Part shown: positions 1 through 64,000 of the stretch, one piece after another
Layout: each line of letters opens with the position of its first letter
Numbering within the stretch: position 1 is the stretch's first letter
Sequence record: MH560358
Length of the DNA: 64,000 nt
Reading direction: 5' to 3' (one strand)
DNA from: Escherichia virus KFS-EC
Notes under the pieces: model-generated
Databases searched by the model: none
What the model saw: only the letters and a program-made list of their open reading frames with translations
What the model was told of the DNA's origin: nothing
Program-made: the position numbers and the translations under genes

Positions 1-147
1 GCAGGAAAAGACGAAATGCGGATCGCCTCCGAAATATTCCGAAAGGAATTAGATGAATTGGGGGAAGAATACGCGCCCGTGGTAATATATGACGGTGCAA
101 ACGGCATCGAAGAATATAGGCCGCGTGAAGGTCTAACAATGATATAA
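1..147 (+). CDS. 3' end of upstream gene (partial); terminase large subunit gp17 expected by T4 synteny
   Basis: Frame 1 is open from the window edge to TAA at 145-147 and sits directly upstream of gene 18 as gene 17 does in T4; fragment too short for motif confirmation. Confidence 0.35.
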   Translation, partial: AGKDEMRIASEIFRKELDELGEEYAPVVIYDGANGIEEYRPREGLTMI

Positions 148-150
148 ATA
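143..150 (+). promoter_or_regulatory. T4-type late promoter (TATAAATA) upstream of gene 18
   Basis: Exact TATAAATA about 30 nt upstream of the gene 18 ATG, overlapping the stop of the upstream ORF. Confidence 0.6.
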
Positions 151-181
151 CGATAATGCATAAAAAGATGAGGAAATTCTA

Positions 182-2185
182 ATGACTCTATTATCACCGG
201 GTTTCGAAACGAAAGAAACTACTCTCTCCACTACCATTGTGCAATCTGCGACTGGTCGCGCTGCACTGGTAGGTAAATTCCAATGGGGTCCAGCTTTCCA
301 GATTATTCAAGTAACTAATGAAGTTGAATTAGTTAATAAATTTGGTCAGCCGGATAATAACACCGCAGACTATTTCATGAGCGGGGCTAACTTCCTCCAG
401 TATGGCAATGACCTGCGTGTTGTTCGTGTATTGAATAAAGAAAAAGCGAAAAACGCAACTGCCCTAGCTGGTAACGTCGAGTTTGAAATCACAAACGAAG
501 GTTCAAACTATGAAGTAGGCGATACCATCAAGATTAAACATAACCGTCAAGATATTGAAACGGCTGGTAAAGTAACTAAAGTTGATGGTGATGGTAAAGT
601 TAAGGGCGTATTTATCCCAACTGGTAAAATTATCGCTCACGCTAAAGCAATCGGTGTATATCCAGAACTTGATGGCGGTTGGACGGCAGAGTTCACTTCT
701 TCGTCAGGTAACGGTAGTGCGGCGCTGTCAGTAACTAAAATTGTTACTGATTCCGGTCTTCTGTTAACGGATCTGGAAACTTCCCGCGCCAATATCACAA
801 ATCAGACTTTCTTGACTAAACTCCAGAAGTATGATATGCCAGCGGTAAGCGCGATCTATGCTGGTGAGATTGGCAACTCGCTGGAAGTTGAAATTCTGGC
901 ACGTAGCGCGTTCAGTGGCGCGGTAGCACCTGAATTAACTATGTATCCGTTCGGCGGAACTCGTGCCGCAGCACGCAACCTGATTCCATATGCACCGCAG
1001 AATGATAATCAATATGCATTTATTGTTCGTCGCGATGGTGTTGTGGTAGAATCCTATGTACTGTCTACTCTGAAAGGGGATAAAGACGTATACGGCAATT
1101 CTATCTACATGGACGACTTCTTTGCTCGTGGTTCTAGCCAGTACATCTATGCAACCGCTCAAGGGTGGGTAGATGGTTTCAGTGGTATTATCTCTCTTGC
1201 TGGTGGTGTTTCTGCTAACGAAGCAACGACTGGTGGAGTTGGTGCTGATCCGTTCATCGGTGCGATGATGCAAGGTTGGGATCTGTTTGCTGAACGAGAA
1301 TCTATTCACGTAAACCTGTTGATCGCTGGTGCATGTGCTGGCGAAGGCGATGCGTTCTCTACCGTACAGAAACATGCTGTTTCCATCGGTGATGAGCGTC
1401 AGGATTGCTTAGTAATGGTTTCTCCGCCGCGTAGCACTGTTGTTAATATTCCGGTGACTACCGCAATTGATAACCTGATTGCATGGCGCGAAGGTTCAGG
1501 AAACTATAATGAAAACAACATGAACATTAATACCACTTACGCGGTTATTGATGGTAACTACAAATATCAGTATGACAAATACAACGACGTAAACCGTTGG
1601 GTTCCGTTGGCTGCTGATATTGCTGGTTTGTGCGCTCGCACTGATGCTGTATCCCAGCCGTGGATGAGTCCGGCAGGTTATAACCGTGGTCAGATCATGA
1701 ACGTGGTTAAACTGGCAATTGAGCCTCGCAAGGCGCACCGCGATCGTCTGTATCAGGCCGCAATTAACCCGGTAATCGGTGCTGGTGGTGAAGGGTTTAT
1801 CCTGATGGGTGATAAAACCGCTACGACTGTTCCTAGCCCGTTTGACCGCATTAACGTTCGTCGTCTGTTTAACATGCTGAAAAAGAATATCGGCGATTCA
1901 AGCAAATACAAACTGTTTGAAAACAACGATAACTTTACTCGCGCTTCCTTCCGTATGGAGGTTTCGCAATATCTCAGCACGATTCGCTCTCTGGGTGGCA
2001 TTTATGACTTCCGAGTACAATGCGACACCACGAATAACACGCCGGATGTAATTGATCGTAACGAATTTGTTGCTAGTATGTTCATCAAACCAGCAAAATC
2101 GATCAACTATATCATGCTCAATTTCACTGCTGTTGCAACTGGTTCTGATTTTGACGAAATTATCGGTCCAGCTAACCAGGCATAA
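182..2185 (+). CDS. 18: Tail sheath protein gp18
   Basis: 667 aa ORF recognisably similar to T4 gp18 along its length; followed by gp19 as in T4. Confidence 0.95.
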   Translation: MTLLSPGFETKETTLSTTIVQSATGRAALVGKFQWGPAFQIIQVTNEVELVNKFGQPDNNTADYFMSGANFLQYGNDLRVVRVLNKEKAKNATALAGNVEFEITNEGSNYEVGDTIKIKHNRQDIETAGKVTKVDGDGKVKGVFIPTGKIIAHAKAIGVYPELDGGWTAEFTSSSGNGSAALSVTKIVTDSGLLLTDLETSRANITNQTFLTKLQKYDMPAVSAIYAGEIGNSLEVEILARSAFSGAVAPELTMYPFGGTRAAARNLIPYAPQNDNQYAFIVRRDGVVVESYVLSTLKGDKDVYGNSIYMDDFFARGSSQYIYATAQGWVDGFSGIISLAGGVSANEATTGGVGADPFIGAMMQGWDLFAERESIHVNLLIAGACAGEGDAFSTVQKHAVSIGDERQDCLVMVSPPRSTVVNIPVTTAIDNLIAWREGSGNYNENNMNINTTYAVIDGNYKYQYDKYNDVNRWVPLAADIAGLCARTDAVSQPWMSPAGYNRGQIMNVVKLAIEPRKAHRDRLYQAAINPVIGAGGEGFILMGDKTATTVPSPFDRINVRRLFNMLKKNIGDSSKYKLFENNDNFTRASFRMEVSQYLSTIRSLGGIYDFRVQCDTTNNTPDVIDRNEFVASMFIKPAKSINYIMLNFTAVATGSDFDEIIGPANQA

Positions 2186-2219
2186 TCAGTAAATTAGCAT
2201 AGATTAAAAGTTAAATCAA

Positions 2220-2238
2220 GCGGGGAGAAAATCCCCGC
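2220..2238 (+). terminator. GC stem-loop (GCGGGGAgaaaaTCCCCGC) after gene 18; weak terminator or attenuator
   Basis: Perfect inverted repeat directly after the gene 18 stop; downstream T-tract is poor, so probably partial readthrough into gene 19. Confidence 0.35.
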
Positions 2239-2258
2239 TCTATTAAGGAATATCAATT

Positions 2259-2753
2259 ATGGCACTCGATTTGAATGATATTACACGCGGTTTCGAGTCT
2301 GGCGATTTTGCTCGTCCTAACCTGTTTGAAGTTGAGATCCCGTATCTGGGGCAAAACTTTAAGCTGATGTGTAAGGCTGCGACTGTCCCGGCTGCTACCG
2401 TAGAAAAAATTGCTATAGGCTATCAAAACCGTAAAATTAACATCGCTGGCGACCGTGTATACGACGACTGGACCATCACTGTATTCAACGATGACGCACA
2501 CAAGATCCGTGATGCTATCGTTGCATGGAGCGATCAGACACACGGCACTGGTTCGGCGATCACGGGTGCAACTCCTGCACAATATAAGAAACAAGCTATT
2601 GTTCGTCAACTTAACCGTAACACCGAATCAACTAGCGAAAAAACATTGTACGGTATTTTCCCGACCAACGTTGGTGAAGTAACCCTCGATTGGGAACAAA
2701 ACAACGAAGTTGAAACGTTTGAAGTTACTTTTGCTATCGATTGGGTAGAATAA
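2259..2753 (+). CDS. 19: Tail tube protein gp19
   Basis: 164 aa; motifs GFESGDFARPNLFEVEIPYLGQNF and NRKINIAGDR match T4 gp19 closely. Confidence 0.95.
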   Translation: MALDLNDITRGFESGDFARPNLFEVEIPYLGQNFKLMCKAATVPAATVEKIAIGYQNRKINIAGDRVYDDWTITVFNDDAHKIRDAIVAWSDQTHGTGSAITGATPAQYKKQAIVRQLNRNTESTSEKTLYGIFPTNVGEVTLDWEQNNEVETFEVTFAIDWVE

Positions 2754-2765
2754 ATATATTATCAT

Positions 2766-2784
2766 GCGGGGAGAAGTTCCCCGC
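2766..2784 (+). terminator. GC stem-loop (GCGGGGAgaagtTCCCCGC) after gene 19
   Basis: Same palindrome family as after gene 18; weak T-tract. Confidence 0.3.
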
Positions 2785-2811
2785 CTAATTTCTCCCAATT
2801 CGAGGTGAATA

Positions 2812-4377
2812 ATGTTTAGTAGATTAAAAATGCTTGCGCGTTGGGCTGATTTTGACAACGACAAATACGAAGAACAAATTAAAGATAAAGCAGAGTCTAT
2901 CGCCGCACCTAAAAACAATGATGGTGCTACGGAAGTAGAAATTAATGATAATTTACCTGCTAGCGCGTGGAACTCTCTTACCCAGCAATTTTACAGCACC
3001 GACCAGAAAATCAGCACAACTAAGCAATTAGTTAACACATATCGCGGTTTGATGAATAACCATGAAGTCGAAAACGCTGTACAAAATATCGTTAACGATG
3101 CGATTGTATTTGAAGAAGGTCATGAAGTTGTTTCATTAAATCTTGAGGCGACTGGCTTTAGTGAATCTGTAAAAGAGCGCATTCATGAAGAATTTAAAGA
3201 TCTTTTAAACACTATCCAGTTTGATAGGCGCGGTCAGGATATGTTCCGTCGCTGGTATGTCGATTCGCGTATTTTCTTCCATAAAATCATCGGCAAAAAT
3301 CCAAAAGATGGTATCGTAGAATTACGCCAGCTTGACCCACGTAATCTTGAATACGTTCGAGAGATCATTACAGAAGACACACCGGAAGGTAAAATTTATA
3401 AAGCAACGAAAGAATATTTCATTTACACTGTAGGCAATAGCTCTTATTGCGCAGGTGGTCAAGTATTCTCTCCTAATAGTCGCGTTAAAATCCCGCGTAG
3501 TGCTATTACATACGCTCACAGCGGCTTGATGGATTGTGATGATAAATATATCATTGGTTATTTGCATCGGGCTGTTAAGCCAGCAAACCAGCTTAAATTG
3601 TTGGAAGACGCAATGGTCGTTTATCGTATCACGCGTGCACCGGAACGCCGAGTGTTCTTTATTGATACCGGAAACATGAACAACCGCAAGGCTGCACAGC
3701 ACATGAACTCAGTGGCACAGTCTTTTAAAAACCGCGTTGTTTATGATGCATCGACTGGTAAACTTAAAAACCAGCAAGCAAATCTATCAATGACAGAGGA
3801 CTACTGGTTACAGCGTCGAGATGGTAAAGCAATAACCGACGTTACTACTTTACCCGGTGCATCCGGTATGAGTGATATCGATGATATTCGCTACTTTAAC
3901 CGTAAATTGTATGAAGCGTTGCGTGTACCATTGTCACGCAGTAATCTCTCCGATGCTAATATGGTGATCGGTGGTGACGGTTCAGAAATTACTCGCGATG
4001 AGTTGGAATTTTCGAAATTCATTAGAACTCTGCAATCACAGTTTTCGGAAGTATTGCGCGATCCTCTGAAATATAATCTGATTCTCAAAAATGTAATTAC
4101 GGAAGACGATTGGGATCGTGAAATAAATAATATCAAGGTGGTTTTCCATCGGGACTCTTATTATACAGAAGTTAAAGACGCGGAAATTTTAGAACGTCGA
4201 ATCGGTCTAATCGAACGTATTACACCTTACATTGGTAAATATTTCTCTAACCAGACAGTGATGCGTGACATTCTGAAATATACCGATGACCAGATGGACA
4301 CCGAGAAGAAACAGATCGAAGAAGAAGCGAACGATCCGCGCTTTAAACAAACTCCCGATGAAATAGAGGATTTTTAA
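2812..4377 (+). CDS. 20: Portal vertex protein gp20
   Basis: 521 aa ORF in the gp20 position between gp19 and gp67, size as T4 gp20. Confidence 0.9.
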   Translation: MFSRLKMLARWADFDNDKYEEQIKDKAESIAAPKNNDGATEVEINDNLPASAWNSLTQQFYSTDQKISTTKQLVNTYRGLMNNHEVENAVQNIVNDAIVFEEGHEVVSLNLEATGFSESVKERIHEEFKDLLNTIQFDRRGQDMFRRWYVDSRIFFHKIIGKNPKDGIVELRQLDPRNLEYVREIITEDTPEGKIYKATKEYFIYTVGNSSYCAGGQVFSPNSRVKIPRSAITYAHSGLMDCDDKYIIGYLHRAVKPANQLKLLEDAMVVYRITRAPERRVFFIDTGNMNNRKAAQHMNSVAQSFKNRVVYDASTGKLKNQQANLSMTEDYWLQRRDGKAITDVTTLPGASGMSDIDDIRYFNRKLYEALRVPLSRSNLSDANMVIGGDGSEITRDELEFSKFIRTLQSQFSEVLRDPLKYNLILKNVITEDDWDREINNIKVVFHRDSYYTEVKDAEILERRIGLIERITPYIGKYFSNQTVMRDILKYTDDQMDTEKKQIEEEANDPRFKQTPDEIEDF

Positions 4378-4617
4378 ATGAAACAATTTATCGAAGCAAT
4401 TAAAACTCGCGATCTAACGCTGATCGAAAAAGAATTTGATAAGATCATGGAGGCTAAAAAAGCCCAGATCATCGAATCACAGCGTGTCGAAATCGCATCC
4501 AGTATCATGATCGAAGGTGAAGAAGAAAAAGACCGCGATGATGAAGATATGGATTATGAGGACGACGAAGACGAAGATCGCAAAGACGATAAAAAAGATA
4601 AAGAAGACGACGAATAA
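4378..4617 (+). CDS. 67: Prohead core protein gp67
   Basis: 79 aa, strongly acidic C-terminus, starts directly at the gp20 stop, T4 position of gene 67. Confidence 0.75.
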   Translation: MKQFIEAIKTRDLTLIEKEFDKIMEAKKAQIIESQRVEIASSIMIEGEEEKDRDDEDMDYEDDEDEDRKDDKKDKEDDE

Positions 4618-4629
4618 TAGGAAGCCAAC

Positions 4630-5037
4630 ATGATTAAAGATTTTACTCCTAAAGCTGACTTAGAAACTTTTCTGCCGGAAGCACAGGAAAAATTGGACAT
4701 GTTGGCTATGTTTGAGTCAGAAGAACTATTGAAAATCGTTGAAGGTATCTCCGAGGATGAGCCGGAACTGGCGGTAGCAATGCTGTCTATCATCGACGGA
4801 ATTACTGTAAATGAAGCAATGGTTAAACATGTAAACGCACGCGGGGAAGTTGCACGTAAGAAAGATCGCAAAACCCGTGAGCGTAATGCTTACATGACTA
4901 CTGGCCTAAGCAAAGCTAAACGCCGTCAAATTGCCCGTCGTGCTGCAAAAACCAAACGTGCAAATCCATCTATCGAACGTCATGCGGAACGTAAGCGCAA
5001 AAAAGCAATGCGTAAACGTAAGGCGTTAGGATTATAA
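4630..5037 (+). CDS. 68: Prohead core protein gp68
   Basis: 135 aa with highly basic C-terminus, T4 position of gene 68. Confidence 0.75.
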   Translation: MIKDFTPKADLETFLPEAQEKLDMLAMFESEELLKIVEGISEDEPELAVAMLSIIDGITVNEAMVKHVNARGEVARKKDRKTRERNAYMTTGLSKAKRRQIARRAAKTKRANPSIERHAERKRKKAMRKRKALGL

Positions 5038-5048
5038 CAGGAAACAAC

Positions 5049-5744
5049 ATGGAAAAGAACGAATTACTGATCGAACAATGGGGCGTTCCTTGTGCTCGCG
5101 GTAGTTCGTCATTGCTTGAATCATTTGATGATAAGGCTACAGGAAATCTCTATATTCAAGGGATTTTCCTGCAAGCCGAAACGGTAAACCGCAATAAACG
5201 CTGGTATCCTCGCAGTGTTCTAGAAAATGCGGTTACTAAATACATACATGAACAAGTTGAGACACATCAAGCTCTAGGCGAACTTAATCACCCAGCAAGA
5301 GCAATGCCAGATCCATCTAATGCTTGCATCATAATTGAAAAATTATGGTGGGAAGGTAATAACGTGATGGGTAAAGCCCGTGTTATTGAAGGGGATAAAG
5401 GCGCAGGTGATAAACTTGCTGCACTGATTCGCGCTGGCTGGATTCCTGGCGTTTCCTCCCGTGGGTTGGGTCGGTTGAAAGACTCTGGTCGCGGATACAA
5501 TATTGTACAGGAAGGTTTTGTGTTGACGGTTGGTGTTGATGTTGTATGGGGTCCGAGCGCACCTGATGCGTGGGTAACTCCTGTTGTTGAGTCAACGGAT
5601 AGCGATTCTAGCGCGTCAGACGCACCAGAAAGCGATAAAACCGAAAAAGTGACTAACCCTACAGCCTCACAACAAAACATCGTAGAATTGAATAATAGCG
5701 CGTTTATGGCGCTCGCAGAAGCGTTATCTAAACGCTATAAATAA
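5049..5744 (+). CDS. 21: Prohead core protease gp21
   Basis: 231 aa; position between 68 and 22; conserved stretches such as ELNHP and GVSSRGLGR as I recall for T4 gp21. Confidence 0.85.
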   Translation: MEKNELLIEQWGVPCARGSSSLLESFDDKATGNLYIQGIFLQAETVNRNKRWYPRSVLENAVTKYIHEQVETHQALGELNHPARAMPDPSNACIIIEKLWWEGNNVMGKARVIEGDKGAGDKLAALIRAGWIPGVSSRGLGRLKDSGRGYNIVQEGFVLTVGVDVVWGPSAPDAWVTPVVESTDSDSSASDAPESDKTEKVTNPTASQQNIVELNNSAFMALAEALSKRYK

Positions 5745-5775
5745 TAACGTCGTTATCAACAAGAAGGTTATAACC

Positions 5776-6570
5776 ATGCTTAAAGAAATGCTGCTCGAAG
5801 AAGCAAAACAGATCACCGTAGACGTTGCTCTCGATGACCTGTTTGAATCCGTCGAACTGTCGCCGGAAGTAAAAGAAAATTTTGGTACTATCTACGCTCA
5901 GGCGGTAAAAGCTAATGCTGTTGCTCTGGCAGAAAGCCACATTGAAAAAATCGCCGCTAAAGCCGATGAACTGGTAGAATCAAAGGTCGAAGAAGCACGC
6001 ACCGAGATTGAAACCAAACTGTACGAAGATGCAGATAAATTCCTGAATCACTTAGGCGCTAAATGGCTGGCAGAAAATAAAGAAGCCGTTACCCGTAATA
6101 TTAAAGCGGATCTGTGCGAATCCCTGATTGGTTCTCTGAAAGATGTTTTCGTTACTCACAATGTTGTAGTACCGGAAGAATCTGTAGACGTTGTTGCTGA
6201 ACTTGACGAAGCACTCAAAGAAGAAAAAGAAAAAACCTCTGAACTCTTTGATGCCAAACTGCAACTTGAAAGCGAAATTCGTGGCATGAAGCGCGAACAA
6301 GCGATCAATGAAAGCACTCGTGATCTTTCCGATACTCAGAAAGAAAAAGTAACCGCGCTGATTGAAGGTCTGGAATATAGCGAAACTTTCGATAAGAAAT
6401 TAACTGCAATTGTCGAAATGGTTGCTAAGAAAGAAGACAAACCAGCGAAGATTGAAGAATCACTAAATACTGATGCCGACAAGCTGAATGTTATTGCAGA
6501 AGCTGTCGAAGAATCAGAGAAAAAGGCAACTGTAGATTCCGGCGTATCCCGCTACCTGAATTTCATCTAA
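5776..6570 (+). CDS. 22: Prohead core scaffold protein gp22
   Basis: 264 aa acidic coiled-coil-like protein; N-terminus MLKEMLLEEAKQI...VALDDLFESVELSPEVKENFG matches T4 gp22. Confidence 0.85.
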   Translation: MLKEMLLEEAKQITVDVALDDLFESVELSPEVKENFGTIYAQAVKANAVALAESHIEKIAAKADELVESKVEEARTEIETKLYEDADKFLNHLGAKWLAENKEAVTRNIKADLCESLIGSLKDVFVTHNVVVPEESVDVVAELDEALKEEKEKTSELFDAKLQLESEIRGMKREQAINESTRDLSDTQKEKVTALIEGLEYSETFDKKLTAIVEMVAKKEDKPAKIEESLNTDADKLNVIAEAVEESEKKATVDSGVSRYLNFI

Positions 6571-6588
6571 TGTAATTCAAATCTACTT

Positions 6589-6596
6589 TATAAATA
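6589..6596 (+). promoter_or_regulatory. T4-type late promoter (TATAAATA) upstream of gene 23
   Basis: Exact TATAAATA about 35 nt upstream of the gp23 ATG. Confidence 0.65.
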
Positions 6597-6629
6597 CTTT
6601 AGGTTAACAACAAACAAGGTTTAAAGAAC

Positions 6630-8216
6630 ATGAAAACTACCAAAGAACTGATGGAAAAATGGTCCCCGCTGCTGGAAAACGAAAAACTGCCGGAAATCGC
6701 AACTGCGTCTAAGCAGAAACTGGTTGCTAAAATTCTGGAATCTCAGGAAGCGGATTTTGCTGTAGACCCGATCTATAAGGATGAAAAAGTTGTTGAAGCA
6801 TTCGGTGGCTTTATCGCAGAAGCCGAAGTTGCTGGCGACCACGGTTATGACGCATCTCAGATCGCGGCTGGTCAGACTACTGGTGCAATCACCAACGTAG
6901 GTCCGGCTGTTATCGGTATGGTTCGCCGTGCTATTCCTAACCTGATCGCATTTGATATTTGTGGCGTTCAGCCGATGAGCACTCCGACTAGCCAGATCTT
7001 TGCAATCCGTTCTGTATACGGTCCAGATCCGCTGAAATCTGGTGCTCGCGAAGCATTCCATCCGATGTATGCACCTGATGCGTTCCATAGCTCTCTTGCT
7101 GCTAAAGGTGCAACTGTAGGTTCACCAACTGGTACTGCATTCGCTAAACTAACTCTCAGCACTCCGATTGAAGCAGGTGATATTGTACACCACACCTTCG
7201 CAGAAACTGGCATTGCATATCTGCAAAACGTTACCGCAGGACAAGTAACCCCGACCCAAGCTGGCAGCGAGTCAGATGATGAAGTTGTCATGAAGCTGAT
7301 GGAAGAAGGTAAACTGGCTGAAATCGCTTTCGGTATGGCTACTTCCATTGCCGAAATTCAGGAAGGCTTTAACGGTTCCAGCAATAACCCGTGGGCTGAA
7401 ATGTCAATGCGTATTGACAAACAGGTTGTTGAAGCGAAATCTCGCCAACTGAAAGCCCGTTACTCTATCGAAGTTGCGCAGGATCTGCGTGCTGTACACG
7501 GTATGGATGCTGACGCTGAACTGAATGCTATCCTGGCTAACGAAGTTCTGCTGGAAATCAACCGTGAAATCGTTGACGTCATCAACTTTACCGCTCAGGT
7601 TGGTAAGACTGGTATGACTCAGACCGTTGGTTCTAAAGCTGGTGTATTTGACCTGCAAGATCCGATCGATACTCGCGGTGCTCGTTGGGCTGGTGAATCC
7701 TTCAAATCTCTGATCTACCAGATCGACAAAGAAGCTGCTGAAATCGCTCGTCAGACTGGTCGCGGTGCTGGTAACTTTGTTATCGCTTCCCGTAACGTTG
7801 TAAACATTCTGGCTTCTGCTGATCAGGGTATCAGTCTTGCTATGCAGGGTGCTGCAAAAGGTCTGAATACCGACACCACTAAAGCTGTTTTCGCTGGTGT
7901 TCTGGCTGGTAAGTACAAAGTATTCATCGACCAGTATGCTCGTCAGGACTACTTCACCGTAGGTTACAAAGGCGATAACGAAATGGATGCTGGTATCTAC
8001 TATGCTCCGTATGTTGCTCTGACTCCGCTGCGTGCAACTGATCCGCAGTCTTTCCACCCGGTTCTGGGCTTCAAGACTCGCTACGGCATCGGTATTAACC
8101 CGTTTGCAGACAGCAAATCCCAGGCACCGTCCGCTCGCATCACCTCCGGTATGTTGAGCAAAGACAGCGTAGGTAAAAACGCATACTTCCGTCGTGTATG
8201 GGTTAAAGGTTGCTAA
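6630..8216 (+). CDS. 23: Major capsid protein gp23
   Basis: 528 aa, extensive similarity to T4 gp23, flanked by 22 and 24. Confidence 0.95.
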   Translation: MKTTKELMEKWSPLLENEKLPEIATASKQKLVAKILESQEADFAVDPIYKDEKVVEAFGGFIAEAEVAGDHGYDASQIAAGQTTGAITNVGPAVIGMVRRAIPNLIAFDICGVQPMSTPTSQIFAIRSVYGPDPLKSGAREAFHPMYAPDAFHSSLAAKGATVGSPTGTAFAKLTLSTPIEAGDIVHHTFAETGIAYLQNVTAGQVTPTQAGSESDDEVVMKLMEEGKLAEIAFGMATSIAEIQEGFNGSSNNPWAEMSMRIDKQVVEAKSRQLKARYSIEVAQDLRAVHGMDADAELNAILANEVLLEINREIVDVINFTAQVGKTGMTQTVGSKAGVFDLQDPIDTRGARWAGESFKSLIYQIDKEAAEIARQTGRGAGNFVIASRNVVNILASADQGISLAMQGAAKGLNTDTTKAVFAGVLAGKYKVFIDQYARQDYFTVGYKGDNEMDAGIYYAPYVALTPLRATDPQSFHPVLGFKTRYGIGINPFADSKSQAPSARITSGMLSKDSVGKNAYFRRVWVKGC

Positions 8217-8302
8217 TATAAGCCAATTCCTGAAAAACTCCGGTCGGGTGAAATACCCGACTTATCATAAACCTTATGACAGTGTAAAGTGTTAATTCCA
8301 AA

Positions 8303-8331
8303 GGGAAGACTCGAAAGGGTCTTCCCTTTTT
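8303..8331 (+). terminator. Rho-independent terminator after gene 23
   Basis: GGGAAGAC-tcgaaag-GTCTTCCC hairpin followed by TTTTT. Confidence 0.7.
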
Positions 8332-8347
8332 GCGTATTATAACCTGT

Positions 8348-8355
8348 TATAAATA
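8348..8355 (+). promoter_or_regulatory. T4-type late promoter (TATAAATA)
   Basis: Exact TATAAATA immediately downstream of the gp23 terminator, ahead of two small ORFs. Confidence 0.5.
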
Positions 8356-8531
8356 AGGTTGCAAGCCTATATTCTATTGGGAGCGAAAATCGATACACAC
8401 AACAAAGACAGGAAGATGCGGAACATCGGTGGGTTGCTAGCCTAAATCCGGTGGATATGATATGTGATTTCTTTTGATGCTGGATTTATTAAAACACAAC
8501 AAACAATTCCACCAATTTTCGTAGTAACTGC

Positions 8532-8684
8532 ATGGCAAAGGGACCAATGAATGAAATGAGCGTTCATGTTGATATTGGGTCGGATAGATTTGGTAGATAT
8601 ACAGATCTGGTGTATGCCGACCTTGTTATGACATTCCAGCGTGACGCTAGCGATAATTTTTGGTTTTGGTACGCTGTTCCCTGA
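8532..8684 (+). CDS. Hypothetical small protein (50 aa)
   Basis: ATG-initiated 50-codon ORF between genes 23 and 24; weak ribosome binding site. Confidence 0.25.
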   Translation: MAKGPMNEMSVHVDIGSDRFGRYTDLVYADLVMTFQRDASDNFWFWYAVP

Positions 8685-8716
8685 ATTAACCCAAAATTCT
8701 CCATAAGGAGGAATGC

Positions 8717-8869
8717 ATGAGTAAGAAAGAAAACAGCTATGTTATGACTCGTAAGGAATACAACGAATTGATGTTAGCATTAGCTTATGCAATTATTCGT
8801 TCTGATCATGCAATTAATCTGGTAAACAAAGTTAACCGTAGCGTTGATAATGTTTCTAGGAAGAAGTAA
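8717..8869 (+). CDS. Hypothetical small protein (50 aa)
   Basis: ATG preceded by AGGAGG at good spacing; ends just before a hairpin terminator. Confidence 0.45.
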   Translation: MSKKENSYVMTRKEYNELMLALAYAIIRSDHAINLVNKVNRSVDNVSRKK

Positions 8870-8879
8870 GTTTATTTTT

Positions 8880-8901
8880 GGAATCCTTCGGATTCCTTTT
8901 T
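8880..8901 (+). terminator. Rho-independent terminator
   Basis: GGAATCC-ttcg-GGATTCC hairpin followed by TTTTT. Confidence 0.65.
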
Positions 8902-8908
8902 CTTTTTG

Positions 8909-8916
8909 TATAAATA
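8909..8916 (+). promoter_or_regulatory. T4-type late promoter (TATAAATA) upstream of gene 24
   Basis: Exact TATAAATA; it lies inside the ORF-track extension of gene 24, which argues that the real start is the downstream ATG. Confidence 0.65.
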
Positions 8917-8953
8917 TGATATATCCATTAAGGCAAATACAGGATTCATAAGC

Positions 8954-10195
8954 ATGACTCATATTTTTACTGAACTGTTGCGGGAATCTACTTCCTCAGT
9001 AGCTAACCAGACAGCGCGACCGCAACTATTATCATTAACTCGCGCGGTAAACAACCTGATTTTCTCTGATCTGGTAGCAATCCAACCAACGGATCAACCA
9101 GTATCTGCATTGTACGGCCTACGTTATCTTAATCGTGATGGTCAGATGACTTTCCGAACTGCTGCAACCTACGGTGGCGCGGCTGGTGATCGCACAGAGA
9201 TTGAAGAGTTTTCAAAAGAAAAATCTTATGACGAAGGCGCACTGTTCAAATCAGGCGATGTTGTATACGAAGTTGTGACCGCTGGTACAGTCGGTGAAGA
9301 TGCCGAAACTCCAGAATCTGCGATCTTTAAAGGCGTAATGACAAACAAAATTCGTTTCTATAGCGATTGTGCATCGGTAGAATACTTTGAAGATAAAAAC
9401 ACCGAAATTGTGTCTACCTCTATGCAGTTTGACAAGTGGCAAGTTAATGTAGGTTCTCGTAAACTGAAAACCTCGTTCACCACTGAATTAATGCAGGATC
9501 TTGAGGCAAGCCAAATCAACTCTGAAAACTCTGTAATTGATCTTCTGGCTACTGTTGCTTCCGAAGAGATCAACAAAGATATTATTCAGAAGTTGATCAC
9601 TGTATCATCTCGCTATAAAATTAAAGGGATCACCCCTGATGGCGTACTTTCTCTCGTTAGCGTTCAGGATGCACCATCACAAGCGCGTGAACTTTACCGC
9701 TATGCTTGCGAGATGAGCAATCAAATGTTGCGGACTTCCTCCTTTGCTGGTACATACGTTTTGGCGTCTTCTCGCGTGGTTGGCCTCCTGCAATCATCCG
9801 GTTGGATGGAAGAAACCGACAATGCTCTAAGCGAAGGTCGTCTACGTTGCGGTCTGGAAGTGTACGCAGACACGACAACACCTTTCGATTATATGCTCGT
9901 TGGTTGTAAGCACATGATCGGTGATATGGAGAGTGTAGGTTCTCTGTTCTACTCCCCATATACAGAAGCCGACGGCGCTGGCGCGTATAAGAGCGTAATT
10001 GACCCTAATAGCTTCCAGCATCATGTAGCTATTATGAATCGTTATTCACTCTCTGTCAACCCATACACATCAAAAGTTGATCAGGAAGAACACCAGGTCA
10101 TCAAGGGTGACGATTGGGGTAAAATGGCTGGACGTTCAGAAATGTCCTACATTTTAGGAATCGAACTGCCACCACTTGAGATTGACAACGCTTAA
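8954..10195 (+). CDS. 24: Capsid vertex protein gp24
   Basis: Similarity to T4 gp24 begins at the internal Met (MTHIFTELLREST); the track start at 8906 is probably TTG and overlaps the late promoter. Confidence 0.9.
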   Translation: MTHIFTELLRESTSSVANQTARPQLLSLTRAVNNLIFSDLVAIQPTDQPVSALYGLRYLNRDGQMTFRTAATYGGAAGDRTEIEEFSKEKSYDEGALFKSGDVVYEVVTAGTVGEDAETPESAIFKGVMTNKIRFYSDCASVEYFEDKNTEIVSTSMQFDKWQVNVGSRKLKTSFTTELMQDLEASQINSENSVIDLLATVASEEINKDIIQKLITVSSRYKIKGITPDGVLSLVSVQDAPSQARELYRYACEMSNQMLRTSSFAGTYVLASSRVVGLLQSSGWMEETDNALSEGRLRCGLEVYADTTTPFDYMLVGCKHMIGDMESVGSLFYSPYTEADGAGAYKSVIDPNSFQHHVAIMNRYSLSVNPYTSKVDQEEHQVIKGDDWGKMAGRSEMSYILGIELPPLEIDNA

Positions 10196-10783
10196 CTAAA
10201 TATCTAACCAAGACAAGTCAGATCCGCCCAAGATTTTTTCGACGGCGGATCTATTTTCTTGATGATATAAGTTAAAACATGGTATCCCATGTCTACGGGC
10301 AACATAAACAGCAATTCTAGTTCCTCCCGAAACGATTCCATTAACTTCTTTCGCCCAGAATATCACACAATCTACAGGATCATCAAGTGTCTCACCTAAG
10401 ACTTGAGCAACATTTCTAGAAAACAGATTTTGCATGTATAACGGTATAGAACGAGGATTATCATAAACGTGTTCTAATTCATCCATCGCCAGATTTTTTT
10501 GTTCTAAGGTTTGCCATGCAATCACATCATGACCGTTATGCTTGTGGTCATAAAACTTCCAATTTGGAATGAAAATTTTTCTATACTCTGGATCGTAATA
10601 CTTCATGAAAGCATTGTCCATACCGTAAGCCCCTCCAGAATGCGCTACAACGCGATTTTCTGACAATACCCTCCCAATGGTACTAGCCATTATCAAAATG
10701 TCGCTAGGCGCTTTTCTAGAGCCGATTAAAGCACATCTACGAAGTGGTTTTACTCCAAATAGATCTTGTAACTGGTCAAACAT
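10196..10783 (-). CDS. DprA/Smf-like Rossmann-fold protein
   Basis: 195 aa with GSR...HSGGAYGMDNAF resembling the DprA signature (GSR...SGxAxGxD); strong GGAGG ribosome binding site; occupies the position where T4 has rnlB. Confidence 0.5.
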   Translation of the reverse strand: MFDQLQDLFGVKPLRRCALIGSRKAPSDILIMASTIGRVLSENRVVAHSGGAYGMDNAFMKYYDPEYRKIFIPNWKFYDHKHNGHDVIAWQTLEQKNLAMDELEHVYDNPRSIPLYMQNLFSRNVAQVLGETLDDPVDCVIFWAKEVNGIVSGGTRIAVYVARRHGIPCFNLYHQENRSAVEKILGGSDLSWLDI

Positions 10784-10935
10784 AATATTTCCTCCATAGA
10801 AAGCAATATCATACTACAAGTTAATAACAAATACAAGTATCCGCGTAGCGGAAGCGAGCACAGCGAGCAATAAAACACTTCCAGTAATTGATTAATAAAT
10901 GTTCGAAACAAATTTTTATTATTCTATAAGATAAG

Positions 10936-10961
10936 TCTTCGTTTTGATCATAATTTAATCA
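10936..10961. repeat. 26-nt direct repeat copy 1 (TCTTCGTTTTGATCATAATTTAATCA)
   Basis: Identical copy found about 150 nt away in the same non-coding region. Confidence 0.7.
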
Positions 10962-11085
10962 TACATGTAAAAAACTACACAAAAGGATATCGCTTCGCGA
11001 ACTCCTACGGAGTATAACATTTGTGTTACAATATGTAGTGATTAATAATTAACCAAAGATACATTTTCTATGTTCTAAAGATCTT

Positions 11086-11111
11086 TCTTCGTTTTGATCA
11101 TAATTTAATCA
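11086..11111. repeat. 26-nt direct repeat copy 2
   Basis: Identical to copy 1; both are followed at similar distance by ACATGTAAA. Confidence 0.7.
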
Positions 11112-11162
11112 AACAGTATTAATATTGTGCACATGTAAACTAAAATTATGTTAATAACAGAT

Positions 11163-11188
11163 ACAAAAAGCCGCCCCTAAGGACGGCT
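11163..11188 (-). terminator. Rho-independent terminator downstream of the 11197..11634 gene
   Basis: Hairpin AGCCGtCC-ttag-GGGCGGCT with a U-tract on the minus strand. Confidence 0.55.
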
Positions 11189-11196
11189 AATGTTAA

Positions 11197-11634
11197 TTAT
11201 TTGTTGATAACGATCTGATTTCGGCGAATGGTAACATTACTCTTAGAGATGATCAGATCATCCGGCACTACGTTAGTTTTGTATGGCTGGAAGCGAACAA
11301 GCATCTGATTGCGTTTAGACCCTTCCTTAATCTTGATTTCCATCTGGATATTGTTGCCTACGTGAGCAACCGCAATTTCACCTTTATTCTCATAGACCCA
11401 CTTGCTGGTAACGTCTCCCGCAAAAGCCTTAATAACTTGCAATGCTTCGTCGTATGCGGTAGAGCTGTGAACTTTCAGAAGGCCAGCCGTAGCAAGACGG
11501 GAGCAGGTGATCGCCGGAGATTGCCAAACATCAACATTAATTTGCTCAATCAGCGTAACACCGCCCTGATCAACTGCTTTGAATGCTTCGAACATTGCCT
11601 TTTTCATTGCTACGTGGTTTTTACGGAATTTCAT
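11197..11634 (-). CDS. Hypothetical protein (145 aa)
   Basis: ORF with normal codon usage in a minus-strand gene series; no motif recognised. Confidence 0.55.
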   Translation of the reverse strand: MKFRKNHVAMKKAMFEAFKAVDQGGVTLIEQINVDVWQSPAITCSRLATAGLLKVHSSTAYDEALQVIKAFAGDVTSKWVYENKGEIAVAHVGNNIQMEIKIKEGSKRNQMLVRFQPYKTNVVPDDLIISKSNVTIRRNQIVINK

Positions 11635-11680
11635 AATTAGTCACCTCTATTGATTAGTTATTCAGAATATTAATTACAAA

Positions 11681-11956
11681 TCAGGACATTGCCCGTTTGA
11701 ATGCGTCCATTATAACAGTGTTATTTGGCATGTCAACACGTTTTTGAACTTTATTTTTAAATTTTTTGTTGATGTGGTGTTTACGATAAACAACCTTTTC
11801 ACGGTTGGCGTAAGCCTCTCGTGCATCTTTTACCATCAACCATGCCTTAGCCGCATCTTGTCCGCTGATCCCGCCAATCTTTTTAGCAATATCAACAAAA
11901 TTAAGACCGTGGTCTTCGCGTAGCATGTAAACCATTAACGCTGTTTTCTTGTCCAT
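11681..11956 (-). CDS. Hypothetical protein (91 aa; longer 127 aa alternative starts at 12064)
   Basis: Internal ATG at 11956 overlaps the stop of the upstream membrane-protein ORF in a TGATG arrangement typical of coupling. Confidence 0.45.
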   Translation of the reverse strand: MDKKTALMVYMLREDHGLNFVDIAKKIGGISGQDAAKAWLMVKDAREAYANREKVVYRKHHINKKFKNKVQKRVDMPNNTVIMDAFKRAMS

Positions 11957-12153
11957 CACTTCGCCCCATTGACGATTAACAGGATAGTGATCAGCACCGG
12001 AAACTGGATCATGACAGTACCAATAAACCGGATAAACGCATTTTCTGACTTCCACACATGACATGCGACTAGCTGATAGACCATTGTTGCAACCAAAGCC
12101 AGAAAATACATCTCGATTGGTGCTTCTTTGATCAATCGTACAATCTCATTCAT
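11956..12153 (-). CDS. Small hydrophobic membrane protein (65 aa)
   Basis: ATG start; strongly hydrophobic sequence predicted to span the membrane. Confidence 0.45.
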   Translation of the reverse strand: MNEIVRLIKEAPIEMYFLALVATMVYQLVACHVWKSENAFIRFIGTVMIQFPVLITILLIVNGAK

Positions 12154-12279
12154 ACTTCACCTCATACATTCATAAACACAACAACGAATAATACAGTAAC
12201 AGTTATTAAAGCCATTTTCAACCCCATATTCATAATATTTTCTTCGCCTCACTATGACAGTAGCATGTCGATGCGTGCC

Positions 12280-12307
12280 ATTATAGGCATCTAAATCGCT
12301 CTGTCAA
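12280..12307 (-). promoter_or_regulatory. Sigma70-like early promoter (TTGACA / TATAAT)
   Basis: Minus-strand TTGACA, 16-17 nt spacer, TATAAT between hoc and the 12153 gene. Confidence 0.45.
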
Positions 12308-12312
12308 GCACT

Positions 12313-12343
12313 AAAAACAAAAAAGCCACCCCGAAGGATGGCT
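12313..12343 (-). terminator. Rho-independent terminator downstream of hoc
   Basis: AGCCATCC-ttcg-GGGTGGCT hairpin followed by a U-tract on the minus strand. Confidence 0.7.
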
Positions 12344-12354
12344 GATAGATTTCA

Positions 12355-13581
12355 TTAAGCAGGATGCGTTTCACGAATGCGTAGAACTCGATCTGACGTC
12401 TCTCGGTCCAGTTTATGGAACTCTTTGGAATGATACATGAAACCATTGCGAGATTCCATGCAAGTGCAATCACTATATTTTTCTTCCGCTGCCGCGATTG
12501 TCTCCAGATCTTTGGCGTACTTGCTGGTAGAATAAACTTCTCGGTCACGCCACTCTAACCCAGCCTTATTGTATTTAACGATCTCGTCAAATACCCACCA
12601 TCCAATGTAGATAAATGAAGTTTTGCGCCACGGGATCGGGTGTACGTAACGAAACATTTTATGAAGAGATTCAACAACTTCCATTGAACATTTTCTGCTT
12701 GCACTTGATGCAACTTCTACTGTTTCCTCTTCGATCTGTTGATATAGTTTAGCAACACACCAGAATTTGGCTGTGTCATCGTAAGTAGCACGCTCTTTGA
12801 ATAGATGACCGTCTGGCATGATAGAAAATCCTTCCAGTGCTTCGCCGTCCTCACTACCGATCAGAGTCGGTGACGGTTGCCCTTCGCGCTGCAAATACCA
12901 GTTATGTTTGATCGTCAATTTAGGCATACCGCTAGAATCGCCTACAATGTCCTCTGACACAACATAATTAAGTAAGATCTCCTTACCTAGTGCCACGGTC
13001 TTTGATTCCACCACATCCTGATCTACGTTCATTGTTGCCAGCATGATTTTAGTCGATGCGCTATCGGCTGAATCTTCCGACTCACCCCACACTTTTACAG
13101 TATACACGCCGTTTTTATCTGCTGTAAATTCTTTGATTGTAATATTCTGTTTTGTGTCTATAACTTCTTCGCCCTTACTCCAACTATAATGTAGTTCATA
13201 GTTGTCTGCTGGAGTCTTCCCACCCGAAAATTTTACTGTTGCATGTAATTCTACGTCTTTTTGTGATGATACGTAGAAATGCGGCGGTTCGGTGATATTT
13301 ACGATTAATTCAGCTTCTTCCATGAGGAAAACGTCAGATTCTACTGATGTCGTCGTATCGGTATCTTGTACCGTTACTTTATAGCTACCCGCATTTTCAC
13401 TTGTTGCGTCTGCTACAGTTAGCGTAGCTGTGCTATTTTCATGCGGTTGGTCGTCTTTTGTCCATGTATATGTCAAATTGCTGGGTAATGGTTCGTCACC
13501 CGTTACAGTCGCCGTTAAGGTGAAACCATCGCCAGCAAGAAAACATCTTTTGTCAGATTTAATTGATACTGTGAAAGCCAT
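12355..13581 (-). CDS. hoc: Outer capsid decoration protein Hoc
   Basis: N-terminal Ig-like repeats; C-terminus YVHPIPWRKTSFIYIGWWVFDEI...ESRNGFMYH matches the T4 Hoc capsid-binding domain. Confidence 0.85.
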   Translation of the reverse strand: MAFTVSIKSDKRCFLAGDGFTLTATVTGDEPLPSNLTYTWTKDDQPHENSTATLTVADATSENAGSYKVTVQDTDTTTSVESDVFLMEEAELIVNITEPPHFYVSSQKDVELHATVKFSGGKTPADNYELHYSWSKGEEVIDTKQNITIKEFTADKNGVYTVKVWGESEDSADSASTKIMLATMNVDQDVVESKTVALGKEILLNYVVSEDIVGDSSGMPKLTIKHNWYLQREGQPSPTLIGSEDGEALEGFSIMPDGHLFKERATYDDTAKFWCVAKLYQQIEEETVEVASSASRKCSMEVVESLHKMFRYVHPIPWRKTSFIYIGWWVFDEIVKYNKAGLEWRDREVYSTSKYAKDLETIAAAEEKYSDCTCMESRNGFMYHSKEFHKLDRETSDRVLRIRETHPA

Positions 13582-13750
13582 ATAAAGCCACTCCCATAGA
13601 AAATCCGAATTTAATTAATTGAAATAGTTGATTGCCATCAACCAGATAACCATTGCGAGATTCCAATACATGAGTATTAGAATAGTGATGCAACGAGGCC
13701 GAAATAGTATCGATCTCGTCTGGGTATTTGTTCTGTTTGATGTAATACAT
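13559..13750 (-). CDS. Hypothetical 63 aa ORF with Hoc C-terminus-like ESRNGY motif (possible gene remnant)
   Basis: Contains YYIK...ESRNGYLV resembling the last part of the Hoc capsid-binding domain; overlaps the hoc start; no ribosome binding site; same frame as upstream gene but separated by two stops. Confidence 0.25.
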   Translation of the reverse strand: MYYIKQNKYPDEIDTISASLHHYSNTHVLESRNGYLVDGNQLFQLIKFGFSMGVALYGFHSIN

Positions 13751-13846
13751 TGATTTTGTTAGACATGTAGTATCCTCTTTTTAATTGCATAACGGAACTA
13801 CAATTAAAATTATAACAAATATTTCACAACTTTTATCACCCAAAAA

Positions 13847-14572
13847 TTACTTGAGTGTGTGGAATTGGCTATGTTTAGTCTCTCGCACCTTGACAGACCC
13901 ATCGCGTTTGATATAATAGATCAGTGACTTGAGGGTGTCGTGTACATACGCGTGCGGGAAACGCTCTGGATACTTCTTCCAATCTGGAGTATTAACGATC
14001 CAGTCGAAAATCCACCACGGGCAGGAGTAGTAACCACGACCGCCACCGATCAAGCAAATGGTCGGACGGAAGCCAGTAAGATCGCAAAATGAATCAGTGT
14101 CATGTGCTGGGGAACGATGCTCTGCTTCGTTAGAGAAAATGTTGGCTACCGGAGATTCCACTTTAACTTCCGGTGCTTCTTCAACATCTGACTTAACTTC
14201 TTCGACCACTGGTTCAACTGCTGGAGATTCTTCTTTTGTTTCTTCAATGGCGATCTCAGGTTCTTTCATTGCTTCAACCAGAGACGGATCAACTTCGTCG
14301 AATACCACTTTATCATCTGCGGTGTCTGCTGCCAGAATAAGATCGTTAATACTGGTTCCTTCTGCCGGAGTTTCTTCTTCCATTTCGGAAGCCAGTTTAG
14401 TTAATTCGGTTTCTACGAACTCGATCATGTTCTCTAGTGATAAAGTCTTTTTGACCTTAATATCAAATTGTTTTGCGTAGTCAGCTAATTCTGTTTTAGC
14501 TGTTTTCTGTGCTTCTTTGTCGTCGGACGCCGCAATAGCGCGGAGTTCTTCGAAATATTCTTTATCAAACAT
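13847..14572 (-). CDS. Hoc C-terminal-domain-like protein with acidic low-complexity N-terminal half (inh position)
   Basis: C-terminal CPWWIFDWIVNTPDWKK...YYIK resembles the Hoc capsid-binding region; N-terminal half is Glu/Pro/Val-rich; occupies the T4 inh position. Confidence 0.5.
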   Translation of the reverse strand: MFDKEYFEELRAIAASDDKEAQKTAKTELADYAKQFDIKVKKTLSLENMIEFVETELTKLASEMEEETPAEGTSINDLILAADTADDKVVFDEVDPSLVEAMKEPEIAIEETKEESPAVEPVVEEVKSDVEEAPEVKVESPVANIFSNEAEHRSPAHDTDSFCDLTGFRPTICLIGGGRGYYSCPWWIFDWIVNTPDWKKYPERFPHAYVHDTLKSLIYYIKRDGSVKVRETKHSQFHTLK

Positions 14573-14598
14573 GTTATTCTCCTGATTGGGGGTGTTTG

Positions 14599-14606
14599 TA
14601 TAAATA
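14599..14606 (+). promoter_or_regulatory. T4-type late promoter (TATAAATA) upstream of uvsW
   Basis: Exact TATAAATA about 35 nt upstream of the uvsW ATG. Confidence 0.5.
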
Positions 14607-14642
14607 TTTGTATACTGTATTTATTGAGTGAGGCTATTCGCT

Positions 14643-16145
14643 ATGCAAGATATTAAAATTCACTTTCTGAACTACTCCCATGTTCAAATTGAATGTAGCG
14701 ATTCAATTTTATTAGAAATGCGAGATTATTTTAGTTTTGAAGTCGAGGGAGCGCGGTTTCAAAAAAGATTTAAGTATGGTGGATGGGATGGGCGTATTCG
14801 TCTTTTAGATTACAACGGAAAGCTGCCAATCGGCCTAACTAAAACCGTGGGAATCTTCGCTAAAAATATGGGCTATAGCGTATGGGTAGATCCTCGCTTA
14901 TTCGAAAAAGAACAAGTTACAGAAGAAGAAATTACAAAATGGTGTAATGACTTAGAATTATATTCCGGTGCTAACAGGATCACCCCGCATTGGTATCAAT
15001 CAAAGGCTGTCTTTGAAGGTATCCATCATAAACGCCGTATGTTAGTTTTGCCTACGTCCGCTGGTAAATCTGCGATTGCTTGTATGTTGTCTCGCTGGTA
15101 CTTAGAGAACTACGAAGGGAAAGTGCTGATCATCGTTCCTACCACGTCGCTAGTGCTGCAAATGCGTGATGATTTTGTTGATTATCGCCAGTTTCCGTAT
15201 GAAGCAATTCATACTATCATGAGCGGTACTAGTAAACACGTAGGTGATCGCCTGATCGTTGTTAGTACGTGGCAATCAGCATGTAAACAGCCTCGTGAGT
15301 GGTTCCAACAATTTGGGATGGTAATTGTTGATGAATGTCACAAAGCCACTGCTAAAAACCTGCTAAACATCGTTACTGATATGGCTCATTGCCAATTTAA
15401 GATCGGCATGACTGGTTCCCCTCGTGACGGGAAAGCTAACATGATGCAGTATGTCGGGCTTTTCGGTGATATTTCCAAGATCGTGAGTATTGACCGCCTG
15501 ATGGAAGAAGGGCAGGTGACAAAACTGAAAATTAACTGTCTTTTCCTTCGTTATACCGATGAGGAATGTAGCGCGGTTAAGGGGCGAGAATATGCGGAAG
15601 AGATCAAGTATATTACGTCTAACCCACGACGAAATAAGTTTGCTTGTAATTTGGCGCTAAAACTCGCTAAGAAGGGCGAAAACGTATTCCTTATGTTCCG
15701 CAATACTAAGCACGGAAAACTTATGTATGACGCGTTACAGAAGGTACACGACAAGGTTTATTATATTGACGGTGGAGTTAAGACAGAAGAACGTGATGAA
15801 TTTAAGAAAATGGCGGAGGGTGACACCGGGATCATTTGTGTTGCGTCTTATGGTGTATTCTCTACTGGTGTTTCAATTAAGAATTTGCATCATGTTATTT
15901 TCGGTCATCCAGTGAAGGAATCAACTATCGTTCGTCAGAGTATCGGTCGTGCATTGCGTAAACATGGTTCGAAAGACATTGCAACGGTCTGGGATCTTAT
16001 AGATCATCTGGCGGTGAAGACAAAGAGCAAGAATGCTAAGAAACAGTTTAGCCACCTTAATTATGCTCTTAAACATGCGCTTGAAAGAATAAAAATTTAT
16101 AACACCGATCGATTCGAATATGTCACGAAAACAATCGAGATTTAA
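14643..16145 (+). CDS. uvsW: UvsW DNA/RNA helicase
   Basis: Start moved to MQDIKIHF to match T4 UvsW (MDIKVHFHDF); GTGAGG ribosome binding site; helicase motifs (LPTSAGKS, DECH). Confidence 0.9.
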   Translation: MQDIKIHFLNYSHVQIECSDSILLEMRDYFSFEVEGARFQKRFKYGGWDGRIRLLDYNGKLPIGLTKTVGIFAKNMGYSVWVDPRLFEKEQVTEEEITKWCNDLELYSGANRITPHWYQSKAVFEGIHHKRRMLVLPTSAGKSAIACMLSRWYLENYEGKVLIIVPTTSLVLQMRDDFVDYRQFPYEAIHTIMSGTSKHVGDRLIVVSTWQSACKQPREWFQQFGMVIVDECHKATAKNLLNIVTDMAHCQFKIGMTGSPRDGKANMMQYVGLFGDISKIVSIDRLMEEGQVTKLKINCLFLRYTDEECSAVKGREYAEEIKYITSNPRRNKFACNLALKLAKKGENVFLMFRNTKHGKLMYDALQKVHDKVYYIDGGVKTEERDEFKKMAEGDTGIICVASYGVFSTGVSIKNLHHVIFGHPVKESTIVRQSIGRALRKHGSKDIATVWDLIDHLAVKTKSKNAKKQFSHLNYALKHALERIKIYNTDRFEYVTKTIEI

Positions 16146-16150
16146 TAAAT

Positions 16151-16174
16151 AGGGGCTTTAATGCCCCTTTATTC
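16151..16174 (+). terminator. Rho-independent terminator after uvsW
   Basis: AGGGGC-tttaat-GCCCCT hairpin followed by TTATT. Confidence 0.6.
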
Positions 16175-16188
16175 TACGGAGATTAAAA

Positions 16189-16425
16189 ATGATTAGCTTT
16201 AAACGTTTTTTGGTTGAGGCCGCTATTGACGGTTTCATGCGTAAGATTTATTCTTGTAATACTATCGAGGGATTAAATGAACTTGAGGCATATTATGAGA
16301 AGCGCAAGAAAGAAACAGAATTGAAACCTGCTGATGATATTTCGATCCGTGATGCCATCGCCGGACGCCGTAAGCAATTGGAAGCGGACAACGAGCCAGA
16401 AGAGGAGCCGGAAGAAGATTTTTAA
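16189..16425 (+). CDS. uvsW.1: UvsW.1 small protein
   Basis: 78 aa ORF directly downstream of uvsW, as T4 uvsW.1. Confidence 0.75.
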   Translation: MISFKRFLVEAAIDGFMRKIYSCNTIEGLNELEAYYEKRKKETELKPADDISIRDAIAGRRKQLEADNEPEEEPEEDF

Positions 16426-16430
16426 GATAT

Positions 16431-16455
16431 AAAAAAGCCCCATCAATGATGGGGC
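16431..16455 (-). terminator. Rho-independent terminator for minus-strand uvsY transcription
   Basis: GCCCCATCA-a-TGATGGGGC hairpin with U-tract on the minus strand, in the convergent gap. Confidence 0.6.
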
Positions 16456-16488
16456 AAAATAAACCAATTAAAATCGGTTATCAACAAA

Positions 16489-16665
16489 TTACATTAACAG
16501 CATTGTTTGCTCTACGAGTTGTTCTTGTTCTTCGCCGTTCGCATCTTCACTAATCGAACGTTCTGTTACTAGCTGTAAGCAGTAGCCAGTGTGAACAACG
16601 CCGTTTTCTGTCTGGACGGCTAACGCATCCTCGACAGGTTGTTTACAACAAATACAGATTTTCAT
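16489..16665 (-). CDS. Small CxxC protein (58 aa), uvsY.-2-like by position
   Basis: ATG-initiated ORF MKICICCKQP...; ribosome binding site GCAGGAGGAAT; lies directly downstream of uvsY; not in the ORF track because under 60 aa. Confidence 0.45.
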   Translation of the reverse strand: MKICICCKQPVEDALAVQTENGVVHTGYCLQLVTERSISEDANGEEQEQLVEQTMLLM

Positions 16666-16686
16666 AAAAATTCCTCCTGCATGTAT

Positions 16687-17094
16687 TTAGCGTCCAGATT
16701 CCAGCATACGCAATTCTATAGCATTCTTGATCGCAAATCCACGAGATTTAACGATATCAAGTGCGCGACCAGCAAAATCCATTACCATCTGGTAATATGC
16801 AATTTTCGTATCAAGCGGTAAGATCTCGTCGTCTGCTGCCATGACAACTTTCAATTCTGATTTCTCATATTCAGCGCGACACCAGTCATCACTACGGTTA
16901 GTGTAAAAGTCAAGACGATTTTTCATAGCCTTTTTCTTTTTAGCCTCAAGAGCAATCGTCTCTCTTTTCGCCTCGCTGTAAATCCTTAACCACTTTGAGT
17001 ATACTACCGGATTATTCAGCGCCTCCCATTGCAACTTAGTCGCATCGATCTTCATGTCAGCTTCTAATTGTTCTTTCAAATCGTTTAGGTCCAT
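16687..17094 (-). CDS. uvsY: Recombination mediator UvsY
   Basis: 135 aa; alignable with T4 UvsY (KSRGFAIKNAIELRMLESG versus KSRGFAIKHIQDMRAFEAG). Confidence 0.9.
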   Translation of the reverse strand: MDLNDLKEQLEADMKIDATKLQWEALNNPVVYSKWLRIYSEAKRETIALEAKKKKAMKNRLDFYTNRSDDWCRAEYEKSELKVVMAADDEILPLDTKIAYYQMVMDFAGRALDIVKSRGFAIKNAIELRMLESGR

Positions 17095-17141
17095 AATATC
17101 CCCTTATTCACACTAAGACCTATATCATATCACACACAAAA

Positions 17142-17528
17142 TCACTTTGCAAGTCTTATGCGTAGTTGTTCAAGATCATCTGGGTTATCTATTACTGAAA
17201 AGTAGATTGATACTATGATCGAGTTGTCATCATACTGCGGAGTTACTTCTACTGTCAGGTTTCGGACCCGTGGTTCATAGTTTCGGATCGCCTCATTGAT
17301 GTTTTTTGATAAGGTATCCACTGTCAGTGGGTTCATGTTCTCAAACAGTGATTTATTGAGATCGCATCCAAACAGTGGATCAAATGGACGAGATCCCTTG
17401 CGAGTAGTCACGATCAGTAGAATAGAATCCTTAACCGCTTTAATCCCTATGTTCTTTTTAACGTCGTTATTCCACGATCTGGATATATTGAGATCCAAAT
17501 CAGTATACATCTGATTAATAGTTGCCAT
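17142..17528 (-). CDS. 25: Baseplate wedge subunit gp25
   Basis: Start moved to MATINQMY to match T4 gp25; TTRKGSRPFDP and SVIDNPDD motifs conserved. Confidence 0.9.
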   Translation of the reverse strand: MATINQMYTDLDLNISRSWNNDVKKNIGIKAVKDSILLIVTTRKGSRPFDPLFGCDLNKSLFENMNPLTVDTLSKNINEAIRNYEPRVRNLTVEVTPQYDDNSIIVSIYFSVIDNPDDLEQLRIRLAK

Positions 17529-17536
17529 GTTATACC

Positions 17537-18166
17537 TCAAAGAATTTTAAGGAAACTGGATAGACCTGATAATGAATATACACCAGATTCCCCGCATTCG
17601 CACTTGATCGGTACTGCCAGCGTGATTTGATTTCTTGTTAGCTCGTCGATCACTTCTTCCACTTTATCCGTGGTAAGCATATCCAGCACGCGGTCAAAGT
17701 CCTGTGCGTTCAGGTCGTCTATATTGAATTGCTGATCTCCGATCACGATATATTCGATACATGCAATTACCATCTGCATAATATCAACATCTTCTGTAAA
17801 CTTAGGTTGACGAAATTTGATTTTTACTTGCCCTAAGTCCAGAATATACGGTTCAACTTCTGGTATCTGTGTGCGTGAAACATCAAGAGAGTATACTTTC
17901 TCTTTATTGCATACACCACACACCCAAGTAGCATCAAATTTCATCTTATTGAGGCTGTGACACCATAAGAGAAGAAAAATATATTCTGCTTCGCATTTCT
18001 CTAGCTCTAATGCATTGATCCCCGTACATTCATGTATGATCTCTATAACAACCTCTGACAGCTTGCCAGTCTCTTTTGCTGCTACCAGTTTTTGAAATTC
18101 GCCGAAGGTGAAAGCACGGGCGTGTATCAACTTTTCGCCTAATTGGATCTTGAACAAGTATTGCAT
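17537..18166 (-). CDS. 26: Baseplate hub subunit gp26
   Basis: 209 aa ORF in the gp26 position, divergent from 51. Confidence 0.8.
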   Translation of the reverse strand: MQYLFKIQLGEKLIHARAFTFGEFQKLVAAKETGKLSEVVIEIIHECTGINALELEKCEAEYIFLLLWCHSLNKMKFDATWVCGVCNKEKVYSLDVSRTQIPEVEPYILDLGQVKIKFRQPKFTEDVDIMQMVIACIEYIVIGDQQFNIDDLNAQDFDRVLDMLTTDKVEEVIDELTRNQITLAVPIKCECGESGVYSLSGLSSFLKIL

Positions 18167-18208
18167 AATAAAACACCCTTTATAAACACATAGAATTATT
18201 TAGTATTT

Positions 18209-18216
18209 TATAAATA
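18209..18216 (+). promoter_or_regulatory. T4-type late promoter (TATAAATA) upstream of gene 51
   Basis: Exact TATAAATA about 20 nt upstream of the gp51 ATG in the divergent 26/51 intergenic region. Confidence 0.65.
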
Positions 18217-18236
18217 CCCGAAAGGGGGATTATACC

Positions 18237-19007
18237 ATGAATATTATCCGAATAAAACTACCGGAAGGTGTGCAGAGATTTAAACCATTCACGGTAAAAG
18301 ATTATAGAGATTTCCTTCTGGTGTCAACTGAAATTAAGATGAATCCAGAAGAAGAACAAACGATTCTTGATGAGCTATTAGAAGAAATATATCCAGACGT
18401 AGATCCGGCATTTCGTGAATATATTTTCCTGAATGTCTTTACTAGTTCAATTGGTAAAACTAAGATACCGCTTTGTTTTACTTGCCCGACTTGCAACAAA
18501 GAAAGAAGAATGTTGCTTAACTTACAGGTTGAAGCCCTAAAACCAATCGTTCTAGAGGCCGCAGGGCTTAAAATAACTTTCCGGTATGTTAAACCATCAA
18601 CCGACTATGCAAAAACGTTTCTGGATGCGATAGAGCGTGTATCTGATGGTATTAATGATTATCTATGGACTGAATTACCGGAAGAAGTTAGAGAACAGGT
18701 TATCGATTCAATCTCATTTGCTGAATTTGAAGAAGTTGTCAAGCAGATGCACACAATCAAGATCGAACAAAAGATATCTTGTTGTGAAAGTCATGACCTG
18801 AAATACATAGGTCTTCTTCCATTATTCAAATTGTTGTTGAATCCAGATGAGTTATTCATCTTTTATCGAATAAACCATCTATTGGCAAAATCAAATTATT
18901 CTATCAGTGATCTTATGGATATGTTACCCGTCGAGAGAAACATTGCACTGACACTGGTCGAGAAAGACGTAAAAGAGGCAAATAATGCAAAGAACGGGGT
19001 TTCCTAA
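18237..19007 (+). CDS. 51: Baseplate hub assembly protein gp51
   Basis: 256 aa; position and size as T4 gp51. Confidence 0.8.
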   Translation: MNIIRIKLPEGVQRFKPFTVKDYRDFLLVSTEIKMNPEEEQTILDELLEEIYPDVDPAFREYIFLNVFTSSIGKTKIPLCFTCPTCNKERRMLLNLQVEALKPIVLEAAGLKITFRYVKPSTDYAKTFLDAIERVSDGINDYLWTELPEEVREQVIDSISFAEFEEVVKQMHTIKIEQKISCCESHDLKYIGLLPLFKLLLNPDELFIFYRINHLLAKSNYSISDLMDMLPVERNIALTLVEKDVKEANNAKNGVS

Positions 19008-20094
19008 TGTCTCAATAAAACTTTATCAGGATTATGAGGCATTTCTAAATCATCGCTTTATAGAATTGGGCGCTACCTTTGTTACAATGACTCTGCGTGA
19101 TTCGATTCGTGGGGTGAACGAAGGATTGTTGCAATTCTATGATAATAAGGCGATGCATACAAAATTAAACGGGAGAGAGATCATTCAGATTTCGCTATCC
19201 ACTGCTAATACAGATGAAGTGTTTAACCGAATCTATGGGATCTCTCATAGTAATGTAACAATTGACCAAAAATCCGACAACATTTTAACATTCCAGTTAA
19301 AGAGCTATCACGAATCATTAAACCTTAAATTTTCTCGCTCATTGACAAATAACGCGGTTAATAACGTAACTAGCATGATTGATGCCATCTATAAGGAAGT
19401 TCCTTTATGGAAACCTACTATAAAGGGTGATAACGTTGTTATTCCTCGTTGTCCGTGGGTTAGTACCATAAATGACTATATGGATTTTGTGAGGGCATAC
19501 GGGCAAAGCGTAGAAACCGAGTCTTTCGTGTATTGCTGGGAAGATTTTGATGGTATAACGATCGCTGGACACGATACAATATTAAAAAATGAGCCAATAC
19601 CAGCTATAATCTGTGAGCCTAGACTCATGGGGCAGTTTATTGATATGTCGCCTAATCTGATGGTTTTTAATTTCGAGTGGCAGACTAAGAGCAATGCTAA
19701 AGTTAAAAATTCATTTAGCAATGTGACATACACAACTATTGATTTTGTTACTAAGCAGTATAATAAAATTATTGTTGGTAATGGGGATAATATTGCACAC
19801 TTTGCTCATGGTGGCGCTTATGGCGATTTAACTTATAAGAATGCGTTTTTGGAAGGTTCTAAACTTGCCACAATAGAACAATATGATTCATATGCTACCG
19901 CCGTGTGTCACGGTAATTTTTCGTTGCGCCCCGGCATGGTTATTCGATTCTTTGATGAGAAGCAACAAGCACGCAATGATTTTATTGTTGACGAAGTGGT
20001 GCATGAAATTAGCCGAGAGCAATCATTAACTCACCTGTATATGATCGGTAATAGCGAAGAATTACAGGAAGTCAACTTTGAAGGTAAGATATAA
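18985..20094 (+). CDS. 27: Baseplate hub subunit gp27
   Basis: N-terminus MQRTGFPNVSIKLYQDYEAF matches T4 gp27. Confidence 0.85.
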   Translation: MQRTGFPNVSIKLYQDYEAFLNHRFIELGATFVTMTLRDSIRGVNEGLLQFYDNKAMHTKLNGREIIQISLSTANTDEVFNRIYGISHSNVTIDQKSDNILTFQLKSYHESLNLKFSRSLTNNAVNNVTSMIDAIYKEVPLWKPTIKGDNVVIPRCPWVSTINDYMDFVRAYGQSVETESFVYCWEDFDGITIAGHDTILKNEPIPAIICEPRLMGQFIDMSPNLMVFNFEWQTKSNAKVKNSFSNVTYTTIDFVTKQYNKIIVGNGDNIAHFAHGGAYGDLTYKNAFLEGSKLATIEQYDSYATAVCHGNFSLRPGMVIRFFDEKQQARNDFIVDEVVHEISREQSLTHLYMIGNSEELQEVNFEGKI

Positions 20095-20612
20095 TGACAG
20101 AAACTAAACCTATGTTAAAATTTGTTGTTCCTGTAAAAAAAATAGAGATAAACGGGAAACATATCAAGATCCCAAAAATGGGGATTAAGCAACATCGATT
20201 ATTAAAAGATGTTCGTAGCTGTGATGAAACATTAAAGATTCTTCTTGATTCAATCTGTCCTGGGTTAAACGCTGCCGAGTCTGAATTGGTTATGCTTAAC
20301 CTTTGTGCGTTTAATGGTAAGTGTCTGGAAGAAAAAGATGGTCTTAAGCTGTCTGATGTGTATATTTGTACAGAGACTGAATTTACTTTAAATGGTAAAG
20401 TCTTTAAATTTAAAAATCCAATGTATACTTCTGACCCCATTATCGATGACGCTGATTTCTTGAGTCATCATTATCACGATCCTAGCGTAGACTTCCATGA
20501 TTTCCCAGCTTTTATTATGGATTGGGCTACAGGATTAAGAAAAACTATTGCACTGGATACACCGGAAGGTACTATCTATGGTGGAATTAACATATTGGAT
20601 CGCCTATCATGA
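20094..20612 (+). CDS. 28: Baseplate hub distal subunit gp28
   Basis: 172 aa, overlapping start with the gp27 stop, T4 synteny. Confidence 0.8.
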   Translation: MTETKPMLKFVVPVKKIEINGKHIKIPKMGIKQHRLLKDVRSCDETLKILLDSICPGLNAAESELVMLNLCAFNGKCLEEKDGLKLSDVYICTETEFTLNGKVFKFKNPMYTSDPIIDDADFLSHHYHDPSVDFHDFPAFIMDWATGLRKTIALDTPEGTIYGGINILDRLS

Positions 20613-22342
20613 ATGACGCATTAACATCATTTCGCGGGATGCGCAAGGAAGCGGAAGAAAACCCGATTGATAAACTTAACAAATTAGATAAACTTGATTC
20701 TATTGATAATTTGCAAGCCGCTACCGAATTGGTGGCTGAGACAGTGGAACAAAAATCTAATGAAGTTGTTGGTGCGGTAGAGGATAACACCGCAGCCAAT
20801 GAATTGACGGCAGAAAATACACAATCTACCGCTGGCAATACCCAAAAAACTTATGAAGAATTGCAAAAACTCAATAATTTCTCTTCTCAGATGAATGAGA
20901 AATTACGTGGTTTTGGTGTTATGATGGAACGTAGATTTGGTGTTGTCAGTAAAATGGCTAGCGGTATTGGTGCGATTGAAGAAGCATTGAAAAAACCGGA
21001 ACAACCGCAAACAATGCCATCACCTCAGCCAGTTTTGCCTACTGTGCCGGAACAGCCTAATAATGACAACTATCAAGGTCTTCCAAAGAAAAAACCAGAT
21101 GTTGAGGAACGGAAGAAAAAGAACGCCACAGATAAGCGTAATGCAGATTCTATGGAAAATCTTCTTAAAGTTGTTCGTGGAGGATTTAAAGAAACCATAG
21201 GTATCTCTAATAAGGTCTTAGGGATGTTATTTAAGATCACTTTGACCGCTATGGCAGAAGCCGCAAAATGGGGTGCTATTTTGATGGGTATTGTTTTTGT
21301 CATTGATACCCTGATGGTTCATTTCAGATATTGGAGCGATTTATTCGAGACAAAGTTCAGTGAATTTATGGATAAGGCCGGAGAATGGGCTGGTCCTATT
21401 AGCGATATTTTAACTACTGTTCGTCAGGTTCGAGATTATTGGTCTAAAGGCGAATATGGGGAGTTAATTAAATCTCTTGTTATGGGTATTGGTGATGCAT
21501 TCTATAAAACCTTTATCCAACTTGATCGAATTATCACTACTGGTATTGCTAAAATTCTTCGCATGATCCCTGGTATGGGTGATTATGCCGATAAGTTAGA
21601 ATATGGTGCTTTAAAATCTGCTGTCGCTCAAGGCTATACGCCAAATGAAAGAGAACTCGAATTAATGGATAAGATCGAGTCTGAACACGAAGAAGACAAA
21701 TATGGAGAGCGCACAGGATGGACAGGAAAAGCCCGTGATATTGGCGAAGCTATTGGGGATTCTATTAAGGATAAAGTTAACGAAGGTCTTGTTAGTCTGG
21801 GCTGGAGAGATCAAAAGGATGTTGACGCAGAGAAACGACAAGAAGAATTAAAACGCGGGGAATATAAGTCTGTTTCTGCTGAACAACGATCTGCTAGTCG
21901 TAAACTTAGAATTAAAAGCGAGGGCGCGATCAATAATATTAATGAAGTTATGGAGAATTTGAGCGGTGACTATGACAAAGAAAGAATGGGAGAGTTGAAA
22001 AAGGATATTGATGTTTACCGTGAGCAAGTTCAAGATCCTACATTAGTTGAAAGTGATCGTTCTCAGTTAGAGCGTCTTATTGAAAAATTTGATGAGATGT
22101 ATGCTGATAAAACTAAGGGTGTGGTTCCAACTAATCCTGTTCCTGCAACTGAAACGGAAACAGCAAAACAAGCGGAACGTACTGAACAAATGCAGAAACA
22201 AGCTGCAATCCAGCAACAAACGACAAATCAGACCTCAAACGTAAATAATACACAAATTGTAACAAACAATAGAACTATTAAACAGGGTGCACCAACAACT
22301 AGAATTGATGCTCCCGGTACAATTAATATGGGGAACTTTTAA
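20609..22342 (+). CDS. 29: Baseplate hub / tail length determinator gp29
   Basis: 577 aa, size and position as T4 gp29. Confidence 0.8.
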   Translation: MNDALTSFRGMRKEAEENPIDKLNKLDKLDSIDNLQAATELVAETVEQKSNEVVGAVEDNTAANELTAENTQSTAGNTQKTYEELQKLNNFSSQMNEKLRGFGVMMERRFGVVSKMASGIGAIEEALKKPEQPQTMPSPQPVLPTVPEQPNNDNYQGLPKKKPDVEERKKKNATDKRNADSMENLLKVVRGGFKETIGISNKVLGMLFKITLTAMAEAAKWGAILMGIVFVIDTLMVHFRYWSDLFETKFSEFMDKAGEWAGPISDILTTVRQVRDYWSKGEYGELIKSLVMGIGDAFYKTFIQLDRIITTGIAKILRMIPGMGDYADKLEYGALKSAVAQGYTPNERELELMDKIESEHEEDKYGERTGWTGKARDIGEAIGDSIKDKVNEGLVSLGWRDQKDVDAEKRQEELKRGEYKSVSAEQRSASRKLRIKSEGAINNINEVMENLSGDYDKERMGELKKDIDVYREQVQDPTLVESDRSQLERLIEKFDEMYADKTKGVVPTNPVPATETETAKQAERTEQMQKQAAIQQQTTNQTSNVNNTQIVTNNRTIKQGAPTTRIDAPGTINMGNF

Positions 22343-23400
22343 TGAAAATTAGTGTTATCAATGATGCCGTTGATAGCTTTAAAGCGGGGGTTAAAACCTC
22401 CGCTGGTTTTACCTCAAAAAATAAAGGGAAAACATTAACCGCTCAATTCCCCGCTGAACGTGCTAGCGGTAATGATGCTAGCGGTTATTATATCAACGAC
22501 TTATATAATAATGGTCTGTTATTCACTGCATACGATTATACATCTCGTACTACTGGTTCGTTGCGTGATTTCAGGAAAAAGAAAAATGTTGCTAGCGGTT
22601 TTGGCGGTAGCGTTAATATCGCTGGTTTTGATTTAAATTTGGGTGGGAGAAATGCTGCATTTGACCGAGAGGCAATTGCTAATATTCTTCTTCCTCGTAG
22701 TCAATCTGACGTTGACGCTGCCAGCCATAAGTTTAATGATGTTGGTGAATCTGTTATTTCTCGCGGCGGTGGTACTTTAGGCGGTGCTCTTTCTAATATG
22801 GCATCTACTGCCGTTTTTGGTGGTATCGAAAGTATTACTGGTGGATACCTTGCCGATCACGGTGAACAGATTTATAATACTGCGCGAAGCATGTATGCGG
22901 GTGCTGACGCACGAACGAAAAACTACGTATGGCATCTAACCCCACGTAGTATTGAAGACCTTCGCAATATTCTGATCATATACGAAACGTTTTTAGAATT
23001 GTCTTATGGTTCTAGTGGTATTTCCAGCACCGCAAAAGAATTAAAAGCGGAAGTTGATGCGTGGTATAAAAATACACTATTGAGAAAATCCACTCCAGAG
23101 GAAGCGAAGAGAAATGATACTCTGTTTGAAGGGATCACCGATTTTCTATCAAACGTAATTACTGTATCTAACCCGACAATATGGATGATCTCTAACTTCG
23201 GCAAGCGTACATCGTTTGAAGGGCGTAGCGATGCATTTGGTCCCGCTCAGATCTCAAGTGTACGTCTGGACAAGTCGCCTGATGGTAAGTTTAATGGCCT
23301 TGCTATTTCTCCTAACTTGCCGAGTACCTTTGTTCTGGAAGTATCATTTAGAGAGATCTTGACACTTTCCCGTGGTACTATATTTGGGAGTGCGGCATAA
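22342..23400 (+). CDS. 48: Baseplate tail tube cap gp48
   Basis: 352 aa, T4 synteny. Confidence 0.8.
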   Translation: MKISVINDAVDSFKAGVKTSAGFTSKNKGKTLTAQFPAERASGNDASGYYINDLYNNGLLFTAYDYTSRTTGSLRDFRKKKNVASGFGGSVNIAGFDLNLGGRNAAFDREAIANILLPRSQSDVDAASHKFNDVGESVISRGGGTLGGALSNMASTAVFGGIESITGGYLADHGEQIYNTARSMYAGADARTKNYVWHLTPRSIEDLRNILIIYETFLELSYGSSGISSTAKELKAEVDAWYKNTLLRKSTPEEAKRNDTLFEGITDFLSNVITVSNPTIWMISNFGKRTSFEGRSDAFGPAQISSVRLDKSPDGKFNGLAISPNLPSTFVLEVSFREILTLSRGTIFGSAA

Positions 23401-24332
23401 TGTTTGATTTAAATGACTTTAACGAACAAGCCGCTAACCTTGACTTTCAGCGATCTAACTTATTCAGCGTGGCATTTGCCACCACTCCAAGTAATAAGAC
23501 ACAAGCGATCCTAGAAAGTATGGGCGGTGCGGTATATGATATTATACCAAATGCATTAAATGACTATTTCGGGATTACTCGTGGTGATTATACTGACGCA
23601 TTAACAAATCTTGCTGTACAGGGTGTTAGGCGTGCTGTTGATTCATCTGGTGTCAAAAAGTATCTTTTAGGTGCAATGTCATCCCGCGTAGTTCAATCTC
23701 TTCTGGGGCAATTTGATGTTGGTACGTATGCTCTTGACTGGTTCAATATGGCATATAAGACAAGCGGTCTTCTGGTGTATGCTGTTAAGGTTCCAGAAAA
23801 CAGATTGAATTATGAAATGGACCGCAATCACAATGCACCAAACATTCGAATTACCGGACGTGATTTTGACCCGCTTGTATTGAGCTTTAGAATGGACTCT
23901 AGCGCATCAAACTATAGAGCAATGCAGGATTGGGTTAACTCAGTAGAAGACCCAGTTACAGGGCTTCGTGCGCTTCCTGTTGACGTTGAAGCAGATATTC
24001 AGGTTAACTTACATAACCGAATGGGAGTTCCTCACACGATCATGATGTTTAATGGTTGTGTTCCTGTTGGTGTGAGTGCACCGGAATTAAACTATGAAAA
24101 CAACAACGAAATCACAACATTCGATGTTACTTTCGCATATCGTTCTATGCAAACTGGTGCTGTAGGAGAGCAAGCCGCGCGAGAATGGATTGAGGATAAG
24201 GCAATAAACGCAATAACAAACACTTTCGGCAATAATTTACTTGATAGTGGGTTATCTGCTGCTGGTAATGCTTTATCGCGTCTAAATGGCGTTGGTGGGC
24301 GTGTGGTGAATACTGTCACTAACTGGTTCTGA
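23400..24332 (+). CDS. 54: Baseplate tail tube initiator gp54
   Basis: 310 aa; strong similarity to T4 gp54 (NRLNYEMD, RALPVDVEADIQVNLH). Confidence 0.9.
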   Translation: MFDLNDFNEQAANLDFQRSNLFSVAFATTPSNKTQAILESMGGAVYDIIPNALNDYFGITRGDYTDALTNLAVQGVRRAVDSSGVKKYLLGAMSSRVVQSLLGQFDVGTYALDWFNMAYKTSGLLVYAVKVPENRLNYEMDRNHNAPNIRITGRDFDPLVLSFRMDSSASNYRAMQDWVNSVEDPVTGLRALPVDVEADIQVNLHNRMGVPHTIMMFNGCVPVGVSAPELNYENNNEITTFDVTFAYRSMQTGAVGEQAAREWIEDKAINAITNTFGNNLLDSGLSAAGNALSRLNGVGGRVVNTVTNWF

Positions 24333-24342
24333 TGAACGAAAG

Positions 24343-24370
24343 GCGGGGATTATCCCCGCCTTTTTATTTT
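24343..24370 (+). terminator. Rho-independent terminator after gene 54
   Basis: GGCGGGGAttaTCCCCGCC hairpin followed by TTTTTATTTT; overlaps the stop of the convergent lipoprotein gene. Confidence 0.7.
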
Positions 24371-24834
24371 GCTAAATCATTGCAATATTTTAGTGCCTTA
24401 GTTTGAAATTCTGCGCTGTTAAGTTCTTCATAACGGTCATAATCACCGTTTAATGCTGCCTTTCTTGCTTCTTGCTCTATCTGCATGTCAGACATGATAA
24501 TACAGCGATCCCGCGCTTTCATCTTCTCAAGTTGTATAGACTCTTCTTTCTGCTTGCGCAATTCTTCTTGACGCTTCTTTTCTTCTTGTGCTTCTTTGAT
24601 TGCATCCTTGAACATCTGCGTTTGTGGTGCTAAACCAACTTTAACGCGATCCACGTCTCGACGTTCCATTTTAGAAATAAAGCACGATTCGATCTGATCA
24701 TCACTTGCATATGCTGCTTTACATTCACGAAGCAAGAAAACCGGATCTGATTTAGCATTCATCATAGCTTCCATGTTGGCACAACCAGTAAGCATGAATG
24801 CAGCCGCAAGACCAATCAGTTTAATCATTTTCAT
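24364..24834 (-). CDS. Putative lipoprotein (156 aa)
   Basis: N-terminal signal peptide with lipobox LTGC; charged coiled-coil-like remainder; ATGA overlap with the upstream ADP-ribosyltransferase gene. Confidence 0.55.
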   Translation of the reverse strand: MKMIKLIGLAAAFMLTGCANMEAMMNAKSDPVFLLRECKAAYASDDQIESCFISKMERRDVDRVKVGLAPQTQMFKDAIKEAQEEKKRQEELRKQKEESIQLEKMKARDRCIIMSDMQIEQEARKAALNGDYDRYEELNSAEFQTKALKYCNDLAK

Positions 24835-25655
24835 TTAGTCACCTCACCGAAAATTGTAAATTGTCTACGATTCTCATCGCCGAAAGATTCTACTACGTCG
24901 TTTACCTTGACGCAAGTCCCGCGCGGTAAAATTACTTCACATTCGCAAGGGTTCCATGCAATTGACCCAACAACAAAACCTTTATGATCTTTTACGTCAA
25001 TTACCCATGATACATTACAAGAATGTTGCATCTTTCCGGTCATTGATTCATATCGATTCTCACAATAAAGGCTAGTGCTGTTTGATAGCCATCCTCCAAA
25101 GATGATTGGTGTCATGCTGGTTGACACAAAGTTTTTAAAGGTAAATTCCTTATCTTCAATAATACGCTCTATTGTCTGAATGTCAAGATGTTGACCGCGA
25201 TAAAGAGTACCGTTTAACTTTTCGGTTTTATCCATGACACAATCCATCAAATCGACAATCTCTGATATCTCATCGGTCATGTCTTCTTCCCCTAAGAGAG
25301 CACCATTTACCCATTCGTATTGCTCAGACACATAATCACAGATTGCATTATATTCTGCTGGTGTTATGTTGTTATGTTTGTAATGTTTGAATACATTATC
25401 TCCAAAGTCTTCGGAGTGTACTTCATACATCACATTAATGATTTTCTTGACAAATCCATAATCTTGTGTCTCACGCTCAAGGAAGCGGATAACCTTCACA
25501 TAATCATCAAAGTTAATCTGATCGCTGATCATCTCAGTGATCATGTAACCATTAATCCCCTCAATGTCATATGTTTCGATGTAATTATCCATACGTTCCA
25601 TCATTGATTCGCGTGATTCTTCTGAAAGACGAAAATCCTGTAATTTCTTGAACAT
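24831..25655 (-). CDS. ADP-ribosyltransferase, Alt/Mod-like paralogue (274 aa)
   Basis: C-terminal half carries the R-S-E triad context (LYRG...FVSTS...CECEVILPRG) shared with the Alt catalytic domain. Confidence 0.65.
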   Translation of the reverse strand: MFKKLQDFRLSEESRESMMERMDNYIETYDIEGINGYMITEMISDQINFDDYVKVIRFLERETQDYGFVKKIINVMYEVHSEDFGDNVFKHYKHNNITPAEYNAICDYVSEQYEWVNGALLGEEDMTDEISEIVDLMDCVMDKTEKLNGTLYRGQHLDIQTIERIIEDKEFTFKNFVSTSMTPIIFGGWLSNSTSLYCENRYESMTGKMQHSCNVSWVIDVKDHKGFVVGSIAWNPCECEVILPRGTCVKVNDVVESFGDENRRQFTIFGEVTK

Positions 25656-25673
25656 TTTAAGCCTCCCATATAA

Positions 25674-25710
25674 CAGAAAACGGGGCTAGTATAAAACTAG
25701 TCCCCGTTTT
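25674..25710 (-). terminator. Imperfect hairpin between alt and the ADP-ribosyltransferase paralogue
   Basis: CGGGGCTAG...CTAGTCCCCG stem flanked by T/A tracts on both sides. Confidence 0.4.
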
Positions 25711-25733
25711 AGTCAACCATTATTTCTTAAAAA

Positions 25734-27785
25734 TTACATTTTAAATTTATCTGGCATTGCGTCTACAGATACCAGATCAGCGATAAGCTGACGTAGAGTT
25801 GCCTTATCTGCTTTCTTACGTTCGGTTTTAGCTTCGCTAATGAAGCTGGAGAAAGACAGGTCAGAAGCAGGTTTAACAACACCTTCACGGATGAATGCAT
25901 CACCGTCCGCGATCATCTCGCCAGATTCTTGTAATGCTGCCAGTTCATTTTTGTTCATAATATGTGCCTCAATGTAATAAGTTTCTTGTGAATCCGTCGA
26001 TGCCGTAGCACGAGTTACCGTATCAAAGGATAACACAACACCGCGAGGAAGTAAAATCTCGCATTCTTTGTAAGCAAATGCTTTGTTACCTACTGGCAAG
26101 ACAGGGAGGTTTTCCGCGCCAGCAATGGAGAAAGCAACATTAGCGCCACCTTCACCACGAGAGCCAGCCATAGAATCAACACCAGCAACGGCACTAGCCA
26201 CGTTTGCATTCCAGCCGCCAAAAATGTTAGGTGCAAGGGAAGTGCTCACATAGTTTTTAAAGTAAAACGCTTTTTGCTTACGTGCAGTTTCCCACATTTG
26301 CGACCGGAAGTCCATACCACGATACAGAATAGTACCCGGATCAAGTTTAACGCCATAGTTGGAGAAGGCATTATCCAGTGCATCGCACATCTTGACCAAT
26401 TCTTCTGGATCTGAGATGCCTTCAAACTCTTCCAGCTTACGGTCGGTTAGGAAGTTGTTCATATTGATGTATGCTGCATCGGCATATTCGCTCAACACAA
26501 AACCTTCCGCGCCTGGCAGATCAAGATCAATATCTGCCATCATTTCACCCATGTTGCTAGCAATTGCTTCAAACATACCGGAAGCAACATTACGTAGGGC
26601 ATCGGTTTTAATCTGGGTGATGTGACTACGCAGCATTTCAGCTTTTACATCTGCTGGCATAGACTGGTCTACTCGAACCATTGCTAGGGCGGTGATCTTG
26701 TTTTCGAATACTTCCTCGCTCATGATTTCTTTTAAGCGTTTGATTGATGCTGCGATAACTTCCGCAGACAACGGATCATATTGATCCTGAACTTTTACCA
26801 GTTCGCTTACTGCGTATTTTGCATCGGCTTCGCTTTCAAAAATAGTACGCATGAAACCATAGCGAGTGATAATATCACTTGTCCAGTCATTCAGAGAACG
26901 GGCGGTTGAACGTTCTAAGGCTTGACGATCAATCAGAGTATTAAACTGTTTCTTAGGTTCGGCTTCGGTGATATCTTCTTCCGGTTTAAGATTAATTTTT
27001 TCTGGATGATTCACATAGTCGCTGTTATAGGTCGCTTGAGTTTTCAGCATTTCTTCTTTAGTCAAACGAGATTTAGCCGCTACGCGTTGTTCCGCTTCCG
27101 CGTTTCGTTCTTCTTCTGACACAAGACTAGCCGCATACGCCTCATCTTTAGTCAGTGATTCACCAGTAGCCTTAGATACCCAGCGATCACCTAAATCACT
27201 TTCTACTTTAGTGAACAAGGATTCATCAAGTTTAATCCCTTTAATCTTATCAATCGCCATACCGCGACGCTTGACAACAACTAAAGCGATCTTTTTGCTG
27301 GTCATTACTTCCTGCTGGAATACTTCAAACTTCGGTGTACGACGCACCAAACGCTCTATAACGCGCTTAACCAGTTCGGTCTTACCTTTCATGCGGGATA
27401 CGTTAAAACGGAACATAACAGCGTCTAATTGCGCTTTACGGGCTGTTTCCATAACCACATCAAAAGCACTTGCCATGACTGCAATCGGGTTATCGCCTAG
27501 ACCATTTTTAAGCTGTACAATACGACCGCTTTTGTTCATTTCGCACAGTACAACATGTGCGGTCTTGTCACCCATACGAATGATTTTAGGTGTTTTGTTG
27601 GTGAAGTTACAAAGACGGACAATCACATCTTTATCGCGTGTCTGTACTGCAAAAAGCTGTTTAGGATTCTGCTTAGGCTTTAAGCACTGTACAGGAGCAA
27701 TACTGCCAAAGTTTTCTTCCTCTTCCGTCAACAGCCATTTCTCGAAAGATTCAATCATTAGATCGTCGATTTCTAAGTTAAACAT
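25734..27785 (-). CDS. alt: ADP-ribosyltransferase Alt
   Basis: 683 aa (T4 Alt is 682); C-terminal domain with ILYRG...YVSTS...ECEILLPRG. Confidence 0.9.
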   Translation of the reverse strand: MFNLEIDDLMIESFEKWLLTEEEENFGSIAPVQCLKPKQNPKQLFAVQTRDKDVIVRLCNFTNKTPKIIRMGDKTAHVVLCEMNKSGRIVQLKNGLGDNPIAVMASAFDVVMETARKAQLDAVMFRFNVSRMKGKTELVKRVIERLVRRTPKFEVFQQEVMTSKKIALVVVKRRGMAIDKIKGIKLDESLFTKVESDLGDRWVSKATGESLTKDEAYAASLVSEEERNAEAEQRVAAKSRLTKEEMLKTQATYNSDYVNHPEKINLKPEEDITEAEPKKQFNTLIDRQALERSTARSLNDWTSDIITRYGFMRTIFESEADAKYAVSELVKVQDQYDPLSAEVIAASIKRLKEIMSEEVFENKITALAMVRVDQSMPADVKAEMLRSHITQIKTDALRNVASGMFEAIASNMGEMMADIDLDLPGAEGFVLSEYADAAYINMNNFLTDRKLEEFEGISDPEELVKMCDALDNAFSNYGVKLDPGTILYRGMDFRSQMWETARKQKAFYFKNYVSTSLAPNIFGGWNANVASAVAGVDSMAGSRGEGGANVAFSIAGAENLPVLPVGNKAFAYKECEILLPRGVVLSFDTVTRATASTDSQETYYIEAHIMNKNELAALQESGEMIADGDAFIREGVVKPASDLSFSSFISEAKTERKKADKATLRQLIADLVSVDAMPDKFKM

Positions 27786-27853
27786 TTTATATCCTCTAGT
27801 TGATAACCTATAAACCTATATTTATGAAAACGGGGATTAACGCCCCCTTTTTA

Positions 27854-28066
27854 TTATAATGCACCATCAAGCAATTGCTCTAAGGTGTATCCTGAATAGT
27901 CTTTTTCAATCAGGATATATTTTCCTACTCGTTTAATACAACCACGCATTTCAACGTATTCTGCGTAGTTGATGGTACGAGTTGTTCCATCTTCCAGTAA
28001 TGCAGTACCGATTTCGTTAATGCGGTCATAAGTTACGTCGGTAATGATGATTTCGATGTTAGCCAT
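27854..28066 (-). CDS. Hypothetical protein (70 aa)
   Basis: Start moved to internal ATG (MANIEIIITD) with TAAGGAGT ribosome binding site; the track start lies inside the promoter. Confidence 0.5.
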   Translation of the reverse strand: MANIEIIITDVTYDRINEIGTALLEDGTTRTINYAEYVEMRGCIKRVGKYILIEKDYSGYTLEQLLDGAL

Positions 28067-28102
28067 TTGATACTCCTTAGTAGTTCGTTTCGGTATGTGT
28101 GC

Positions 28103-28131
28103 ATTATAGGGGATCACCGATCCCCTGTCAA
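28103..28131 (-). promoter_or_regulatory. PeSL-type early promoter (TTGACA, GGGGATCggtGATCCCC, TATAAT)
   Basis: Minus strand: -35 TTGACA, 17-nt spacer that is a perfect GC palindrome, -10 TATAAT, then conserved leader ending in a ribosome binding site. Confidence 0.6.
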
Positions 28132-28138
28132 CAACTTT

Positions 28139-28657
28139 TTAGTTATTTTTTAATTGTTCATCTTGCAATAATGCAATCACATGCTGGCGATGTTCTTCCG
28201 ATTGAGGTACACCGAAAAAGTTTGTTTTGTAGAAATACTCTAATCGGTCTTCTCGTGTGCTCTCTTCCATCATGATCGCGGGTAGTCCGAGATTTCGGAA
28301 ACGTCGCTTTTCTGCTGGCGTAAAATCACTGTAATACAACATAGAATCATCATTACAAGCAATGCTAAACTCATCTTTCATAAAGGAGAATATTGCGTTT
28401 AAACGCTGTTTACCGTCCACGATTTCGATCTCATAGCGAGAGCCATCATCAATCTTAGCCATTGCGATAGCACCAACCGGAAAATCATTAATCAGGTTTT
28501 CGATAAACATACGTTTGTTTTCGGTGTCCCATACCAAAGGACGCTGATAATCTGGGTTCATGTTGATATAGCCATCTTCTAACCATGCTTCGTAAACAGA
28601 GATGACAAAGTTTTTAGTATTGGTATAGTAACGGCGTTTAGGCGTTAAACGGTTCAT
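28139..28657 (-). CDS. ParB-like / DUF262-like protein (172 aa)
   Basis: DYQRPLVW and DGKQRL motifs typical of the DUF262 ParB/Srx-fold domain; ATG placed 1 nt after the upstream stop. Confidence 0.55.
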   Translation of the reverse strand: MNRLTPKRRYYTNTKNFVISVYEAWLEDGYINMNPDYQRPLVWDTENKRMFIENLINDFPVGAIAMAKIDDGSRYEIEIVDGKQRLNAIFSFMKDEFSIACNDDSMLYYSDFTPAEKRRFRNLGLPAIMMEESTREDRLEYFYKTNFFGVPQSEEHRQHVIALLQDEQLKNN

Positions 28658-28658
28658 G

Positions 28659-28991
28659 TTATAGTCTCCTGAATGGATCATCACGTAAATCAATATCTTT
28701 TAAGAACTCATCCCATGAATGGCGGATATTGTTCTTAATTCTCCAGATAAGCGCAGGGATTGAACGCTCTCCCATCTGGAAGTATGGATCATATGATCCG
28801 TATGACCAATATGCTACTACAATTCCACAATCAGCGCAATAGTATTCTATTTCACTTGCTGGCGACCAAAGTCCATCAATATGATCGGTGATCTTGCTTT
28901 CGATGTTATGGCTATGACAATCAGGGCAACGGATGCAATGACCTTGTTTATCGTAATTTGACGTTAGAGAATACTTAAACAATCTCATCAT
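28659..28991 (-). CDS. Zinc-ribbon protein (110 aa)
   Basis: CIRCPDCHSH ... YYCADCG, two CxxC pairs; ATGA overlap with the upstream methyltransferase-like gene. Confidence 0.5.
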   Translation of the reverse strand: MMRLFKYSLTSNYDKQGHCIRCPDCHSHNIESKITDHIDGLWSPASEIEYYCADCGIVVAYWSYGSYDPYFQMGERSIPALIWRIKNNIRHSWDEFLKDIDLRDDPFRRL

Positions 28992-29704
28992 GGATCCTTA
29001 TTTGCTTCAAATACTGCCTTTGCGAATCCTCGCGGGGTAAGTGACCTGATAGTCTTTGTTTTCGTTCCTTTCCCGCCTAGCTTAGAATGCTGTTTACTGT
29101 ACCCTTTATTAATCTGCACCGGTTTCTTTTCTGGCATTATAAAGCCTTGTCCGGTCCATAAGCAAGTCTTTTTTGGGTACATATCACGGGCGGCAATATA
29201 CTCAGGAAACGTAGGATGCTTATCATCTTCCGGCAAATAACCGCCATATTCCCACGGATGGAACATGTAATCAGGCTTACGCCACATGCTAGAGATAACG
29301 CTTACAGGATTCTCTATCATGTAGGGAACTCCTAGCCATTCACCCAAATAAGCGGTTATTTTAGCTGCCCGTACATCATGAACTTGAATCAATGGTCCTT
29401 GTTCTAGTTTCTTTCGTTCAAAGTGCGCAGCGCCACTAACAGCTAAATTGGTGCACGGTGGGAATGCAAAGATAATATCCGGTTTCCCCCATTCAAGGTC
29501 CATTGCTCTTTCCAGCCAGTTCAAATCAACCCAGGTGTTTACATAGGTAATGTTTTGATGTTCAAATCGGGTATTATATTTTTTGTATGTACCGTGGTCG
29601 CCATCGTCAGCATTAAAGCAGATCACCTTATGACCCGCTTTAGCCCATTCTAACCCCATTATCCCCGATCCGTCAAAGTTGCAGAATATTAATTTTTGTT
29701 TCAT
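28988..29704 (-). CDS. Cytosine-C5 methyltransferase-fold protein, minimal (238 aa)
   Basis: Motif I FCNFDGSGIMG, motif IV DIIFAFPPCTNLAVSG (PC catalytic dipeptide), motif VI YMIENPVSV (ENV-like), C-terminal TPRGFAKAV (motif IX/X-like); no room for a conventional target-recognition domain. Confidence 0.6.
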   Translation of the reverse strand: MKQKLIFCNFDGSGIMGLEWAKAGHKVICFNADDGDHGTYKKYNTRFEHQNITYVNTWVDLNWLERAMDLEWGKPDIIFAFPPCTNLAVSGAAHFERKKLEQGPLIQVHDVRAAKITAYLGEWLGVPYMIENPVSVISSMWRKPDYMFHPWEYGGYLPEDDKHPTFPEYIAARDMYPKKTCLWTGQGFIMPEKKPVQINKGYSKQHSKLGGKGTKTKTIRSLTPRGFAKAVFEANKDP

Positions 29705-29946
29705 ATACTCCCCTTTAATCCAACACAGATTTTAGAAGGTTCTTTGCCGTGCCACATTAAGTAAAGTCCGTTAATGCGGCCTTGTTTTGTATATGATTCT
29801 TTTCTGATCTTCTTATAGTGTCGTGTTTCCTCAGCCGATTGTTTAGAATACCAATCATAAAGGAAGATGAACAAAGGCCACCCATTAGCGGCCTTAATGC
29901 AGTTATTCAAAAATTCCTTATTGCGTTTAATTAATTTTCTTTTCAC
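29701..29946 (-). CDS. Hypothetical protein (81 aa)
   Basis: Start (possibly GTG) overlaps the upstream stop; basic N-terminus and hydrophobic WPLFIFLYDWY segment. Confidence 0.4.
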   Translation of the reverse strand: MKRKLIKRNKEFLNNCIKAANGWPLFIFLYDWYSKQSAEETRHYKKIRKESYTKQGRINGLYLMWHGKEPSKICVGLKGSI

Positions 29947-30194
29947 GCTGCCCCCATTGGTTTGATAGTAACAGAATCTAAAAGACCTTTGTTAGCCAGT
30001 TCGCGGCAAGTTTTCAGATCCGCAACTTCCCAGCCAGCCGCAATCAGGTTATCGATTAGGCTGTTAGCAACTTCTTCGCTCATGAAAGAGCACTGTTTGC
30101 CGATGGTGTAGCGTACACGCTGTAATTTCAGTTTACGGAAGCCTTTAACGTTCAGGTCTTTAGCGATTTTCTTTGCGGTTTCGATGTTAGCCAT
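29943..30194 (-). CDS. Hypothetical protein (83 aa), first gene of coupled operon
   Basis: ATG with ribosome binding site directly downstream of a PeSL promoter. Confidence 0.5.
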   Translation of the reverse strand: MANIETAKKIAKDLNVKGFRKLKLQRVRYTIGKQCSFMSEEVANSLIDNLIAAGWEVADLKTCRELANKGLLDSVTIKPMGAA

Positions 30195-30234
30195 TGTTTG
30201 ATTCTCCTAAGTGGTATCTCGTCTTGATGGTTGT

Positions 30235-30264
30235 ATTGTAGGGGGAGTTATCCTCCCCTGTCAA
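30235..30264 (-). promoter_or_regulatory. PeSL-type early promoter (TTGACA, GGGGAGGataaCTCCCCC, TACAAT)
   Basis: -35/-10 hexamers bracketing an 18-nt GC palindrome; leader almost identical to that at 31139-31173. Confidence 0.55.
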
Positions 30265-30278
30265 CACTTTTTATAAAA

Positions 30279-30446
30279 TTATTTGTTAATTTCTGGTGCG
30301 TTGCTAGGATAGTAACCTTCTTTAACTCCGAGATATTTCGCAACCATCCCTACAATCTTCTGTGCTACTACAATGTCAAATTTCAGATAATCTTCGCCGT
30401 GGGTTTCAATGATATATGCTTCACATGCTGCTTTAGTCTCGAACAT
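30279..30446 (-). CDS. Small protein (55 aa), copy 1 of duplicated gene
   Basis: ATG ORF MFETKAACEAYIIETHGEDYLKFDIVVAQKIVGMVAKYLGVKEGYYPSNAPEINK, about 90 percent identical to the 33560..33727 product; under 60 aa so absent from the track. Confidence 0.5.
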   Translation of the reverse strand: MFETKAACEAYIIETHGEDYLKFDIVVAQKIVGMVAKYLGVKEGYYPSNAPEINK

Positions 30447-30479
30447 TTTGATTCTCCTATTTCGTTTCGTTATGTGTGT

Positions 30480-30508
30480 ATTATAGGGGATCTCCCGATC
30501 CCCGTCAA
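30480..30508 (-). promoter_or_regulatory. PeSL-type early promoter (TTGACG, GGGGATCgggagATCCCC, TATAAT)
   Basis: Palindromic spacer between -35 and -10 on the minus strand. Confidence 0.55.
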
Positions 30509-30522
30509 CAACTTTTTTAAAA

Positions 30523-30804
30523 TTATTCGTGATTAGTTTCGATGTTGTGCATTTTGCACCAGTTCAGCCAATCACCCAGATCCTGATAGTTAATGCTTTT
30601 ATCTGCTGCCATCGTTTTTGTCTTGATACCCATATGTGCGTTATGAGTAAGCATTTTTACAGTGAACTCAATTTTATCACCTTTAGCTTTAACATCAACC
30701 AGTTTGGTCCACTGGCTACCAGCGCCGCGAATGTTCATACCAACGATGTTTCCGATGTATGCTTCTTTGTTTTTCAGGATTTCGGTTGCTTTGATGAATT
30801 TCAT
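30523..30804 (-). CDS. Hypothetical protein (93 aa)
   Basis: ATG ORF with upstream promoter and conserved leader. Confidence 0.5.
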   Translation of the reverse strand: MKFIKATEILKNKEAYIGNIVGMNIRGAGSQWTKLVDVKAKGDKIEFTVKMLTHNAHMGIKTKTMAADKSINYQDLGDWLNWCKMHNIETNHE

Positions 30805-30837
30805 TTTTGATTCTCCAGTTCGTTTCGGTATGTGTGT

Positions 30838-30866
30838 ATTATGCTATGTTCTTACTTTGGTGTCAA
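30838..30866 (-). promoter_or_regulatory. Sigma70-like early promoter (TTGACA / CATAAT), no palindrome
   Basis: Same -35 and conserved leader (ACACACATACCGAAACGAAC) as the PeSL promoters but a non-palindromic spacer. Confidence 0.5.
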
Positions 30867-30874
30867 CAACTTTT

Positions 30875-31144
30875 TTAGATATTTTCAGAAATAAATTTTA
30901 AAACTTGACGTAAATGTTTCTCATCTTTGATAGTCGCCGGAAGTTCTTCTTTTACTTCCTGTGCAAGATAGATATTTCCGTTCCAAGTGAAAGATCCGTC
31001 TTCGTTTACGCGATAGCTGAACATCCACTCGCAATCATTTTCGATTTCATATACACACAGAAGGGTGTAATCGTTAAAGTTATTGATTTCAAGGTCGAAG
31101 CCGTGACGTTTTGCAAAGTTGGTAGTGGTTTTAGTCAGCGCCAT
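30875..31144 (-). CDS. Hypothetical protein (89 aa)
   Basis: ATG ORF; 5' leader nearly identical to that of the 29943..30194 gene. Confidence 0.5.
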   Translation of the reverse strand: MALTKTTTNFAKRHGFDLEINNFNDYTLLCVYEIENDCEWMFSYRVNEDGSFTWNGNIYLAQEVKEELPATIKDEKHLRQVLKFISENI

Positions 31145-31184
31145 TGTTTGATTCTCCTAAGTGGTATCTCGTTTCGATGTGTGT

Positions 31185-31213
31185 ATTATGCTATAGGCGT
31201 GATTTGGTGTCAA
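31185..31213 (-). promoter_or_regulatory. Sigma70-like early promoter (TTGACA / CATAAT)
   Basis: -35 and -10 with 17-nt spacer on the minus strand. Confidence 0.5.
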
Positions 31214-31235
31214 TGCCTTTTTTAAAATTTTATGC

Positions 31236-31262
31236 AATAAAAAGCCGACGCTAAGGTCGGCT
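31236..31262 (-). terminator. Rho-independent terminator downstream of the 31270..31578 gene
   Basis: AGCCGAC-gctaag-GTCGGCT hairpin with U-tract on the minus strand. Confidence 0.6.
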
Positions 31263-31269
31263 AATAAAA

Positions 31270-31578
31270 TCATTTAGACAAATAATCATTCTGTGCAATC
31301 CGGTCGGCGTATGCTGGTGTTATGTCAATCGCCAACACTTTAACGCGTGCTTTCTTGCGACCTGGGTTTTCTCGTAACCAGTGCTCATGACCGTGAACAT
31401 TTTTATACTGAGATGCTTCTTCGAAGGTACGGATCGGACCTGGGTAATCAGCGTAAAGGATCTCTAGGTCATCGGTGATGTAAAAATATACATCATAATT
31501 ACTGTTCTCTAGTTTAAGCAGAGAGTTGCGAAATTGTGGTAAATTCTCGCGGGTAAATTCAACTACAAGATTTTTCAT
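31270..31578 (-). CDS. HxHW-VLAVDV family small protein (102 aa), paralogue 1
   Basis: Signature YFYITDD ... HGHEHWL ... VLAIDI shared with five neighbouring ORFs. Confidence 0.55.
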   Translation of the reverse strand: MKNLVVEFTRENLPQFRNSLLKLENSNYDVYFYITDDLEILYADYPGPIRTFEEASQYKNVHGHEHWLRENPGRKKARVKVLAIDITPAYADRIAQNDYLSK

Positions 31579-31628
31579 AGTGATATCCTCATTCAGATAG
31601 ATTAAAAGGGGGCTTAACGCCCCGTATA

Positions 31629-31916
31629 TTAAAACAGTCCTTCCTGTACACCGTAGTAGAGTTCGTCGCTGATAATTTCATTAATGCGACGGTGTGCATA
31701 TTCCTGATTTGCGAAGTTGTCAGCAAGTTCTACTTTAGTTTCGCCGTCATGAGTCCATTTAGTGATAACTTTACCATCTGCAAATTTGAAGTTGAACTCT
31801 TTAGCTACTGCATCGCGTACCAGACGTGCGAACTTGTTGTTACGGATTGCATTATCGGTTTCGTGTGCAGCGTGAGCGAATTTGTTAACTTTCAGAGTGA
31901 TAGTAATGTATGCCAT
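31629..31916 (-). CDS. Hypothetical protein (95 aa), related to the 34945..35256 product
   Basis: Shares ...VR.A.AKEFN.K... segment with the 34945..35256 ORF. Confidence 0.5.
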   Translation of the reverse strand: MAYITITLKVNKFAHAAHETDNAIRNNKFARLVRDAVAKEFNFKFADGKVITKWTHDGETKVELADNFANQEYAHRRINEIISDELYYGVQEGLF

Positions 31917-31962
31917 AATTTGATTCTCCTAGTTAGAAAGTGTATCTCGTTTCGATGGGGAT

Positions 31963-31991
31963 ATTATGCTATATCCCCGATCCGGTGTCAA
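31963..31991 (-). promoter_or_regulatory. PeSL-type early promoter with palindrome overlapping the -10
   Basis: TTGACA, 17-nt spacer, CATAAT; GGGGATAT...ATATCCCC inverted repeat spans the -10 region. Confidence 0.5.
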
Positions 31992-31997
31992 CACTTT

Positions 31998-32276
31998 TTA
32001 TAAAATAATTTTTTGATATTTTTCTATGATGTTTGTGTAGGTCACGTCAACCGCTAGCACCGTTGCTTCGAATCCACCGTTTAACCAATGGCTATGATCA
32101 TGATCGTGAAAGAAACCTAGACCAGTACGAAGACCTTCTTTATATTCGGCGCGTACATTTAGATCATCATCGATAAACAGATAAAACCATGAATTTTTAC
32201 TAGGATTGATGATACAACCTTTCAGATTAGGGAGAATATCACGACTAAGAATAAACTTATCACCTACTTTGAACAT
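31998..32276 (-). CDS. HxHW-VLAVDV family small protein (92 aa), paralogue 2
   Basis: Start moved to ATG (MFKVGDKF) with GAGGA ribosome binding site; motif FHDHDHSHWL ... VLAVDV. Confidence 0.55.
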   Translation of the reverse strand: MFKVGDKFILSRDILPNLKGCIINPSKNSWFYLFIDDDLNVRAEYKEGLRTGLGFFHDHDHSHWLNGGFEATVLAVDVTYTNIIEKYQKIIL

Positions 32277-32280
32277 AATA

Positions 32281-32601
32281 TTAGTCCTCACTTATAAGGT
32301 CAAACCAATTGTTTTTCGCATAATGCTTAATGCGTGCTTGATCTGCTTCCGCTGGTGATAGATTCCATGCAACCACTACAACTTCTGACGCATCGTCATC
32401 CGTTTCTGATACCCAATGATTGTGATTCATACAGTTATTTGCTATCGAGTGAGCAAATGATTTCATCACTGGAGACGTATAATCATAGTAACGGATTTTC
32501 AGATTTTCATCAACATACAAGTAGATCGTATAAGGTTTATATTCAGTAACCAGTAACAGACAGTTACGCAATTCTGGGAAAATCTTTTTAGTTAATTTCA
32601 T
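32281..32601 (-). CDS. HxHW family small protein (106 aa), paralogue 3
   Basis: Start moved to ATG (MKLTKKIF) one nt after the upstream stop; motif NHNHWV ... VVVVAWN. Confidence 0.5.
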   Translation of the reverse strand: MKLTKKIFPELRNCLLLVTEYKPYTIYLYVDENLKIRYYDYTSPVMKSFAHSIANNCMNHNHWVSETDDDASEVVVVAWNLSPAEADQARIKHYAKNNWFDLISED

Positions 32602-32602
32602 T

Positions 32603-32821
32603 TTATAATCCTCGGTCTCGGCTATAGTACACGGTACGCCATACAATTTCATGTTTCGTGTCGCTCCAGCACACGATCTCATTTACTCTTAAATCTTTGT
32701 TATCAACAAAAGATGAACATTGTGACGCTTCTTTCATCATTTTATCTGCTGTTTTCTCATCAAATACAGCACAGATTTCTTTATACACTCGATAATCTTT
32801 GAATTGACTCTGAATACCCAT
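32603..32821 (-). CDS. Hypothetical protein (about 72 aa), member of a two-gene paralogue pair
   Basis: SQFKDYRVYKEI...KMMKEASQCSSF parallels SKFKEYKAYQQI...KMMEDASKCPSF in the next ORF; start uncertain (41-nt overlap with upstream gene). Confidence 0.45.
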   Translation of the reverse strand: MGIQSQFKDYRVYKEICAVFDEKTADKMMKEASQCSSFVDNKDLRVNEIVCWSDTKHEIVWRTVYYSRDRGL

Positions 32822-33044
32822 AATTAACACCATTCCAACCAATTGTTTTTGAGAAAACGTTTATCCACTGTTGAGTGTAGCATGTTTCTTTCCATGATAC
32901 AATACGAGTGGAATAATGGTTTTTGTTTCCAGAAAAGGACGGGCATTTTGATGCATCTTCCATCATCTTTTCGGCGAACTCTGGTGCGTATACTCGCAGG
33001 ATCTGTTGATATGCTTTGTATTCTTTAAATTTGCTCATAATCAT
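32781..33044 (-). CDS. Hypothetical protein (87 aa), member of a two-gene paralogue pair
   Basis: ATG ORF; paralogue of 32603..32821. Confidence 0.45.
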   Translation of the reverse strand: MIMSKFKEYKAYQQILRVYAPEFAEKMMEDASKCPSFSGNKNHYSTRIVSWKETCYTQQWINVFSKTIGWNGVNYGYSESIQRLSSV

Positions 33045-33303
33045 TCACTACCTTATCAGCTTCTTTTGTTGTTTTTACATCAACTGCGATAACTCGTAAA
33101 GGTTCGTCATGGTTCCACCAGTGGTCATGAATATCAGCTTGTGATTTATCACCAAAGGAATCACGAATATCATTTTTACATTTATAGCTAATGTGACCTT
33201 CATAGTCAACATAAAGGTAATTATCGAAAATCGGCGTTTTTAAGATCATACCGAAAAATCTTTCTTTGTGTGTCTTATCCAGCGTTACAGTAATTCGCAT
33301 CAT
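33025..33303 (-). CDS. HxHW-VLAVDV family small protein (92 aa), paralogue 4
   Basis: Motif YLYVDYEG ... IHDHWW ... VIAVDV. Confidence 0.55.
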   Translation of the reverse strand: MMRITVTLDKTHKERFFGMILKTPIFDNYLYVDYEGHISYKCKNDIRDSFGDKSQADIHDHWWNHDEPLRVIAVDVKTTKEADKVVNDYEQI

Positions 33304-33315
33304 AATATATTCCTC

Positions 33316-33495
33316 TTAGAAAGGGATGGTCATTTCTTGAGCTTGTACATTCTCGTTAGGATTAAACTTCATCCAACCGATATTGTCTACCAGCATATGT
33401 ACATTTTTATCATATCCTACGTGAGTAGTCAACACTAAATGTGCTTTACCTTCAACGATGATTTCCATGTACTTCTGAACTTCGATAGCTTTCAT
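33316..33495 (-). CDS. Small protein (59 aa)
   Basis: ATG ORF MKAIEVQKYMEIIVEGK... with conserved leader and ribosome binding site; under 60 aa. Confidence 0.4.
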   Translation of the reverse strand: MKAIEVQKYMEIIVEGKAHLVLTTHVGYDKNVHMLVDNIGWMKFNPNENVQAQEMTIPF

Positions 33496-33559
33496 TTTGA
33501 TTCTCCGTTTGTTGTCTTGATGGGAGTATCTTACTACTCCCTTTAATCATTGTCAACTA

Positions 33560-33727
33560 TTATTTGTTAATTTCCGGTGCGTTGCTCGGATAGTAACCTT
33601 CTTTAACACCTAGATATTTTGCAACCATTCCGGTGATCTTCTGTGCTACTACGATATCGAATTTCAGGTAGTCTTCACCGTGGTTTGCTACAATGTATGC
33701 TTCGCATTCTGCTTTAGTCTGGAACAT
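33560..33727 (-). CDS. Small protein (55 aa), copy 2 of duplicated gene
   Basis: Start moved to ATG (MFQTKAECEAY); near-identical to the 30279..30446 product; preceded by PeSL promoter. Confidence 0.5.
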   Translation of the reverse strand: MFQTKAECEAYIVANHGEDYLKFDIVVAQKITGMVAKYLGVKEGYYPSNAPEINK

Positions 33728-33761
33728 TTTTGATTCTCCTATATCTCGTTGGTATGTGTGC

Positions 33762-33790
33762 ATTATAGGGGATCGGTGATCCCCTGTCAA
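33762..33790 (-). promoter_or_regulatory. PeSL-type early promoter (TTGACA, GGGGATCaccGATCCCC, TATAAT)
   Basis: Same architecture and almost the same palindrome as the promoter at 28103-28131. Confidence 0.6.
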
Positions 33791-33795
33791 CAACT

Positions 33796-34089
33796 TTATA
33801 ATGCTTTATATGCGTATTTCATAAATTTGTCTGCCACTTCATTGGCATGTTCAGATTCTACGCCTGATTCGAGAACAATAGCTAGGTCGGTTTCGTCATT
33901 CCCGCCGTACCAATGATTTGATGTTCGATTTTTTTCAATTGGAAATTGGTCACTTTTATCTGTGCGACAAAATACATCTAAATGCTCGTCGATGTAAAAG
34001 ATCCAATCTTCATAAAGAATAACGGTATTAGCAAGATTTTTATTGCCTTCAACGAAAGGTTCGGCTACAAACAAATTAGTATGTTCCAT
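33796..34089 (-). CDS. HxHW-related small protein (97 aa), paralogue 5
   Basis: Start moved to ATG (MEHTNLF) with GAGGAAA ribosome binding site; motif IFYIDEH ... SNHWY ... LAIVLE. Confidence 0.45.
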   Translation of the reverse strand: MEHTNLFVAEPFVEGNKNLANTVILYEDWIFYIDEHLDVFCRTDKSDQFPIEKNRTSNHWYGGNDETDLAIVLESGVESEHANEVADKFMKYAYKAL

Positions 34090-34105
34090 AGTATTTTCCT
34101 CAAAA

Positions 34106-34297
34106 TTATACAGCTTCGTAAACTTCCCAATGTCCAACACCAGCACGCTTAACGAAAAGGTTTTCTTTGATGTTATTCATAAACGTCTGGATGGATTTAA
34201 TGCGGTTTGAAGGTTTCCATTCTTCGTTGGCATTGCGTCGATACATCATAACATTACCAGTTCGCTTATATTCAGCAACCATTTTAAGACCACACAT
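34106..34297 (-). CDS. Hypothetical protein (63 aa)
   Basis: ATG with GAGGA ribosome binding site. Confidence 0.45.
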   Translation of the reverse strand: MCGLKMVAEYKRTGNVMMYRRNANEEWKPSNRIKSIQTFMNNIKENLFVKRAGVGHWEVYEAV

Positions 34298-34354
34298 AAT
34301 ATTATCCTCAATTTGTGGGAGAGTATTACCCCTCCCAATGATTGTTATGTTATA

Positions 34355-34675
34355 TCACACAAAATGGCGTGTCAATGCTTCTTTTGCGGTTCCGCTAAGA
34401 CTTTCGATCTCGCCTGGCATAACATCAACCGCCAGAACTTCTACAACATCCTCGGACCCTAACCAGTGAGTATGACCTTTGTAGAACTTGATAACCAGAC
34501 TACCTTCCTCGTCCCATTTAACGCTATCGCTAGCCCACCACACATCACCGTCGATAAAGTTGATGTAAAGCACACTACGCCACATTGAATTAATTACTTT
34601 CAATACTGCGCCTTTCATCTCTTCCACGGTATGGTCTTCCATTTTGAAGACCTCACCTACCTGAACTTTTGCCAT
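34355..34675 (-). CDS. HxHW-VLAVDV family small protein (106 aa), paralogue 6
   Basis: Motif YINFIDGD ... GHTHWL ... VLAVDV. Confidence 0.55.
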   Translation of the reverse strand: MAKVQVGEVFKMEDHTVEEMKGAVLKVINSMWRSVLYINFIDGDVWWASDSVKWDEEGSLVIKFYKGHTHWLGSEDVVEVLAVDVMPGEIESLSGTAKEALTRHFV

Positions 34676-34692
34676 TTAGTCACCTCTCTTTA

Positions 34693-34872
34693 TTACATAA
34701 CACTCACGCCAGCCGTTGAAAGTTGATGTTTCAACTGAGCATTTTCTGCTACCGTCAAATCAATGATTTCTTGTGACGCTGCAATCATATAGCCATTGGT
34801 GATATTGTTTTGCATCAGTTCAATGGTTTCTTCGTTGTAGCGGATTTTAGCGATGATTTCGTTGAAGTTCAT
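34693..34872 (-). CDS. Small protein (59 aa)
   Basis: ATG ORF MNFNEIIAKIRYNEETIELMQ... downstream of PeSL promoter; under 60 aa. Confidence 0.4.
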   Translation of the reverse strand: MNFNEIIAKIRYNEETIELMQNNITNGYMIAASQEIIDLTVAENAQLKHQLSTAGVSVM

Positions 34873-34906
34873 AATTGATTCTCCTAGTTCGTTTCGGTAT
34901 GTGTGT

Positions 34907-34936
34907 AGTATAGGGGAGTTTAACCTCCCCTGTCAA
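34907..34936 (-). promoter_or_regulatory. PeSL-type early promoter (TTGACA, GGGGAGGttaaaCTCCCC, TATACT)
   Basis: Palindromic 18-nt spacer between -35 and -10. Confidence 0.55.
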
Positions 34937-34944
34937 CAACTTTT

Positions 34945-35256
34945 TTAAAGTTTTTCCATGATAACGGTCATAATTACATCTTCTGCGCGAGCGGTCAGAT
35001 TATCAGCGTCAGCATGTGGGCGGTTGGTTGTTACAGAGATAACACCGTTGCGCACTGGTTTGATATTGATATCAAGATGATCCGCGAAACGTTCGCCAGT
35101 TACAGAATGAATTTTGGTGTTAAATTCTTTTGCCAGTGCCTTGCGAACTTCACGAATCAGGATAGCGTTTTTCAGTTGGTTCTCCGCGCTCATGGTCTTC
35201 TGGGTGTTCATGGTTCCGTCGAAGTCAATCATTGGCAGCGTTACGATGTATTTCAT
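34945..35256 (-). CDS. Hypothetical protein (103 aa)
   Basis: ATG ORF downstream of PeSL promoter; related to the 31629..31916 product. Confidence 0.5.
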   Translation of the reverse strand: MKYIVTLPMIDFDGTMNTQKTMSAENQLKNAILIREVRKALAKEFNTKIHSVTGERFADHLDINIKPVRNGVISVTTNRPHADADNLTARAEDVIMTVIMEKL

Positions 35257-35301
35257 TTTTGATTCTCCGTTTAAGAAAGTGTGTTTCGTTTTGATGTGTG
35301 T

Positions 35302-35330
35302 AGTATAGGGGATACGTGATCCCCTGTCAA
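35302..35330 (-). promoter_or_regulatory. PeSL-type early promoter (TTGACA, GGGGATCacgtaTCCCC, TATACT)
   Basis: Palindromic 17-nt spacer. Confidence 0.55.
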
Positions 35331-35343
35331 CAACTTTTTTGAA

Positions 35344-35688
35344 TTATTTTTTCATGAGCTTAATGGCTTCTTCCATAGCCAGCACATTTCGATAGTTAGG
35401 GTATCGTGTTAGATCGTCATACATTCGCTTAAGGGTGGAAACTTCCTCAAACTCTGGGTTTTCTAGATACAGTTGAACAAATTGTTTCTCTACCATCTCG
35501 GCTTTTAGCTTGTCTGCTTGTTCCTGTTCATATGATTTCGTTGGACCCAACACCAACAAAATGATAAAGGTGATCAACGGGCTAATGATCAATGATAGGA
35601 TAACATAACCGATAACGCTACGGTTTAAACGGCTTGCATACATGCCTACCAGGAAAACAAAAAGGATATAGATAAACAGAAAGAACAT
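35344..35688 (-). CDS. Membrane protein (114 aa)
   Basis: Two hydrophobic helices in the N-terminal half followed by a charged tail. Confidence 0.5.
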   Translation of the reverse strand: MFFLFIYILFVFLVGMYASRLNRSVIGYVILSLIISPLITFIILLVLGPTKSYEQEQADKLKAEMVEKQFVQLYLENPEFEEVSTLKRMYDDLTRYPNYRNVLAMEEAIKLMKK

Positions 35689-35695
35689 ATAATGG

Positions 35696-36169
35696 TTACT
35701 CCTTATTTTCGCGCTCGTACTTTTCGAAATAAAATTCTACTGGCTGGTCATGAATTGACAGCAAGCCAAAGCGTTTAGCCGCTCGCAATCCCATATTGCG
35801 CTGAATGTACTTCTGGAAGTTCTCGCGTATACACTTACGCCAGTATTCTAAGCCCATACAGCTTTTATAAAGATTGCATTGCACACACGCCGGATTCATG
35901 TTATCAAGTATATCATGTTCCGGTTTATGCATTCCTACAACCTTATACTTCCACGATCCATCATCATTACGGGCAATTCGTCCATTTTCATCATAGACTA
36001 CCTTTGAGCGTCGCAATACTGGTTTGATGTGGTCTGCGTGCCAGCGATCCCCTAGTTCCTCGCCACAATAGGCACAGCGTCCACCATATTTCATTTTCAG
36101 GATCTGGCGTTGCTCTTTCTTTGACAATTTTTTAGGTTTAGGGGCTTTCGACCCTTCATTATCACACAT
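35696..36169 (-). CDS. HNH endonuclease (157 aa)
   Basis: CAYCGEEL ... HADHIKP ... NMNPACVQCNLYK, classical HNH/His-Me finger with zinc ligands; start overlaps the ligase stop. Confidence 0.7.
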   Translation of the reverse strand: MCDNEGSKAPKPKKLSKKEQRQILKMKYGGRCAYCGEELGDRWHADHIKPVLRRSKVVYDENGRIARNDDGSWKYKVVGMHKPEHDILDNMNPACVQCNLYKSCMGLEYWRKCIRENFQKYIQRNMGLRAAKRFGLLSIHDQPVEFYFEKYERENKE

Positions 36170-37658
36170 CGAATACCTCTTTTACTGTATTTGCAGTGGT
36201 CTTGTCGTAGCGAATACGTTTGATGATCGGGAGAAATAAAGAGAACTCCGGTTCATCTTCTTTACGTGATTTGCTGCGAATGTACCCGTTGCATGTCATC
36301 TCAATGACTTTTCCAATCAGGTTATGACGGTCAGCCCATAACATTTCTCGGTCTAGTTCATTTCGACGATCGAACGGAATTACACGTTCAATACCATCAT
36401 CACCTTTTTCGGTTGTGGTGTCGGTTAATCCCGATCCGGTGTTAGTCATCATTCGTCCGCACGCACTACGGACAGTAAAACCGCCTACCTTATTAGGATC
36501 TTTACTATGCGGATATACATCAACAATTTCAGCGTCGAAGTCAATCACTTCTTTAAATTTAACCTGATCTTTACTGCGACGATCTTCAAATACACCATGT
36601 AAATTTTTAAGGATAATACCTTCTAAGCCCATGTTTACATAGCGATGATATACTTCGCGAGCTTCATCGATATTGTTAACTACAGTATTTTCGATTATCT
36701 GAACACGAGGATCGTTAAGTTCTTCAACAATCTGTTTTAGTTCTTCGAATCGATCTTTATATTGCTTCGTTGCTTTCTCGTTTCCGTAATACACATCACG
36801 GTCGATAACATCCCAGACAGTATAAACAATACATTGGGCTTCTTCTTTTGGAATAGTTCCTTTAAGTGATTTGTTGAGGATACCATTTCCGGTCTGACGG
36901 TCTGCAACAACGGATTCTTTTACTGCTTCCGCTACTGGCGTTAATGGCATTTCCTCTTCTTCAAATATCCATGACAGAGTACCATCATAAACGCTTTCAA
37001 CGAAGTTCTGCGCTGGTGTTTGCGAAAGGGTAGGCATATATACCAATTCGCCATCTAGAACAATTCCACGGCCTCGTAGACGCTCTAAAACCGCAAACAA
37101 ATCATCAAGTCCCTGATAGGTATTACCTGAACGGGTATAGATTGCTAATGTTTCCCCGTCAATATCAGCCATACCACGAGCGCCATCGCTTTTAAGTTGT
37201 GCATACGCCGGATACTTGATATTAGCAATAGTCTTATCAGAACATGACGATGCAAGGTGGCACGGCTGCTGGGGGATCAGTTTCTTCCATACCTTGTTTG
37301 CGGTGGTAGCGGAACAACCGCATTCCAAATCACGATTCAGGACCATCATTGCAACTTTAGCATCATCTTCTGACAAGCAGGTCAGAGTATCGGTAACTAG
37401 CTGTAATGCTGCGTTACCAGTTACTTGACGCGTGGCAAGTTTATTTTTAAAGACCTGTAATGCACCGGATAAAGACAATACAGACGAATAACGCGATGGT
37501 TTATCGTATTTCTTTACGCCAAACGTAACCTGTTTGCAATATGCCAGATAAAAGCATTCTTTCAGCGTTTCATTGCTCGCGGATTCTTTCAGGATCTTTT
37601 CTTTCAGCGATGTTTTGTCTGTTGCTGCAAGCTGGTTAATGATATTAAGAATTGACAT
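36162..37658 (-). CDS. 30: ATP-dependent DNA ligase gp30
   Basis: Motif I KSDGAR and similarity to T4 DNA ligase; start moved to ATG (MSILNI) with GAGGTGA ribosome binding site. Confidence 0.9.
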   Translation of the reverse strand: MSILNIINQLAATDKTSLKEKILKESASNETLKECFYLAYCKQVTFGVKKYDKPSRYSSVLSLSGALQVFKNKLATRQVTGNAALQLVTDTLTCLSEDDAKVAMMVLNRDLECGCSATTANKVWKKLIPQQPCHLASSCSDKTIANIKYPAYAQLKSDGARGMADIDGETLAIYTRSGNTYQGLDDLFAVLERLRGRGIVLDGELVYMPTLSQTPAQNFVESVYDGTLSWIFEEEEMPLTPVAEAVKESVVADRQTGNGILNKSLKGTIPKEEAQCIVYTVWDVIDRDVYYGNEKATKQYKDRFEELKQIVEELNDPRVQIIENTVVNNIDEAREVYHRYVNMGLEGIILKNLHGVFEDRRSKDQVKFKEVIDFDAEIVDVYPHSKDPNKVGGFTVRSACGRMMTNTGSGLTDTTTEKGDDGIERVIPFDRRNELDREMLWADRHNLIGKVIEMTCNGYIRSKSRKEDEPEFSLFLPIIKRIRYDKTTANTVKEVFDV

Positions 37659-38124
37659 TTTCACCTCGTTTTGTTAAACGTTCACGAATATCATTGAGGA
37701 TACTACAAAATTCCGATTCAGTCAATATAGTCTTTAACGGATCAGTTCCACCTATGCTATGACGTAATTTCTTATTTCCGGTAGCGAGTAATGCTTTACA
37801 AAATTCTGGGTTATTCCGTGCCATCGTAACAAATGCCAGATGTACCAGTCTGTAATAATGCTCACTCATTCGATGAATCGGGCGACCCTGAAAATATAAC
37901 ATGTGATTCTCAATCTTTTCAGATCTTCCGGTTCTTTTTGCTTTGCCACCGTGCATCAAAAAGATTTCTCTTTGTCTCTGAGGGTTCTTAAATCTTAGCC
38001 CCTGTAAAAATCCTTCTGTGCTGTTAATATCGCAACCAAATAGACGGAATGGTCTTTTATTGAAATTACTCAATTCACCCGATGGATAAGGTCCACCCGC
38101 ATAGATATCAATTTCAGAAGTCAT
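37645..38124 (-). CDS. NADAR / YbiA-like (DUF1768) protein
   Basis: IYAGGPYPSGELSNF ... STEGFLQGLRF ... KALLATGNKKL parallels E. coli YbiA (INFYS...GDFSNF ... SEHYFQAQKF ... RALLLATAPAKL). Confidence 0.6.
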   Translation of the reverse strand: MTSEIDIYAGGPYPSGELSNFNKRPFRLFGCDINSTEGFLQGLRFKNPQRQREIFLMHGGKAKRTGRSEKIENHMLYFQGRPIHRMSEHYYRLVHLAFVTMARNNPEFCKALLATGNKKLRHSIGGTDPLKTILTESEFCSILNDIRERLTKRGENVNS

Positions 38125-38278
38125 TGAAACTAATCTCGCTAATCAGAGAGAACGGATCATAATCGTCATTAGGAATATCGATAGTAATCGAATGAGGATT
38201 TACCCATACACCAAACTGGTCTTCATCGGTGAATACTTCGGTATGGATTTCGTGGATGTTTACATTCATAGTTTTCAT
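38114..38278 (-). CDS. Small protein (54 aa)
   Basis: ATG with AGGAA ribosome binding site; stop overlaps the start of the NADAR-like gene; under 60 aa. Confidence 0.35.
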   Translation of the reverse strand: MKTMNVNIHEIHTEVFTDEDQFGVWVNPHSITIDIPNDDYDPFSLISEISFNDF

Positions 38279-38320
38279 AATAAAATTCCTTAATAATCAA
38301 TAACTTACAAAATCATATAG

Positions 38321-38349
38321 CCAAAATATAGGCGGGATTATTTCCCGCC
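38321..38349 (-). terminator. Hairpin terminator downstream of gene 31
   Basis: GGCGGGAttattTCCCGCC with an A/T-rich tract on the minus strand. Confidence 0.45.
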
Positions 38350-38360
38350 GTTTAAAATCA

Positions 38361-38684
38361 TTAACCGTAAACTACAACAATATTCTGTTTGTGTGTTACA
38401 GTCCATTTCAGATCGATCTCTTCTTCCTTCTTAACGCCATTAATAACGTCTGGATGAGGAACTTTATTAAGTTTCCCATGAGGAAGCAATACAGTCTTGC
38501 CCAGCAATTCTTTATCAACGTTATCACCGATATCAATAATCTTACCGACTAAAGGAATCTCTCCCATAGTTCGTTTTTGCTCGATGATAATACCAAAATC
38601 GCTCTTTACTTCGGTCCCTGCGCTTTCCGCTTTAGCTTCAATGATCACATAGTCACCAAGTGCTTTAGGAGTTTTAACGGTCAT
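38361..38684 (-). CDS. 31: Co-chaperonin gp31 (GroES-like)
   Basis: 107 aa; GDYVII and VPHP motifs as in T4 gp31; AAGAGGT ribosome binding site. Confidence 0.75.
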   Translation of the reverse strand: MTVKTPKALGDYVIIEAKAESAGTEVKSDFGIIIEQKRTMGEIPLVGKIIDIGDNVDKELLGKTVLLPHGKLNKVPHPDVINGVKKEEEIDLKWTVTHKQNIVVVYG

Positions 38685-38720
38685 AATTTTCTTACCTCTT
38701 CAATTCATCTCAATAGTAAA

Positions 38721-39332
38721 TTATTTATATTTCGCGACCTTTGGATTTCTCCGCAGACCGGAATGTATTTGCGCTATACAACAATAAGAAACATTAAACA
38801 TATCAGCTATAATTTGCTTCTTAACTTTTCCTTTAAGCCGCATTATTTCTTCGACTTGCGCATTTGTCAGTTTTGCCCGTGAGTGGTTTTCACCGACATT
38901 GTTATTGAGTCCAGTTCTAAATGAATGTCTCATATTTTCTAGTAAGGTTACTATTTCTAGATTCCACACATAATTGCAGGTTTTTACACCATTGATGTGA
39001 TTAACCTCAAGTCCGGTAACGTCTCCTAGAAATGCATTTGCTACAAGTCGATGTATCTTTTCGGCTTTAACTGAGATTTTACCATTGTCTTTTTGTTTTG
39101 ACAATGTTGAATAATAATATCCATATCGGTCTAAAATTGGTTTTATTATTTTACCAGCACGTTTTTGTTTTACGAGCTTAATATTACCGGGAGAAACTTC
39201 TCTATAAAATTCGATACTTCGGTCAATAGATCTCAATCTACCATAATTAGAGATTTCATACCACGGATAACCTACAGCTTGTCTCCATTCTTCCGGCGCT
39301 GGTAATACGATATTATCATCTTTTGTTTCCAT
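38721..39332 (-). CDS. HNH homing endonuclease (NUMOD4-like N-terminus + HNH_3)
   Basis: WYEISNYGRLRS NUMOD4-like segment and HRLVANAF...VNHINGVKTCNYVWNLE HNH_3 segment; free-standing between gene 31 and cd. Confidence 0.65.
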   Translation of the reverse strand: METKDDNIVLPAPEEWRQAVGYPWYEISNYGRLRSIDRSIEFYREVSPGNIKLVKQKRAGKIIKPILDRYGYYYSTLSKQKDNGKISVKAEKIHRLVANAFLGDVTGLEVNHINGVKTCNYVWNLEIVTLLENMRHSFRTGLNNNVGENHSRAKLTNAQVEEIMRLKGKVKKQIIADMFNVSYCCIAQIHSGLRRNPKVAKYK

Positions 39333-39334
39333 TG

Positions 39335-39655
39335 TCAACTACCACCGTAAATTTCTACGATCTGTGCTGGAGTCAGCCCGTCTACATTAATCAGACTATC
39401 AAGCCCAAAACTACGGAAACCTTCAACTGCAATTTCATATACTGGCAAAGATGTTTCTGATTCTTTACGCGGTTTTTCAACATTAGGAACTAACCACTTT
39501 TCGTATGTTTCGAAAGGCATCAGTGCCGGATCTCGCGTGGCGATCATCTCGCGGACAGTACCATCTTTCTTAGTAAACTGCAAAGAGTGAGTACCGACCG
39601 AAAACATTTTCTTTAGTGCTTCACGAAGTGCGATATTATCAATTTGTTCGGTCAT
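39335..39655 (-). CDS. Hypothetical protein (106 aa)
   Basis: Start moved to ATG (MTEQID); overlaps the end of cd. Confidence 0.5.
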   Translation of the reverse strand: MTEQIDNIALREALKKMFSVGTHSLQFTKKDGTVREMIATRDPALMPFETYEKWLVPNVEKPRKESETSLPVYEIAVEGFRSFGLDSLINVDGLTPAQIVEIYGGS

Positions 39656-40154
39656 TATCAATACCCTTCAAATCAGTCAATAATGCTTTTGGAATACGCG
39701 TGATCGTAATATCTGCATTATTCAGAATATCAGCCCAATCACGCCCACCATTTCGATCATATGTGTCGCAATAGTATAGATGTTTAATTCCACTGTTTGC
39801 AATTGCTTTAGCGCAATCTGGACACGGTGAAGCAGTACACCACATACTAGCGCCTTCAATCGATACACCGCTACGGGCAGCAAACAAAATAGCATTTAAT
39901 TCAGCGTGGATCTCGTTTTTCTGTGACCATGCACTATGCTCTGGTCGTTTTTCTGGGATCATTTTGCCGTCATCATCCAGCCAACCGCTTTTATGTGCAT
40001 GACAGCTACAATTTATTTGCCCTGCTGGAGTTCCGTTAAATCCAGTAGAAATGATTCGCCCGTCTTTTTCGATCAGTGCGCCTACCTTCCACGAAACACA
40101 TTTAGAGTTCTTTGCGATCAGATAGGCGATCTGCATGTAAGTTTGTGACAACAT
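39639..40154 (-). CDS. cd: dCMP deaminase
   Basis: HAELNAIL and CTASPCPDCAKAI zinc-binding motifs of cytidine/dCMP deaminases. Confidence 0.85.
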   Translation of the reverse strand: MLSQTYMQIAYLIAKNSKCVSWKVGALIEKDGRIISTGFNGTPAGQINCSCHAHKSGWLDDDGKMIPEKRPEHSAWSQKNEIHAELNAILFAARSGVSIEGASMWCTASPCPDCAKAIANSGIKHLYYCDTYDRNGGRDWADILNNADITITRIPKALLTDLKGIDNDRTN

Positions 40155-40175
40155 AATATAATCCTCACATATTAA

Positions 40176-40379
40176 TTAACCGTATACGCGAAAGTATTCT
40201 ACTGATCCGTCGCTATACTGTTTTACATTGAATGTATTCACACCATGATTATTTCTCATGATGACATATACACTGCGACGTTCATCGCTAAACGGCATAA
40301 CTGGCGCTGGTTCAATATCAACACTAAAACCACGTTTAGCAAGTGCTTCGCCTAATTGCTTGAGTTTATCGGTAAACAT
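40176..40379 (-). CDS. Hypothetical protein (67 aa)
   Basis: ATG overlapping the pseT stop (TAATG). Confidence 0.45.
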   Translation of the reverse strand: MFTDKLKQLGEALAKRGFSVDIEPAPVMPFSDERRSVYVIMRNNHGVNTFNVKQYSDGSVEYFRVYG

Positions 40380-41278
40380 TAAAATTCTCCGTAGTTAACC
40401 TGAAAACATTCTACACCAATTGAGCGGTACATGTCAACCACTTGATCACGGTCATCTACCGCCAAAACAACATGATAACGCGGTGCAATTTCAGAGAAGA
40501 AGATCTCTTTCTTCACTTCATGATCAGGACGACGATCATTAGTTTCACGTTGAAAGTGATCACTAGGTTCAATACCCTGTTCACGCAACCATTGCAGAGT
40601 ATCTTCTTCGCAAACATCCTCACGCCCTGAGCATGTGATGATACGATAACCATTATCACGATACAGTTTAAGCATTTCGATCACTTGCGGACGCGGTTTA
40701 TCTTCTTTGACCTTTGTCCAGTCAAACGGATGACGACCGCCCTTATCCGCTAATGTCCCATCAATATCAAAGATCACTGCCTTTGGCAGCATGGTATTCG
40801 GTTTGTATACTTCTTGACCCATATATTCCTGCATCAGATAAAATTGGTTGCGCAAATGAGAAAGTGGGATTGCTTTCTCTCCGCGATAGAAATTACGTTT
40901 CTTTAGTGTCTCAAATGATTCATTGAACACTTGTTCAGTATACACCGCGTTAAATTCTTTTGCAAGTTCTTTGTAGAATACACGATGTTTTTCTTTCAGG
41001 TTAGTATCAGAGATAATGATACTTAATCCGCGTGATAGAGTCTCACGAGCAATCATTCTCTGAATAGACTCTACCAGCTTTTCTTTTTCCTTAGTATACT
41101 TGTATTTCAAATGTGAGTCAACACCAAACAACATAAGACGAAGGTCATCACGATTCACATTACGATAATTACTAAACCGGTTACATGTTTCCATAGCCCA
41201 TGTAGTTTTACCAGACCCAGAACAACCAACGGTTAAAATCACTTCACATTTCGGCATTATTTCTCCTTCGGTTTGCAC
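40379..41278 (-). CDS. pseT: Polynucleotide 5'-kinase / 3'-phosphatase PseT
   Basis: Walker A GCSGSGKTT, HAD motif VIFDIDGTLA, overall similarity to T4 PseT. Confidence 0.9.
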   Translation of the reverse strand: MQTEGEIMPKCEVILTVGCSGSGKTTWAMETCNRFSNYRNVNRDDLRLMLFGVDSHLKYKYTKEKEKLVESIQRMIARETLSRGLSIIISDTNLKEKHRVFYKELAKEFNAVYTEQVFNESFETLKKRNFYRGEKAIPLSHLRNQFYLMQEYMGQEVYKPNTMLPKAVIFDIDGTLADKGGRHPFDWTKVKEDKPRPQVIEMLKLYRDNGYRIITCSGREDVCEEDTLQWLREQGIEPSDHFQRETNDRRPDHEVKKEIFFSEIAPRYHVVLAVDDRDQVVDMYRSIGVECFQVNYGEF

Positions 41279-41709
41279 CGTTCCTCATTAAGTTCTTTGC
41301 GATAATAACACATGATCAACTTACTTTCAAGTGTATATCTCTTAATATCCGCAAGCCAGACTCTAAATTTTTGGGAGTCCTCCCACGACATAGAAACTCT
41401 AGGTTTACCGTCTATTGTATCCACTTTCAGGTCAATGTCAACTTTTTCTATTGGTGCTGGTAGTGAAGGATGTAATTTCGGTTCCTGTGAATAATGGTCC
41501 ATTGTACACGAAGAAAGCGCAAATACAATAGGCACAGCGAAGACGTGGATTATGGCGGTCTGGAAATTCTTATGTGCTTTCTTAAACATCCAGTGTATCA
41601 CGAAAATTGAAAACACCATCAGGATAATAATGCTTGCACCTATCCACAGATAATCAACCAGATTAAAATTGCTTATCTGCTCTTGTGTAGGCAATATTTC
41701 TATGCTCAT
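41257..41709 (-). CDS. Membrane protein (150 aa)
   Basis: Two N-terminal hydrophobic helices; ATGA overlap with the upstream gene. Confidence 0.5.
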   Translation of the reverse strand: MSIEILPTQEQISNFNLVDYLWIGASIIILMVFSIFVIHWMFKKAHKNFQTAIIHVFAVPIVFALSSCTMDHYSQEPKLHPSLPAPIEKVDIDLKVDTIDGKPRVSMSWEDSQKFRVWLADIKRYTLESKLIMCYYRKELNEERCKPKEK

Positions 41710-42029
41710 TTAGTAGCCTCCCTTAACTCTTCGGTAAACTCCTTAAATGAATCATTAAGCTGTTTCTCTACCAACTTGGGTTTTTGTGCTACTACATAGC
41801 CTCGTGTAGCGTCTTTCATTGCTTTGTTTTGTTCTTCTGCAAACTTAGTTCTTATTCCGTGCATCTCTTTTTGCAGCGAGTCTACAATCTTCATCTTCTC
41901 ATCGGTCTTTTTCTTATACTCTGTAAATTCCTGATTCAGTCGATCTACCTCCTTTTTATTTTCCCACCACATATTGCCACCTACCCCCAGCAATACAGAG
42001 ATGATAACAATGTATATCAGCTTTGACAT
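41706..42029 (-). CDS. Membrane-anchored protein (107 aa)
   Basis: Start moved to ATG (MSKLIYIVII) because the track start is TTG; single N-terminal hydrophobic helix then charged coiled-coil. Confidence 0.45.
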   Translation of the reverse strand: MSKLIYIVIISVLLGVGGNMWWENKKEVDRLNQEFTEYKKKTDEKMKIVDSLQKEMHGIRTKFAEEQNKAMKDATRGYVVAQKPKLVEKQLNDSFKEFTEELREATK

Positions 42030-42042
42030 ATTACCCCCAACG

Positions 42043-42067
42043 ACAAAAGGCGGGGAACTAGCCCCGC
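42043..42067 (-). terminator. Rho-independent terminator downstream of rnlA
   Basis: GCGGGGaactaGCCCCGC hairpin with U-tract on the minus strand. Confidence 0.6.
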
Positions 42068-42073
42068 TTATTA

Positions 42074-43243
42074 TTACCAATCAATCTTATCAGCCGGAAT
42101 CAGTTTCTTATAATTCCGTAGATAGTAAGTTTTCATTGAATCCAGAATACGGTCATAATCAAGACCATCAAATGCAATCATCAGACACATGAAAATATAT
42201 GCTTGTGCATCACCATGTTTACGTGATTCGATAGTCGCATTTGATGCATATGTCTTTCTGTCTTCTCCCGCGTGTGCGTTATAAAATTCTGTTGCTGTCG
42301 TGAAGGCATTGCGAAGAATAGACCTGAATGCTTCCTCGAATAGCTCGATTCTTTCCAGTGCTTCCGGTTCGCCTTCATATGCAGCACGCAAATCATCGGT
42401 TTCGCTTTCTACGACATAGTAGATCAGGTTATTAGGAAACATCGATGTGTTTTTAATGTTATGCACACCAATATACCATTCACTCTTCACTTTGAACAGT
42501 TGACCGTCTTTAGTGCGTGCAACAATTCCTTCGATACCTTCTGCGGTCCGAACTTCGTCAAGAATATTGCTAAAACGCGCTGAATCAACCTGTAACGCAT
42601 TTACCAGATGAGGACGTAGGATTGCGTCAGCAAATAGCATTTGATGCGGTACGTACTCTCCTGTGACGTTATGACGTACATTCAGAAGTGTTAGCGACGG
42701 TTCAGAATATTCTACAACAATTCGGTTGCTGGGCGCTGTATATTCAAAGTTGAAAGTATAATCAGACCCAATATCAGCAATCTTAGCGCGTAGATCCGCA
42801 TACTTCTCTGAATACAGAAGACCGTTTGCTCTCTCTGCCTGGCTTGAGTACAAGGCCGCTTTAGACTTCAACTGAACATAGCCGTTATCAATGTAGGTGC
42901 TTACTAGACTACCGTCCATTTTGTCCATGACCATTTCCACATCTTCCGGCTTAAAGCGAGCGCGATCATTCTCGCCTAAATTAAAAAACTTCTCCATAGG
43001 ACGAGATGCAATGCGGACTGGTCGGTCTTTATCGTCAATTTCAAACATGATCCCGCGACACTCTAACGCATCTGGTTTATTCCACATTTCAGGTTTGCTC
43101 AAGTACAGATAGCTAAAAATGCGCATACGGGTTTGCATCGCCGTAATTTCATCTTTGTAATAGAACGTATCAGATCCGTCACATAGTGCCATCAGATTTT
43201 TGAACAATGCTAAAACTTTTTTGTTGTTTTCTTTTGTTGACAT
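42074..43243 (-). CDS. rnlA: RNA ligase 1 (RnlA)
   Basis: ALECRGIMFE..RPVRIASRPMEKFFNL matches T4 RnlA nearly exactly. Confidence 0.9.
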   Translation of the reverse strand: MSTKENNKKVLALFKNLMALCDGSDTFYYKDEITAMQTRMRIFSYLYLSKPEMWNKPDALECRGIMFEIDDKDRPVRIASRPMEKFFNLGENDRARFKPEDVEMVMDKMDGSLVSTYIDNGYVQLKSKAALYSSQAERANGLLYSEKYADLRAKIADIGSDYTFNFEYTAPSNRIVVEYSEPSLTLLNVRHNVTGEYVPHQMLFADAILRPHLVNALQVDSARFSNILDEVRTAEGIEGIVARTKDGQLFKVKSEWYIGVHNIKNTSMFPNNLIYYVVESETDDLRAAYEGEPEALERIELFEEAFRSILRNAFTTATEFYNAHAGEDRKTYASNATIESRKHGDAQAYIFMCLMIAFDGLDYDRILDSMKTYYLRNYKKLIPADKIDW

Positions 43244-43640
43244 AATTTGTGTTCCATTCTGGTTTAAATTTGGTGATCAAAACAGGTTCTTCGATATCGG
43301 CAGTGCTTATAATATCCTTACCTGTTGGATTTTCTATGCACAACTCAAAGCACTGGCGGTAATAGAATGTTACTATCTTCCCTTCCTCTAGCGCCTTATG
43401 AATATTCTTACTCTTGCGAGTATCTGCCGTTGGTGTTTGTCTGTTAATGCTCGTCCGGTAATAATTGATCCGCTTTCTGAGATTGATAGTCTGACCAATG
43501 TATACCAGTTCATCATCAACCGCAATAGCATAAAGAACATTTAAACGGTTTTTCTGAGGAGGTAGAATCACATCACCATCTTTACACTCTAAACATGAAT
43601 ATTTAACGAATCCATAGTTTTCTATTAGCTCATTAATCAT
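43179..43640 (-). CDS. denA: Endonuclease II (DenA), GIY-YIG family
   Basis: NVLYAIAVDDELVYIGQTINLRKRINYYRT matches T4 DenA; C-terminal extension overlaps the rnlA start. Confidence 0.85.
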   Translation of the reverse strand: MINELIENYGFVKYSCLECKDGDVILPPQKNRLNVLYAIAVDDELVYIGQTINLRKRINYYRTSINRQTPTADTRKSKNIHKALEEGKIVTFYYRQCFELCIENPTGKDIISTADIEEPVLITKFKPEWNTNYVNKRKQQKSFSIVQKSDGTM

Positions 43641-43665
43641 TATCCTTTCCTCACGTCACAACAAA

Positions 43666-43683
43666 GGCGGGATTTCTCCCGCC
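43666..43683 (-). terminator. GC hairpin downstream of the 43691..44089 gene
   Basis: GGCGGGAtttcTCCCGCC; flanking U-tract is short. Confidence 0.35.
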
Positions 43684-43690
43684 CACCTTA

Positions 43691-44089
43691 TTAACTTTCC
43701 AGAATATCGCGAGCTTCGTTACGATCCTTGATGATTTTCAAGACAAATTCCAGTTTTTCTTTGTTCAGCGTTCCATTTTCCATTGCTTCTTTGACGGTAA
43801 ACACTCCGCCACCTTGCCCGTATACAGTGACAGTGATTTCACCTAACATCGTGGTATGAAAACCGCCAATTTTCGGTGATTCGAAAGAAACAATTACCTC
43901 GCGAACAGTATTACCGTCGTTGATTTCTGAGAGGGTAATGTCGTTTTTGTAGGCGGTTGCTTTAACCATACGGATCAGCATAGTCTGATCTGGGGAGATG
44001 GTCATTTTGTCCATTGTATGTTGCAATGCAGCGTAACCGAAAACTTTAACGAAGTCCAGAACGTCTTTGCGAGTTTGAAATTTAATCAT
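43691..44089 (-). CDS. Hypothetical protein (132 aa)
   Basis: ATG ORF downstream of PeSL promoter. Confidence 0.5.
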   Translation of the reverse strand: MIKFQTRKDVLDFVKVFGYAALQHTMDKMTISPDQTMLIRMVKATAYKNDITLSEINDGNTVREVIVSFESPKIGGFHTTMLGEITVTVYGQGGGVFTVKEAMENGTLNKEKLEFVLKIIKDRNEARDILES

Positions 44090-44115
44090 CTTGATACTCC
44101 TTAGTTGTTTTGGTA

Positions 44116-44150
44116 TGGGAGTATCTTACTACTCCCGTGATATGCTGTCA
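44116..44150 (-). promoter_or_regulatory. PeSL-type early promoter (GGGAGTAtcttacTACTCCC palindrome)
   Basis: TTGACA at 44145-44150 with a GC-clamped palindrome covering the -10 region. Confidence 0.45.
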
Positions 44151-44159
44151 ACTGCTTTT

Positions 44160-44309
44160 TTATGCAACCGCAAACATCAACATTTGAACATTCTTGGCTG
44201 TCTGGCTTTCAAAGTTCTGACATTCTTTGATAATGTCCTCTACTTTCTCGCCGGAGATCTCCGCGTAAGTTTCGATTGCCATTTTCAGTACCGCGTCAAA
44301 GTTGTTCAT
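44160..44309 (-). CDS. Small protein (49 aa)
   Basis: ATG ORF MNNFDAVLKMAIETYAEISGEK... between two PeSL elements; conserved leader and ribosome binding site. Confidence 0.35.
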   Translation of the reverse strand: MNNFDAVLKMAIETYAEISGEKVEDIIKECQNFESQTAKNVQMLMFAVA

Positions 44310-44341
44310 TTGATTCTCCTTAAAGTGTATTTCGTTTCGAT

Positions 44342-44376
44342 GGGGGTATATTACTACCCCCGTTTCATGCTGTCAA
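44342..44376 (-). promoter_or_regulatory. PeSL-type early promoter (GGGGGTAtattacTACCCCC palindrome)
   Basis: TTGACA followed by palindrome overlapping the -10. Confidence 0.45.
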
Positions 44377-44595
44377 CTACTTTTTAATGACAAGTTCGAA
44401 TTTTGCTACCTTGCGTCCTCGTTTATTGAAAGCAACCCACGGACGGTTTTCAATGTAGAACAATTCTTCGCCAATAATGAATACTGGCTGATTGTAAAGG
44501 CGACCCATCAGGTCACGCTGGCGAATGGTAGTAGATTCGTATACTTCGCCTACTACAAAGTGCTTGCTGATAGAGTCGGTGCAAGTAAATTTCAT
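44377..44595 (-). CDS. Hypothetical protein (72 aa)
   Basis: ATG ORF; stop abuts the next promoter. Confidence 0.5.
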   Translation of the reverse strand: MKFTCTDSISKHFVVGEVYESTTIRQRDLMGRLYNQPVFIIGEELFYIENRPWVAFNKRGRKVAKFELVIKK

Positions 44596-44622
44596 TTTGA
44601 TTCTCCTTTGTTTCGTTTCGAT

Positions 44623-44657
44623 GGGGGTATATTACTACCCCCGTTATTCAGTGTCAA
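44623..44657 (-). promoter_or_regulatory. PeSL-type early promoter (GGGGGTAtattacTACCCCC palindrome, second copy)
   Basis: Palindrome identical to the one at 44342-44361. Confidence 0.45.
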
Positions 44658-44664
44658 CTACTTT

Positions 44665-44883
44665 TTACTTGTTGTATTCATTCCACCATTGGGTTAGCTT
44701 ATCAATTATTTTTGTGTTTCTATCCAACTTCTCCCACCGTTTTCTAGGGTTTATCAACCGGAATAGGTAAGGTGTACTTGTTAAGTGAACTCGGTCAATG
44801 TAGTGATTGATGTACTGCTTTTCGATTCTAAGTTTCATCTTTTTACGATGAAAATATGCAATGACTTGTTCTTCTGTTTCCAT
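44665..44883 (-). CDS. Hypothetical protein (72 aa)
   Basis: ATG ORF with upstream sigma70-like promoter. Confidence 0.5.
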   Translation of the reverse strand: METEEQVIAYFHRKKMKLRIEKQYINHYIDRVHLTSTPYLFRLINPRKRWEKLDRNTKIIDKLTQWWNEYNK

Positions 44884-44905
44884 ATGTTCCTCCGTTTCGA
44901 TGTGT

Positions 44906-44934
44906 ATTATGCTATGGCAAGATCAGATTGTCAA
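44906..44934 (-). promoter_or_regulatory. Sigma70-like early promoter (TTGACA / CATAAT)
   Basis: -35 and -10 with 17-nt spacer. Confidence 0.5.
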
Positions 44935-44944
44935 CACCCAATAA

Positions 44945-44970
44945 CAAAAAAGTCGCCACTATGGGCGACT
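44945..44970 (-). terminator. Rho-independent terminator downstream of the HAD-like gene
   Basis: AGTCGCC-actatg-GGCGACT hairpin with U-tract on the minus strand. Confidence 0.6.
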
Positions 44971-44981
44971 TTGAACAAACA

Positions 44982-45458
44982 TTAATCATGACCGTGATTT
45001 GCAATATCCGCTCGCGTCTTATCTTTGTGATTTCCTACGTCAAAGACACGATAACCATTTTCACGCAAAACTTTAATCACTTCTGGGTTATCCTCAAAGA
45101 CTCCGACAACTTCATCTTTATCAAAGGATTTAATTACCTCTAATTTGATGTGATAGTCTTTACGGGAATCGGTACGGCCTCTCATAAAGATTTTATCAAA
45201 ACACACCCCGTTAGAAATTAACCAATCAATTGTTTCCATGTAAGCATGTGAACTTCGTCCGGTGAGGATGTAAATCAAATGCCCGTTGTCTGAAAGAGCA
45301 TTAATAACACGAATTACATCGTAAATGGGGGAATCTCCCCCACATGCCTTGTTATATTCGATCCATGACTCGACTTTATCAAGATTTTCGGTTGGCATCT
45401 TTGCTAGTCGATGTGTTGGATCTGTGATCGTAAAATCTAAATCGACAAAATATATCAT
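44982..45458 (-). CDS. HAD-family phosphatase-like protein (158 aa)
   Basis: DLDFT (DxDxT) motif I near the N-terminus and ILTGR motif; resembles the phosphatase half of PseT. Confidence 0.55.
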   Translation of the reverse strand: MIYFVDLDFTITDPTHRLAKMPTENLDKVESWIEYNKACGGDSPIYDVIRVINALSDNGHLIYILTGRSSHAYMETIDWLISNGVCFDKIFMRGRTDSRKDYHIKLEVIKSFDKDEVVGVFEDNPEVIKVLRENGYRVFDVGNHKDKTRADIANHGHD

Positions 45459-46618
45459 AGATATTTCCCGAATCGGTTGTAGTCTTCGTCTGTTAAATCG
45501 GTATTAACCTGAGATACCAGATACATAATCTCTACTTCCTGCGCTGCATTCTGTACTTCGTCAGAGTTCAACCATTTACGCATCCACGGTAACGGATGAC
45601 GACGAACACTAAACGGGCTTTTCAGTCCGGCAGCACGCATACGGGAATCTGCCAGGTATTCTACATAGGTTTTCAGAATTTCCGGTGACAAGCCAGGAAT
45701 TGCCCCCATTGCGAATAAGTGATCTACCCATTCTTTTTCTTGCTCGACAACATCCAGAAAGATTTTCGTTGCTTCGCCTTCAAGTTCTTCCGCAATCTGT
45801 TTCCACTCATCACCATCAGCCCCCGTTTGCCATTGACGAATAATGTATTGTGTTCCTTTTAAGTGAAGTTGTTCATCACGCGCAATAAATTTCATGATCT
45901 TCGCGTTACCTTCCAGCAAACCACGTTCGGCAAAGCTGAAAGTACATGCAAAAGACACATAAAAACGGATTGCTTCCAGTGCATTAACGCAATGCATACA
46001 CAGATAGAGTGAGTCCATCAGATTGCGTTTAGTTTCTTCCACGTACGAAATGCTATCAGAATATGCATCAAGGTCAAATTCATTTTCAGAAGAACGACTA
46101 AAACTTTCTTTAGCGTCCTCGTATTCACGGATTTTCACCAGAACATCATCATAATATTGCCCGATAGATTCCGCTCGCTTCATGATAGCAGGGTTATCGA
46201 TGATCTGGTCGAACTCACTAGCCGGATCAATGAAACAGTTACGCATAATGTGTGTATAGCTTCGGCTATGAATCGTTTCGCTGAATGTCCATGTTTGCAA
46301 CCATGTATCGAGAGTTGGATCAGATACAATTGGACCAAATGCTGCGGACGGTGCGCGACCTTGAATAGAATCAAGTAATGTCTGATACTTCAAGTTTTCA
46401 GTAAAGAAACGCTTTTCAACGTCACCCATATTAAGATATTGAATGCGGTCGGTTGCAAGTGAAATTTCTTCTGGACGCCAGAAAAATGACAGAGATTTTT
46501 CAATTAATTCTTCAAATACTTGATGACGCTGAATATCATAGCGAGCGATACCCAACCCACTACCCAGAAACATCGGTTCGTTCATAATATCAACATGTTC
46601 GCGGTTAAATACGCTCAT
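45455..46618 (-). CDS. nrdB: Ribonucleotide reductase small subunit NrdB
   Basis: 387 aa, similarity to T4 NrdB; uninterrupted (no intron). Confidence 0.9.
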   Translation of the reverse strand: MSVFNREHVDIMNEPMFLGSGLGIARYDIQRHQVFEELIEKSLSFFWRPEEISLATDRIQYLNMGDVEKRFFTENLKYQTLLDSIQGRAPSAAFGPIVSDPTLDTWLQTWTFSETIHSRSYTHIMRNCFIDPASEFDQIIDNPAIMKRAESIGQYYDDVLVKIREYEDAKESFSRSSENEFDLDAYSDSISYVEETKRNLMDSLYLCMHCVNALEAIRFYVSFACTFSFAERGLLEGNAKIMKFIARDEQLHLKGTQYIIRQWQTGADGDEWKQIAEELEGEATKIFLDVVEQEKEWVDHLFAMGAIPGLSPEILKTYVEYLADSRMRAAGLKSPFSVRRHPLPWMRKWLNSDEVQNAAQEVEIMYLVSQVNTDLTDEDYNRFGKYL

Positions 46619-46633
46619 TAATTCACCTCACTA

Positions 46634-46801
46634 TCACTTTTTAACACAAAAGAACTTAGTATTTCTGTTTATTTCGCTATCCTGCTGCAATTCCTGCACA
46701 GCTTCAAAACAATTTTGATGTGATGAAAACTCTACGCTGGTAACAGTTCCTTTATTATATACGCCTACGCTAACGGAAAGTAATAACCATATTGTAGCCA
46801 T
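46634..46801 (-). CDS. Small protein (55 aa) with hydrophobic N-terminus, paralogue B
   Basis: ATG ORF MATIWLLLSVSVGVYNKG...; start overlaps the upstream stop (TAATG). Confidence 0.4.
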   Translation of the reverse strand: MATIWLLLSVSVGVYNKGTVTSVEFSSHQNCFEAVQELQQDSEINRNTKFFCVKK

Positions 46802-46974
46802 TAGTTCACCTTCTGCTTTTCAACACAGTACAGATTCATAAAGCGTTTATTGTCTTCGCGGATAACCTCGCGAGCTTTAACGCAATCCTGCTTTGTTGCA
46901 AACTCAATGCTTGACATATTTCCGTAATTATACATTGAATTGCTGATTGCAATCAATAACCATACAGTAGCCAT
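46801..46974 (-). CDS. Small protein (57 aa) with hydrophobic N-terminus, paralogue A
   Basis: ATG ORF MATVWLLIAISNSMYNYG...; TAATG coupling at both ends. Confidence 0.4.
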   Translation of the reverse strand: MATVWLLIAISNSMYNYGNMSSIEFATKQDCVKAREVIREDNKRFMNLYCVEKQKVN

Positions 46975-47141
46975 TATTCGACAACCTCAAAGCATTTATC
47001 ATCAGGAAGAATAGCCCATTCTACGCCATATTCATCCTCAACGTAGTAGCAAGCCCCATCATGTCGAGCATCATATTCATCACCGACAACAAAGCTATCA
47101 GCTAGCTCAAAATCTACAGCAACACATTTTAATTTGGTCAT
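46974..47141 (-). CDS. Small acidic protein (55 aa)
   Basis: Start moved to ATG (MTKLKCVAVDF) with GTGAGGA ribosome binding site downstream of a PeSL promoter. Confidence 0.45.
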   Translation of the reverse strand: MTKLKCVAVDFELADSFVVGDEYDARHDGACYYVEDEYGVEWAILPDDKCFEVVE

Positions 47142-47172
47142 AATAAAATCCTCACTTGTTTTTGATGGTTGT

Positions 47173-47201
47173 ATTATAGCGGGGATTTCTCCCCGCGTCA
47201 A
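47173..47201 (-). promoter_or_regulatory. PeSL-type early promoter (TTGACG, GCGGGGAgaaaTCCCCGC, TATAAT)
   Basis: Palindromic spacer between -35 and -10, directly downstream of the nrdA stop. Confidence 0.55.
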
Positions 47202-47209
47202 CACTTATT

Positions 47210-49453
47210 TTACAGCTTGCAAGATGAGCACTCGCTAGCGTCTTCCGTACCATCTGCACCGTCGCGAACGTTCGCATAATACAGGGTTTTCAGACCGTAA
47301 TATTGAGCAAACAGCATATCATCTAACACATCAGCAATATCGACTTTACCAGTCTTATAAGTGCTTGGATCGTAGGATGTATTGGAACTAATCGCCTGAT
47401 CTACAAACTTCTGCATGATCGCTGCCAGTGTCAGATAAGGCTTGTTACCTTTCTTGATCAGTGTCCAAAGCAGGTCAATAACATCAGCATTATTCTCTAC
47501 GTTCGGAATAACCTGATTAAATTGCCCTTCTTTCGATCCTTTAACCGATACAATCCCGCGAGGCGGTTCAATACCGTTTGTGCTGTTAGATACCTGAGAA
47601 GACGACTCACAAGGCATCAGCGCCGAAAGCGTACTGTTACGAATGCCATATTTTTTCAGGTCTTCGCGCAGTTCTTCCCAATCCATCTCATACACCGGAT
47701 CAACCAGTTCATCTACTGTCTTTTTGTACCAGTCGATAGGCAGTTCACCGCGACCATAGCGTGTTTCGTGCATCAGTTCGCAAGCACCCTTCTCTTTAGC
47801 CAGTCGCACACTAGCCTTAATCAGAGCATATTGCAAGCGTTCAAACGTTTTATGCGTAAACTCGTTAGCGTCTTCATATGTGAAGAAATTATCTGCTAGA
47901 TATGATGCAAAGTTAGTAACACCAATACCCAGAGAGCGACGTTTTTTGGCTGTCAGAGCTTGTTCTACAGGATAATCCTGATAATCTAACAGGTTGTCAA
48001 GTGCACGCACCATAACCATAGCAATGCGTTCTACTTCTTCCATATTTTCGATATCAAAGTTTCCTAAAACATATGCTGCCAAAGTGCATAGGCTGATCTC
48101 TGAATCATCACGACCCATCGGTTTTGTTGGCAGAGCAATTTCACAACACAGGTTAGATTGTTTAATCGGTGCTACATTACGAATAAACGCCCCGTGATTG
48201 TTCATGTTGTCTGTGAACGTTGGGTAGATTCGACCAGTGTTAAAACGTTCAATTGCCACCGCTAAAAACAGGTCTTCGGCTTTAACACGAGTTTTACGAA
48301 CACTCGGATCTTTTTCCAGTTTTTCGTAAAGCTGGCGGAAACCTTCCTCATCTCGGAAGTATAGATCCCACAACAAGCCACCCGCAACATCTGGACTAAA
48401 CAGAGTAATGTAATCCCGTTTAAGGAATCGCTCTACCATCAGGTTATTAATCTGTACGCCGTAATCAAGATGACGAATGCGGTTATCTTCCACCCCCTTA
48501 TTGTTCTTTAACACAATCAGACTTTCAAACTCTAAATGCCACATTGGGTAATAGAGTGTCGCTGCCCCGCCACGAATACCGCCTTGTGAGCATGACTTAA
48601 CGGCAGTCTGAAAATGTTTCCAGAATGGGATAACGCCAGTATGACGAACTTCACCATGCCCGATCTTAGATCCTTCCGCGCGAATCATACCAGCATTGAT
48701 ACCGATGCCAGCACGCTTGCTAATATACTTGATGATTGCATTTGCTGTTTCGTTGATGCCCTGCAATGAGTCATCACTTTCAATCACCACACACGAACTA
48801 AATTGGCGTGTTGGGGTACGCACACCTGCCATAATCGGAGTAGGCAGAGAGATTTGCTTATTCGCAACAGCATTATAAAAATCAATCACATGTTCAAGTC
48901 GATTTTCTGTCTCTTCTTGATGCAAGCACATACCGATCAGCATATACGCAAATTGCGGTGTTTCAATGATTTTCTTAGTGCTGCGATCCTGAACAAGATA
49001 TTTCTCTTTTAACTGCATCGCACCAGCATAGGTCATTTTAAAATCAAGTTTATGGTCGATGAATTTCTCCAGATATTCCACTTCTTCACGGGAATATTTT
49101 TGCAGAATTTCGCGATCATATTTTCCGGTTGCAATATTACGCTCAATATGGCTATAAAAATCAATAGGTTGGAATTGACCGTATACTGATTTACGAAGCG
49201 CGAACATTGCAAGGTTACTTGCTACATATTGATAATCAGGTGTTTCTACAGTAATGTTATCTGCGGCGACCTTAATCAATACTTTCTGGATATCATTGGT
49301 AGACATACCTTCTGTCAGAAGTGGTTCAACCATATCAAACAATTCATATGGATCAACGTTATGACCTTCGGCTGCCGCTTCCAGAATTTTCATTACTTTT
49401 TCTTTTTCAAACGGAACAGTCAGACCGGAAGACTTAACAACATTTTTAATCAT
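47210..49453 (-). CDS. nrdA: Ribonucleotide reductase large subunit NrdA
   Basis: 747 aa, class I RNR alpha with C-terminal CSSC redox pair. Confidence 0.9.
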   Translation of the reverse strand: MIKNVVKSSGLTVPFEKEKVMKILEAAAEGHNVDPYELFDMVEPLLTEGMSTNDIQKVLIKVAADNITVETPDYQYVASNLAMFALRKSVYGQFQPIDFYSHIERNIATGKYDREILQKYSREEVEYLEKFIDHKLDFKMTYAGAMQLKEKYLVQDRSTKKIIETPQFAYMLIGMCLHQEETENRLEHVIDFYNAVANKQISLPTPIMAGVRTPTRQFSSCVVIESDDSLQGINETANAIIKYISKRAGIGINAGMIRAEGSKIGHGEVRHTGVIPFWKHFQTAVKSCSQGGIRGGAATLYYPMWHLEFESLIVLKNNKGVEDNRIRHLDYGVQINNLMVERFLKRDYITLFSPDVAGGLLWDLYFRDEEGFRQLYEKLEKDPSVRKTRVKAEDLFLAVAIERFNTGRIYPTFTDNMNNHGAFIRNVAPIKQSNLCCEIALPTKPMGRDDSEISLCTLAAYVLGNFDIENMEEVERIAMVMVRALDNLLDYQDYPVEQALTAKKRRSLGIGVTNFASYLADNFFTYEDANEFTHKTFERLQYALIKASVRLAKEKGACELMHETRYGRGELPIDWYKKTVDELVDPVYEMDWEELREDLKKYGIRNSTLSALMPCESSSQVSNSTNGIEPPRGIVSVKGSKEGQFNQVIPNVENNADVIDLLWTLIKKGNKPYLTLAAIMQKFVDQAISSNTSYDPSTYKTGKVDIADVLDDMLFAQYYGLKTLYYANVRDGADGTEDASECSSCKL

Positions 49454-49499
49454 ATTACCTCACTTCATATTTTAGCAGGAACAAGTTTATCCTCCATAT

Positions 49500-49530
49500 T
49501 GGGGGGCTTTCGCCCCCCCTTTTGTTTATA
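49500..49530. other. GC stem-loop (GGGGGGCtttcGCCCCCC) at the td / nrdA junction
   Basis: Perfect 7-bp G/C stem at or overlapping the td stop; T-tract lies on the plus-strand side, so orientation and function are ambiguous; coordinates approximate. Confidence 0.3.
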
Positions 49531-50761
49531 CTGCCATTTGAGCGGTGATTGCTGGATGGCTTTGATAGTTGTGAATTTTAAAATCTTTCGGAGTCTTTGT
49601 CAATACCTCATCTAAAGATTTAAATTCCGGCAACTCAATTGTTGGTTTATCAAACGGAACACGGCTTAACTGTTCCATAACTTGATCAAAATGGTTTTTG
49701 TAAATGTGGCAATCCCCACACTGATAAACCAGTTCGCCAACTTCTAACCCGCAAATCTTCGCGATGATATGCGTTAACAGTGCATAGCTCGCTACGTTGA
49801 ACGGATTCCCTAAAAAGAGATCATTCGAACGCATGAAAAATAAACAACTCAATTTGTTGTCGTTGGAAACATAAAACTGTACCATCGGATGACATACACC
49901 TAACACAGCATTATGCGTTTCCTGTACGTTCCATGAATCAATGATAATACGACGACTATACGGATCATTCTTGATCATGTCAATAACTTTTTGTAACTGG
50001 TCTTCCCAAATCTTCGGGCGATAGACATATTCTTCATCGTCTTTAGTGCTTGATGTGTCTACGTCCATACTAACAAACATCGTGGTATCTGGTGCTAAAA
50101 TATCCCCGCCCAGATAATCACTATCAAGCAGATAACCGAAATAACCATCATCTACCCATTCCTGGAATCCCCACAAGCAATATGCATCATTAACAAAATT
50201 AGATTGAGTCTTCCAGTGGTCTGCTACTAAGAATAGATTATATTCAGAATCAAACTCTTCATAACGCATACCACGCCAGATAGCACATAAACGGTCTTCT
50301 GTGTCATTGGTTGGCGTAAAGTCTTCTACCCACGGGTGCTTAAATGTATGTGTATATTTGCTCTTAACGCGCTTAATTTTGATTTCACCATGTGGATGAA
50401 TCGGTTTGCGTCGCCACGCCATACCATACATATTGCCGACATTATAACCATTGAATCGCAAAGGATTCTTTTCTTTCATATCAAGACAGTTACCGCGCCA
50501 AATGTCGAAGGCTTCTTCGTCAAACTGACCGCGTGTAATTTCCTGTAAGCGACGGCGGTCAAGTGATCCCTCCATAAACCATAGCAACTCGCCAATTATA
50601 GAGGCTGTAGCCATCTTTTTAGTGGTCAGTAATGGGAAACCCTTGCTTAAATCGATTCGCATCTCCGCGCCGAATTTAGAGAGCGTACCTACCCCCGTGC
50701 GGTCTTCACGAGGACAGCCATTATCAAGAACATCACGCAATAGTTTCAAATATTCTTTCAT
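49526..50761 (-). CDS. td: Thymidylate synthase with large internal insertion
   Basis: N- and C-terminal blocks match ThyA / T4 Td (DRTGVGT, DPYSRRIIIDSWNV, HPAITAQMAV); about 130 extra residues between the WRR and EDQLQ blocks. Confidence 0.85.
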   Translation of the reverse strand: MKEYLKLLRDVLDNGCPREDRTGVGTLSKFGAEMRIDLSKGFPLLTTKKMATASIIGELLWFMEGSLDRRRLQEITRGQFDEEAFDIWRGNCLDMKEKNPLRFNGYNVGNMYGMAWRRKPIHPHGEIKIKRVKSKYTHTFKHPWVEDFTPTNDTEDRLCAIWRGMRYEEFDSEYNLFLVADHWKTQSNFVNDAYCLWGFQEWVDDGYFGYLLDSDYLGGDILAPDTTMFVSMDVDTSSTKDDEEYVYRPKIWEDQLQKVIDMIKNDPYSRRIIIDSWNVQETHNAVLGVCHPMVQFYVSNDNKLSCLFFMRSNDLFLGNPFNVASYALLTHIIAKICGLEVGELVYQCGDCHIYKNHFDQVMEQLSRVPFDKPTIELPEFKSLDEVLTKTPKDFKIHNYQSHPAITAQMAV

Positions 50762-51002
50762 CCCACATCACCTTTTTCTTATTGATTGCTTTCTTACGCA
50801 GTTTTGCTACTGTCTCGTCAATGTCTATAAAGATAACACCACGGTCGAATATAGTAGCAGGTCTTGATATATCGCTATTTTCTTGCACAGGAAGCCATGA
50901 TGCGCTAGCTTCATCATAGAGATATTGTAAACCGTAATAATCTACGGCTACTGCGTAGTTTTCACTGGTAGCCGTCCATAATTGAATAATACCGACTTTC
51001 AT
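50733..51002 (-). CDS. Hypothetical protein (89 aa)
   Basis: Start moved to ATG (MKVGIIQLW); 3' end overlaps the td start by 29 nt. Confidence 0.4.
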   Translation of the reverse strand: MKVGIIQLWTATSENYAVAVDYYGLQYLYDEASASWLPVQENSDISRPATIFDRGVIFIDIDETVAKLRKKAINKKKVMWDERIFETIA

Positions 51003-51094
51003 TATTGTTCCCGTCCGCAATGTAAACACCGACTACCAGCAAACATCAAAGATTCACCACAATGTTTGCACTCATAATCTGTCAGAATTTTCAT
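51002..51094 (-). CDS. Zinc-ribbon micro-protein (30 aa)
   Basis: ATG ORF MKILTDYECKHCGESLMFAGSRCLHCGREQ; TAATG overlap with the downstream gene. Confidence 0.3.
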   Translation of the reverse strand: MKILTDYECKHCGESLMFAGSRCLHCGREQ

Positions 51095-51095
51095 G

Positions 51096-51665
51096 TTACA
51101 CCTTCTTACGTTCTAAAATTTGTTCGCTGATCAGGTAATCATCAAGGAAGTAACTATGTTCTTCTTTTGTTGCAAAGTCAAAATATAATTCCTGAATCAT
51201 TTCCTTAGAGATCCCAACATCATATTCGAACGGATCATTAATTCCTGCTCGTTGAACATATGTTAACACAATACGATCCGAAAAGTCAACCGCTTTTTCA
51301 ATCAGGGAAGGTCCGCCGATAACACTTACCAAACCTTGCGTTTTCTCTAGGGCTTTTAACAGATCCTTCAATTCAATTCCAGTATACACATCAGGTTGGT
51401 CGCCGTTTTTAGCTTTCGGTTCTGGCTTGTTGGTATCGGTGCTAACAACCACATTCAAACGTCCCCAAAGTGCTTTAGGCAGACTTTCAAAGGTATTGCG
51501 TCCCATTACTACCGCAGAAAAATCAACCTCGCCAATAGTGCGGATTTGAAAGTTTTCCATATCTTTTTTGATTGGACGACCCCACGGTAAACCGCCTTTA
51601 AAACCAAAAGCCCAATTTTCATCCGACATTTTAGTGTTACCAATCGCAAATACACATTGAATCAT
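51096..51665 (-). CDS. frd: Dihydrofolate reductase
   Basis: GGLPWGRPIKKDMENF matches the T4 Frd motif GLPWGRVKKDLQNF. Confidence 0.85.
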   Translation of the reverse strand: MIQCVFAIGNTKMSDENWAFGFKGGLPWGRPIKKDMENFQIRTIGEVDFSAVVMGRNTFESLPKALWGRLNVVVSTDTNKPEPKAKNGDQPDVYTGIELKDLLKALEKTQGLVSVIGGPSLIEKAVDFSDRIVLTYVQRAGINDPFEYDVGISKEMIQELYFDFATKEEHSYFLDDYLISEQILERKKV

Positions 51666-51681
51666 AATATATGATCTCCTA

Positions 51682-52011
51682 TTAAATCAGTTTAAAGAAG
51701 TTTTCGTTTACATTTTCTTCGGTGATTGCTGTCTTAAATTCAGTCCCATCATCAGGAGAAACATAATAGCGTTCGGAATAATCACGCCACATTTTCAGTA
51801 AGCTGACACCGACATTGACACCGTTTTCCCAGAAACGGAATACAATTTTATGTGCGGTGTAACGATAATCACTTTGAATCAAGCTACCATCACCGCGACG
51901 GGATTCATAAACAGTAATACATTCACGGTTAGCGGCTTTAAGGCATTCTTCAATAGTGCCGCACGAGATAATACTTACTTTTTCATCTACGATTTGTTCT
52001 ACAGTCCACAT
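51682..52011 (-). CDS. Hypothetical protein (109 aa)
   Basis: ATG ORF downstream of an early promoter. Confidence 0.5.
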   Translation of the reverse strand: MWTVEQIVDEKVSIISCGTIEECLKAANRECITVYESRRGDGSLIQSDYRYTAHKIVFRFWENGVNVGVSLLKMWRDYSERYYVSPDDGTEFKTAITEENVNENFFKLI

Positions 52012-52042
52012 AATATAGTCCTCTCTTTGTTTCGATGTTTGT

Positions 52043-52070
52043 ATTATACATCATCTGTGTTCGGCGTCAA
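52043..52070 (-). promoter_or_regulatory. Sigma70-like early promoter (TTGACG / TATAAT)
   Basis: -35/-10 with 16-nt spacer. Confidence 0.45.
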
Positions 52071-52396
52071 CCTTTTTGTTCCATGAAAAGCGGTGCTGTT
52101 TCTTCTTTCAGTTTAATAACTAGCGCGGAAACTTCATCAAGAAAATCTTTTTCCATATGAGCAAGCATTGATTTAGAATCTTTGATGACTCTCAAAGAAT
52201 ATTCACTTAGATTTCCTTTTCCTAACAATAATGCGGGACACACACTATGTGGGATCTCGATTTCATGATATTCACTCATAGTATAATATTTGTGAATTTT
52301 TAAATCTATATTTCTTCGTTGTACGTCTACATCAGCAATGACATACAGACGTTCGATTTTATCACTTTTTTGAGAAAGGGTAGCATTCAAAAACAT
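52067..52396 (-). CDS. Hypothetical protein (109 aa)
   Basis: ATG ORF downstream of an early promoter. Confidence 0.5.
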   Translation of the reverse strand: MFLNATLSQKSDKIERLYVIADVDVQRRNIDLKIHKYYTMSEYHEIEIPHSVCPALLLGKGNLSEYSLRVIKDSKSMLAHMEKDFLDEVSALVIKLKEETAPLFMEQKG

Positions 52397-52425
52397 TGTT
52401 AATCCTCCGTTGTTTCGATGTGTGT

Positions 52426-52453
52426 ATTATACATTACCACATCAGCATGTCAA
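52426..52453 (-). promoter_or_regulatory. Sigma70-like early promoter (TTGACA / TATAAT)
   Basis: -35/-10 with 16-nt spacer, just downstream of the gene 32 terminator. Confidence 0.45.
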
Positions 52454-52478
52454 CACCTTTTTCATAAAATTTTAGGCA

Positions 52479-52505
52479 ATAAAAAAGCCTCCCCGAAGGA
52501 AGGCT
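52479..52505 (-). terminator. Rho-independent terminator downstream of gene 32
   Basis: AGCCTTCC-ttcg-GGGAGGCT hairpin with U-tract on the minus strand. Confidence 0.7.
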
Positions 52506-52515
52506 TTAAAATTCA

Positions 52516-53484
52516 TTACATCCCTAACAGAGCGTCAAGATCATCCAGATCAGAAGCGGAGGAAGTACCGCCACCCAGGTCCAGAGATGCCATCAGGTCA
52601 TCAGCGGAAGAACTCGACGCTGCGATAGCTGCGGTAGAAACAGACGCGGCGATAGCTGAGGTAGTGCCAGCATCGAATGCATTCATCTGTGCGTCAAAAT
52701 CGTCAAGCTGGCTGTTAATCGCTGCCGCAGCACTGGAAGCCGCCGCACCAGCTACCATAGAAACGCCCATAGTTTTCTTAAATTTGGTTTCCAGTTCATC
52801 GAACGGTTTAAACTGGCTAGGCGCTACAATCTCACCCAGATCAACCATGTTTTCCATCAGATATTTCTGATATGCTTCGTCTTCAATCTTCGGAAGCTGT
52901 GATTGCTGCATGAAACGAGAATCATCATAGTTCTGGTGTTTATCAACCTTCTTAGCTTTCAGGAGGAAGTTAGCACCGGAGAACACACAAGTTACATCTA
53001 CCGGAACTTCGCCCATATCGGTATTCACGTTCACCATTGCAACGATCTTATCATAAATTTTCTGACCGAAGCGGAATTTGAATACATTACCTTCATTTTC
53101 TGGTGCTTGAGGATCTTTCAGTACCAGAATATTTGCGTAGTAAGAGGCTTTACGCTTAATCAGTTGCCATTCGGTTTTATCGGTATTGTACAGGTCTTTT
53201 TCGTTAATATATTTGCACACAGGGCAAGAATCAAAATCACCGTGGGTGCTTGAGCAGTTTTCCCAATACCATTTACCATTAACTTTGAAGGAATGGTTTA
53301 CCAGTTTCACAATCGGCAGACCGTCTTCTGTCTTAGACGGCAGGAAGCGAATCAGGGCTTCACCGTTACCTGCTGCATCAGTCTTAATCTTCCACTCTTT
53401 CGGGTCTTCTTTGGAGAAACCGTTGCCACCTTTCAGTGCGGCCAGTTGAGCTTGCAGTTTGGAAGAATCTTGGCGTTTAAACAT
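52516..53484 (-). CDS. 32: Single-stranded DNA-binding protein gp32
   Basis: Start moved to MFKRQ (T4 gp32 starts MFKRK); strong similarity including the zinc-binding region and acidic C-terminus. Confidence 0.9.
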
Positions 53485-53544
53485 ATTCACTATTCCTTCT
53501 TTTGATTAATTTACTAGACTATTATACAGATTTAAATTTACTTG

Positions 53545-54225
53545 TCAACTATTTGTTTCGGCTTTTAATTGAGATATTTCTTTACACTCTTTAACTACTT
53601 TAACAAATAATGCTCTTGCTTTTGCGGCGTCAATAACAAGTAGTTTCTTGTACGCCTTCATTTTAACACTATAAGTTTGCCAAATCAAGTCTTTGGCTAC
53701 CTTGTCGTGTGCGTCGATTATATTTAGAAAGCTATCTAACAACATAAACGACTCAAACGATATAATCCGATTTTGCAGTAGTTTAAAGATACCGCTAGTT
53801 TCGGTTGCGGGATTGTATGTAATTAGCTCTTTAAGAGTAACCCCGCGTTTCTCTGAGAAGTATACCAGACTTTTAATGTCATCGTCAAATCGTGTTGCCG
53901 CATCAGTGATTTTACCGATGTACTCCATGTAAAACCCGTATGCGTCAACATCAGTGATTTCACCTACCCATGCATCGGTATTAGCTACCAGATTGCTTAG
54001 GAATAGGAAGTATAATTCTCTTAGATTGTACTTTTCCGCTAATTTTGCGAAATAATACTTATCTCTGCGTTTATTGAATGCGGCATTAGACAACCGCATC
54101 CTCCAATTGTATTTTACGCAATCATAACGCCCGTTCATATGAGCTTTCATCATGCAATATAACATATACACAGATTTAGCATTAATTCGCATATCTGGAT
54201 CTGGAGGAAGACGGTTTCTGATCAT
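53545..54225 (-). CDS. 59: Helicase loader gp59
   Basis: 226 aa; similarity to T4 gp59 (KSVYMLYCMMKAHMNGRYD, FLSNLVANTDAW). Confidence 0.9.
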   Translation of the reverse strand: MIRNRLPPDPDMRINAKSVYMLYCMMKAHMNGRYDCVKYNWRMRLSNAAFNKRRDKYYFAKLAEKYNLRELYFLFLSNLVANTDAWVGEITDVDAYGFYMEYIGKITDAATRFDDDIKSLVYFSEKRGVTLKELITYNPATETSGIFKLLQNRIISFESFMLLDSFLNIIDAHDKVAKDLIWQTYSVKMKAYKKLLVIDAAKARALFVKVVKECKEISQLKAETNS

Positions 54226-54234
54226 ACATACCCC

Positions 54235-54489
54235 TTAAATATCGAGAGTGTTGGTCGGTTCGTCGATCACTCCCTTCCTGAGCGTTCTATTTACTATACA
54301 TTCTTGTGTGATCTTGTCAATAATGGACACCGGAATATACTTCTGATAGTGACCATATTCGATAGAGTTTTCCTCTACAAACTGCGTTGTCGCTTCAAGA
54401 TAAGTCAATCCCTTTTCAACAACCAGTTTTTCGATTGCAAGACCGTTTGCTGTTTTGTTCGCGGCTTTTACCGCATGTTCATTAAGCAT
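54235..54489 (-). CDS. 33: Late transcription accessory protein gp33-like (by position)
   Basis: Small acidic protein between dsbA and 59 as in T4; start moved to ATG 5 nt after the dsbA stop; sequence not verified. Confidence 0.45.
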   Translation of the reverse strand: MLNEHAVKAANKTANGLAIEKLVVEKGLTYLEATTQFVEENSIEYGHYQKYIPVSIIDKITQECIVNRTLRKGVIDEPTNTLDI

Positions 54490-54757
54490 TGAACACCCGA
54501 TCATAGAGTTCTACCGCTTCGTCGCGTTCTGCTTCGAAGGTTTCTCGCTGTTGCTGGTGATACAGTTTAAACAGAATGCCCCACATTTTACCATCTACGC
54601 CTAATTCTTCTTTAGCACGCTGTTTGATCTCTTTGATCTTATCGCCATATGCTTCTTGAATGGTTTTCTGATCACTGGCTTCTTTAATCAGTTGTGCCAG
54701 GGTATTTCCGTGCACTGCTTCGTCAAATACTACTTTTTCTTTTTTCTGTTCAGTCAT
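54482..54757 (-). CDS. dsbA: dsDNA-binding protein DsbA
   Basis: 91 aa; FDEAVHG ... ELGVDGKMW ... ELYDRVF align with T4 DsbA. Confidence 0.8.
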   Translation of the reverse strand: MTEQKKEKVVFDEAVHGNTLAQLIKEASDQKTIQEAYGDKIKEIKQRAKEELGVDGKMWGILFKLYHQQQRETFEAERDEAVELYDRVFNA

Positions 54758-54761
54758 AATA

Positions 54762-55358
54762 TTAACCCTCTTTCGTCATTAATTGAAAACCACGTTCAGC
54801 TTTTGAAATTTCGCTAGGACTTAAATCGTCACCAACATATTCTAGCATCATTTCTCGGATAATGTCAAGTGCTTTTTCATCACCTGATTTTAACTCGAAC
54901 TCAAGTTCATAGTGAGCCTCTCCCATTCTTTCGCCGACTTTGCAATAATAGAAAGTGTCTTTGCACATTTCCACTATAGCACCCTCAAGGTCAAGTGTCA
55001 ATGACTTGCGGTATGTCATTACTTGAAGTAAAGGAACGATAAGGTCGGAGTTTACGCCTAGACTATCAACATAGTGATAGAAATCATCCGTTGTTGAAAA
55101 AGTAATTTCTTCTCGGTTGAAGAGTCCAGATTCACTATCACCTATTTTGACCATGATCAATGATCTATTAACGTCAAGTCGAGCATAAATTCCTTTTCGA
55201 CGTAGTGCATGATCTTCGGTATCATAATAAAATTCGTGTTTTAGAGTGTTAGCACGATCTACTAGATTGTACCCGTCATACATTGCTACCCACAAATCAC
55301 AGATTGTTTCGACGCCAATTTGTGAGTGTGCATAGTATTTTAATTCAAGTTCTTTCAT
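54762..55358 (-). CDS. CYTH-domain (triphosphate tunnel metalloenzyme-like) protein
   Basis: N-terminal ELELK (ExExK), FYYDTEDHALRRKGIYARL and C-terminal YELEFELK match the CYTH signature. Confidence 0.55.
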   Translation of the reverse strand: MKELELKYYAHSQIGVETICDLWVAMYDGYNLVDRANTLKHEFYYDTEDHALRRKGIYARLDVNRSLIMVKIGDSESGLFNREEITFSTTDDFYHYVDSLGVNSDLIVPLLQVMTYRKSLTLDLEGAIVEMCKDTFYYCKVGERMGEAHYELEFELKSGDEKALDIIREMMLEYVGDDLSPSEISKAERGFQLMTKEG

Positions 55359-55368
55359 ATGTCAACCC

Positions 55369-56316
55369 TTAGAACTCACCAATTTTCTGCAACATTTTAA
55401 CCAACGCATTTGTTACAAAATAGTTATAAATTTTACCGCGTGGTGCTGGTTTAGATTTTTCCCATGCTAACAAAATTTCATATTCGATGTTATCGGGAAT
55501 AAATTCGAAATCAATAAGTTCGCGGTTTTCGTCAAAGCGTCGTGCTTCTTCCTCTGTCATCAAAGACTTTGGATCTTCGGCATCGAAAATTTGCTCTAAC
55601 CATTTGGTTGCAATTGGTTTAGCCCTTTCTCCTTCCAGTCGTGAGATAATGAAATCACTACGGCACTTGATAGAAGCTACACCGTCTTTTGCGTCACCCT
55701 TAACACATTTTACCATAAGGTCTTTGTAAGGGCTACCATATTTGCATTTCTTCCACGCTTTCTGTACTGGCGCCCACTGTTTCACGTTTTTGTATTTGTG
55801 CAACTGTGTGTAGTCACCATCGCCTGAGTTGATCAGCACCTGGCGACCTTCGACAGAAAACTTTTTAGTTAATACAGCGATTATATCATCTGCTTCAACT
55901 TTGTCAACCTTAATAACGTGATAAGGCATGTTCTCTTTAAACTCTTCGGTGATCTTATTGATCGCAGCAAAGATCATCTCCCAATCACGCGGATCTGCGT
56001 CTCGTTTTTCCTTACGGTTGCGTTTATAGTAAGGGGCGATATCACGTCGCCAGTAACCTTTGCTTGAATCAAAAGCAAGTACCGTAATAGGGTATTGCTC
56101 TTTGAATTTTGTCATATTATAACGCATGGTGTCAAGGATAAGATGACGGATCATGCCTTCATTAATAGGATCTTCCGGTTTAAAGGTATGTGAGATAGTA
56201 GCAATCATAAGCTGCGACATATCAATCAAATGCACACCTTCCGGCAGTTTATCTTCTGGATCATCAAAGAAATCATTAAGTGTAGCGGTAGTTTTTGTAA
56301 ACGGGTTATACGTCAT
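55369..56316 (-). CDS. rnh: RNase H / 5'-3' flap endonuclease
   Basis: 315 aa; similarity to T4 RNase H (RHLILDT, GDGDYTQLHKY, GKIYNYFV). Confidence 0.9.
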   Translation of the reverse strand: MTYNPFTKTTATLNDFFDDPEDKLPEGVHLIDMSQLMIATISHTFKPEDPINEGMIRHLILDTMRYNMTKFKEQYPITVLAFDSSKGYWRRDIAPYYKRNRKEKRDADPRDWEMIFAAINKITEEFKENMPYHVIKVDKVEADDIIAVLTKKFSVEGRQVLINSGDGDYTQLHKYKNVKQWAPVQKAWKKCKYGSPYKDLMVKCVKGDAKDGVASIKCRSDFIISRLEGERAKPIATKWLEQIFDAEDPKSLMTEEEARRFDENRELIDFEFIPDNIEYEILLAWEKSKPAPRGKIYNYFVTNALVKMLQKIGEF

Positions 56317-56318
56317 AA

Positions 56319-56504
56319 TTAAGTTCTCTCCACTCTCACAACAACATATTCGCCAAACGAGTTAGATACTTCACGATCATACCCGTATTTCTCCATAACT
56401 CGCAGAATTGCATTGTTTAATTCGGCACGGAAATAATTGTAATCCTTATCTGGGATTCTGTCAACTATCCATTTTGCACCGTCTGACAAATCAACTTTAA
56501 CCAT
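56319..56504 (-). CDS. Hypothetical protein (61 aa)
   Basis: ATG ORF immediately upstream of rnh. Confidence 0.45.
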   Translation of the reverse strand: MVKVDLSDGAKWIVDRIPDKDYNYFRAELNNAILRVMEKYGYDREVSNSFGEYVVVRVERT

Positions 56505-56510
56505 AATATA

Positions 56511-57092
56511 TCATCCTCTTTTTGGAAAATTTAAATAAGCATACTCGCCAACTATTTCATGTGCTGCACGGTCATAAGCCTTAGCCGCCTCAACTTCTGT
56601 CTCAAAGTATCCTAGATGTATATTCTTTCGATTGATAACAATATACGCCTTCCACGGCTTTTTCTTGCTTGGTGATAATGATACACCTTTATATTTGCTA
56701 TGGCAAGCCTTTTTCTTTGAGACGTTAAACTGATTTTGCTGTTCGGTTGCTTCTCTCATGTTTGACGGTCTATTGTTAGTTTTGTCTTGGTCTATGTGAT
56801 CTATTCGTTCAACCTGAGTACCATACTCTAAAAACCAGACAACTCTATGTACAAACAGATTAAGTTTATGACCATTGTTGTAAAATGTAAAGTATAAATA
56901 TCCTTCTTTATGGAGACATACCCTTACCACATCACCTTTTTTGTATATGGACCCTTCTTTTCGGAATCCAGCAGCTACAGAATCCTTTAAATGGTATAAT
57001 ATTCCATCGACATGATAGAATCTACCTTTTATCGCTTTCTGTGTCTCGATATCCCAAAATTTTGTTTTTGCCACAACAAACACCACACACAA
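56511..57092 (-). CDS. HNH-AP2 homing endonuclease
   Basis: HNH_3 segment (HRVVWF...IDHIDQDKTNNRPSNM) followed by AP2-like DNA-binding segment (YKGVS...KPWKAYIVINRKNIHLGYFETEVEAAKAYDRAA). Confidence 0.7.
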   Translation of the reverse strand: MCVVFVVAKTKFWDIETQKAIKGRFYHVDGILYHLKDSVAAGFRKEGSIYKKGDVVRVCLHKEGYLYFTFYNNGHKLNLFVHRVVWFLEYGTQVERIDHIDQDKTNNRPSNMREATEQQNQFNVSKKKACHSKYKGVSLSPSKKKPWKAYIVINRKNIHLGYFETEVEAAKAYDRAAHEIVGEYAYLNFPKRG

Positions 57093-57126
57093 TAAATAAT
57101 TTCATATTATAACAGGAGACCCAATA

Positions 57127-60100
57127 ATGGCAGATTTTTCTCAACATTTCAAGGCCACCTTTGGCTTTGACGCTGGTAATGAAAAGGTCGTCAATGTAGC
57201 ATACGCAGATAAAAACACATCAACGGATGCGGTCAACGTTGAATTTTTCAATTACCATAATGGTATTACTCAGTATGACACAACTCGCGGTTATGATCAA
57301 TACGGAACTACAATCTATCAAAACCGTCCGTATTATGCAAAAGAAGATATCACAAAGCCAGCAGGTGATTTTGACCCGACTAAATGGCAAGCACTGCGCA
57401 CGGACCCACGTTGGGATTATATTGCAGCAACTTCCGGTGATACTCCTTTAAAGTCTGGTGATTATATCGCAGCAGATGGTCAATTTGCAAACTTGACTTT
57501 CTCGATGCCAACTAAACCAGCAGAGGGAGACACTATAACAGTAAAAGATATCGGTGGCAAGTGTGGTGTTAACGAATTATCGTTCTTGAGTTCAGGACAT
57601 GAGTTTTACCATAACGGTAATGTGTATAACCGAAAATGGTATTGCACTACCCCGTATGCAATGAACTATTTCATCTTTGTTCGGAATCGTTGGCATGTTT
57701 ATCAGACGGGAACAGAGCCGCGCGGTGTGTACGCACAGCCAGCGATTGATGCTATTCAAATGCAGAATGGTGATCAGGTATTTCGTCGTAGTTCGTTGGG
57801 TAATATTACCTTAGTGCTTCCTAAGTTTGCCAACAATGGCGACATGATCCAGACTACAGACCTTGACGGATTAACCGCAACCAACCACGTTACGGTTAAA
57901 GTTCATGAGCACGCAGAAGAACAATCAATTGGCACGTCCGGTCTAAAAGAGATTATTGGTAAGCGTAGCGGTCATGGTGTATTCATCTTTGACAAGACGG
58001 AAAACTTATGGCGTTTGTGGGATGGTGATCAGTCTGTTCGTCTTAAACCGATCATCGATGACACTCGCTTGCAACCTAATAGCTATGTTGCTGTATTTGG
58101 TGGTCGTGATGTTACTCTGACGCTGCCAACCAATGTCGAGCCGGGTGATCGTATTCAAGTTTCTATGCAGTATATGCACGGAAACCAGAATTGCCGTATT
58201 ATCACCCCCACAGAGGATACAAAAATCCTTATGCCGAAAAACATGGTTCAGTTTCCGAAGCGTAGCGAGTACCCATTCAACGGGACCGACACATGGAAGG
58301 AAGTGTCTGAATTGTCGTTCAATGCGGCTAGTGATTATGTACCTTATCTGGAGTTCTCTTATTCAGAAGGTGATGATGGTAAGAAATACTGGTTGGTGGC
58401 ACACGCTCATCCGATCGTAGAACGAGTAGATCCGACTCGTAAAGCGCGTGTCGGTGTAATTGCACTGGCTACCCAGACTGAAACGAATAAAAACCATGAA
58501 GAGAATCCTAGCGACGAAGTTGCAGTAACACCAAAAATGCTGGCTAATAAAACAGCCAACGAAACTCGACGCGGTATTGCTCGCATTGCGACTCAAGCGG
58601 AAACGCATCAAGATACTGGTTCCAACTTCATGGATGATGTTATCGTTACGCCTAAAAAGTTAAATGACTGTGTTGCTACCGAAGCCCGTCGTGGTGTGAT
58701 GGAAATTGCAACCCAGCACGAAACCAATGAAGGTTTAGACGATACCCGCGCTATTACTCCTAAGAAATTAGAAGAACGTCGCGCTTCCGAAGATTTAGCT
58801 GGTATTGCTGAAATTGTTCAGGCTGGCGGTAGTGCTGCCGCTCGACGTGGCGAAGCTGGTACAGGGATCTATAACATCAACGACCATGCTAAAATTGTTA
58901 CTCCACAAAACATCAACGAAGTCAAGGCGACAGAAACTTCCCGTGGTGTTGGCTATCTGGCAACTGACGCGGAAGTGCAAGGGGCTACAGAATCAACCCC
59001 GCAAGATGCTTTACTAATCACGACTCGCACGCTAACGAAACGTACTGCTACCGAATCGCGCACTGGTATCGCTGAAATTGCAACCCAGGAAGAAACAAAC
59101 TTAGGTCAAAGTGATAACCATATCATCACGCCTAAAAAGCTGCATACTCGCCGCGCAACGGAAACTTTACATGGTTTAGCAGAAATTGCAACTCAGCCGG
59201 AATTTGATGCAGGTCTTGATGATGCTCGCATTTCTACCCCATTGAAGATTAAAACCTTCTTTGAGAATGCACAGCGTTTGAAAGTAGATCCGACTCAGGG
59301 GCTTAACCTTACTGGTGATTTGTGGCAAGGTATCATGATCAGCGGTCTGGATGCAACCGAAGACACAAAAGGTGTCGCTAAAGTTGCTACTACTCAGCTT
59401 ACGGATGCTGGTCAAGATGATACTACAATCATCACGCCTAAAAAGCTGCAAGGCAAAAAAGCCACCGAAGGTAAAGAAGGTATTATCCGCGTTGGTACTC
59501 AAGACGAAACCGTCGCTGGTACTATGGACAATGTAGCAATTTCGCCTAAAAACTTCAAATATGTTGTTCAGACAGAAGAAACATGGCAAGCAACGGAAGC
59601 CCGTCGCGGATTCCTGAAAGTAGCAACACAAGAAAACTGTTTTGTTGGTGATAATCTGCAAGGTTCTACTCAAGAGCTTGATGAATATCAGCATGATGGG
59701 ATTGCGGTAACTCCGAAAGGATTAAACTACGCACTTGCTAATTTCTTACCTAAAATGGCAACCGCTCAGAATAGTTTGAAATTGGGTAACGTAGAGGCCG
59801 CTAAATGGGCGCGTAGAGACATTGACCAGACCATTGAGAGCAATTACACGTTTAATAAAAACGTTAACTTGAAGGGCGATTTAGAGTGCTTAAAATCCGG
59901 TTCCTTTGAAACTCTGTTTGTGACTAAGAACTCGACTGACGATCCGAGTAATGGTCATCTGGTATTGGGTGAGCGTGGAGTTGACGGTCACACCGGAATT
60001 ACTCTGCATGGCACAACCTTGTCAGAAGGTATGGAAAACTCATGGTCTATTATCGTTGGTGGTACTGGAACGGCGCAAGCAGTTAATAGTGATGCTATCG

Positions 60101-60867
60101 CTTTCTGTAAGATTGACGATTCTGGATCTGTTGAGCATTATGCCTTTGCTATGGAACGTGACGGCGATGCGTTAGCATATAGAGACTTCATAGCAGGTCG
60201 TAACCTGTATGCGAAACAAGGCGGTTTATATATTGTAGACCACGCCAATCCGGCAATGACTCGCTCTACAGACGGTATGTTGAATATCGGTCACGGTGGA
60301 AGTGTTAACATCAAAGCCGGTTATCAGAATCTGACTACAGAGATCGCAGGACAGAAATACCAGATCGTTCACGCAGGAAACGCAGACGAAGTTCTCGACC
60401 GTCAGTTTGTCAAGAATGCTGGCGATACGATGACCGGAAAGCTGATTATGGATAATGCGCCTATTGTTTCTGTTAAGCATGAGGCTATCGCGGCAACCGC
60501 TCCGGCAATCGGTAACATCGGTTTCTGGAACATGCGAGTAACTACCCAAAACATCAAAGAAACCTATCCAGAGAAGAAAAACGGCACATTGATGCAATGG
60601 GGTACTGATGAAAACGGCCTTACCCAAATCTGGTCGCCTGATGGTACTCATAAGCATTATATCCGTTCCGGTACAGATGGTCAATGGACCGCATGGGGCG
60701 AAATTTACACCAAACAGAACAAGCCTACCGCTCAGGAAATCGGGGCAGTTGTTGCCGAAGGTGGATTGATGAACTCTATGACGGTTCGTGACTGGATCAA
60801 GGTTGGTAATGTTAAAATTATTGCCAATAATCTGACTCGTACCGTAGATTTTATCTGGGAAGACTAA
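57127..60867 (+). CDS. 34: Long tail fibre proximal subunit gp34
   Basis: 1246 aa; N-terminus similar to T4 gp34 (PTRGY, RALRTD); position after rnh. Confidence 0.85.
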   Translation: MADFSQHFKATFGFDAGNEKVVNVAYADKNTSTDAVNVEFFNYHNGITQYDTTRGYDQYGTTIYQNRPYYAKEDITKPAGDFDPTKWQALRTDPRWDYIAATSGDTPLKSGDYIAADGQFANLTFSMPTKPAEGDTITVKDIGGKCGVNELSFLSSGHEFYHNGNVYNRKWYCTTPYAMNYFIFVRNRWHVYQTGTEPRGVYAQPAIDAIQMQNGDQVFRRSSLGNITLVLPKFANNGDMIQTTDLDGLTATNHVTVKVHEHAEEQSIGTSGLKEIIGKRSGHGVFIFDKTENLWRLWDGDQSVRLKPIIDDTRLQPNSYVAVFGGRDVTLTLPTNVEPGDRIQVSMQYMHGNQNCRIITPTEDTKILMPKNMVQFPKRSEYPFNGTDTWKEVSELSFNAASDYVPYLEFSYSEGDDGKKYWLVAHAHPIVERVDPTRKARVGVIALATQTETNKNHEENPSDEVAVTPKMLANKTANETRRGIARIATQAETHQDTGSNFMDDVIVTPKKLNDCVATEARRGVMEIATQHETNEGLDDTRAITPKKLEERRASEDLAGIAEIVQAGGSAAARRGEAGTGIYNINDHAKIVTPQNINEVKATETSRGVGYLATDAEVQGATESTPQDALLITTRTLTKRTATESRTGIAEIATQEETNLGQSDNHIITPKKLHTRRATETLHGLAEIATQPEFDAGLDDARISTPLKIKTFFENAQRLKVDPTQGLNLTGDLWQGIMISGLDATEDTKGVAKVATTQLTDAGQDDTTIITPKKLQGKKATEGKEGIIRVGTQDETVAGTMDNVAISPKNFKYVVQTEETWQATEARRGFLKVATQENCFVGDNLQGSTQELDEYQHDGIAVTPKGLNYALANFLPKMATAQNSLKLGNVEAAKWARRDIDQTIESNYTFNKNVNLKGDLECLKSGSFETLFVTKNSTDDPSNGHLVLGERGVDGHTGITLHGTTLSEGMENSWSIIVGGTGTAQAVNSDAIAFCKIDDSGSVEHYAFAMERDGDALAYRDFIAGRNLYAKQGGLYIVDHANPAMTRSTDGMLNIGHGGSVNIKAGYQNLTTEIAGQKYQIVHAGNADEVLDRQFVKNAGDTMTGKLIMDNAPIVSVKHEAIAATAPAIGNIGFWNMRVTTQNIKETYPEKKNGTLMQWGTDENGLTQIWSPDGTHKHYIRSGTDGQWTAWGEIYTKQNKPTAQEIGAVVAEGGLMNSMTVRDWIKVGNVKIIANNLTRTVDFIWED

Positions 60868-60900
60868 TTAAAGGGGGCGAAAGCCCCCTATGGGGTTATT

Positions 60901-62040
60901 ATGACACAAGAGATAGAATTACGCAATACTGGAATTAAGTTTGCGCATTTCGACGAAGACTCCGCGACATTTACAAGCATTTCAGAAAACAACTCTGTGA
61001 TGTATAAGCTGGAAGTGCGCGGATCTAATGCGGATTCTTCCAAACCAGCAAGGATTAGATTTAATGGAGTGGAGATCGTCGGGACTGGCTATGAAACTGG
61101 CCTAAATTTTAAAGTTCTTACTCCAACTGGAAAACTACACGAAGAAAAGGTATTCTATGGTCGCGGTGCTGTTTTGGCAATGCGTGATTATCTTTCTTTG
61201 TTGAAAGGTGACTATATCATTGCGATGGCAACGCATGGAGAATTGTTTGCAGATCCGATAAGTGATGTTGTATTTTCTAAGATGGGATCTGTATCATTCC
61301 CGAATCACATTTTGTTACAGCAAATTCCTCGTGTATCCTATGCAGCAATTTATTCTACTAAAATGGGTAAAATTGTGTGCGAAGGGATGCAAGCAACGCA
61401 CGGAGAAGGTCAAGATTCGTCTATACAAATTGAGAAGGTTTATGATACTATAGATGATCTTGCGGTCACAGGAACACCACAACGATTTTTAGATTATCCG
61501 GTTGAGTATGTTAGCGAAGATGCCGAACATTTCGAGCTAATACAATGGCCTCATGATGAGATCAGCGCACCACTTGAATATTTTAACATAAAGGCAGGTG
61601 ACAAACTATCAATATCCTTTGAATTGTTCCGTGATAGTGCCGCAGCCGCAGCCAACGTAACAGCGCGTTTCTATCACAACTACTTCACTGATGGACAATA
61701 TCAAACTGGCGTTCGTTATAATGCCAGCCAGAAAGATCAATGGGAAAAGTTTGAAGCCGTCTATACCGTACCGGAAGGAGTTGATAGTGTTGCCACTGGT
61801 TGTATCAGATATCCAACCAACTCAAATGAAGGTATTGTTAAAATTAGAAACATACTAATAACGCCGATCAGTGGAGTCGTCAAAACTACTGGTCCTACTT
61901 CATTTGGTGTTAATGGTGTTAGAACAACTCATATTCAGGATAACGGTGATTTTACTAACCCTGTAATGAGTCTTCTTAAACTGCCTAGAGATAATAAACA
62001 CATCACATCCAACAACTTTAAAGAGTTCGATGTTGATTAA
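60901..62040 (+). CDS. 35: Long tail fibre hinge connector gp35
   Basis: 379 aa between 34 and 36 (T4 gp35 is 372 aa); assigned by synteny. Confidence 0.7.
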   Translation: MTQEIELRNTGIKFAHFDEDSATFTSISENNSVMYKLEVRGSNADSSKPARIRFNGVEIVGTGYETGLNFKVLTPTGKLHEEKVFYGRGAVLAMRDYLSLLKGDYIIAMATHGELFADPISDVVFSKMGSVSFPNHILLQQIPRVSYAAIYSTKMGKIVCEGMQATHGEGQDSSIQIEKVYDTIDDLAVTGTPQRFLDYPVEYVSEDAEHFELIQWPHDEISAPLEYFNIKAGDKLSISFELFRDSAAAAANVTARFYHNYFTDGQYQTGVRYNASQKDQWEKFEAVYTVPEGVDSVATGCIRYPTNSNEGIVKIRNILITPISGVVKTTGPTSFGVNGVRTTHIQDNGDFTNPVMSLLKLPRDNKHITSNNFKEFDVD

Positions 62041-62051
62041 CATTTTTAACA

Positions 62052-62080
62052 AGCCGATCCTCGTGGTCGGCTTTATTTTT
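62052..62080 (+). terminator. Rho-independent terminator after gene 35
   Basis: AGCCGAtCC-tcg-GGTCGGCT hairpin followed by TTATTTTT. Confidence 0.55.
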
Positions 62081-62202
62081 ATACAGTTGGTTAAAACATA
62101 ACCAAAACGAAGAAAGATCTTTAGAATAATAGAAAATTTGTTTCGGTTAAAAAATAGTCAGTGCCTACGGCACGTCGCGAAGCGATATTTTGTTAACATT
62201 CT

Positions 62203-62210
62203 ATAAATAC
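62203..62210 (+). promoter_or_regulatory. T4-type late promoter (TATAAATA) upstream of gene 36
   Basis: Exact TATAAATA about 32 nt upstream of the gp36 ATG. Confidence 0.65.
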
Positions 62211-62242
62211 TCGGAACTATAACTAATTTTTGAGGTTACTTT

Positions 62243-63733
62243 ATGGCAGATTTGAAACATGGATCTACTGTAGGCGGATCTCCCATTTGGACGCAAGGAA
62301 ACTTGACGATCCAGCCAGCGGGGGATCAGCTTTTCTACAAAGGTCATAAAATCTATACCGCTTTTGATAAACCTTCGGCTGCCGATTTTGATGCTGTTAG
62401 TGCTAAAGACGGTGGCACATTTCAAAAGCAGGTCCATTTTGAGGAAGGTTTAAGCGTCGGTAGTGCATCGGCTGGAGAAACCAAAAAGAACGGGATCTTT
62501 AAAGGAAATAGTGATGCGGCTAACTTTGATGGTGTAAGTTGGGGTTTCCATTCGTGGAAATCTATTGGTTTTGTTAATGCTCGTGATGATGTTATCATGG
62601 CTTATATTGACACTACCACAGGTGATTTTAAAACTAAAGGGACTATCGAAGGGACAACCATTAAAGACACAGGTCAACGCGTCTATAGCCCTGTTAATAA
62701 ACCAACGAATAATGATTTAGATTTGGTGTCTCGTCGCGGTGATACCCTCACAGGAACATATAATTTAAACACTGTCACTGTTAAACTATCGGTTGATTCG
62801 AAATTAATTGCAAGGGAACGTGATTTAATTAATTTTGATGCGACTAAGATCTATTATGGTAACGTTCTTGATACGTTGGTCTTCCGAAGTAAAGATGAGC
62901 CTACCATTTTTGTTAATGGCAGAGAAGGTCGTTTTTATCACACCAACAATAAACCAACTAAAGCCGATGTTGGGCTAGGCAATGTCACCAATGATGCACA
63001 GGTTAAACGTGCTGGTGATATTATGGAAGGTAACTTGCAAGCGCCTAGAATGTTGGCGACAAACGATCCGGCTGGTCCTAATGAATTGGTTCGTTTGAGC
63101 TACTTTGAGAGAAAATCAATGGTAGCAAATCCAACCATCATAGGAAACGTTGATTGGAACACTCTTATTAATCGCGGTATCTATCGTGTGGAAAATGCTG
63201 GGTCAGGTACTAATAAACCGTCTGATAGCTATTATAACGGCGTTTTGATGGTATATCGCCCAGAAGATGCGGTCGGTACTCGTCGAATTGTTCAGGTGTA
63301 TTATCCTGAATCTATTGACCATCCGATGTGCTGGCGTTCGTGTTCTAATGAATCATGGACTGCATGGAACTATGTAGATCACCGTAAATTGGCTGATATT
63401 CGCTATGTTAACGTAACTGGAGATACCATGACAGGACCGTTAACTGTTCCGGCTGCAAACGGTGTTAGCACAGCTAGAGGTGCATATAATGGTGATAACT
63501 ACTATGCTGGGTTAAATAGTGCCGATGGCACGGCTATGATTCACCGTATCAGCGATATTAAAGCCACTGAAAAATTGGGTATTACACATGATTCGAAAGC
63601 TGTTTTCGTTAAATCGCGTGGAAATACTCAAGCCACCGACCGCTATGAACTTTACCACGAAGGGCATAAACCTACCCCTGCCGAAGTTGGCGCGGTTCCG
63701 CTCAATGCGGTAATTGATTTTGGTACTTTCTAA
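62243..63733 (+). CDS. 36: Long tail fibre distal connector gp36 (extended, 496 aa)
   Basis: N-terminus MADLKHGSTVGGSPIWTQGN matches T4 gp36, but the protein is more than twice the T4 length. Confidence 0.75.
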   Translation: MADLKHGSTVGGSPIWTQGNLTIQPAGDQLFYKGHKIYTAFDKPSAADFDAVSAKDGGTFQKQVHFEEGLSVGSASAGETKKNGIFKGNSDAANFDGVSWGFHSWKSIGFVNARDDVIMAYIDTTTGDFKTKGTIEGTTIKDTGQRVYSPVNKPTNNDLDLVSRRGDTLTGTYNLNTVTVKLSVDSKLIARERDLINFDATKIYYGNVLDTLVFRSKDEPTIFVNGREGRFYHTNNKPTKADVGLGNVTNDAQVKRAGDIMEGNLQAPRMLATNDPAGPNELVRLSYFERKSMVANPTIIGNVDWNTLINRGIYRVENAGSGTNKPSDSYYNGVLMVYRPEDAVGTRRIVQVYYPESIDHPMCWRSCSNESWTAWNYVDHRKLADIRYVNVTGDTMTGPLTVPAANGVSTARGAYNGDNYYAGLNSADGTAMIHRISDIKATEKLGITHDSKAVFVKSRGNTQATDRYELYHEGHKPTPAEVGAVPLNAVIDFGTF

Positions 63734-63739
63734 TATTAG

Positions 63740-63764
63740 CGGGGATTATCTCCCCGCTTTTCTA
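63740..63764 (+). terminator. Hairpin terminator after gene 36
   Basis: GCGGGGAttatcTCCCCGC followed by TTTTCT. Confidence 0.5.
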
Positions 63765-63803
63765 AATAATATTATTCTAATAACCGTTTAAGGATTTTAT
63801 AAA

Positions 63804-64000
63804 ATGGCAGATTTAAACAGAATCCAGTTTAAACGCACTAGCGCAGCCGGACGTAAACCGGATGCTGGTACGATGAATCCGGGAGAGTTGGCAATTAACT
63901 TAGCAGACCAATATCTGCTTACAAAAAATGATGGTGGGCAAATTGTTAATTTAAGCTGCCCTCCAGTTTATGACAAGAGCGTTAATGTAAAAGGTCGTGT
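63804..64000 (+). CDS. 37: Long tail fibre distal subunit gp37, N-terminal fragment (runs off window)
   Basis: MADLNRIQFKRTSAAGRKP...GELAINL matches the T4 gp37 N-terminus. Confidence 0.7.
   Translation, partial: MADLNRIQFKRTSAAGRKPDAGTMNPGELAINLADQYLLTKNDGGQIVNLSCPPVYDKSVNVKGR

Follow-up and report, generated by a model that had tools for sequence, protein, structure and literature searches.

A minimal DNA cytosine-C5 methyltransferase and its probably unrelated companion genes in an annotated operon of an RB49-like phage

Gene order and predicted promoters of the locus

We analyzed a 64,000-nucleotide stretch of DNA (the window) that belongs to a Krischvirus, an RB49-like T4-type coliphage, with 98.8% identity to Shigella phage Sf20. 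A sequence check located all six open reading frames of the locus on the minus strand at their previously assigned coordinates, and comparison with the RB49 annotation matched them to the genes RB49p190, 189.1, 189, 188, 187, and 185 (ORF190 to ORF185 below). The locus is an annotated RB49 operon and was already known.

The first five genes form a chain with coupled stop and start codons, as described in the first-pass annotation, with overlaps of 4, 4, and 4 nt followed by a 1-nt gap. Read from the sequence, the ORF190 stop overlaps the GTG start of ORF189.1 by 4 nt (GTGA), the ORF189.1 stop overlaps the methyltransferase ATG by 4 nt (ATGA), the methyltransferase stop overlaps the zinc-ribbon ATG (ATGA; the RB49 annotation starts the zinc ribbon at the second ATG), and a single base separates the zinc-ribbon TAA from the DUF262 ATG. 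A Shine-Dalgarno-like sequence precedes every start in the chain. Across the same 9-kb stretch as annotated in RB49, gaps of ≤1 nt were observed at 4 of 4 junctions inside the chain compared to 4 of 16 elsewhere, where the remaining junctions are spacers of 45 to 122 bp; the chain therefore stands out locally.

Sequence patterns also agreed with the proposal of one PeSL early promoter ahead of the five-gene chain and a separate PeSL for the sixth gene. The predicted promoter of the chain (30235..30264, minus strand; TTGACAGGGGAGGATAACTCCCCCTACAAT; 11/12 consensus match) combines, from 30264 to 30235, the sigma-70 hexamers TTGACA (-35) and TACAAT (-10) with a G/C stem-loop in the spacer. The second predicted PeSL promoter, that of ORF185 (28103..28131, minus strand), is an exact PeSL pattern with a 12/12 consensus match. 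The window contains 3 copies of the pattern TTGACAGGGG-N-CCCCTANAAT, and 100 shuffles gave 0. A terminator-like hairpin, GGGGGCGTTAATCCCC, with a T-rich tail (27832..27847, minus strand) closes the unit before the alt gene and carries a terminator annotation in TB34.

PeSLs have been defined and described for RB49 and phi1 (Arbiol et al., 2010; PMC2839356). The features of a PeSL cassette were all found at the locus, namely sigma-70 hexamers, a G/C stem-loop in the spacer, ORFans, and a hyperplastic region, with promoter activity being predicted. As in the PeSL and ORFan cassettes of the RB49 and phi1 hyperplastic regions, the same composite promoter/stem-loop motif flanks the unit. Cassettes have been gained and lost here: an extra PeSL with ORF186 is present in RB49, TB34, and others but absent from the window, and the PeSL is duplicated in SAP. 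Most PeSL cassettes of the region hold one gene each, in contrast to the five tightly coupled genes of this locus. These patterns support a predicted early, translationally coupled, PeSL-driven operon that sits in a hyperplastic region of an RB49-type (Krischvirus) phage and comprises five co-transcribed accessory genes, probably evolutionarily independent of one another.

ORF190 (29943..30194, minus strand; 83 aa; phrog_14908, E 5e-59) is a Krischvirus-restricted ORFan, for which tblastn matches were obtained in only 55 records, all Krischvirus, at 97.6-100% identity; its pN/pS against other Krischvirus genomes is 0-0.07 (small counts). PADLOC also matched ORF190 weakly to the C-terminal portion of RT_UG35 (E 2.6e-5). 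The small basic protein ORF189.1 (29701..29946, minus strand; 81 aa; GTG start; phrog_7065) has homologues in JS98-type, Karamvirus, and T5-like phages. It is dispensable and faster-evolving, with a clean and precise deletion in one Krischvirus relative (locus L005) and a pN/pS of 0.24-0.73 against other Krischvirus genomes (small counts). ORF185 (27854..28066, minus strand; 70 aa; phrog_10679, E 3.5e-42; RB49p185) is an ORFan with its own predicted promoter and a strong ribosome-binding site. For the methyltransferase, zinc ribbon, and DUF262 protein, pN/pS values of 0.05-0.18 against three other Krischvirus genomes (small counts) indicate real genes under purifying selection. An NCBIfam scan of seven proteins returned noise only.

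The methyltransferase and its phage family

ORF189 (28988..29704, minus strand; RB49p189) encodes a 238-aa mini DNA cytosine-C5 methyltransferase of the phage Dcm-like family. The C5-methyltransferase motifs I, IV, and VI previously read in this central gene are present as F10-x-G12-x-G14, P83-C84, and E131-N132-P133. The AdoMet-binding motif I is F10-D-G12-S-G14 (family consensus LFDxTG), with G14 conserved in at least 90% of closer relatives; all 57 family members have C84, E131, and P133, and at least 90% of them have N132. In motif VI, the Val of Glu-Asn-Val is replaced by Pro. The motif VIII QxRxR is absent; going by the published K42/DNMT3A superposition, its place is taken by an invariant Y176-x-K178-(K)-T180 strand. 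ORF189 also has the K178/K179 pair and a motif IX-like RSxTPRGF segment. The protein departs from canonical C5-methyltransferases (M.HhaI, M.HaeIII, E. coli Dcm, and DNMT3A/3B) in a YxKKT strand that probably replaces QxRxR, in a similarity that falls under the Pfam threshold, and in having no cognate endonuclease, and its target-recognition segment is ~35 residues long compared to ~80 in M.HhaI.

The PF00145 match of ORF189 covers only residues 10-93 and, at 13.2 bits (E 0.058), stays below the gathering cut-off of 22; 7 of the 57 family members gave matches, none above the cut-off. A phmmer search of the methyltransferase against PDB gave no match, and the 57-member profile reached at best E 0.75 (M.HaeIII) and 1.2 (DNMT2). 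Structure comparison was needed beyond these PDB sequence searches. ORF189 has the catalytic-domain fold of C5-methyltransferases; its best structural match is DNMT3A, and the best matches are DNA enzymes. Membership in a non-DNA methylase family had been named in the first-pass annotation as a refuting outcome, and the fold searches led instead to DNA C5-methyltransferases, not to RNA or nucleotide methylases. These searches support the reading of ORF189 as a minimal DNA cytosine-C5 methyltransferase.

The ORF189 family (phrog_757, E 2e-89) was found in 1,519 of 50,697 phage records, or ~3% of sequenced phages. Its closest counterpart of known function is the Dcm-like enzyme of Drexlerviridae (KarlJaspers bas06_0055; K42 Dcm), a member of the same family with 236 aa; ORF189 and bas06_0055 align end to end with 55% identity (E 1e-92). 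The positions targeted by mutation in K42 Dcm, C82/E128/K175/K176, are retained as C84/E131/K178/K179 in ORF189, and DNMT3A is the best structural match for both enzymes. The K42 enzyme makes 5mC in DNA, as determined by LC-MS, is active alone when expressed from a plasmid, and is the trigger of retron Ec86; its CCWGG specificity was taken over from E. coli Dcm, that is, assumed rather than mapped. The genomic settings differ, since the Drexlerviridae gene lies in a siphovirus replication module beside a helicase, whereas ORF189 lies in the PeSL cassette region of a T4-type myovirus.

ORF189 is a member of a widespread phage mini-Dcm family with one experimentally characterised, 55% identical homologue. 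The RefSeq name of RB49p189 is "DNA methyltransferase", and the names DNA methyltransferase or Dcm occur in many records. The novelty of the locus was overrated, as the methylase gene is annotated and a homologue characterised. No relevant methylome of a phage with this family came up in a literature search. The main value of the result is as a correction: what had been proposed as a possible new split module for DNA modification is an operon annotated in RB49.

Zinc-ribbon and DUF262 neighbors

ORF188 (28659..28991, minus strand; 110 aa; phrog_2993) contains the four cysteines of the anticipated CxxC...CxxC zinc ribbon (C22-P-x-C25 and C52-x-x-C55, followed by W-x-Y-G-S-Y-D-P), and its Pfam zinc-ribbon matches are sub-threshold. 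As a word-indexed homologue search was too insensitive (7 matches for DUF262, 1 for the zinc ribbon), tblastn against phage genomes was used. Homologues from Nonagvirus, Felixounavirus, a 60-kb Klebsiella phage, and an Autographiviridae phage all retain the four cysteines and W62, Y64, G65, and P69, and in none of these phages does the zinc-ribbon gene adjoin a methyltransferase or DUF262 gene. A single-sequence AF2 model had a pLDDT of 47.8 and was left out of the fold search, and a 5-sequence profile found nothing in PDB below E 0.8.

ORF187 (28139..28657, minus strand; 172 aa) is a standalone DUF262 protein, a predicted ParB/Srx-type NTPase domain; the DUF262 assignment made earlier was borne out by the Pfam GmrSD_N match (E 5e-20), with no ParBc match at E up to 1. 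Homologues occur in RB43 (Pseudotevenvirus), KP15-type, and Karamvirus phages, and the YQR..VW, DGKQRL, and NF.GVPQSEEH motifs are invariant among 8 short homologues. ORF187 shares the three DUF262 motifs, including DG(Q/K)QR, with the ParB-DUF262 sensor domains of GmrSD/BrxU, SspE, DndB, Menshen NsnA, and PD-T4-2, and NsnA of Menshen is its top PADLOC match (E 3.6e-20). In contrast to these defence proteins, it is only 172 aa long, has neither a ParBDB DNA-binding domain nor a DUF1524/HNH nuclease domain, has no partner ATPase or effector, and is encoded in a virulent phage, not in a defence island. A GmrSD/BrxU-type type IV restriction enzyme was considered and rejected, as ORF187 has the DUF262 domain but ends at 172 aa without a nuclease domain.

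ORF187 might conceivably mimic or poison host ParB-DUF262 sensors (Menshen NsnA, PD-T4-2, SspE) as a counter-defence factor, with the co-transcribed small proteins perhaps offsetting the cost of a retron-triggering methylase. The protein retains all three NTP-binding motifs and is conserved in Krischvirus, RB43, KP15-type, and Karamvirus phages (T4-type, non-T-even). Such an offset would explain the growth of RB49 on E. coli B, and we consider the proposal unlikely.

The first-pass annotation had further joined the methyltransferase, zinc ribbon, and ParB/DUF262 protein into one split module that would modify DNA or block restriction; in the model built on it, the zinc ribbon or the ParB-like protein would supply DNA targeting to an enzyme without a normal target-recognition domain. 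This proposal draws on adjacent genes, predicted to share a transcript, whose stop and start codons overlap in a locally unusual chain, on translational coupling that would fit a complex, on the very short target-recognition segment, and on the persistence of the three genes together in ~55 Krischvirus genomes. However, a related-loci search built on a 15-sequence methyltransferase alignment found homologues of ORF190, 189.1, 188, or 187 within 4 kb at 0 of 80 non-Krischvirus methyltransferase loci, and no neighbor of any kind was conserved at these loci. The five genes show five different distributions across the 50,697 phage records. Erwinia phage pEp_SNUABM_01 has both the methyltransferase and the short DUF262 gene, ~95 kb apart. 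RB43, KP15-type, and Karamvirus phages carry the DUF262 gene by itself, with no methyltransferase neighbor in RB43, and Nonagvirus, Felixounavirus, and GAP227 likewise have a lone zinc ribbon.

Overlapping junctions are moreover the norm between unrelated genes in RB43. The target-recognition segment is equally short in stand-alone methyltransferase homologues, one of which is active alone from a plasmid, and this suggests that the Krischvirus enzyme needs nothing from a partner. In the ParB-methyltransferase fusions common among phages, a ParBc domain is fused with an N6/N4 amino-methyltransferase, whereas the classes present here are DUF262 and C5, and a scan of the ten longest methyltransferase family members found none with ParB, one with HNH_2, and one with a weak helical domain. 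With no conserved co-occurrence and no missing target-recognition part, the split-module claim is not supported, and a single machine is highly improbable. The zinc ribbon and DUF262 protein are probably unrelated travelling companions of the methylase, not parts of one DNA-modification machine. A zinc ribbon that modulates the specificity of a methyltransferase with almost no target-recognition domain is less likely than the counter-defence reading of ORF187.

Activity and role of the methylase

ORF189 is probably an autonomous orphan C5 methyltransferase in a PeSL operon of evolutionarily independent genes. In the proposed mechanism, the enzyme would flip the target cytosine out of the helix, C84 would attack C6 of the flipped base, and C5 would receive the methyl group of AdoMet, all without the help of another protein. 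Its role may be early methylation of replicating phage DNA, which contains unmodified cytosine, at a rare motif, possibly CCWGG. Such methylation would weaken the effect of some host restriction enzymes, the price being a potential trigger of retron Ec86. The zinc ribbon and standalone DUF262 protein would act separately, probably as host-takeover or counter-defence factors.

Several observations count against the autonomous methylase as the best explanation. They include the sub-threshold PF00145 match, the assumed rather than mapped specificity of the K42 enzyme, the translational coupling that would suit a complex, and the restriction and HPLC-MS results given below. CCWGG is 3.6-fold depleted in the window, and this depletion would be unnecessary if ORF189 fully protected CCWGG. 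In addition, RB49 is propagated on E. coli B, in which retron Ec86 is native. In a search for hints of the target motif, the window showed no 5mC-deamination signature, either as an excess of CTWGG/CCWAG (CTWGG+CCWAG O/E 0.56) or as a CpG deficit (CG O/E 1.15). RB49 DNA is cut by HpaII and NheI (PMC4041780), and HPLC-MS of TB34 virion DNA detected no modified nucleoside (PMC13390438); the latter result still allows a rare target site, as CCWGG methylation would touch ~0.2% of cytosines. Separately, in a check of whether the SAP/TB34 modification puzzle maps to the locus, a 79-bp PeSL duplication was the only difference and not an obvious explanation.

The Krischvirus copy might, alternatively, perform no useful methylation of packaged DNA, being inactive, restricted to host DNA, directed at a non-DNA substrate (tRNA, as for DNMT2), or transferring another group (carboxymethyl). 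The catalytic and AdoMet-motif residues are, however, all intact, with a pN/pS of 0.12-0.16 for the gene against other Krischvirus genomes (small counts); the best structural matches are DNA enzymes, and the K42 enzyme methylates DNA. A rare-motif methylase would also escape HPLC-MS and both restriction enzymes used, and we regard a copy of this kind as improbable. RNA (DNMT2-like) or carboxymethyl-transfer activity was rejected as the primary reading because DNA enzymes score higher and the K42 homologue makes 5mC. ORF189 is thus under purifying selection in a phage whose DNA is apparently unmodified and site-depleted, even though the enzyme might trigger retron Ec86.

Organization and prior annotation of the operon

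Inspection of the sequence confirmed a coupled five-gene early operon followed by a sixth gene, and all ORF coordinates of the first-pass annotation proved correct. On the minus strand, the chain comprises ORF190 (29943-30194), ORF189.1 (29701-29946), the methyltransferase gene ORF189 (28988-29704), ORF188 (28659-28991), and ORF187 (28139-28657), joined by the stop/start junctions GTGA, ATGA, ATGA, and TAA-C-ATG, with a Shine-Dalgarno-like sequence ahead of each start. The claim that an early promoter with stem-loop (PeSL) drives the chain and another serves ORF185 was likewise supported by minus-strand PeSLs at 30264-30235 (TTGACAGGGGAGGATAACTCCCCCTACAAT) and 28131-28103, respectively. A search of the window with the strict PeSL pattern gave three occurrences, versus none in 100 shuffles, and a terminator-like hairpin lies 3' of ORF185. 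In the RB49 annotation, across the 9-kb stretch with the operon, most genes are single-gene cassettes with 45-122 bp spacers, and tight junctions were found at 4/4 positions within the five-gene chain compared to 4/16 elsewhere; the chain is thus locally distinctive. PeSLs, composite motifs of a promoter and a stem-loop, have been described in RB49 and phi1 as mediating the shuffling of ORFan cassettes within hyperplastic regions (PMC2839356). Within the coding sequence of ORF189.1, at 29874-29895, another terminator-like hairpin (nine pairs, AAGGCCGCTAATGGGTGGCCTT, then a T-rich tail) may have arisen by chance, with four such sites in the region versus 2.1 expected.

The locus is already known, as the methyltransferase gene was annotated in a 2003 genome and its family has been characterized since 2023. 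The 2.9-kb region had megablast matches in 62 phage records; in 55 of them, identity is 95-99% across 80% or more of the region (best match, Shigella phage Sf20, 98.8%). Among the matches listed, 25 of 25 are RB49-like T4-type coliphages, and the three with taxonomy checked belong to Krischvirus. The RB49 RefSeq counterparts are RB49p190, 189.1, 189 ("DNA methyltransferase"), 188, 187, and 185, with the alt ADP-ribosyltransferase gene directly downstream. Other phage records label the methyltransferase gene "Dcm" or "putative C-5 cytosine DNA methylase", and DUF262 is already noted for ORF187 in the Sf20 and W115 records. The remaining interest concerns the specificity of a C5 methyltransferase almost devoid of a TRD, together with the role of a standalone DUF262 protein.

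The methyltransferase and its characterized relative

The 238-aa protein matched Pfam family PF00145 only below threshold (E 0.058, residues 10-93), had no NCBIfam match, and gave no usable match in PDB sequence searches. It belongs to the PHROGs family phrog_757, "DNA methyltransferase" (E 2e-89), here termed mini-Dcm, and has 7,309 homologues in a 5.8-billion-protein set (1,150 representatives at 50% clustering, nearly all of 210-260 aa). The carriers checked or listed include Drexlerviridae (tiwna, KarlJaspers) as well as Escherichia-, Klebsiella-, and Salmonella-infecting phages of ~40-60 kb and 120-150 kb. An alignment of 57 diverse members revealed the invariant residues C84, G91, E131, P133, P150, Y176, K178, T180, W183, P191, and R220 and yielded a confident AlphaFold2 model (pLDDT 93.1, pTM 0.91). 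Only ~35 residues make up the target-recognition segment, which follows the motif VIII-like strand (YPKKTCLWT) and precedes the motif IX-like RSLTPRGF; the enzyme had been aptly termed minimal.

The assignment as a cytosine-C5 methyltransferase is right and the family is known, given the full-length match (55% identity, E 1e-92) to KarlJaspers bas06_0055, a 711-bp gene for a "Dcm-like C5 cytosine methyltransferase", and the experiments on phage K42, with 95.4% identity to KarlJaspers Bas06 (10.1101/2023.08.16.553469, a 2023 preprint). All K42 mutants escaping retron Ec86 disrupt the 711-bp dcm gene, dcm expression increased 5mC in msDNA by LC-MS, toxicity was seen only with Ec86 present, and the C82A/E128A/K175A/K176A mutant was inert; DNMT3A was the best structural match for these authors too (10.1101/2023.08.16.553469). 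The corresponding bas06_0055 residues align with C84, E131, K178, and K179 of the window protein, as do those of phage tiwna. The CCWGG specificity of K42 Dcm was taken from E. coli Dcm, with an msDNA site mutation as its sole support (10.1101/2023.08.16.553469).

Both HpaII and NheI cut RB49 DNA (PMC4041780), and HPLC-MS of TB34 DNA found no modified nucleoside (PMC13390438). RB49-type DNA carries ordinary cytosine, and global or dinucleotide-level methylation is therefore excluded in these phages, with a rare motif still allowed. Several restriction sites are strongly avoided in the window (1-64000), including CCWGG (21 observed, 75 expected; O/E 0.28), GAATTC (0 and 17; 0.00), CTGCAG (0 and 7; 0.00), GGCC (24 and 74; 0.33), and CCSGG (O/E 0.36); GATC is undepleted (O/E 1.04), and no excess of deamination products was found. 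In contrast to the window, a 629-kb pool of sequence from other phages with a mini-Dcm gene had a CCWGG O/E of 0.86. The most likely role of the methyltransferase would be partial, motif-specific self-protection of early-replicating phage DNA, a weakly supported reading that we consider about as likely as not.

E. coli B, on which RB49 is routinely grown (PMC4041780, PMC2839356), is the native host of retron Ec86, and the homologous methyltransferase of K42 triggers this retron (10.1101/2023.08.16.553469). RB49 grows on this host despite carrying a homologue (28988-29704 in the window) of the triggering enzyme, raising the puzzle of how RB49-type phages escape Ec86.

Variation of the locus within Krischvirus

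When the window was compared to RB49, TB34, and a metagenomic relative, pN/pS values, from small counts, were 0-0.07 for ORF190, 0.05-0.08 for the DUF262 protein, 0.12-0.16 for the methyltransferase, and 0.12-0.18 for the zinc ribbon; ORF189.1 is less constrained (0.24-0.73). The much greater variability of ORF189.1 (29701-29946; ~80-97% amino-acid identity in the genus versus 97.6-100% for neighboring ORF190) and its pN/pS of up to 0.73 suggest relaxed or diversifying selection. In a metagenomic Krischvirus relative (L005, 3774-4020 versus window 29700-29950), ORF189.1 was lost by a precise deletion between its own 5' end (GTGAAAAGAAAATTAAT) and that of the methyltransferase gene (ATGAAACAAAAATTAAT), which are near-identical; the methyltransferase gene now has a GTG start overlapping the stop of ORF190. 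This locus also has a different, PeSL-free upstream end in place of the PeSL and the upstream half of ORF190.

An extra PeSL and ORF186 cassette (180-nt ORF) lies between ORF187 and ORF185 in RB49, TB34, and many other Krischvirus phages and is missing from the window (28066-28139, versus 3466-3784 of locus L001) and from Sf20, which illustrates how PeSLs mediate the gain or loss of cassettes. A complete difference in cytosine modification was reported between SAP and TB34, a 99.96%-identical Krischvirus pair (PMC13390438). At this locus, SAP differs from TB34 (L095) by a 79-bp tandem PeSL duplication between ORF187 and ORF186 (L096, ~1014-1130; cf. window 28100-28140), which yields a spurious 117-nt ORF and has no obvious link to the modification difference.

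Distribution of the partner genes

The first-pass annotation had suggested that the methyltransferase, zinc ribbon, and DUF262 protein plausibly form a split ParB-methyltransferase module for DNA modification or anti-restriction. To the extent that it named a methyltransferase, this interpretation stands, by K42/KarlJaspers homology; the module is not supported by co-occurrence outside Krischvirus. All ORFs within 4 kb of 80 non-Krischvirus viral methyltransferase loci were searched with the five partner proteins, and homologues of ORF190, ORF189.1, ORF188, and ORF187 occurred in 0/80; the sole match was one distant ORF185 homologue ~3 kb downstream in one locus (L039). Clustering of the three genes on each side revealed lineage-specific neighbors only, such as helicase and adenine methyltransferase, and no recurrent zinc ribbon. 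Each gene of the chain also has its own distribution over 50,697 phage records: ORF190 in 55 (Krischvirus only), ORF189.1 in 171 (including JS98-type, Karamvirus, and T5-like phages), the methyltransferase in 1,519 from many phage families, the zinc ribbon in 228 (including Nonagvirus, Felixounavirus, and an Autographiviridae phage), and the short DUF262 protein in 325 (including RB43, KP15-type, and Karamvirus phages). Zinc-ribbon homologues adjoin dUTPase, DHFR/thymidylate synthase, or exonuclease genes rather than methyltransferases, the neighbors of the RB43 DUF262 gene include neither a methyltransferase nor a zinc ribbon, and ~95 kb separate the methyltransferase and DUF262 genes in Erwinia phage pEp_SNUABM_01. 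The Krischvirus enzyme shares its short target-recognition segment with stand-alone relatives, and 0/10 of the longest family members scanned contained a ParB or DUF262 domain. In the RB43 region, stop/start overlaps are also usual between unrelated genes. We consider the module very improbable; taken together, the partner-free loci, separate distributions, 95-kb split, loss of ORF189.1, and RB43 overlaps argue strongly, at the level of sequence comparison, for the operon being a mosaic of accessory genes that are each mobile on their own.

The assignments of the two partner proteins held up individually. ORF187 consists of a DUF262 (ParB/Srx-type) domain that is minimal but complete (Pfam GmrSD_N, E 5e-20; best PADLOC match Menshen NsnA, E 3.6e-20), and the motifs YQR..VW, DGKQRL, and NF.GVPQSEEH are invariant across eight short homologues. 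Missing from it are the ParBDB and nuclease domains found alongside DUF262 in GmrSD/BrxU, SspE, DndB, and NsnA (PMC12065111). ORF188 is a zinc ribbon with four cysteines, in which the motif W-x-Y-G-S-Y-D-P is conserved; its profile had no match in PDB, and the single-sequence model was unusably poor (pLDDT 47.8). In PADLOC, the Krischvirus-only ORFan ORF190 (83 aa, 29943-30194) weakly matched the UG35 defense-associated reverse transcriptase (positions 722-785, E 2.6e-5).

Follow-up and report, generated by a model that had tools for sequence, protein, structure and literature searches.

Promoter-early stem-loops as very probable expression signals and joints for gene gain and loss in hyperplastic region 3 of a Krischvirus

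We focused on the block at positions 27854-35340 of the window, by which we mean the whole 64,000-nucleotide stretch of Escherichia virus KFS-EC DNA (MH560358). Synteny with annotated relatives places alt (25734-27785) and the DNA ligase gene (36162-37658) on either side. The first-pass annotation had put about 25 small ORFs between alt and gene 30. This holds for the interval from alt to ligase, which has exactly 25 genes, but only 23 of them are inside 27854-35340. The features are as follows (PeSL, promoter-early stem-loop; names give the flanking ORFs).

27828..27850, minus strand: terminator-like hairpin with T-tract, after ORF185 and ahead of alt
27854..35256, minus strand: 23 small early genes, in RB49 numbering ORF185, 187-191, 193, 194 and 197-210
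28067..28141, minus strand: PeSL 187/185, -35 at 28131; chimeric cassette from ORF186 loss
30195..30281, minus strand: PeSL 191/190, -35 at 30264; in-spacer hairpin GGGGAG-GATAA-CTCCCC; TACAAT
30447..30525, minus strand: PeSL 193/191, -35 at 30508 (TTGACG); hairpin GGGGATC-GGGA-GATCCCC; TATAAT
30805..30877, minus strand: promoter-only cassette 194/193, -35 at 30866; no hairpin (-2.0 kcal/mol, z=+0.4)
31145..31272, minus strand: PeSL 197/194; terminator, then AT-rich stretch, then promoter (-35 at 31213, CATAAT)
31262-31243, minus strand: the canonical terminator of PeSL 197/194, GCCGAC...GTCGGC TTTTT
31603..31625, minus strand: terminator ORF198/ORF197; canonical hairpin with T-tract, no promoter
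31917..32000, minus strand: PeSL 199/198, -35 at 31991; hairpin GGGGATAT-AGCATA-ATATCCCC over -10 box CATAAT
33496..33562, minus strand: PeSL 205/204, -35 at 33556; hairpin GGGAGTA-GTAAGA-TACTCCC over -10 box TAAGAT
33728..33798, minus strand: PeSL 206/205, -35 at 33790; perfect TTGACA-N17-TATAAT; in-spacer hairpin GGGGATC-ACC-GATCCCC
34298..34375, minus strand: divergent promoter 208/207, TTGACA-N17-TAACAT (10/12 matches); 8-bp hairpin in the leader downstream of the -10 (-20.4 kcal/mol for a 91-nt segment, z=-2.5)
34873..34947, minus strand: PeSL 210/209, -35 at 34936; in-spacer hairpin GGGGAG-GTTAAA-CTCCCC; TATACT
35257..35346, minus strand: PeSL 211/210, -35 TTGACA at 35330; in-spacer hairpin GGGGAT-CACGT-ATCCCC; TATACT; then leader, GGAGAATCAAA and the ORF210 ATG
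35344-35688, minus strand: ORF211-like membrane protein gene, present or absent among relatives
35696-36169, minus strand: HNH endonuclease gene; with the ORF211-like gene it separates the block from ligase
44079..44679, minus strand: three same-family cassettes outside the block, -35 at 44657, 44376 and 44151
47201, 52453 and 52070: further same-family cassettes outside the block

Identity between the block and Krischvirus genomes is 94-98%. The genome that carries it is a Krischvirus, a T4-like coliphage of the RB49/phi1/JSE/GEC-3S type. The first-pass annotation had proposed alignment to relatives; by alignment and synteny, ORF185-213 of both RB49 and phi1 are gene-for-gene orthologues of the region. 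On this orthology, the block is hyperplastic region 3 (HPR3), corresponding to RB49 ORF185-211 and phi1 ORF185-210. Its content had been thought unique, which proved wrong. Delraymugoa and Aragogtheria cover 100% of the block at 96.7% identity. Phage PHB13 is fully collinear, with a single HSP across 27000-37000 at 95.6% identity, and shares the gene arrangement of the isolate (ORF186, 192 and 195/196 absent, ORF211 present). All block proteins scanned against PHROGs belong to existing families. Only 3 of the 23 small early genes could be assigned a domain or family name: ORF187 (GmrSD_N/DUF262), ORF189 (DNA methyltransferase) and ORF188 (a weak zinc-ribbon match, below cut-off). There are several sets of paralogues.

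Repeated minus-strand cassettes lie between the small ORFs, as had been noted. A cassette profile matched the window 16 times (E<=3e-10, all minus strand), with 10 matches within the block. Across the window and 17 relatives there were 193 matches, all on one strand. One repeat family, D1, has six copies of 60 nt each. Each cassette is a single intergenic gap of 67-128 nt. The stop codon of the upstream gene, within an A-rich stretch, is followed by a sigma-70 promoter close to consensus (TTGACA, 17-18 nt spacer, TATAAT-like -10) and, in most cassettes, a G/C-rich hairpin. Next come a short CA/A-rich leader without structure and, directly ahead of the next ATG, a strong Shine-Dalgarno sequence, GGAGAAUCAAA. 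TTGACA-N17/18-TATAAT scored 11-12/12 at nine sites, all on the minus strand. The palindrome-promoter pattern TTGACAGGGGA-N(4-12)-TCCCCTATA occurred four times (0.00 expected). GGAGRAYMRAW occurred 11 times (1.1 expected), on every occasion at a cassette 3' end, and GGAGAATCAA is present at 9/10 block cassettes. The leader ACACACATACCGAAACGAAC, described as conserved, was found in 4/10 block cassettes at <=3 mismatches; the others carry a second variant. Contrary to the view that most ORFs are preceded by a promoter, only 11/23 genes have their own (the 10 profile cassettes and the divergent promoter at 34375). The remaining genes follow downstream, closely spaced or overlapping, in units with a maximum of six genes.

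These cassettes are PeSLs, because they contain the AT-rich region, TTGACA-N17-TATAAT, G(n)-loop-C(n) stem-loop, Shine-Dalgarno sequence and ATG by which PeSLs were defined in HPR3 of phi1 and RB49 (Arbiol et al. 2010, Genome Biol Evol 2:140; PMC2839356). In that definition the stem-loop occupies one of five positions, giving five subclasses. The first-pass annotation had thus identified the system correctly, although its mention of RB43 beside RB49 is only marginally supported; for RB43 the paper mentions only "PeSL-like sequences" near gene 43. The PeSL system of the block is a published one rather than new, and the GenBank record of GEC-3S already annotates these promoters and terminators as features.

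PeSL193/192, 206/205 and 211/210 of HPR3 have been assayed (PMC2839356). Promoter activity was reported for RB49/phi1 PeSLs at 206/205 and 193/192, with ~13,000 Miller units of lacZ for PeSL206/205, the orthologue of PeSL 206/205 here. The 211/210 stem-loop, orthologous to that of our PeSL 211/210, was assayed as a terminator and cut downstream lacZ to roughly what rrnB T1 gives. In the literature searched, we found no mapping of transcription starts or 3' ends for any Krischvirus. Hence, promoter use in infection is inferred from the consensus and plasmid reporters.

The GGGGA...TCCCC palindrome had been assigned to the spacer or -10 region. It is in the spacer of six cassettes (-35 at 35330, 34936, 33790, 30508, 30264 and 28131). 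However, in two others the -10 box is covered by a different hairpin (31991, 33556), and elsewhere there is a separate upstream terminator (31213), a leader hairpin (34375) or no hairpin (30866). Loops are 3 to 6 nt long. Separately, a GGT/ACC loop flip shows that the hairpin is itself a site of DNA rearrangement. Folding energies of 8/10 cassettes are -10.5 to -18.3 kcal/mol; six of these eight have z-scores of -2.5 to -4.5, and the other two -1.6 (35330) and -1.95 (31991). Compensatory variants include GGGGAT/ATCCCC versus GGGGAG/CTCCCC, GGGGATAT/ATATCCCC versus GGGTGTAT/ATACACCC, and GGGAGTA/TACTCCC versus GGGGGTA/TACCCCC. In the -10-overlapping class 93% of cells pair, the covariation score was reached by 0/500 shuffles and all slid registers scored lower. 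In a fixed-column alignment of the in-spacer class covariation is modest (86.5% of cells pair; score reached by 20/500 shuffles). Folding, compensatory variants and the covariation of the -10-overlapping class indicate that the cassette hairpin is under selection.

What is selected appears to be pairing. The palindromes could instead be double-stranded operators, at which a dimeric protein of phage or host origin would regulate the early promoters. Dyad symmetry would suit such a protein, as would a spacer location where it would block RNA polymerase. However, a sequence-specific operator would keep sequence and position, whereas stem sequences vary among cassettes with pairing kept by compensatory changes, loop length varies, and the hairpin shifts among spacer, -10 box, leader and a place upstream of the AT-rich stretch. 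We consider operators very unlikely.

A simple terminator scan called just three sites as canonical (27847, 31262, 31623) and passed over every palindrome. No T-tract follows the six in-spacer or two -10-overlapping hairpins; the former run into UAUAAU-ACACAC. Hence, for in-spacer hairpins the label "terminator" derives from one published reporter construct, and that lacZ assay does not separate termination from processing or decay. In several cassettes, moreover, the -35 flank pairs with the -10 region through G-U pairs, extending the hairpin in RNA only. These observations would fit hairpins that mainly stabilise 3' ends, or signal RNase processing, of upstream mRNA. The drop in lacZ to a level like that of rrnB T1 is most simply explained by termination, and we regard the stabiliser role as possible but doubtful. 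Were it correct, one sub-function would change and the overall PeSL picture would stay intact.

We mapped breakpoints between the block and the 17 relatives and found 16 distinct indel or replacement events. A duplicated cassette of 42-238 nt marks the junction in 7/16. Six are gain or loss of ORF186, gain or loss of ORF195/196, and losses of ORF191, ORF210, ORF206-209 and ORF187-191. The seventh, a deletion of 3.0 kb, runs between repeats at ORF191 and ORF205. Five further events have one edge at the AT-rich 5' end of a cassette. The other 4/16 are cassette-free, with ~16-17 nt of microhomology or none (ORF189.1 loss or replacement, a 265-nt insertion at 34673-75, ORF207 loss). Hence, cassettes are the main joint but not the sole one. 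Cassettes occupy 12% of the block and hold 10/19 breakpoint sites (p=3e-5); measured against all gene junctions, a fairer null, the excess is no more than moderate, with 9/10 cassette junctions and 7/16 others used (Fisher p=0.023).

PeSLs might be passengers, that is, ordinary early promoters and terminators at gene boundaries where illegitimate or microhomology recombination leaves indels, intragenic events being purged by selection. Indeed, all 19 breakpoint sites are at, or <= ~36 nt from, gene boundaries, and both the cassette-free events and the use of non-cassette junctions would be expected. The preference for cassette junctions is not, nor are the duplicated cassettes. Three-way alignments show chimeras switching cleanly from 5' parent to 3' parent within cassettes; PeSL 187/185, for example, has a 5' part of 187/186 type and a 3' part of 186/185 type. 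Duplicated cassettes and clean parent switches are the trace that homologous exchange among repeats leaves. Published inverse PCR also detected cassette-bounded mini-circles of ORFan192 (RB49 has this gene at the position of our PeSL 193/191) and ORFan210 in HPR3, and zero circles from control genes without flanking PeSLs. A passenger role is therefore unlikely.

The crossovers of six natural events fall in different intervals of the cassette: the AT-rich/-35 region for E16, the stretch from terminator to -35 for E4, and that from -10 box to Shine-Dalgarno for E1, E7 and E13. This spread favours general homologous recombination. Exchange by a dedicated nuclease or recombinase acting at the hairpin, an option left open by Comeau et al. 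2014 (PMC4122927), would be in keeping with the adjoining HNH endonuclease gene, the loop flip and one RB49 mini-circle junction within the loop. Nevertheless, published mini-circle junctions are scattered like the natural crossovers, and a domain search found no integrase or recombinase domain among the block's proteins. We judge site-specific exchange extremely improbable. Counting against general recombination, pairwise identity among cassettes is only 34-77%, little homology for efficient exchange.

The model that fits best is as follows. Host RNA polymerase would start at each cassette immediately after infection, and each transcript would span a unit of one to six tightly packed small genes. 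In RNA reading in from upstream the hairpin would form, and either attenuate that transcription or mark and stabilise its 3' end. Since the cassettes repeat in direct orientation and have exact runs of 7-28 nt in common, the general recombination machinery of the phage could cross over between them. Such crossovers would excise, delete or insert whole gene units, each with its own expression signals. Natural variation in the relatives shows such shuffling in the block, and published inverse PCR showed it as mini-circles, in line with the first-pass suggestion of modular gene shuffling. Given this exchange and the promoter role, we conclude with high confidence that the block is Krischvirus HPR3, and that its PeSL cassettes double as expression signals and joints for gene gain and loss.

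Compared with the RB49/phi1 PeSLs (PMC2839356), genus, locus, gene order, cassette anatomy and hairpin subclasses are identical, and indels are at identical positions (ORF186, 192, 195/196, 210, 211). There is no difference in kind; the window has its own gene combination and one hairpin-less cassette (30866). PeSLs of T4/PST and KVP40/nt-1 (PMC4122927) share the composite promoter-terminator idea, the association with hyperplastic-region indels and the proposed mini-circle mechanism. However, their promoter consensuses (TTTACW...TAYWAT; TTGYVH...TAWWAT) and stems (AGNA...TCNT; A3-4G3...C3T3-4; mostly upstream of the promoter) differ from what is seen here, namely RB49-type sigma-70 boxes that are almost perfect, with G(n)/C(n) stems. 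Rho-independent terminators are likewise G/C-rich intergenic hairpins after a stop codon; the three canonical sites fit fully, whereas the eight hairpins in spacers or over -10 boxes differ in having no T-tract. The Shine-Dalgarno GGAGAAUCAAA matches 10/11 positions of GGAGRAYARAA, the T4 RegB/S1 endoribonuclease site (Durand et al. 2006, PMC1702504), and its setting is an A-rich, single-stranded early-gene leader. Position 8 is C, however, where A is strongly preferred, and RB49 RegB is divergent; as a putative RegB/S1 target the sequence shows a resemblance only. Finally, integron attC cassettes too are small gene units close to a promoter, with imperfect palindromic repeats on either side, and can excise as circles and reinsert. 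In contrast to integrons, no integrase was found among the block's proteins, every PeSL unit brings a promoter with it, and general homologous recombination, not a site-specific process, appears to carry out the exchange.

A block of small minus-strand genes separates alt from DNA ligase gene 30, both placed via annotated relatives. In a megablast comparison with a phage collection, window 27000-36500 matched 62 records, nearly all of them Krischvirus (the RB49, phi1, JSE and GEC-3S group). The best matches, Delraymugoa and Aragogtheria, cover the whole query (100%) at 96.7% identity; phi1 and GEC-3S are 94% identical. HSPs from RB49 (97-98%) and phi1 (93-98%) are collinear across the block and gene lengths agree with ORF185-213 of those phages, whose ORF numbers we use.

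Genes filling and bounding the block
25734-27785, alt gene, one bound of the block
27854-35340, minus strand, ORF185, 187-191, 193, 194 and 197-210, mapped gene for gene to RB49/phi1
35344-35688, minus strand, ORF211-like gene, after the block and before ligase
35696-36169, minus strand, HNH endonuclease gene, between the ORF211-like gene and ligase
36162-37658, DNA ligase gene 30, the other bound of the block

The first-pass annotation had placed about 25 ORFs in the block and thought their content unique. That number holds between alt and ligase; 23 genes are inside 27854-35340. The content is shared: besides the full-length matches to Delraymugoa and Aragogtheria, one collinear blastn HSP from PHB13 spans 27000-37000, and each of the ten proteins searched against PHROGs belongs to an existing family. 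Seventeen of 20 proteins scanned (18 from the block, ORF211 and the HNH endonuclease) lack a Pfam match. The only functions recognised in Pfam and PHROG scans of the block proteins were GmrSD_N/DUF262, DNA methyltransferase and HNH. ORF187 (28139-28657, 172 aa) is the N-terminal GmrSD_N/DUF262 domain alone (E=5e-20), without the GmrSD nuclease half. The DNA methyltransferase gene ORF189 (28988-29704) is two genes upstream, with ORF188 between. Paralogous pairs are ORF191/205 (89% identity), ORF201/202 and ORF198/210 (both phrog_7474). Five further paralogues, without a Pfam family, lie within 3.4 kb; by eye, their proteins have a common H-x-H-W motif.

Members of the five-gene paralogue family
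31270-31578, minus strand, ORF197
31998-32276, minus strand, ORF199
32281-32601, minus strand, ORF200
33025-33303, minus strand, ORF203
34355-34675, minus strand, ORF208

Promoter-early stem-loop (PeSL) cassettes were defined in phi1 and RB49 by Arbiol et al. 2010 (PMC2839356). Briefly, a PeSL consists of an AT-rich stretch and a near-perfect sigma-70 promoter, a G(n)-loop-C(n) stem-loop that occupies any one of five positions, and a Shine-Dalgarno (SD) sequence with ATG. We name cassettes by their -35 coordinate or flanking ORFs. Cassettes 31991, 31213 and 30866, which are of the CATAAT type, escaped a strict pattern (TTGACA with at most one mismatch, N16-18, TANNNT). Hence, we used an nhmmer profile built from the cassettes. 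It located 16 minus-strand cassettes across the 64 kb window, each with E<=3e-10, and none on the plus strand. Ten of the 16 cluster in the 7.5 kb block, a hyperplastic region of small genes of unknown function.

Cassettes of the PeSL family located by the profile
-35 at 35330, 34936, 33790, 33556, 31991, 31213, 30866, 30508, 30264 and 28131, minus strand, ten cassettes of the block
44079-44679, minus strand, three further cassettes
47125-47223, minus strand, one further cassette
51996-52475, minus strand, two further cassettes

Another promoter, at 25716 just downstream of alt, has a hairpin over its -10 box.

An independent scan for the consensus TTGACA-~17 nt-TATAAT found nine sites matching at 11-12 of 12 positions and two more at 10 of 12. 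All are intergenic and on the minus strand, and all nine stronger sites coincide with profile cassettes. A repeat search returned a 60 nt family with six copies, and TTGACAGGGGA-N(4-12)-TCCCCTATA occurs 4 times against 0.00 expected. The cassette repeat is genuine, and chance falls far short of explaining it. The repeated cassette of the first-pass annotation thus stands, although three of its counts were too generous. For instance, a promoter lies directly upstream of 11 of the 23 genes, and not of most; the others follow in units of as many as six genes, closely spaced or overlapping.

All ten intergenic cassettes open with TAA/TGA, then (A/T)n-GTTG/GTG ahead of TTGAC. At the other end, GGAGAATCAA(A/T) is 3-6 nt ahead of ATG in nine of ten; the tenth has GGAGTATCAA. 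A longer conserved leader quoted earlier fits four cassettes but not the others, whereas the GGAGAATCAA end is nearly universal. LacZ fusions have been published for promoter activity of RB49/phi1 PeSLs at junctions 206/205 and 193/192. Literature searches returned no usable transcript maps of RB49 or Krischvirus phages, and an Rfam scan of 27000-36500 gave no family at E<=1. A 38-codon ORF (31157-31273; 5907-6023 of relative L001), annotated as a CDS in Delraymugoa, spans the terminator and promoter of cassette 197/194 and is probably an annotation artefact.

Because GATC occupies a fixed place in the spacer, it was considered as a possible Dam-sensitive element and then rejected. Its frequency in the window is ordinary, with 364 copies against 351 expected from trinucleotides, and GATC is absent from several cassette classes. 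Its presence in cassette spacers probably reflects shared ancestry. Across the 64 kb, GGCC (24 copies) and CCWGG (21) look rare against other 4-mer palindromes (103-364 each). This may be avoidance of restriction or Dcm sites by a phage with unmodified cytosine.

Six promoters carry, in the spacer, the GGGGA...TCCCC palindrome that had been described for the promoters of most ORFs. The remainder differ: two hairpins overlap the -10 box, another precedes the AT-rich stretch as a canonical terminator in its own right, and a fourth is downstream of the -10, in the leader of 34375 (a divergent promoter, 208/207, outside the ten profile cassettes). Cassette 30866 (194/193) is promoter-only, without a hairpin. 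Folding energies are -10.5 to -18.3 kcal/mol for eight of the ten cassettes, with z from -2.5 to -4.5 in six of these. We compared hairpins across 193 cassettes (113 unique) from the window and 17 relatives. Three compensatory changes keep the pairing: GGGGAT/ATCCCC versus GGGGAG/CTCCCC, GGGGATAT/ATATCCCC versus GGGTGTAT/ATACACCC, and GGGAGTA/TACTCCC versus GGGGGTA/TACCCCC. Pairing holds in 93% of cells for the class overlapping the -10 box, and its observed covariation score was reached in 0 of 500 shuffles. The in-spacer class had modest support in this fixed-column test, because the register is displaced by additional G or C bases; folded alone, every in-spacer member forms a 6-8 bp stem. 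Such palindromes could instead be the operator of a sequence-specific protein. However, hairpin position moves among cassettes and, together with the compensatory changes, this favours a structure formed by the nucleic acid.

An intrinsic terminator has a G/C-rich hairpin directly followed by a T-rich tract, taken as five or more T within 8 nt, and none of the eight promoter-embedded hairpins has this form. A consensus terminator scan of the block called canonical sites at 27847, 31262 and 31623 only. The scan misses promoter-embedded hairpins because UAUAAU-ACACAC, not a T-tract, comes after the stem. The hairpins concerned are those at 28105-28131, 30480-30508, 30235-30264, 33764-33790, 34909-34936 and 35304-35330. 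In RNA the -35 flank can also pair with the -10 region and so lengthen the stem, as in GUGUUG/CAAUAC at 30264. Evidence for termination comes from one published reporter construct, with the stem-loop of PeSL211/210. Hence, for hairpins with no T-tract, a terminator role depends on that single reporter, an assay that cannot tell termination from RNA processing.

To map gene shuffling, blastn HSPs of window 27000-37000 against the 17 relatives were chained and every interruption recorded. We obtained 16 distinct indel or replacement events, in three groups. At least one edge is on a cassette in 12. In seven events, 42-238 nt of cassette sequence is duplicated at the junction, the pattern that exchange between direct repeats should leave. 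In five, one edge lies where a cassette begins, at its AT-rich 5' end.

Events with a duplicated cassette at the junction, then two with one cassette edge
28066-28142, duplicated cassette, ORF186 present or absent
31166-31261, duplicated cassette, ORF195/196 present or absent
UPWr_E1 and Brandy, duplicated cassette, ORF191 lost
GoldenSnicker, duplicated cassette, ORF210 alone lost, the same unit as the published ORFan210 mini-circle
PTE-Eco09, duplicated cassette, ORF206-209 lost
MIZ4, duplicated cassette, ORF187-191 lost
Cognac (L011), duplicated cassette, 3.0 kb deleted between 220-nt ORF191 and ORF205 repeats
30523-30527, one cassette edge, ORF192 insertion site of RB49
35351-35709, one cassette edge, ORF211 indel

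The 220-nt direct repeat (30230-30449 and 33511-33730) includes flanking cassettes, with 78% identity in DNA and 89% in protein (ORF191, ORF205). The remaining four events have no cassette, and microhomology of about 16-17 nt or none. Loss of ORF207 in UPWr_E1 (34103-34297) seems to involve two ribosome-binding regions, TTGAGGATAATATTATG and TTTGAGGAAAATACTATG, that are similar over about 17 nt, and not a cassette.

Breakpoints fall at nine of ten cassette junctions and at seven of the 16 without a cassette (p=0.023 by a one-sided Fisher test). Cassettes make up 12% of the block and hold 10 of 19 breakpoint sites (p=3e-5). These data support the modular gene shuffling that the first-pass annotation connected with such cassettes. 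Cassette-bounded mini-circles are published for ORFan192 and ORFan210. Natural loss of exactly ORF210 in GoldenSnicker, and insertion of ORF192 in RB49, G2494 and MIZ6, are consistent with mini-circle formation.

Three-way alignments with two parents identified a clean 5'-to-3' parent switch in six chimeric cassettes. Among the numbered events, E16 crossed over in the AT-rich/-35 region and E4 between terminator and -35, whereas in E1, E7 and E13 the crossover fell between the -10 box and SD. Published mini-circle junctions use the same zones. The 2014 PeSL paper left a site-specific alternative open. Because crossovers are scattered, general homologous recombination between cassettes is favoured over site-specific exchange, judging from these alignments. 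The homology available is short: pairs of cassettes are 34-77% identical, and their longest perfect matches span 7-28 nt. Hairpin types differ between genomes at one orthologous junction. At the ORF205 junction of relatives L001-L017, loops of ACC and of its reverse complement GGT each occur with TATACT and with TATAAT, giving all four combinations. Within the window, too, one cassette has the 3-nt loop ACC and another GGT (33767-33785 versus 28108-28126). The differing hairpin types and four-way combinations indicate probable hairpin inversion and/or exchange or gene conversion within cassettes.

The sequence GGAGAAUCAAA at cassette 3' ends occurs in 11 copies against 1.1 expected.

Copies of GGAGAAUCAAA, or the form ending AAU
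30197-30207, 30447-30457, 30806-30816, 31147-31157, 31919-31929 and 33496-33506, minus strand, copies 1-6
33729-33739, 34874-34884, 35258-35268, 44309-44319 and 44596-44606, minus strand, copies 7-11

The RegB/S1 target consensus is the single-stranded 11-mer GGAGRAYARAA (PMC1702504), and RB49 RegB is active and divergent (PMC3014915). GGAGAAUCAAA agrees with this consensus at 10 of the 11 positions; the exception is position 8, a C. GGAGAAUCAAA may be a candidate early-mRNA shut-off site built into the cassette. A fuller reading is that the SD end is a RegB/S1 site, hairpin modules are exchanged or inverted by gene conversion, and the cassettes evolve in concert; we hold this to be possible but short of probable. 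If true, each shuffled gene unit would bring a promoter, an upstream insulator, a ribosome-binding site and an early shut-off signal. The PeSL paper (PMC2839356) makes no mention of RegB, and a RegB function in the cassette goes beyond what PeSL papers discuss. Together with the 'terminator' hairpins that lack a T-tract, the candidate RegB site is possibly useful to a specialist.

The cassettes are PeSLs, as the first-pass annotation had proposed, and the block is hyperplastic region 3 (HPR3) of Arbiol et al. 2010. They are orthologous to published RB49/phi1 elements. The 2010 work (PMC2839356) described about 52 PeSLs per genome, clustered in hyperplastic regions, and tested HPR3 junctions 193/192, 206/205 and 211/210; cassettes 33790 and 35330 are orthologues of the latter two. 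The ORFan192 and ORFan210 mini-circles originate in HPR3, and the GEC-3S GenBank record annotates the corresponding promoters and terminators as features. The feature is already known at exactly the same locus in the same genus, and a 2014 paper carried the concept over to further T4-like phages. Discovery value is thus small, since PeSL anatomy, promoter and terminator activity and the role in shuffling were all published in 2010 for this genus and locus. The value is in confirmation. Scattered crossovers speak to the point left open in 2014, homologous versus site-specific exchange, and, across 17 genomes compared with the original two, natural indels reproduce the predicted cassette-by-cassette exchanges.

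Follow-up and report, generated by a model that had tools for sequence, protein, structure and literature searches.

The 238-residue protein encoded at 28988..29704 on the minus strand of a 64,000-nucleotide stretch of Escherichia virus KFS-EC DNA (MH560358; the window) is very probably a stand-alone, SAM-dependent DNA C5-methyltransferase (MTase) of a compact Dcm-like family, which methylates DNA at a short and sparse motif. The gene itself, its family membership, the fold, the conserved catalytic residues, the absence of conserved partners and the promoter are established in the present analysis. Formation of 5-methylcytosine (5mC) on DNA in vivo has been shown for one relative only, the enzyme of phage K42, and we infer that MTase has the same chemistry, as we infer its target sequence and its role. 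MTase is unremarkable within its family of compact phage Dcm-like proteins, which is very common and already characterised, and its gene, which many Krischvirus records already label as a DNA or C5-cytosine methyltransferase, is not new.

Results

The gene and its family

The first-pass annotation had placed an unusually compact C5-methyltransferase at this locus. The ORF listing confirms a 238-aa frame at exactly 28988..29704; the strand, which was absent from that annotation, is minus, and the plus-strand translation of the same interval contains many stops. All features of the window described below likewise lie on the minus strand. The motifs that had been quoted were all found, namely FCNFDGSGIMG (aa 7-17), FAFPPCTNLAVSG (aa 79-91), IENPVSV (aa 130-136) and TPRG (aa 223-226). 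The ORF, an orthologue of RB49p189, is ATG-initiated and preceded by a Shine-Dalgarno sequence (AAGGGGAG); its start overlaps the stop of the upstream 81-aa gene and its stop overlaps the start of the downstream 110-aa gene, in both cases as ATGA. RefSeq notes an alternative start at Met16, but this would leave motif I outside the protein, so that the ATG at 29704 is the correct start.

The ORF is a real gene and not a chance frame, because a word-indexed search (E<=1e-3) returns homologues in 7,309 clusters at 90 % identity, and because PHROG 757 ('DNA methyltransferase', profile length 247) matches it over its full length (aa 1-236, E=2e-89). Over the surrounding 2.5 kb, the DNA shares 97-99 % identity with Krischvirus genomes, among them those of RB49, Sf20, kvi, TB34 and SAP. 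In these and related records, the same ORF is labelled 'DNA methyltransferase' (RB49p189, NP_891760, in RefSeq), 'Dcm' (phage kvi) or 'C-5 cytosine DNA methylase' (TB34 and the Makalu phages).

The compactness is genuine and holds across the family, whose median length is 233 aa. The best 120 of the 7,309 clusters measure 219-259 aa, while an exhaustive search of representatives at 50 % identity gives 1,150 matches, mostly of 200-260 aa. Given these family-wide lengths and the full-length PHROG 757 match, we conclude that the small size is a conserved property and not the result of truncation. At 238 aa, MTase has the architecture of the family, a single domain of ~220-260 aa with a short variable loop between the equivalents of motifs VIII and IX. 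Among the longer family members no recurrent extra domain, such as a fused target-recognition domain (TRD) or reader, was found; there is one HNH_2 fusion and one weak winged-helix-like match. By tblastn, the gene is present in 1,519 of 50,697 phage records, and its hosts include Drexlerviridae, Webervirus, Dhillonvirus, Jerseyvirus, Vequintavirinae, Krischvirus and even one Arthrobacter phage.

Several other arrangements were seen elsewhere in the family. The HNH_2 fusion is a metagenomic protein of 348 aa (P0262) with a C-terminal HNH_2 endonuclease domain (E=6e-8), which may represent either a restriction-modification enzyme in a single chain or the insertion of a homing nuclease. At ~24 Dhillonvirus- or Jerseyvirus-like loci, a gene for an SNF2-family helicase directly follows the compact MTase gene and overlaps it (e.g. 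L041, 4650-6104). Two metagenomic phage proteins in BFVD, A0A6J5SE15 (1397 aa) and A0A6J5NPY6 (1126 aa), have a compact MTase-like domain fused to a helicase, a layout that recalls eukaryotic DNMT5.

Conserved motifs and fold

Conservation was counted in an alignment of 68 diverse family members, in which C84, G91, E131, P133, P150, K178, W183, P191 and R220 are invariant. The SAM-binding loop of motif I (aa 7-14, FCNFDGSG; 29663..29686) has the FxGxG form as F10-D-G12-S-G14, the family consensus being L-F-D-x-[ST]-G; D11 is kept in 55 and G14 in 57 of the 68 members, and G12 is not conserved. Asn31 occupies the position at which 55 of the 68 have an acidic ribose-binding residue, mostly Asp. 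The catalytic loop of motif IV (aa 79-91; 29432..29470) holds the nucleophile Cys84 (nt 29453-29455) within a PPC84 that lies in register with PC81 of M.HhaI in the hhalign alignment, with both C84 and G91 present in 68/68. In motif VI (aa 129-135, MIENPVS; 29300..29320), Glu131 is the ENV-type glutamate; the ENV of M.HhaI aligns in register with E131-N132-P133, in which N132 is found in 66/68 members and the other two residues are invariant.

Downstream of motif VI, the 68-member alignment contains no motif VIII of the QxRxR type. In its place is D174-x-Y176-x-K178-K179-T180, within a motif-VIII-equivalent strand (aa 174-183, DMYPKKTCLW; 29156..29185) in which D174, Y176 and T180 are at least 93 % conserved and K178 and W183 invariant. 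The C-terminal segment (aa 209-231; 29012..29080) consists of a basic anchor, LGGK-x-x-K-TK (LGGKS-x-[RK]-TK in the 68-member alignment), a motif IX/X-equivalent (IRSLTPRGFAKAV) and the C-terminal helix. R220 is invariant here, S221, T223, P224, G226 and A230 are at least 88 % conserved among the 68 members, and helices are predicted at aa 214-220 and 225-235.

The fold of a C5-MTase catalytic domain, as the first-pass annotation had proposed, was recovered by structure comparison, in which DNMT3B/A, a prophage MTase, HhaI and MpeI all outscore Dnmt2. The links from sequence comparison fall below significance. Pfam PF00145 reaches 13.2 bits against a cut-off of 22, thus below its gathering threshold, and over aa 10-93 only (motifs I-IV); none of the 68 diverse members (0/68) matches it significantly. 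Neither phmmer nor hmmsearch finds a sequence match in the PDB, and no NCBIfam model matches. Alignment of the family profile with M.HhaI, using a sequence checked to be identical to 10mh_A, gives an hhalign E of 0.17, though PC falls on PC and ENP on ENV. It is thus the structure comparison, together with the literature, and not the sequence links, that settles the assignment to the C5-MTases.

Comparison with the known enzymes places MTase beside both the canonical and the DNMT3-type proteins. M.HhaI, M.HaeIII and E. coli Dcm (PF00145) likewise have a Rossmann-type core, along which motifs I, IV (PC) and VI (ENV/ENP) share their order and register with those of MTase, and their chemistry is presumably shared with MTase; unlike these type II enzymes, however, the phage protein is ~90-230 aa shorter, lacks QxRxR and is an orphan with no cognate nuclease. 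The catalytic domains of DNMT3A and DNMT3B (PDB 6u8p, 4u7t, 6f57) share only 13-17 % identity with it. MTase is a 238-aa single domain with no PWWP, ADD or other Pfam domain, has Lys-Lys for the motif-VIII arginines and an even shorter recognition segment, and its resemblance to DNMT3 is confined to the catalytic fold and the small TRD.

A short loop in place of the target-recognition domain

No separate TRD, that is, a block of ~80-100 or more residues between motifs VIII and IX, is present in MTase. From K178 to R220 there are 41 aa, ~17 of them variable, and M.HhaI has ~105 aa between motifs VIII and IX as against ~27 aa in the phage MTase. It had been claimed that the protein leaves no room for a TRD. 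This stands in so far as no canonical TRD fits, and does not stand in so far as the conservation alignment reveals a hypervariable mini-TRD at the topologically equivalent position. This loop (aa 192-208, EKKPVQINKGYSKQHSK; 29081..29131) is the sole high-entropy, indel-rich segment after motif VI, and together with the basic anchor it is topologically like the small TRD loop of DNMT3A/B.

Across 200 homologues, the segment corresponding to P191-I219 ranges from 24 to 59 aa with a median of 27, and the loops fall into a GYSxQ class (102, the most frequent, including the MTase described here), an NPGW class (24) and others (71). We suggest, tentatively and as a possibility that is on balance doubtful, that the aa 192-208 loop (~17-30 aa) is the sole specificity determinant of a minimal C5-MTase, and that the target of the GYSxQ variant differs from the CCWGG assumed for the NPGW-type K42 enzyme.

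The characterised relative of phage K42

The relative with direct functional data comes from work on retron Ec86 (Eco1), which appeared as a preprint (10.1101/2023.08.16.553469) and subsequently as Wang et al., Cell Rep 2024;43:114857. K42 is a Drexlerviridae phage related to KarlJaspers/Bas06, and its Ec86 escapers all disrupt a 711-bp dcm gene; dcm is present in 34 of 35 Ec86-sensitive phages. When expressed alone from a plasmid, K42 Dcm activates the retron. LC-MS showed that 5mC on msDNA, identified by its match to a 5mC standard, rises with the wild-type enzyme and not with a quadruple mutant. An AlphaFold model of K42 Dcm was superposed on DNMT3A (6F57), from which C82, E128, K175 and K176 were assigned to the active site, with K175/K176 as the substrate-binding residues. 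The CCWGG specificity given to K42 Dcm was transferred from E. coli Dcm, its sole support being a CCTGG mutation in the msDNA stem (all 10.1101/2023.08.16.553469).

The only cytosine MTase gene of KarlJaspers (MZ501090) is bas06_0055 (711 bp, 'Dcm-like C5 cytosine methyltransferase'), whose product aligns with MTase over its full length at 55 % identity (BLASTP, E=1e-92), the mini-TRD loop being the main point of divergence. MTase is also 53 % identical to tiwna_64, and residues 82, 128, 175 and 176 of the near-identical tiwna protein are C, E, K and K. The K42 residues C82, E128, K175 and K176 align to C84, E131, K178 and K179 of MTase, and the two proteins, as judged from these alignments, belong to one family. 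K42/Bas06 Dcm resembles MTase in length (236 versus 238 aa), in its equivalent catalytic residues, in a predicted DNMT3A-like fold and in being encoded by a stand-alone gene. It differs in its host phage (Drexlerviridae versus Straboviridae/Krischvirus), in its genetic location (a replication module versus an early cassette of the promoter-early stem-loop, or PeSL, type) and in its loop, which is 'NPGW' rather than the 'GYSxQ' of the Krischvirus MTase. Because this loop variant is not that of the tested enzyme, the assumed CCWGG motif is not transferable to the Krischvirus MTase.

An early gene cassette

The locus is part of an early, hyperplastic region, with the alt ADP-ribosyltransferase gene on one side and a long series of small ORFs on the other. 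Upstream is a PeSL-type early sigma-70 promoter (30235..30264), TTGACA-18-TACAAT, which matches 11/12 of the consensus, has an internal GGGG...CCCC stem-loop and drives a five-gene cassette. The next PeSL promoter/terminator, TTGACA-17-TATAAT (12/12; 28103..28131), sits just after the stop of the last gene and marks the 3' boundary of the cassette. The PeSL pattern was found twice, as against none in shuffled sequences. Since these elements bracket the cassette, MTase is predicted to be the third of five co-transcribed early genes, in the order p83 (29943..30194, PHROG 14908), p81 (29701..29946, PHROG 7065), MTase, a 110-aa zinc-ribbon protein (28659..28991, PHROG 2993) and a protein consisting of a DUF262 (GmrSD_N) domain only (28139..28693; Pfam PF03235, E=6e-20). 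PeSL cassettes are known from RB49 and phi1, in which the elements serve as early promoters and terminators and mediate the shuffling of accessory genes (PMC2839356; the class is also described in PMC4122927).

The stand-alone DUF262 protein (~172-184 aa) lacks the DUF1524 nuclease half. Homologues are present in ~300 phage records, among them RB43, KP27 and Margaery; in every case the gene is small, stands alone and occurs irrespective of MTase. The protein could conceivably be a decoy for, or modulator of, GmrSD-type defence. By size and position, the ~110-aa genes that precede DUF262 in RB43 and KP27 seemed to be zinc-ribbon homologues, but they proved to be unrelated.

Other features of this part of the window were also noted. 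A further PeSL element at 34907-34936 is a consensus sigma-70 promoter with a GGGG...CCCC hairpin between -35 and -10, and two near-duplicate ORFs (30279-30446 and 33560-33793) each follow a PeSL. Six small tandem paralogous ORFs of 92-133 aa (31270-31578, 31998-32291, 32281-32682, 33025-33303, 33796-34146 and 34355-34675) share the C-terminal signature 'H-x-H-W ... (V/L)A(V/I)D(V/I)'. On the other side of the cassette are two adjacent ADP-ribosyltransferase genes, 24831-25655 (274 aa) and 25734-27785 (683 aa). The latter encodes a full-length Alt homologue, while the former matches only the catalytic C-terminal part; the Pfam ADPrib_exo_Tox E-values of the pair are 2e-9 and 4e-16.

Cytosine modification in Krischvirus DNA

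Published data on Krischvirus DNA bear on how much methylation MTase could produce. RB49 DNA is cut by HpaII and NheI, and HPLC/MS of TB34 virion DNA detected no modified nucleoside, though TB34 encodes an intact copy of MTase. Virion DNA can therefore carry sparse methylation at most; with CCWGG as the target, it would affect only ~0.16 % of cytosines.

In the 64,000-nt window, GGCC occurs 24 times (73 expected) and CCWGG 21 times (75 expected), while TCCGGA, GAATTC, AAGCTT, CCGCGG, AGCGCT and CAGCTG are each absent against expectations of 10-23. GATC is not avoided (364 versus 351 expected). This pattern is consistent with a phage whose cytosines are unmodified and which depends on site avoidance together with adenine methylation. 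Site frequencies were also considered as a guide to the target of MTase, but CCWGG and most palindromes are avoided, so that no protected site is singled out.

A 2026 paper reported hmC-derived modifications in the Krischvirus SAP and none in TB34, which is 99.96 % identical to it. Across the 3.3 kb around MTase, the differences between SAP and TB34 amount to a 79-bp tandem duplication of a PeSL and, close to the far end, two single-base indels. The duplication (L084, the SAP locus, 819-897, versus position 818 of L083, the TB34 locus) gives rise to the small ORF SAP_052. The MTase gene does not differ between the two phages and is thereby ruled out as the cause of the SAP modification. The modification profile of SAP matches the one seen in seven Tequatrovirus phages from the same study, and for this reason a sample mix-up seems worth excluding.

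Discussion

Taken with the residues assigned in K42 Dcm, the conserved motifs suggest how MTase may work. SAM would be bound at motif I (FDGSG), with Asn31 at the usual Asp position. The target cytosine would be flipped into the pocket, where Cys84 (motif IV, PPC) would attack C6 and Glu131 (motif VI, ENP) would protonate N3, while Lys178/Lys179, instead of the canonical motif-VIII arginines, would hold the flipped base and the backbone. Transfer of the methyl group to C5 would then be followed by release of the enzyme through beta-elimination. The short hypervariable loop (aa 192-208), followed by the basic anchor LGGK..TK.IR, would take the place of the ~100-aa TRD. With early transcription from the PeSL sigma-70 promoter, MTase would methylate the phage DNA as it replicates, along with any other DNA that the cell contains.

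The first-pass annotation had offered two explanations for so small a protein: either its specificity comes from partners in the operon, or its substrate is not DNA. Neither is supported. A bare catalytic core that needs the zinc-ribbon protein, the DUF262 protein, p81 or p83 for DNA targeting would be in keeping with the single promoter common to all five genes, with the ATGA overlaps that couple MTase to p81 and the zinc-ribbon protein, and with the ability of DUF262/ParB-like and zinc-ribbon domains to bind nucleic acids. Yet of 81 related loci, retrieved with an alignment of closer homologues, 78 have no homologues of these four neighbours beside MTase, the three exceptions being the Krischvirus loci, and the DUF262 homologues of RB43 and KP27 (E ~1e-36) have neither MTase nor the zinc-ribbon protein nearby. 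PeSL-flanked cassettes of the RB49 type are, moreover, shuffled sets of unrelated genes (PMC2839356), and K42 Dcm, closely related to bas06_0055 (55 % identical to MTase), works when expressed by itself. Dependence on partners is thus very unlikely. A substrate other than DNA, e.g. tRNA in the manner of Dnmt2 or free dCMP/dCTP, is highly improbable. The CFT motif is a Dnmt2-type signature; MTase contains no such motif between the equivalents of motifs VIII and IX, neither the CFT...Y motif in a TRD nor a best structural match to Dnmt2 was found, and the DNA MTases named above rank ahead of Dnmt2 structurally. K42 Dcm, furthermore, raises 5-methyl-deoxycytidine in msDNA. The recurrent neighbours of MTase in other phages are replication-module genes (an SNF2 helicase directly downstream, DNA pol A, VRR-NUC and DUF3987), and modification of the nucleotide pool would give fully methylated TB34 DNA, which was not detected.

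Two further readings concern the activity itself. It is extremely unlikely that MTase transfers a group other than methyl (e.g. carboxymethyl from Cx-SAM) or starts a hypermodification that explains the modified cytosines of SAP: its gene is the same in unmodified TB34, the SAP profile is that of the co-studied Tequatrovirus phages, the K42 product matched the 5mC standard, and no TET-like or glycosyltransferase genes are reported in Krischvirus. That MTase is a catalytically dead or regulatory DNA-binding remnant could be argued from Asn31 in place of the usual Asp, from the non-canonical motif VIII and from the lack of detected modification in TB34 DNA, but this is scarcely credible. Every residue mutated in the inactive K42 control is conserved in MTase, the invariance of C84, E131 and K178 in 68 diverse members indicates purifying selection on catalysis, and N31 is common to 13 of the 68, among them close relatives in many phage genera.

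An active, stand-alone DNA C5-MTase remains the best explanation. Its role is most likely that of an early orphan enzyme marking replicating DNA at a short motif, which would protect it against particular restriction systems. This benefit we only infer, because the window strongly avoids CCWGG and many palindromes and because the BASEL study found no simple correlation between such MTase genes and resistance to restriction. By analogy with the K42 homologue, such activity can also carry a cost, as it may be sensed by retron Ec86 (Eco1).

For the family as a whole, the finding changes little, since the published study already reports the DNMT3A-like fold, the catalytic residues, 5mC formation and the activation of retron Ec86. 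The identity of the gene in SAP and TB34 means that it cannot account for the puzzling report of hypermodified SAP DNA. No Pfam or NCBIfam model covers the family, although ~3 % of phage genomes have a copy, often labelled 'hypothetical protein'; a dedicated model would fix this. As the family demonstrates, ~27 residues can suffice as the recognition element of a C5-MTase, a point of interest to enzyme engineers. Should the loop prove to be the sole specificity determinant, a DNMT3-like dimer might read a target motif that is very short or relaxed. The family would in that case offer a natural set of swappable mini-TRDs, all built on a scaffold of 230 aa, and would be the nearest structural counterpart of the DNMT3 catalytic domain among prokaryotes.
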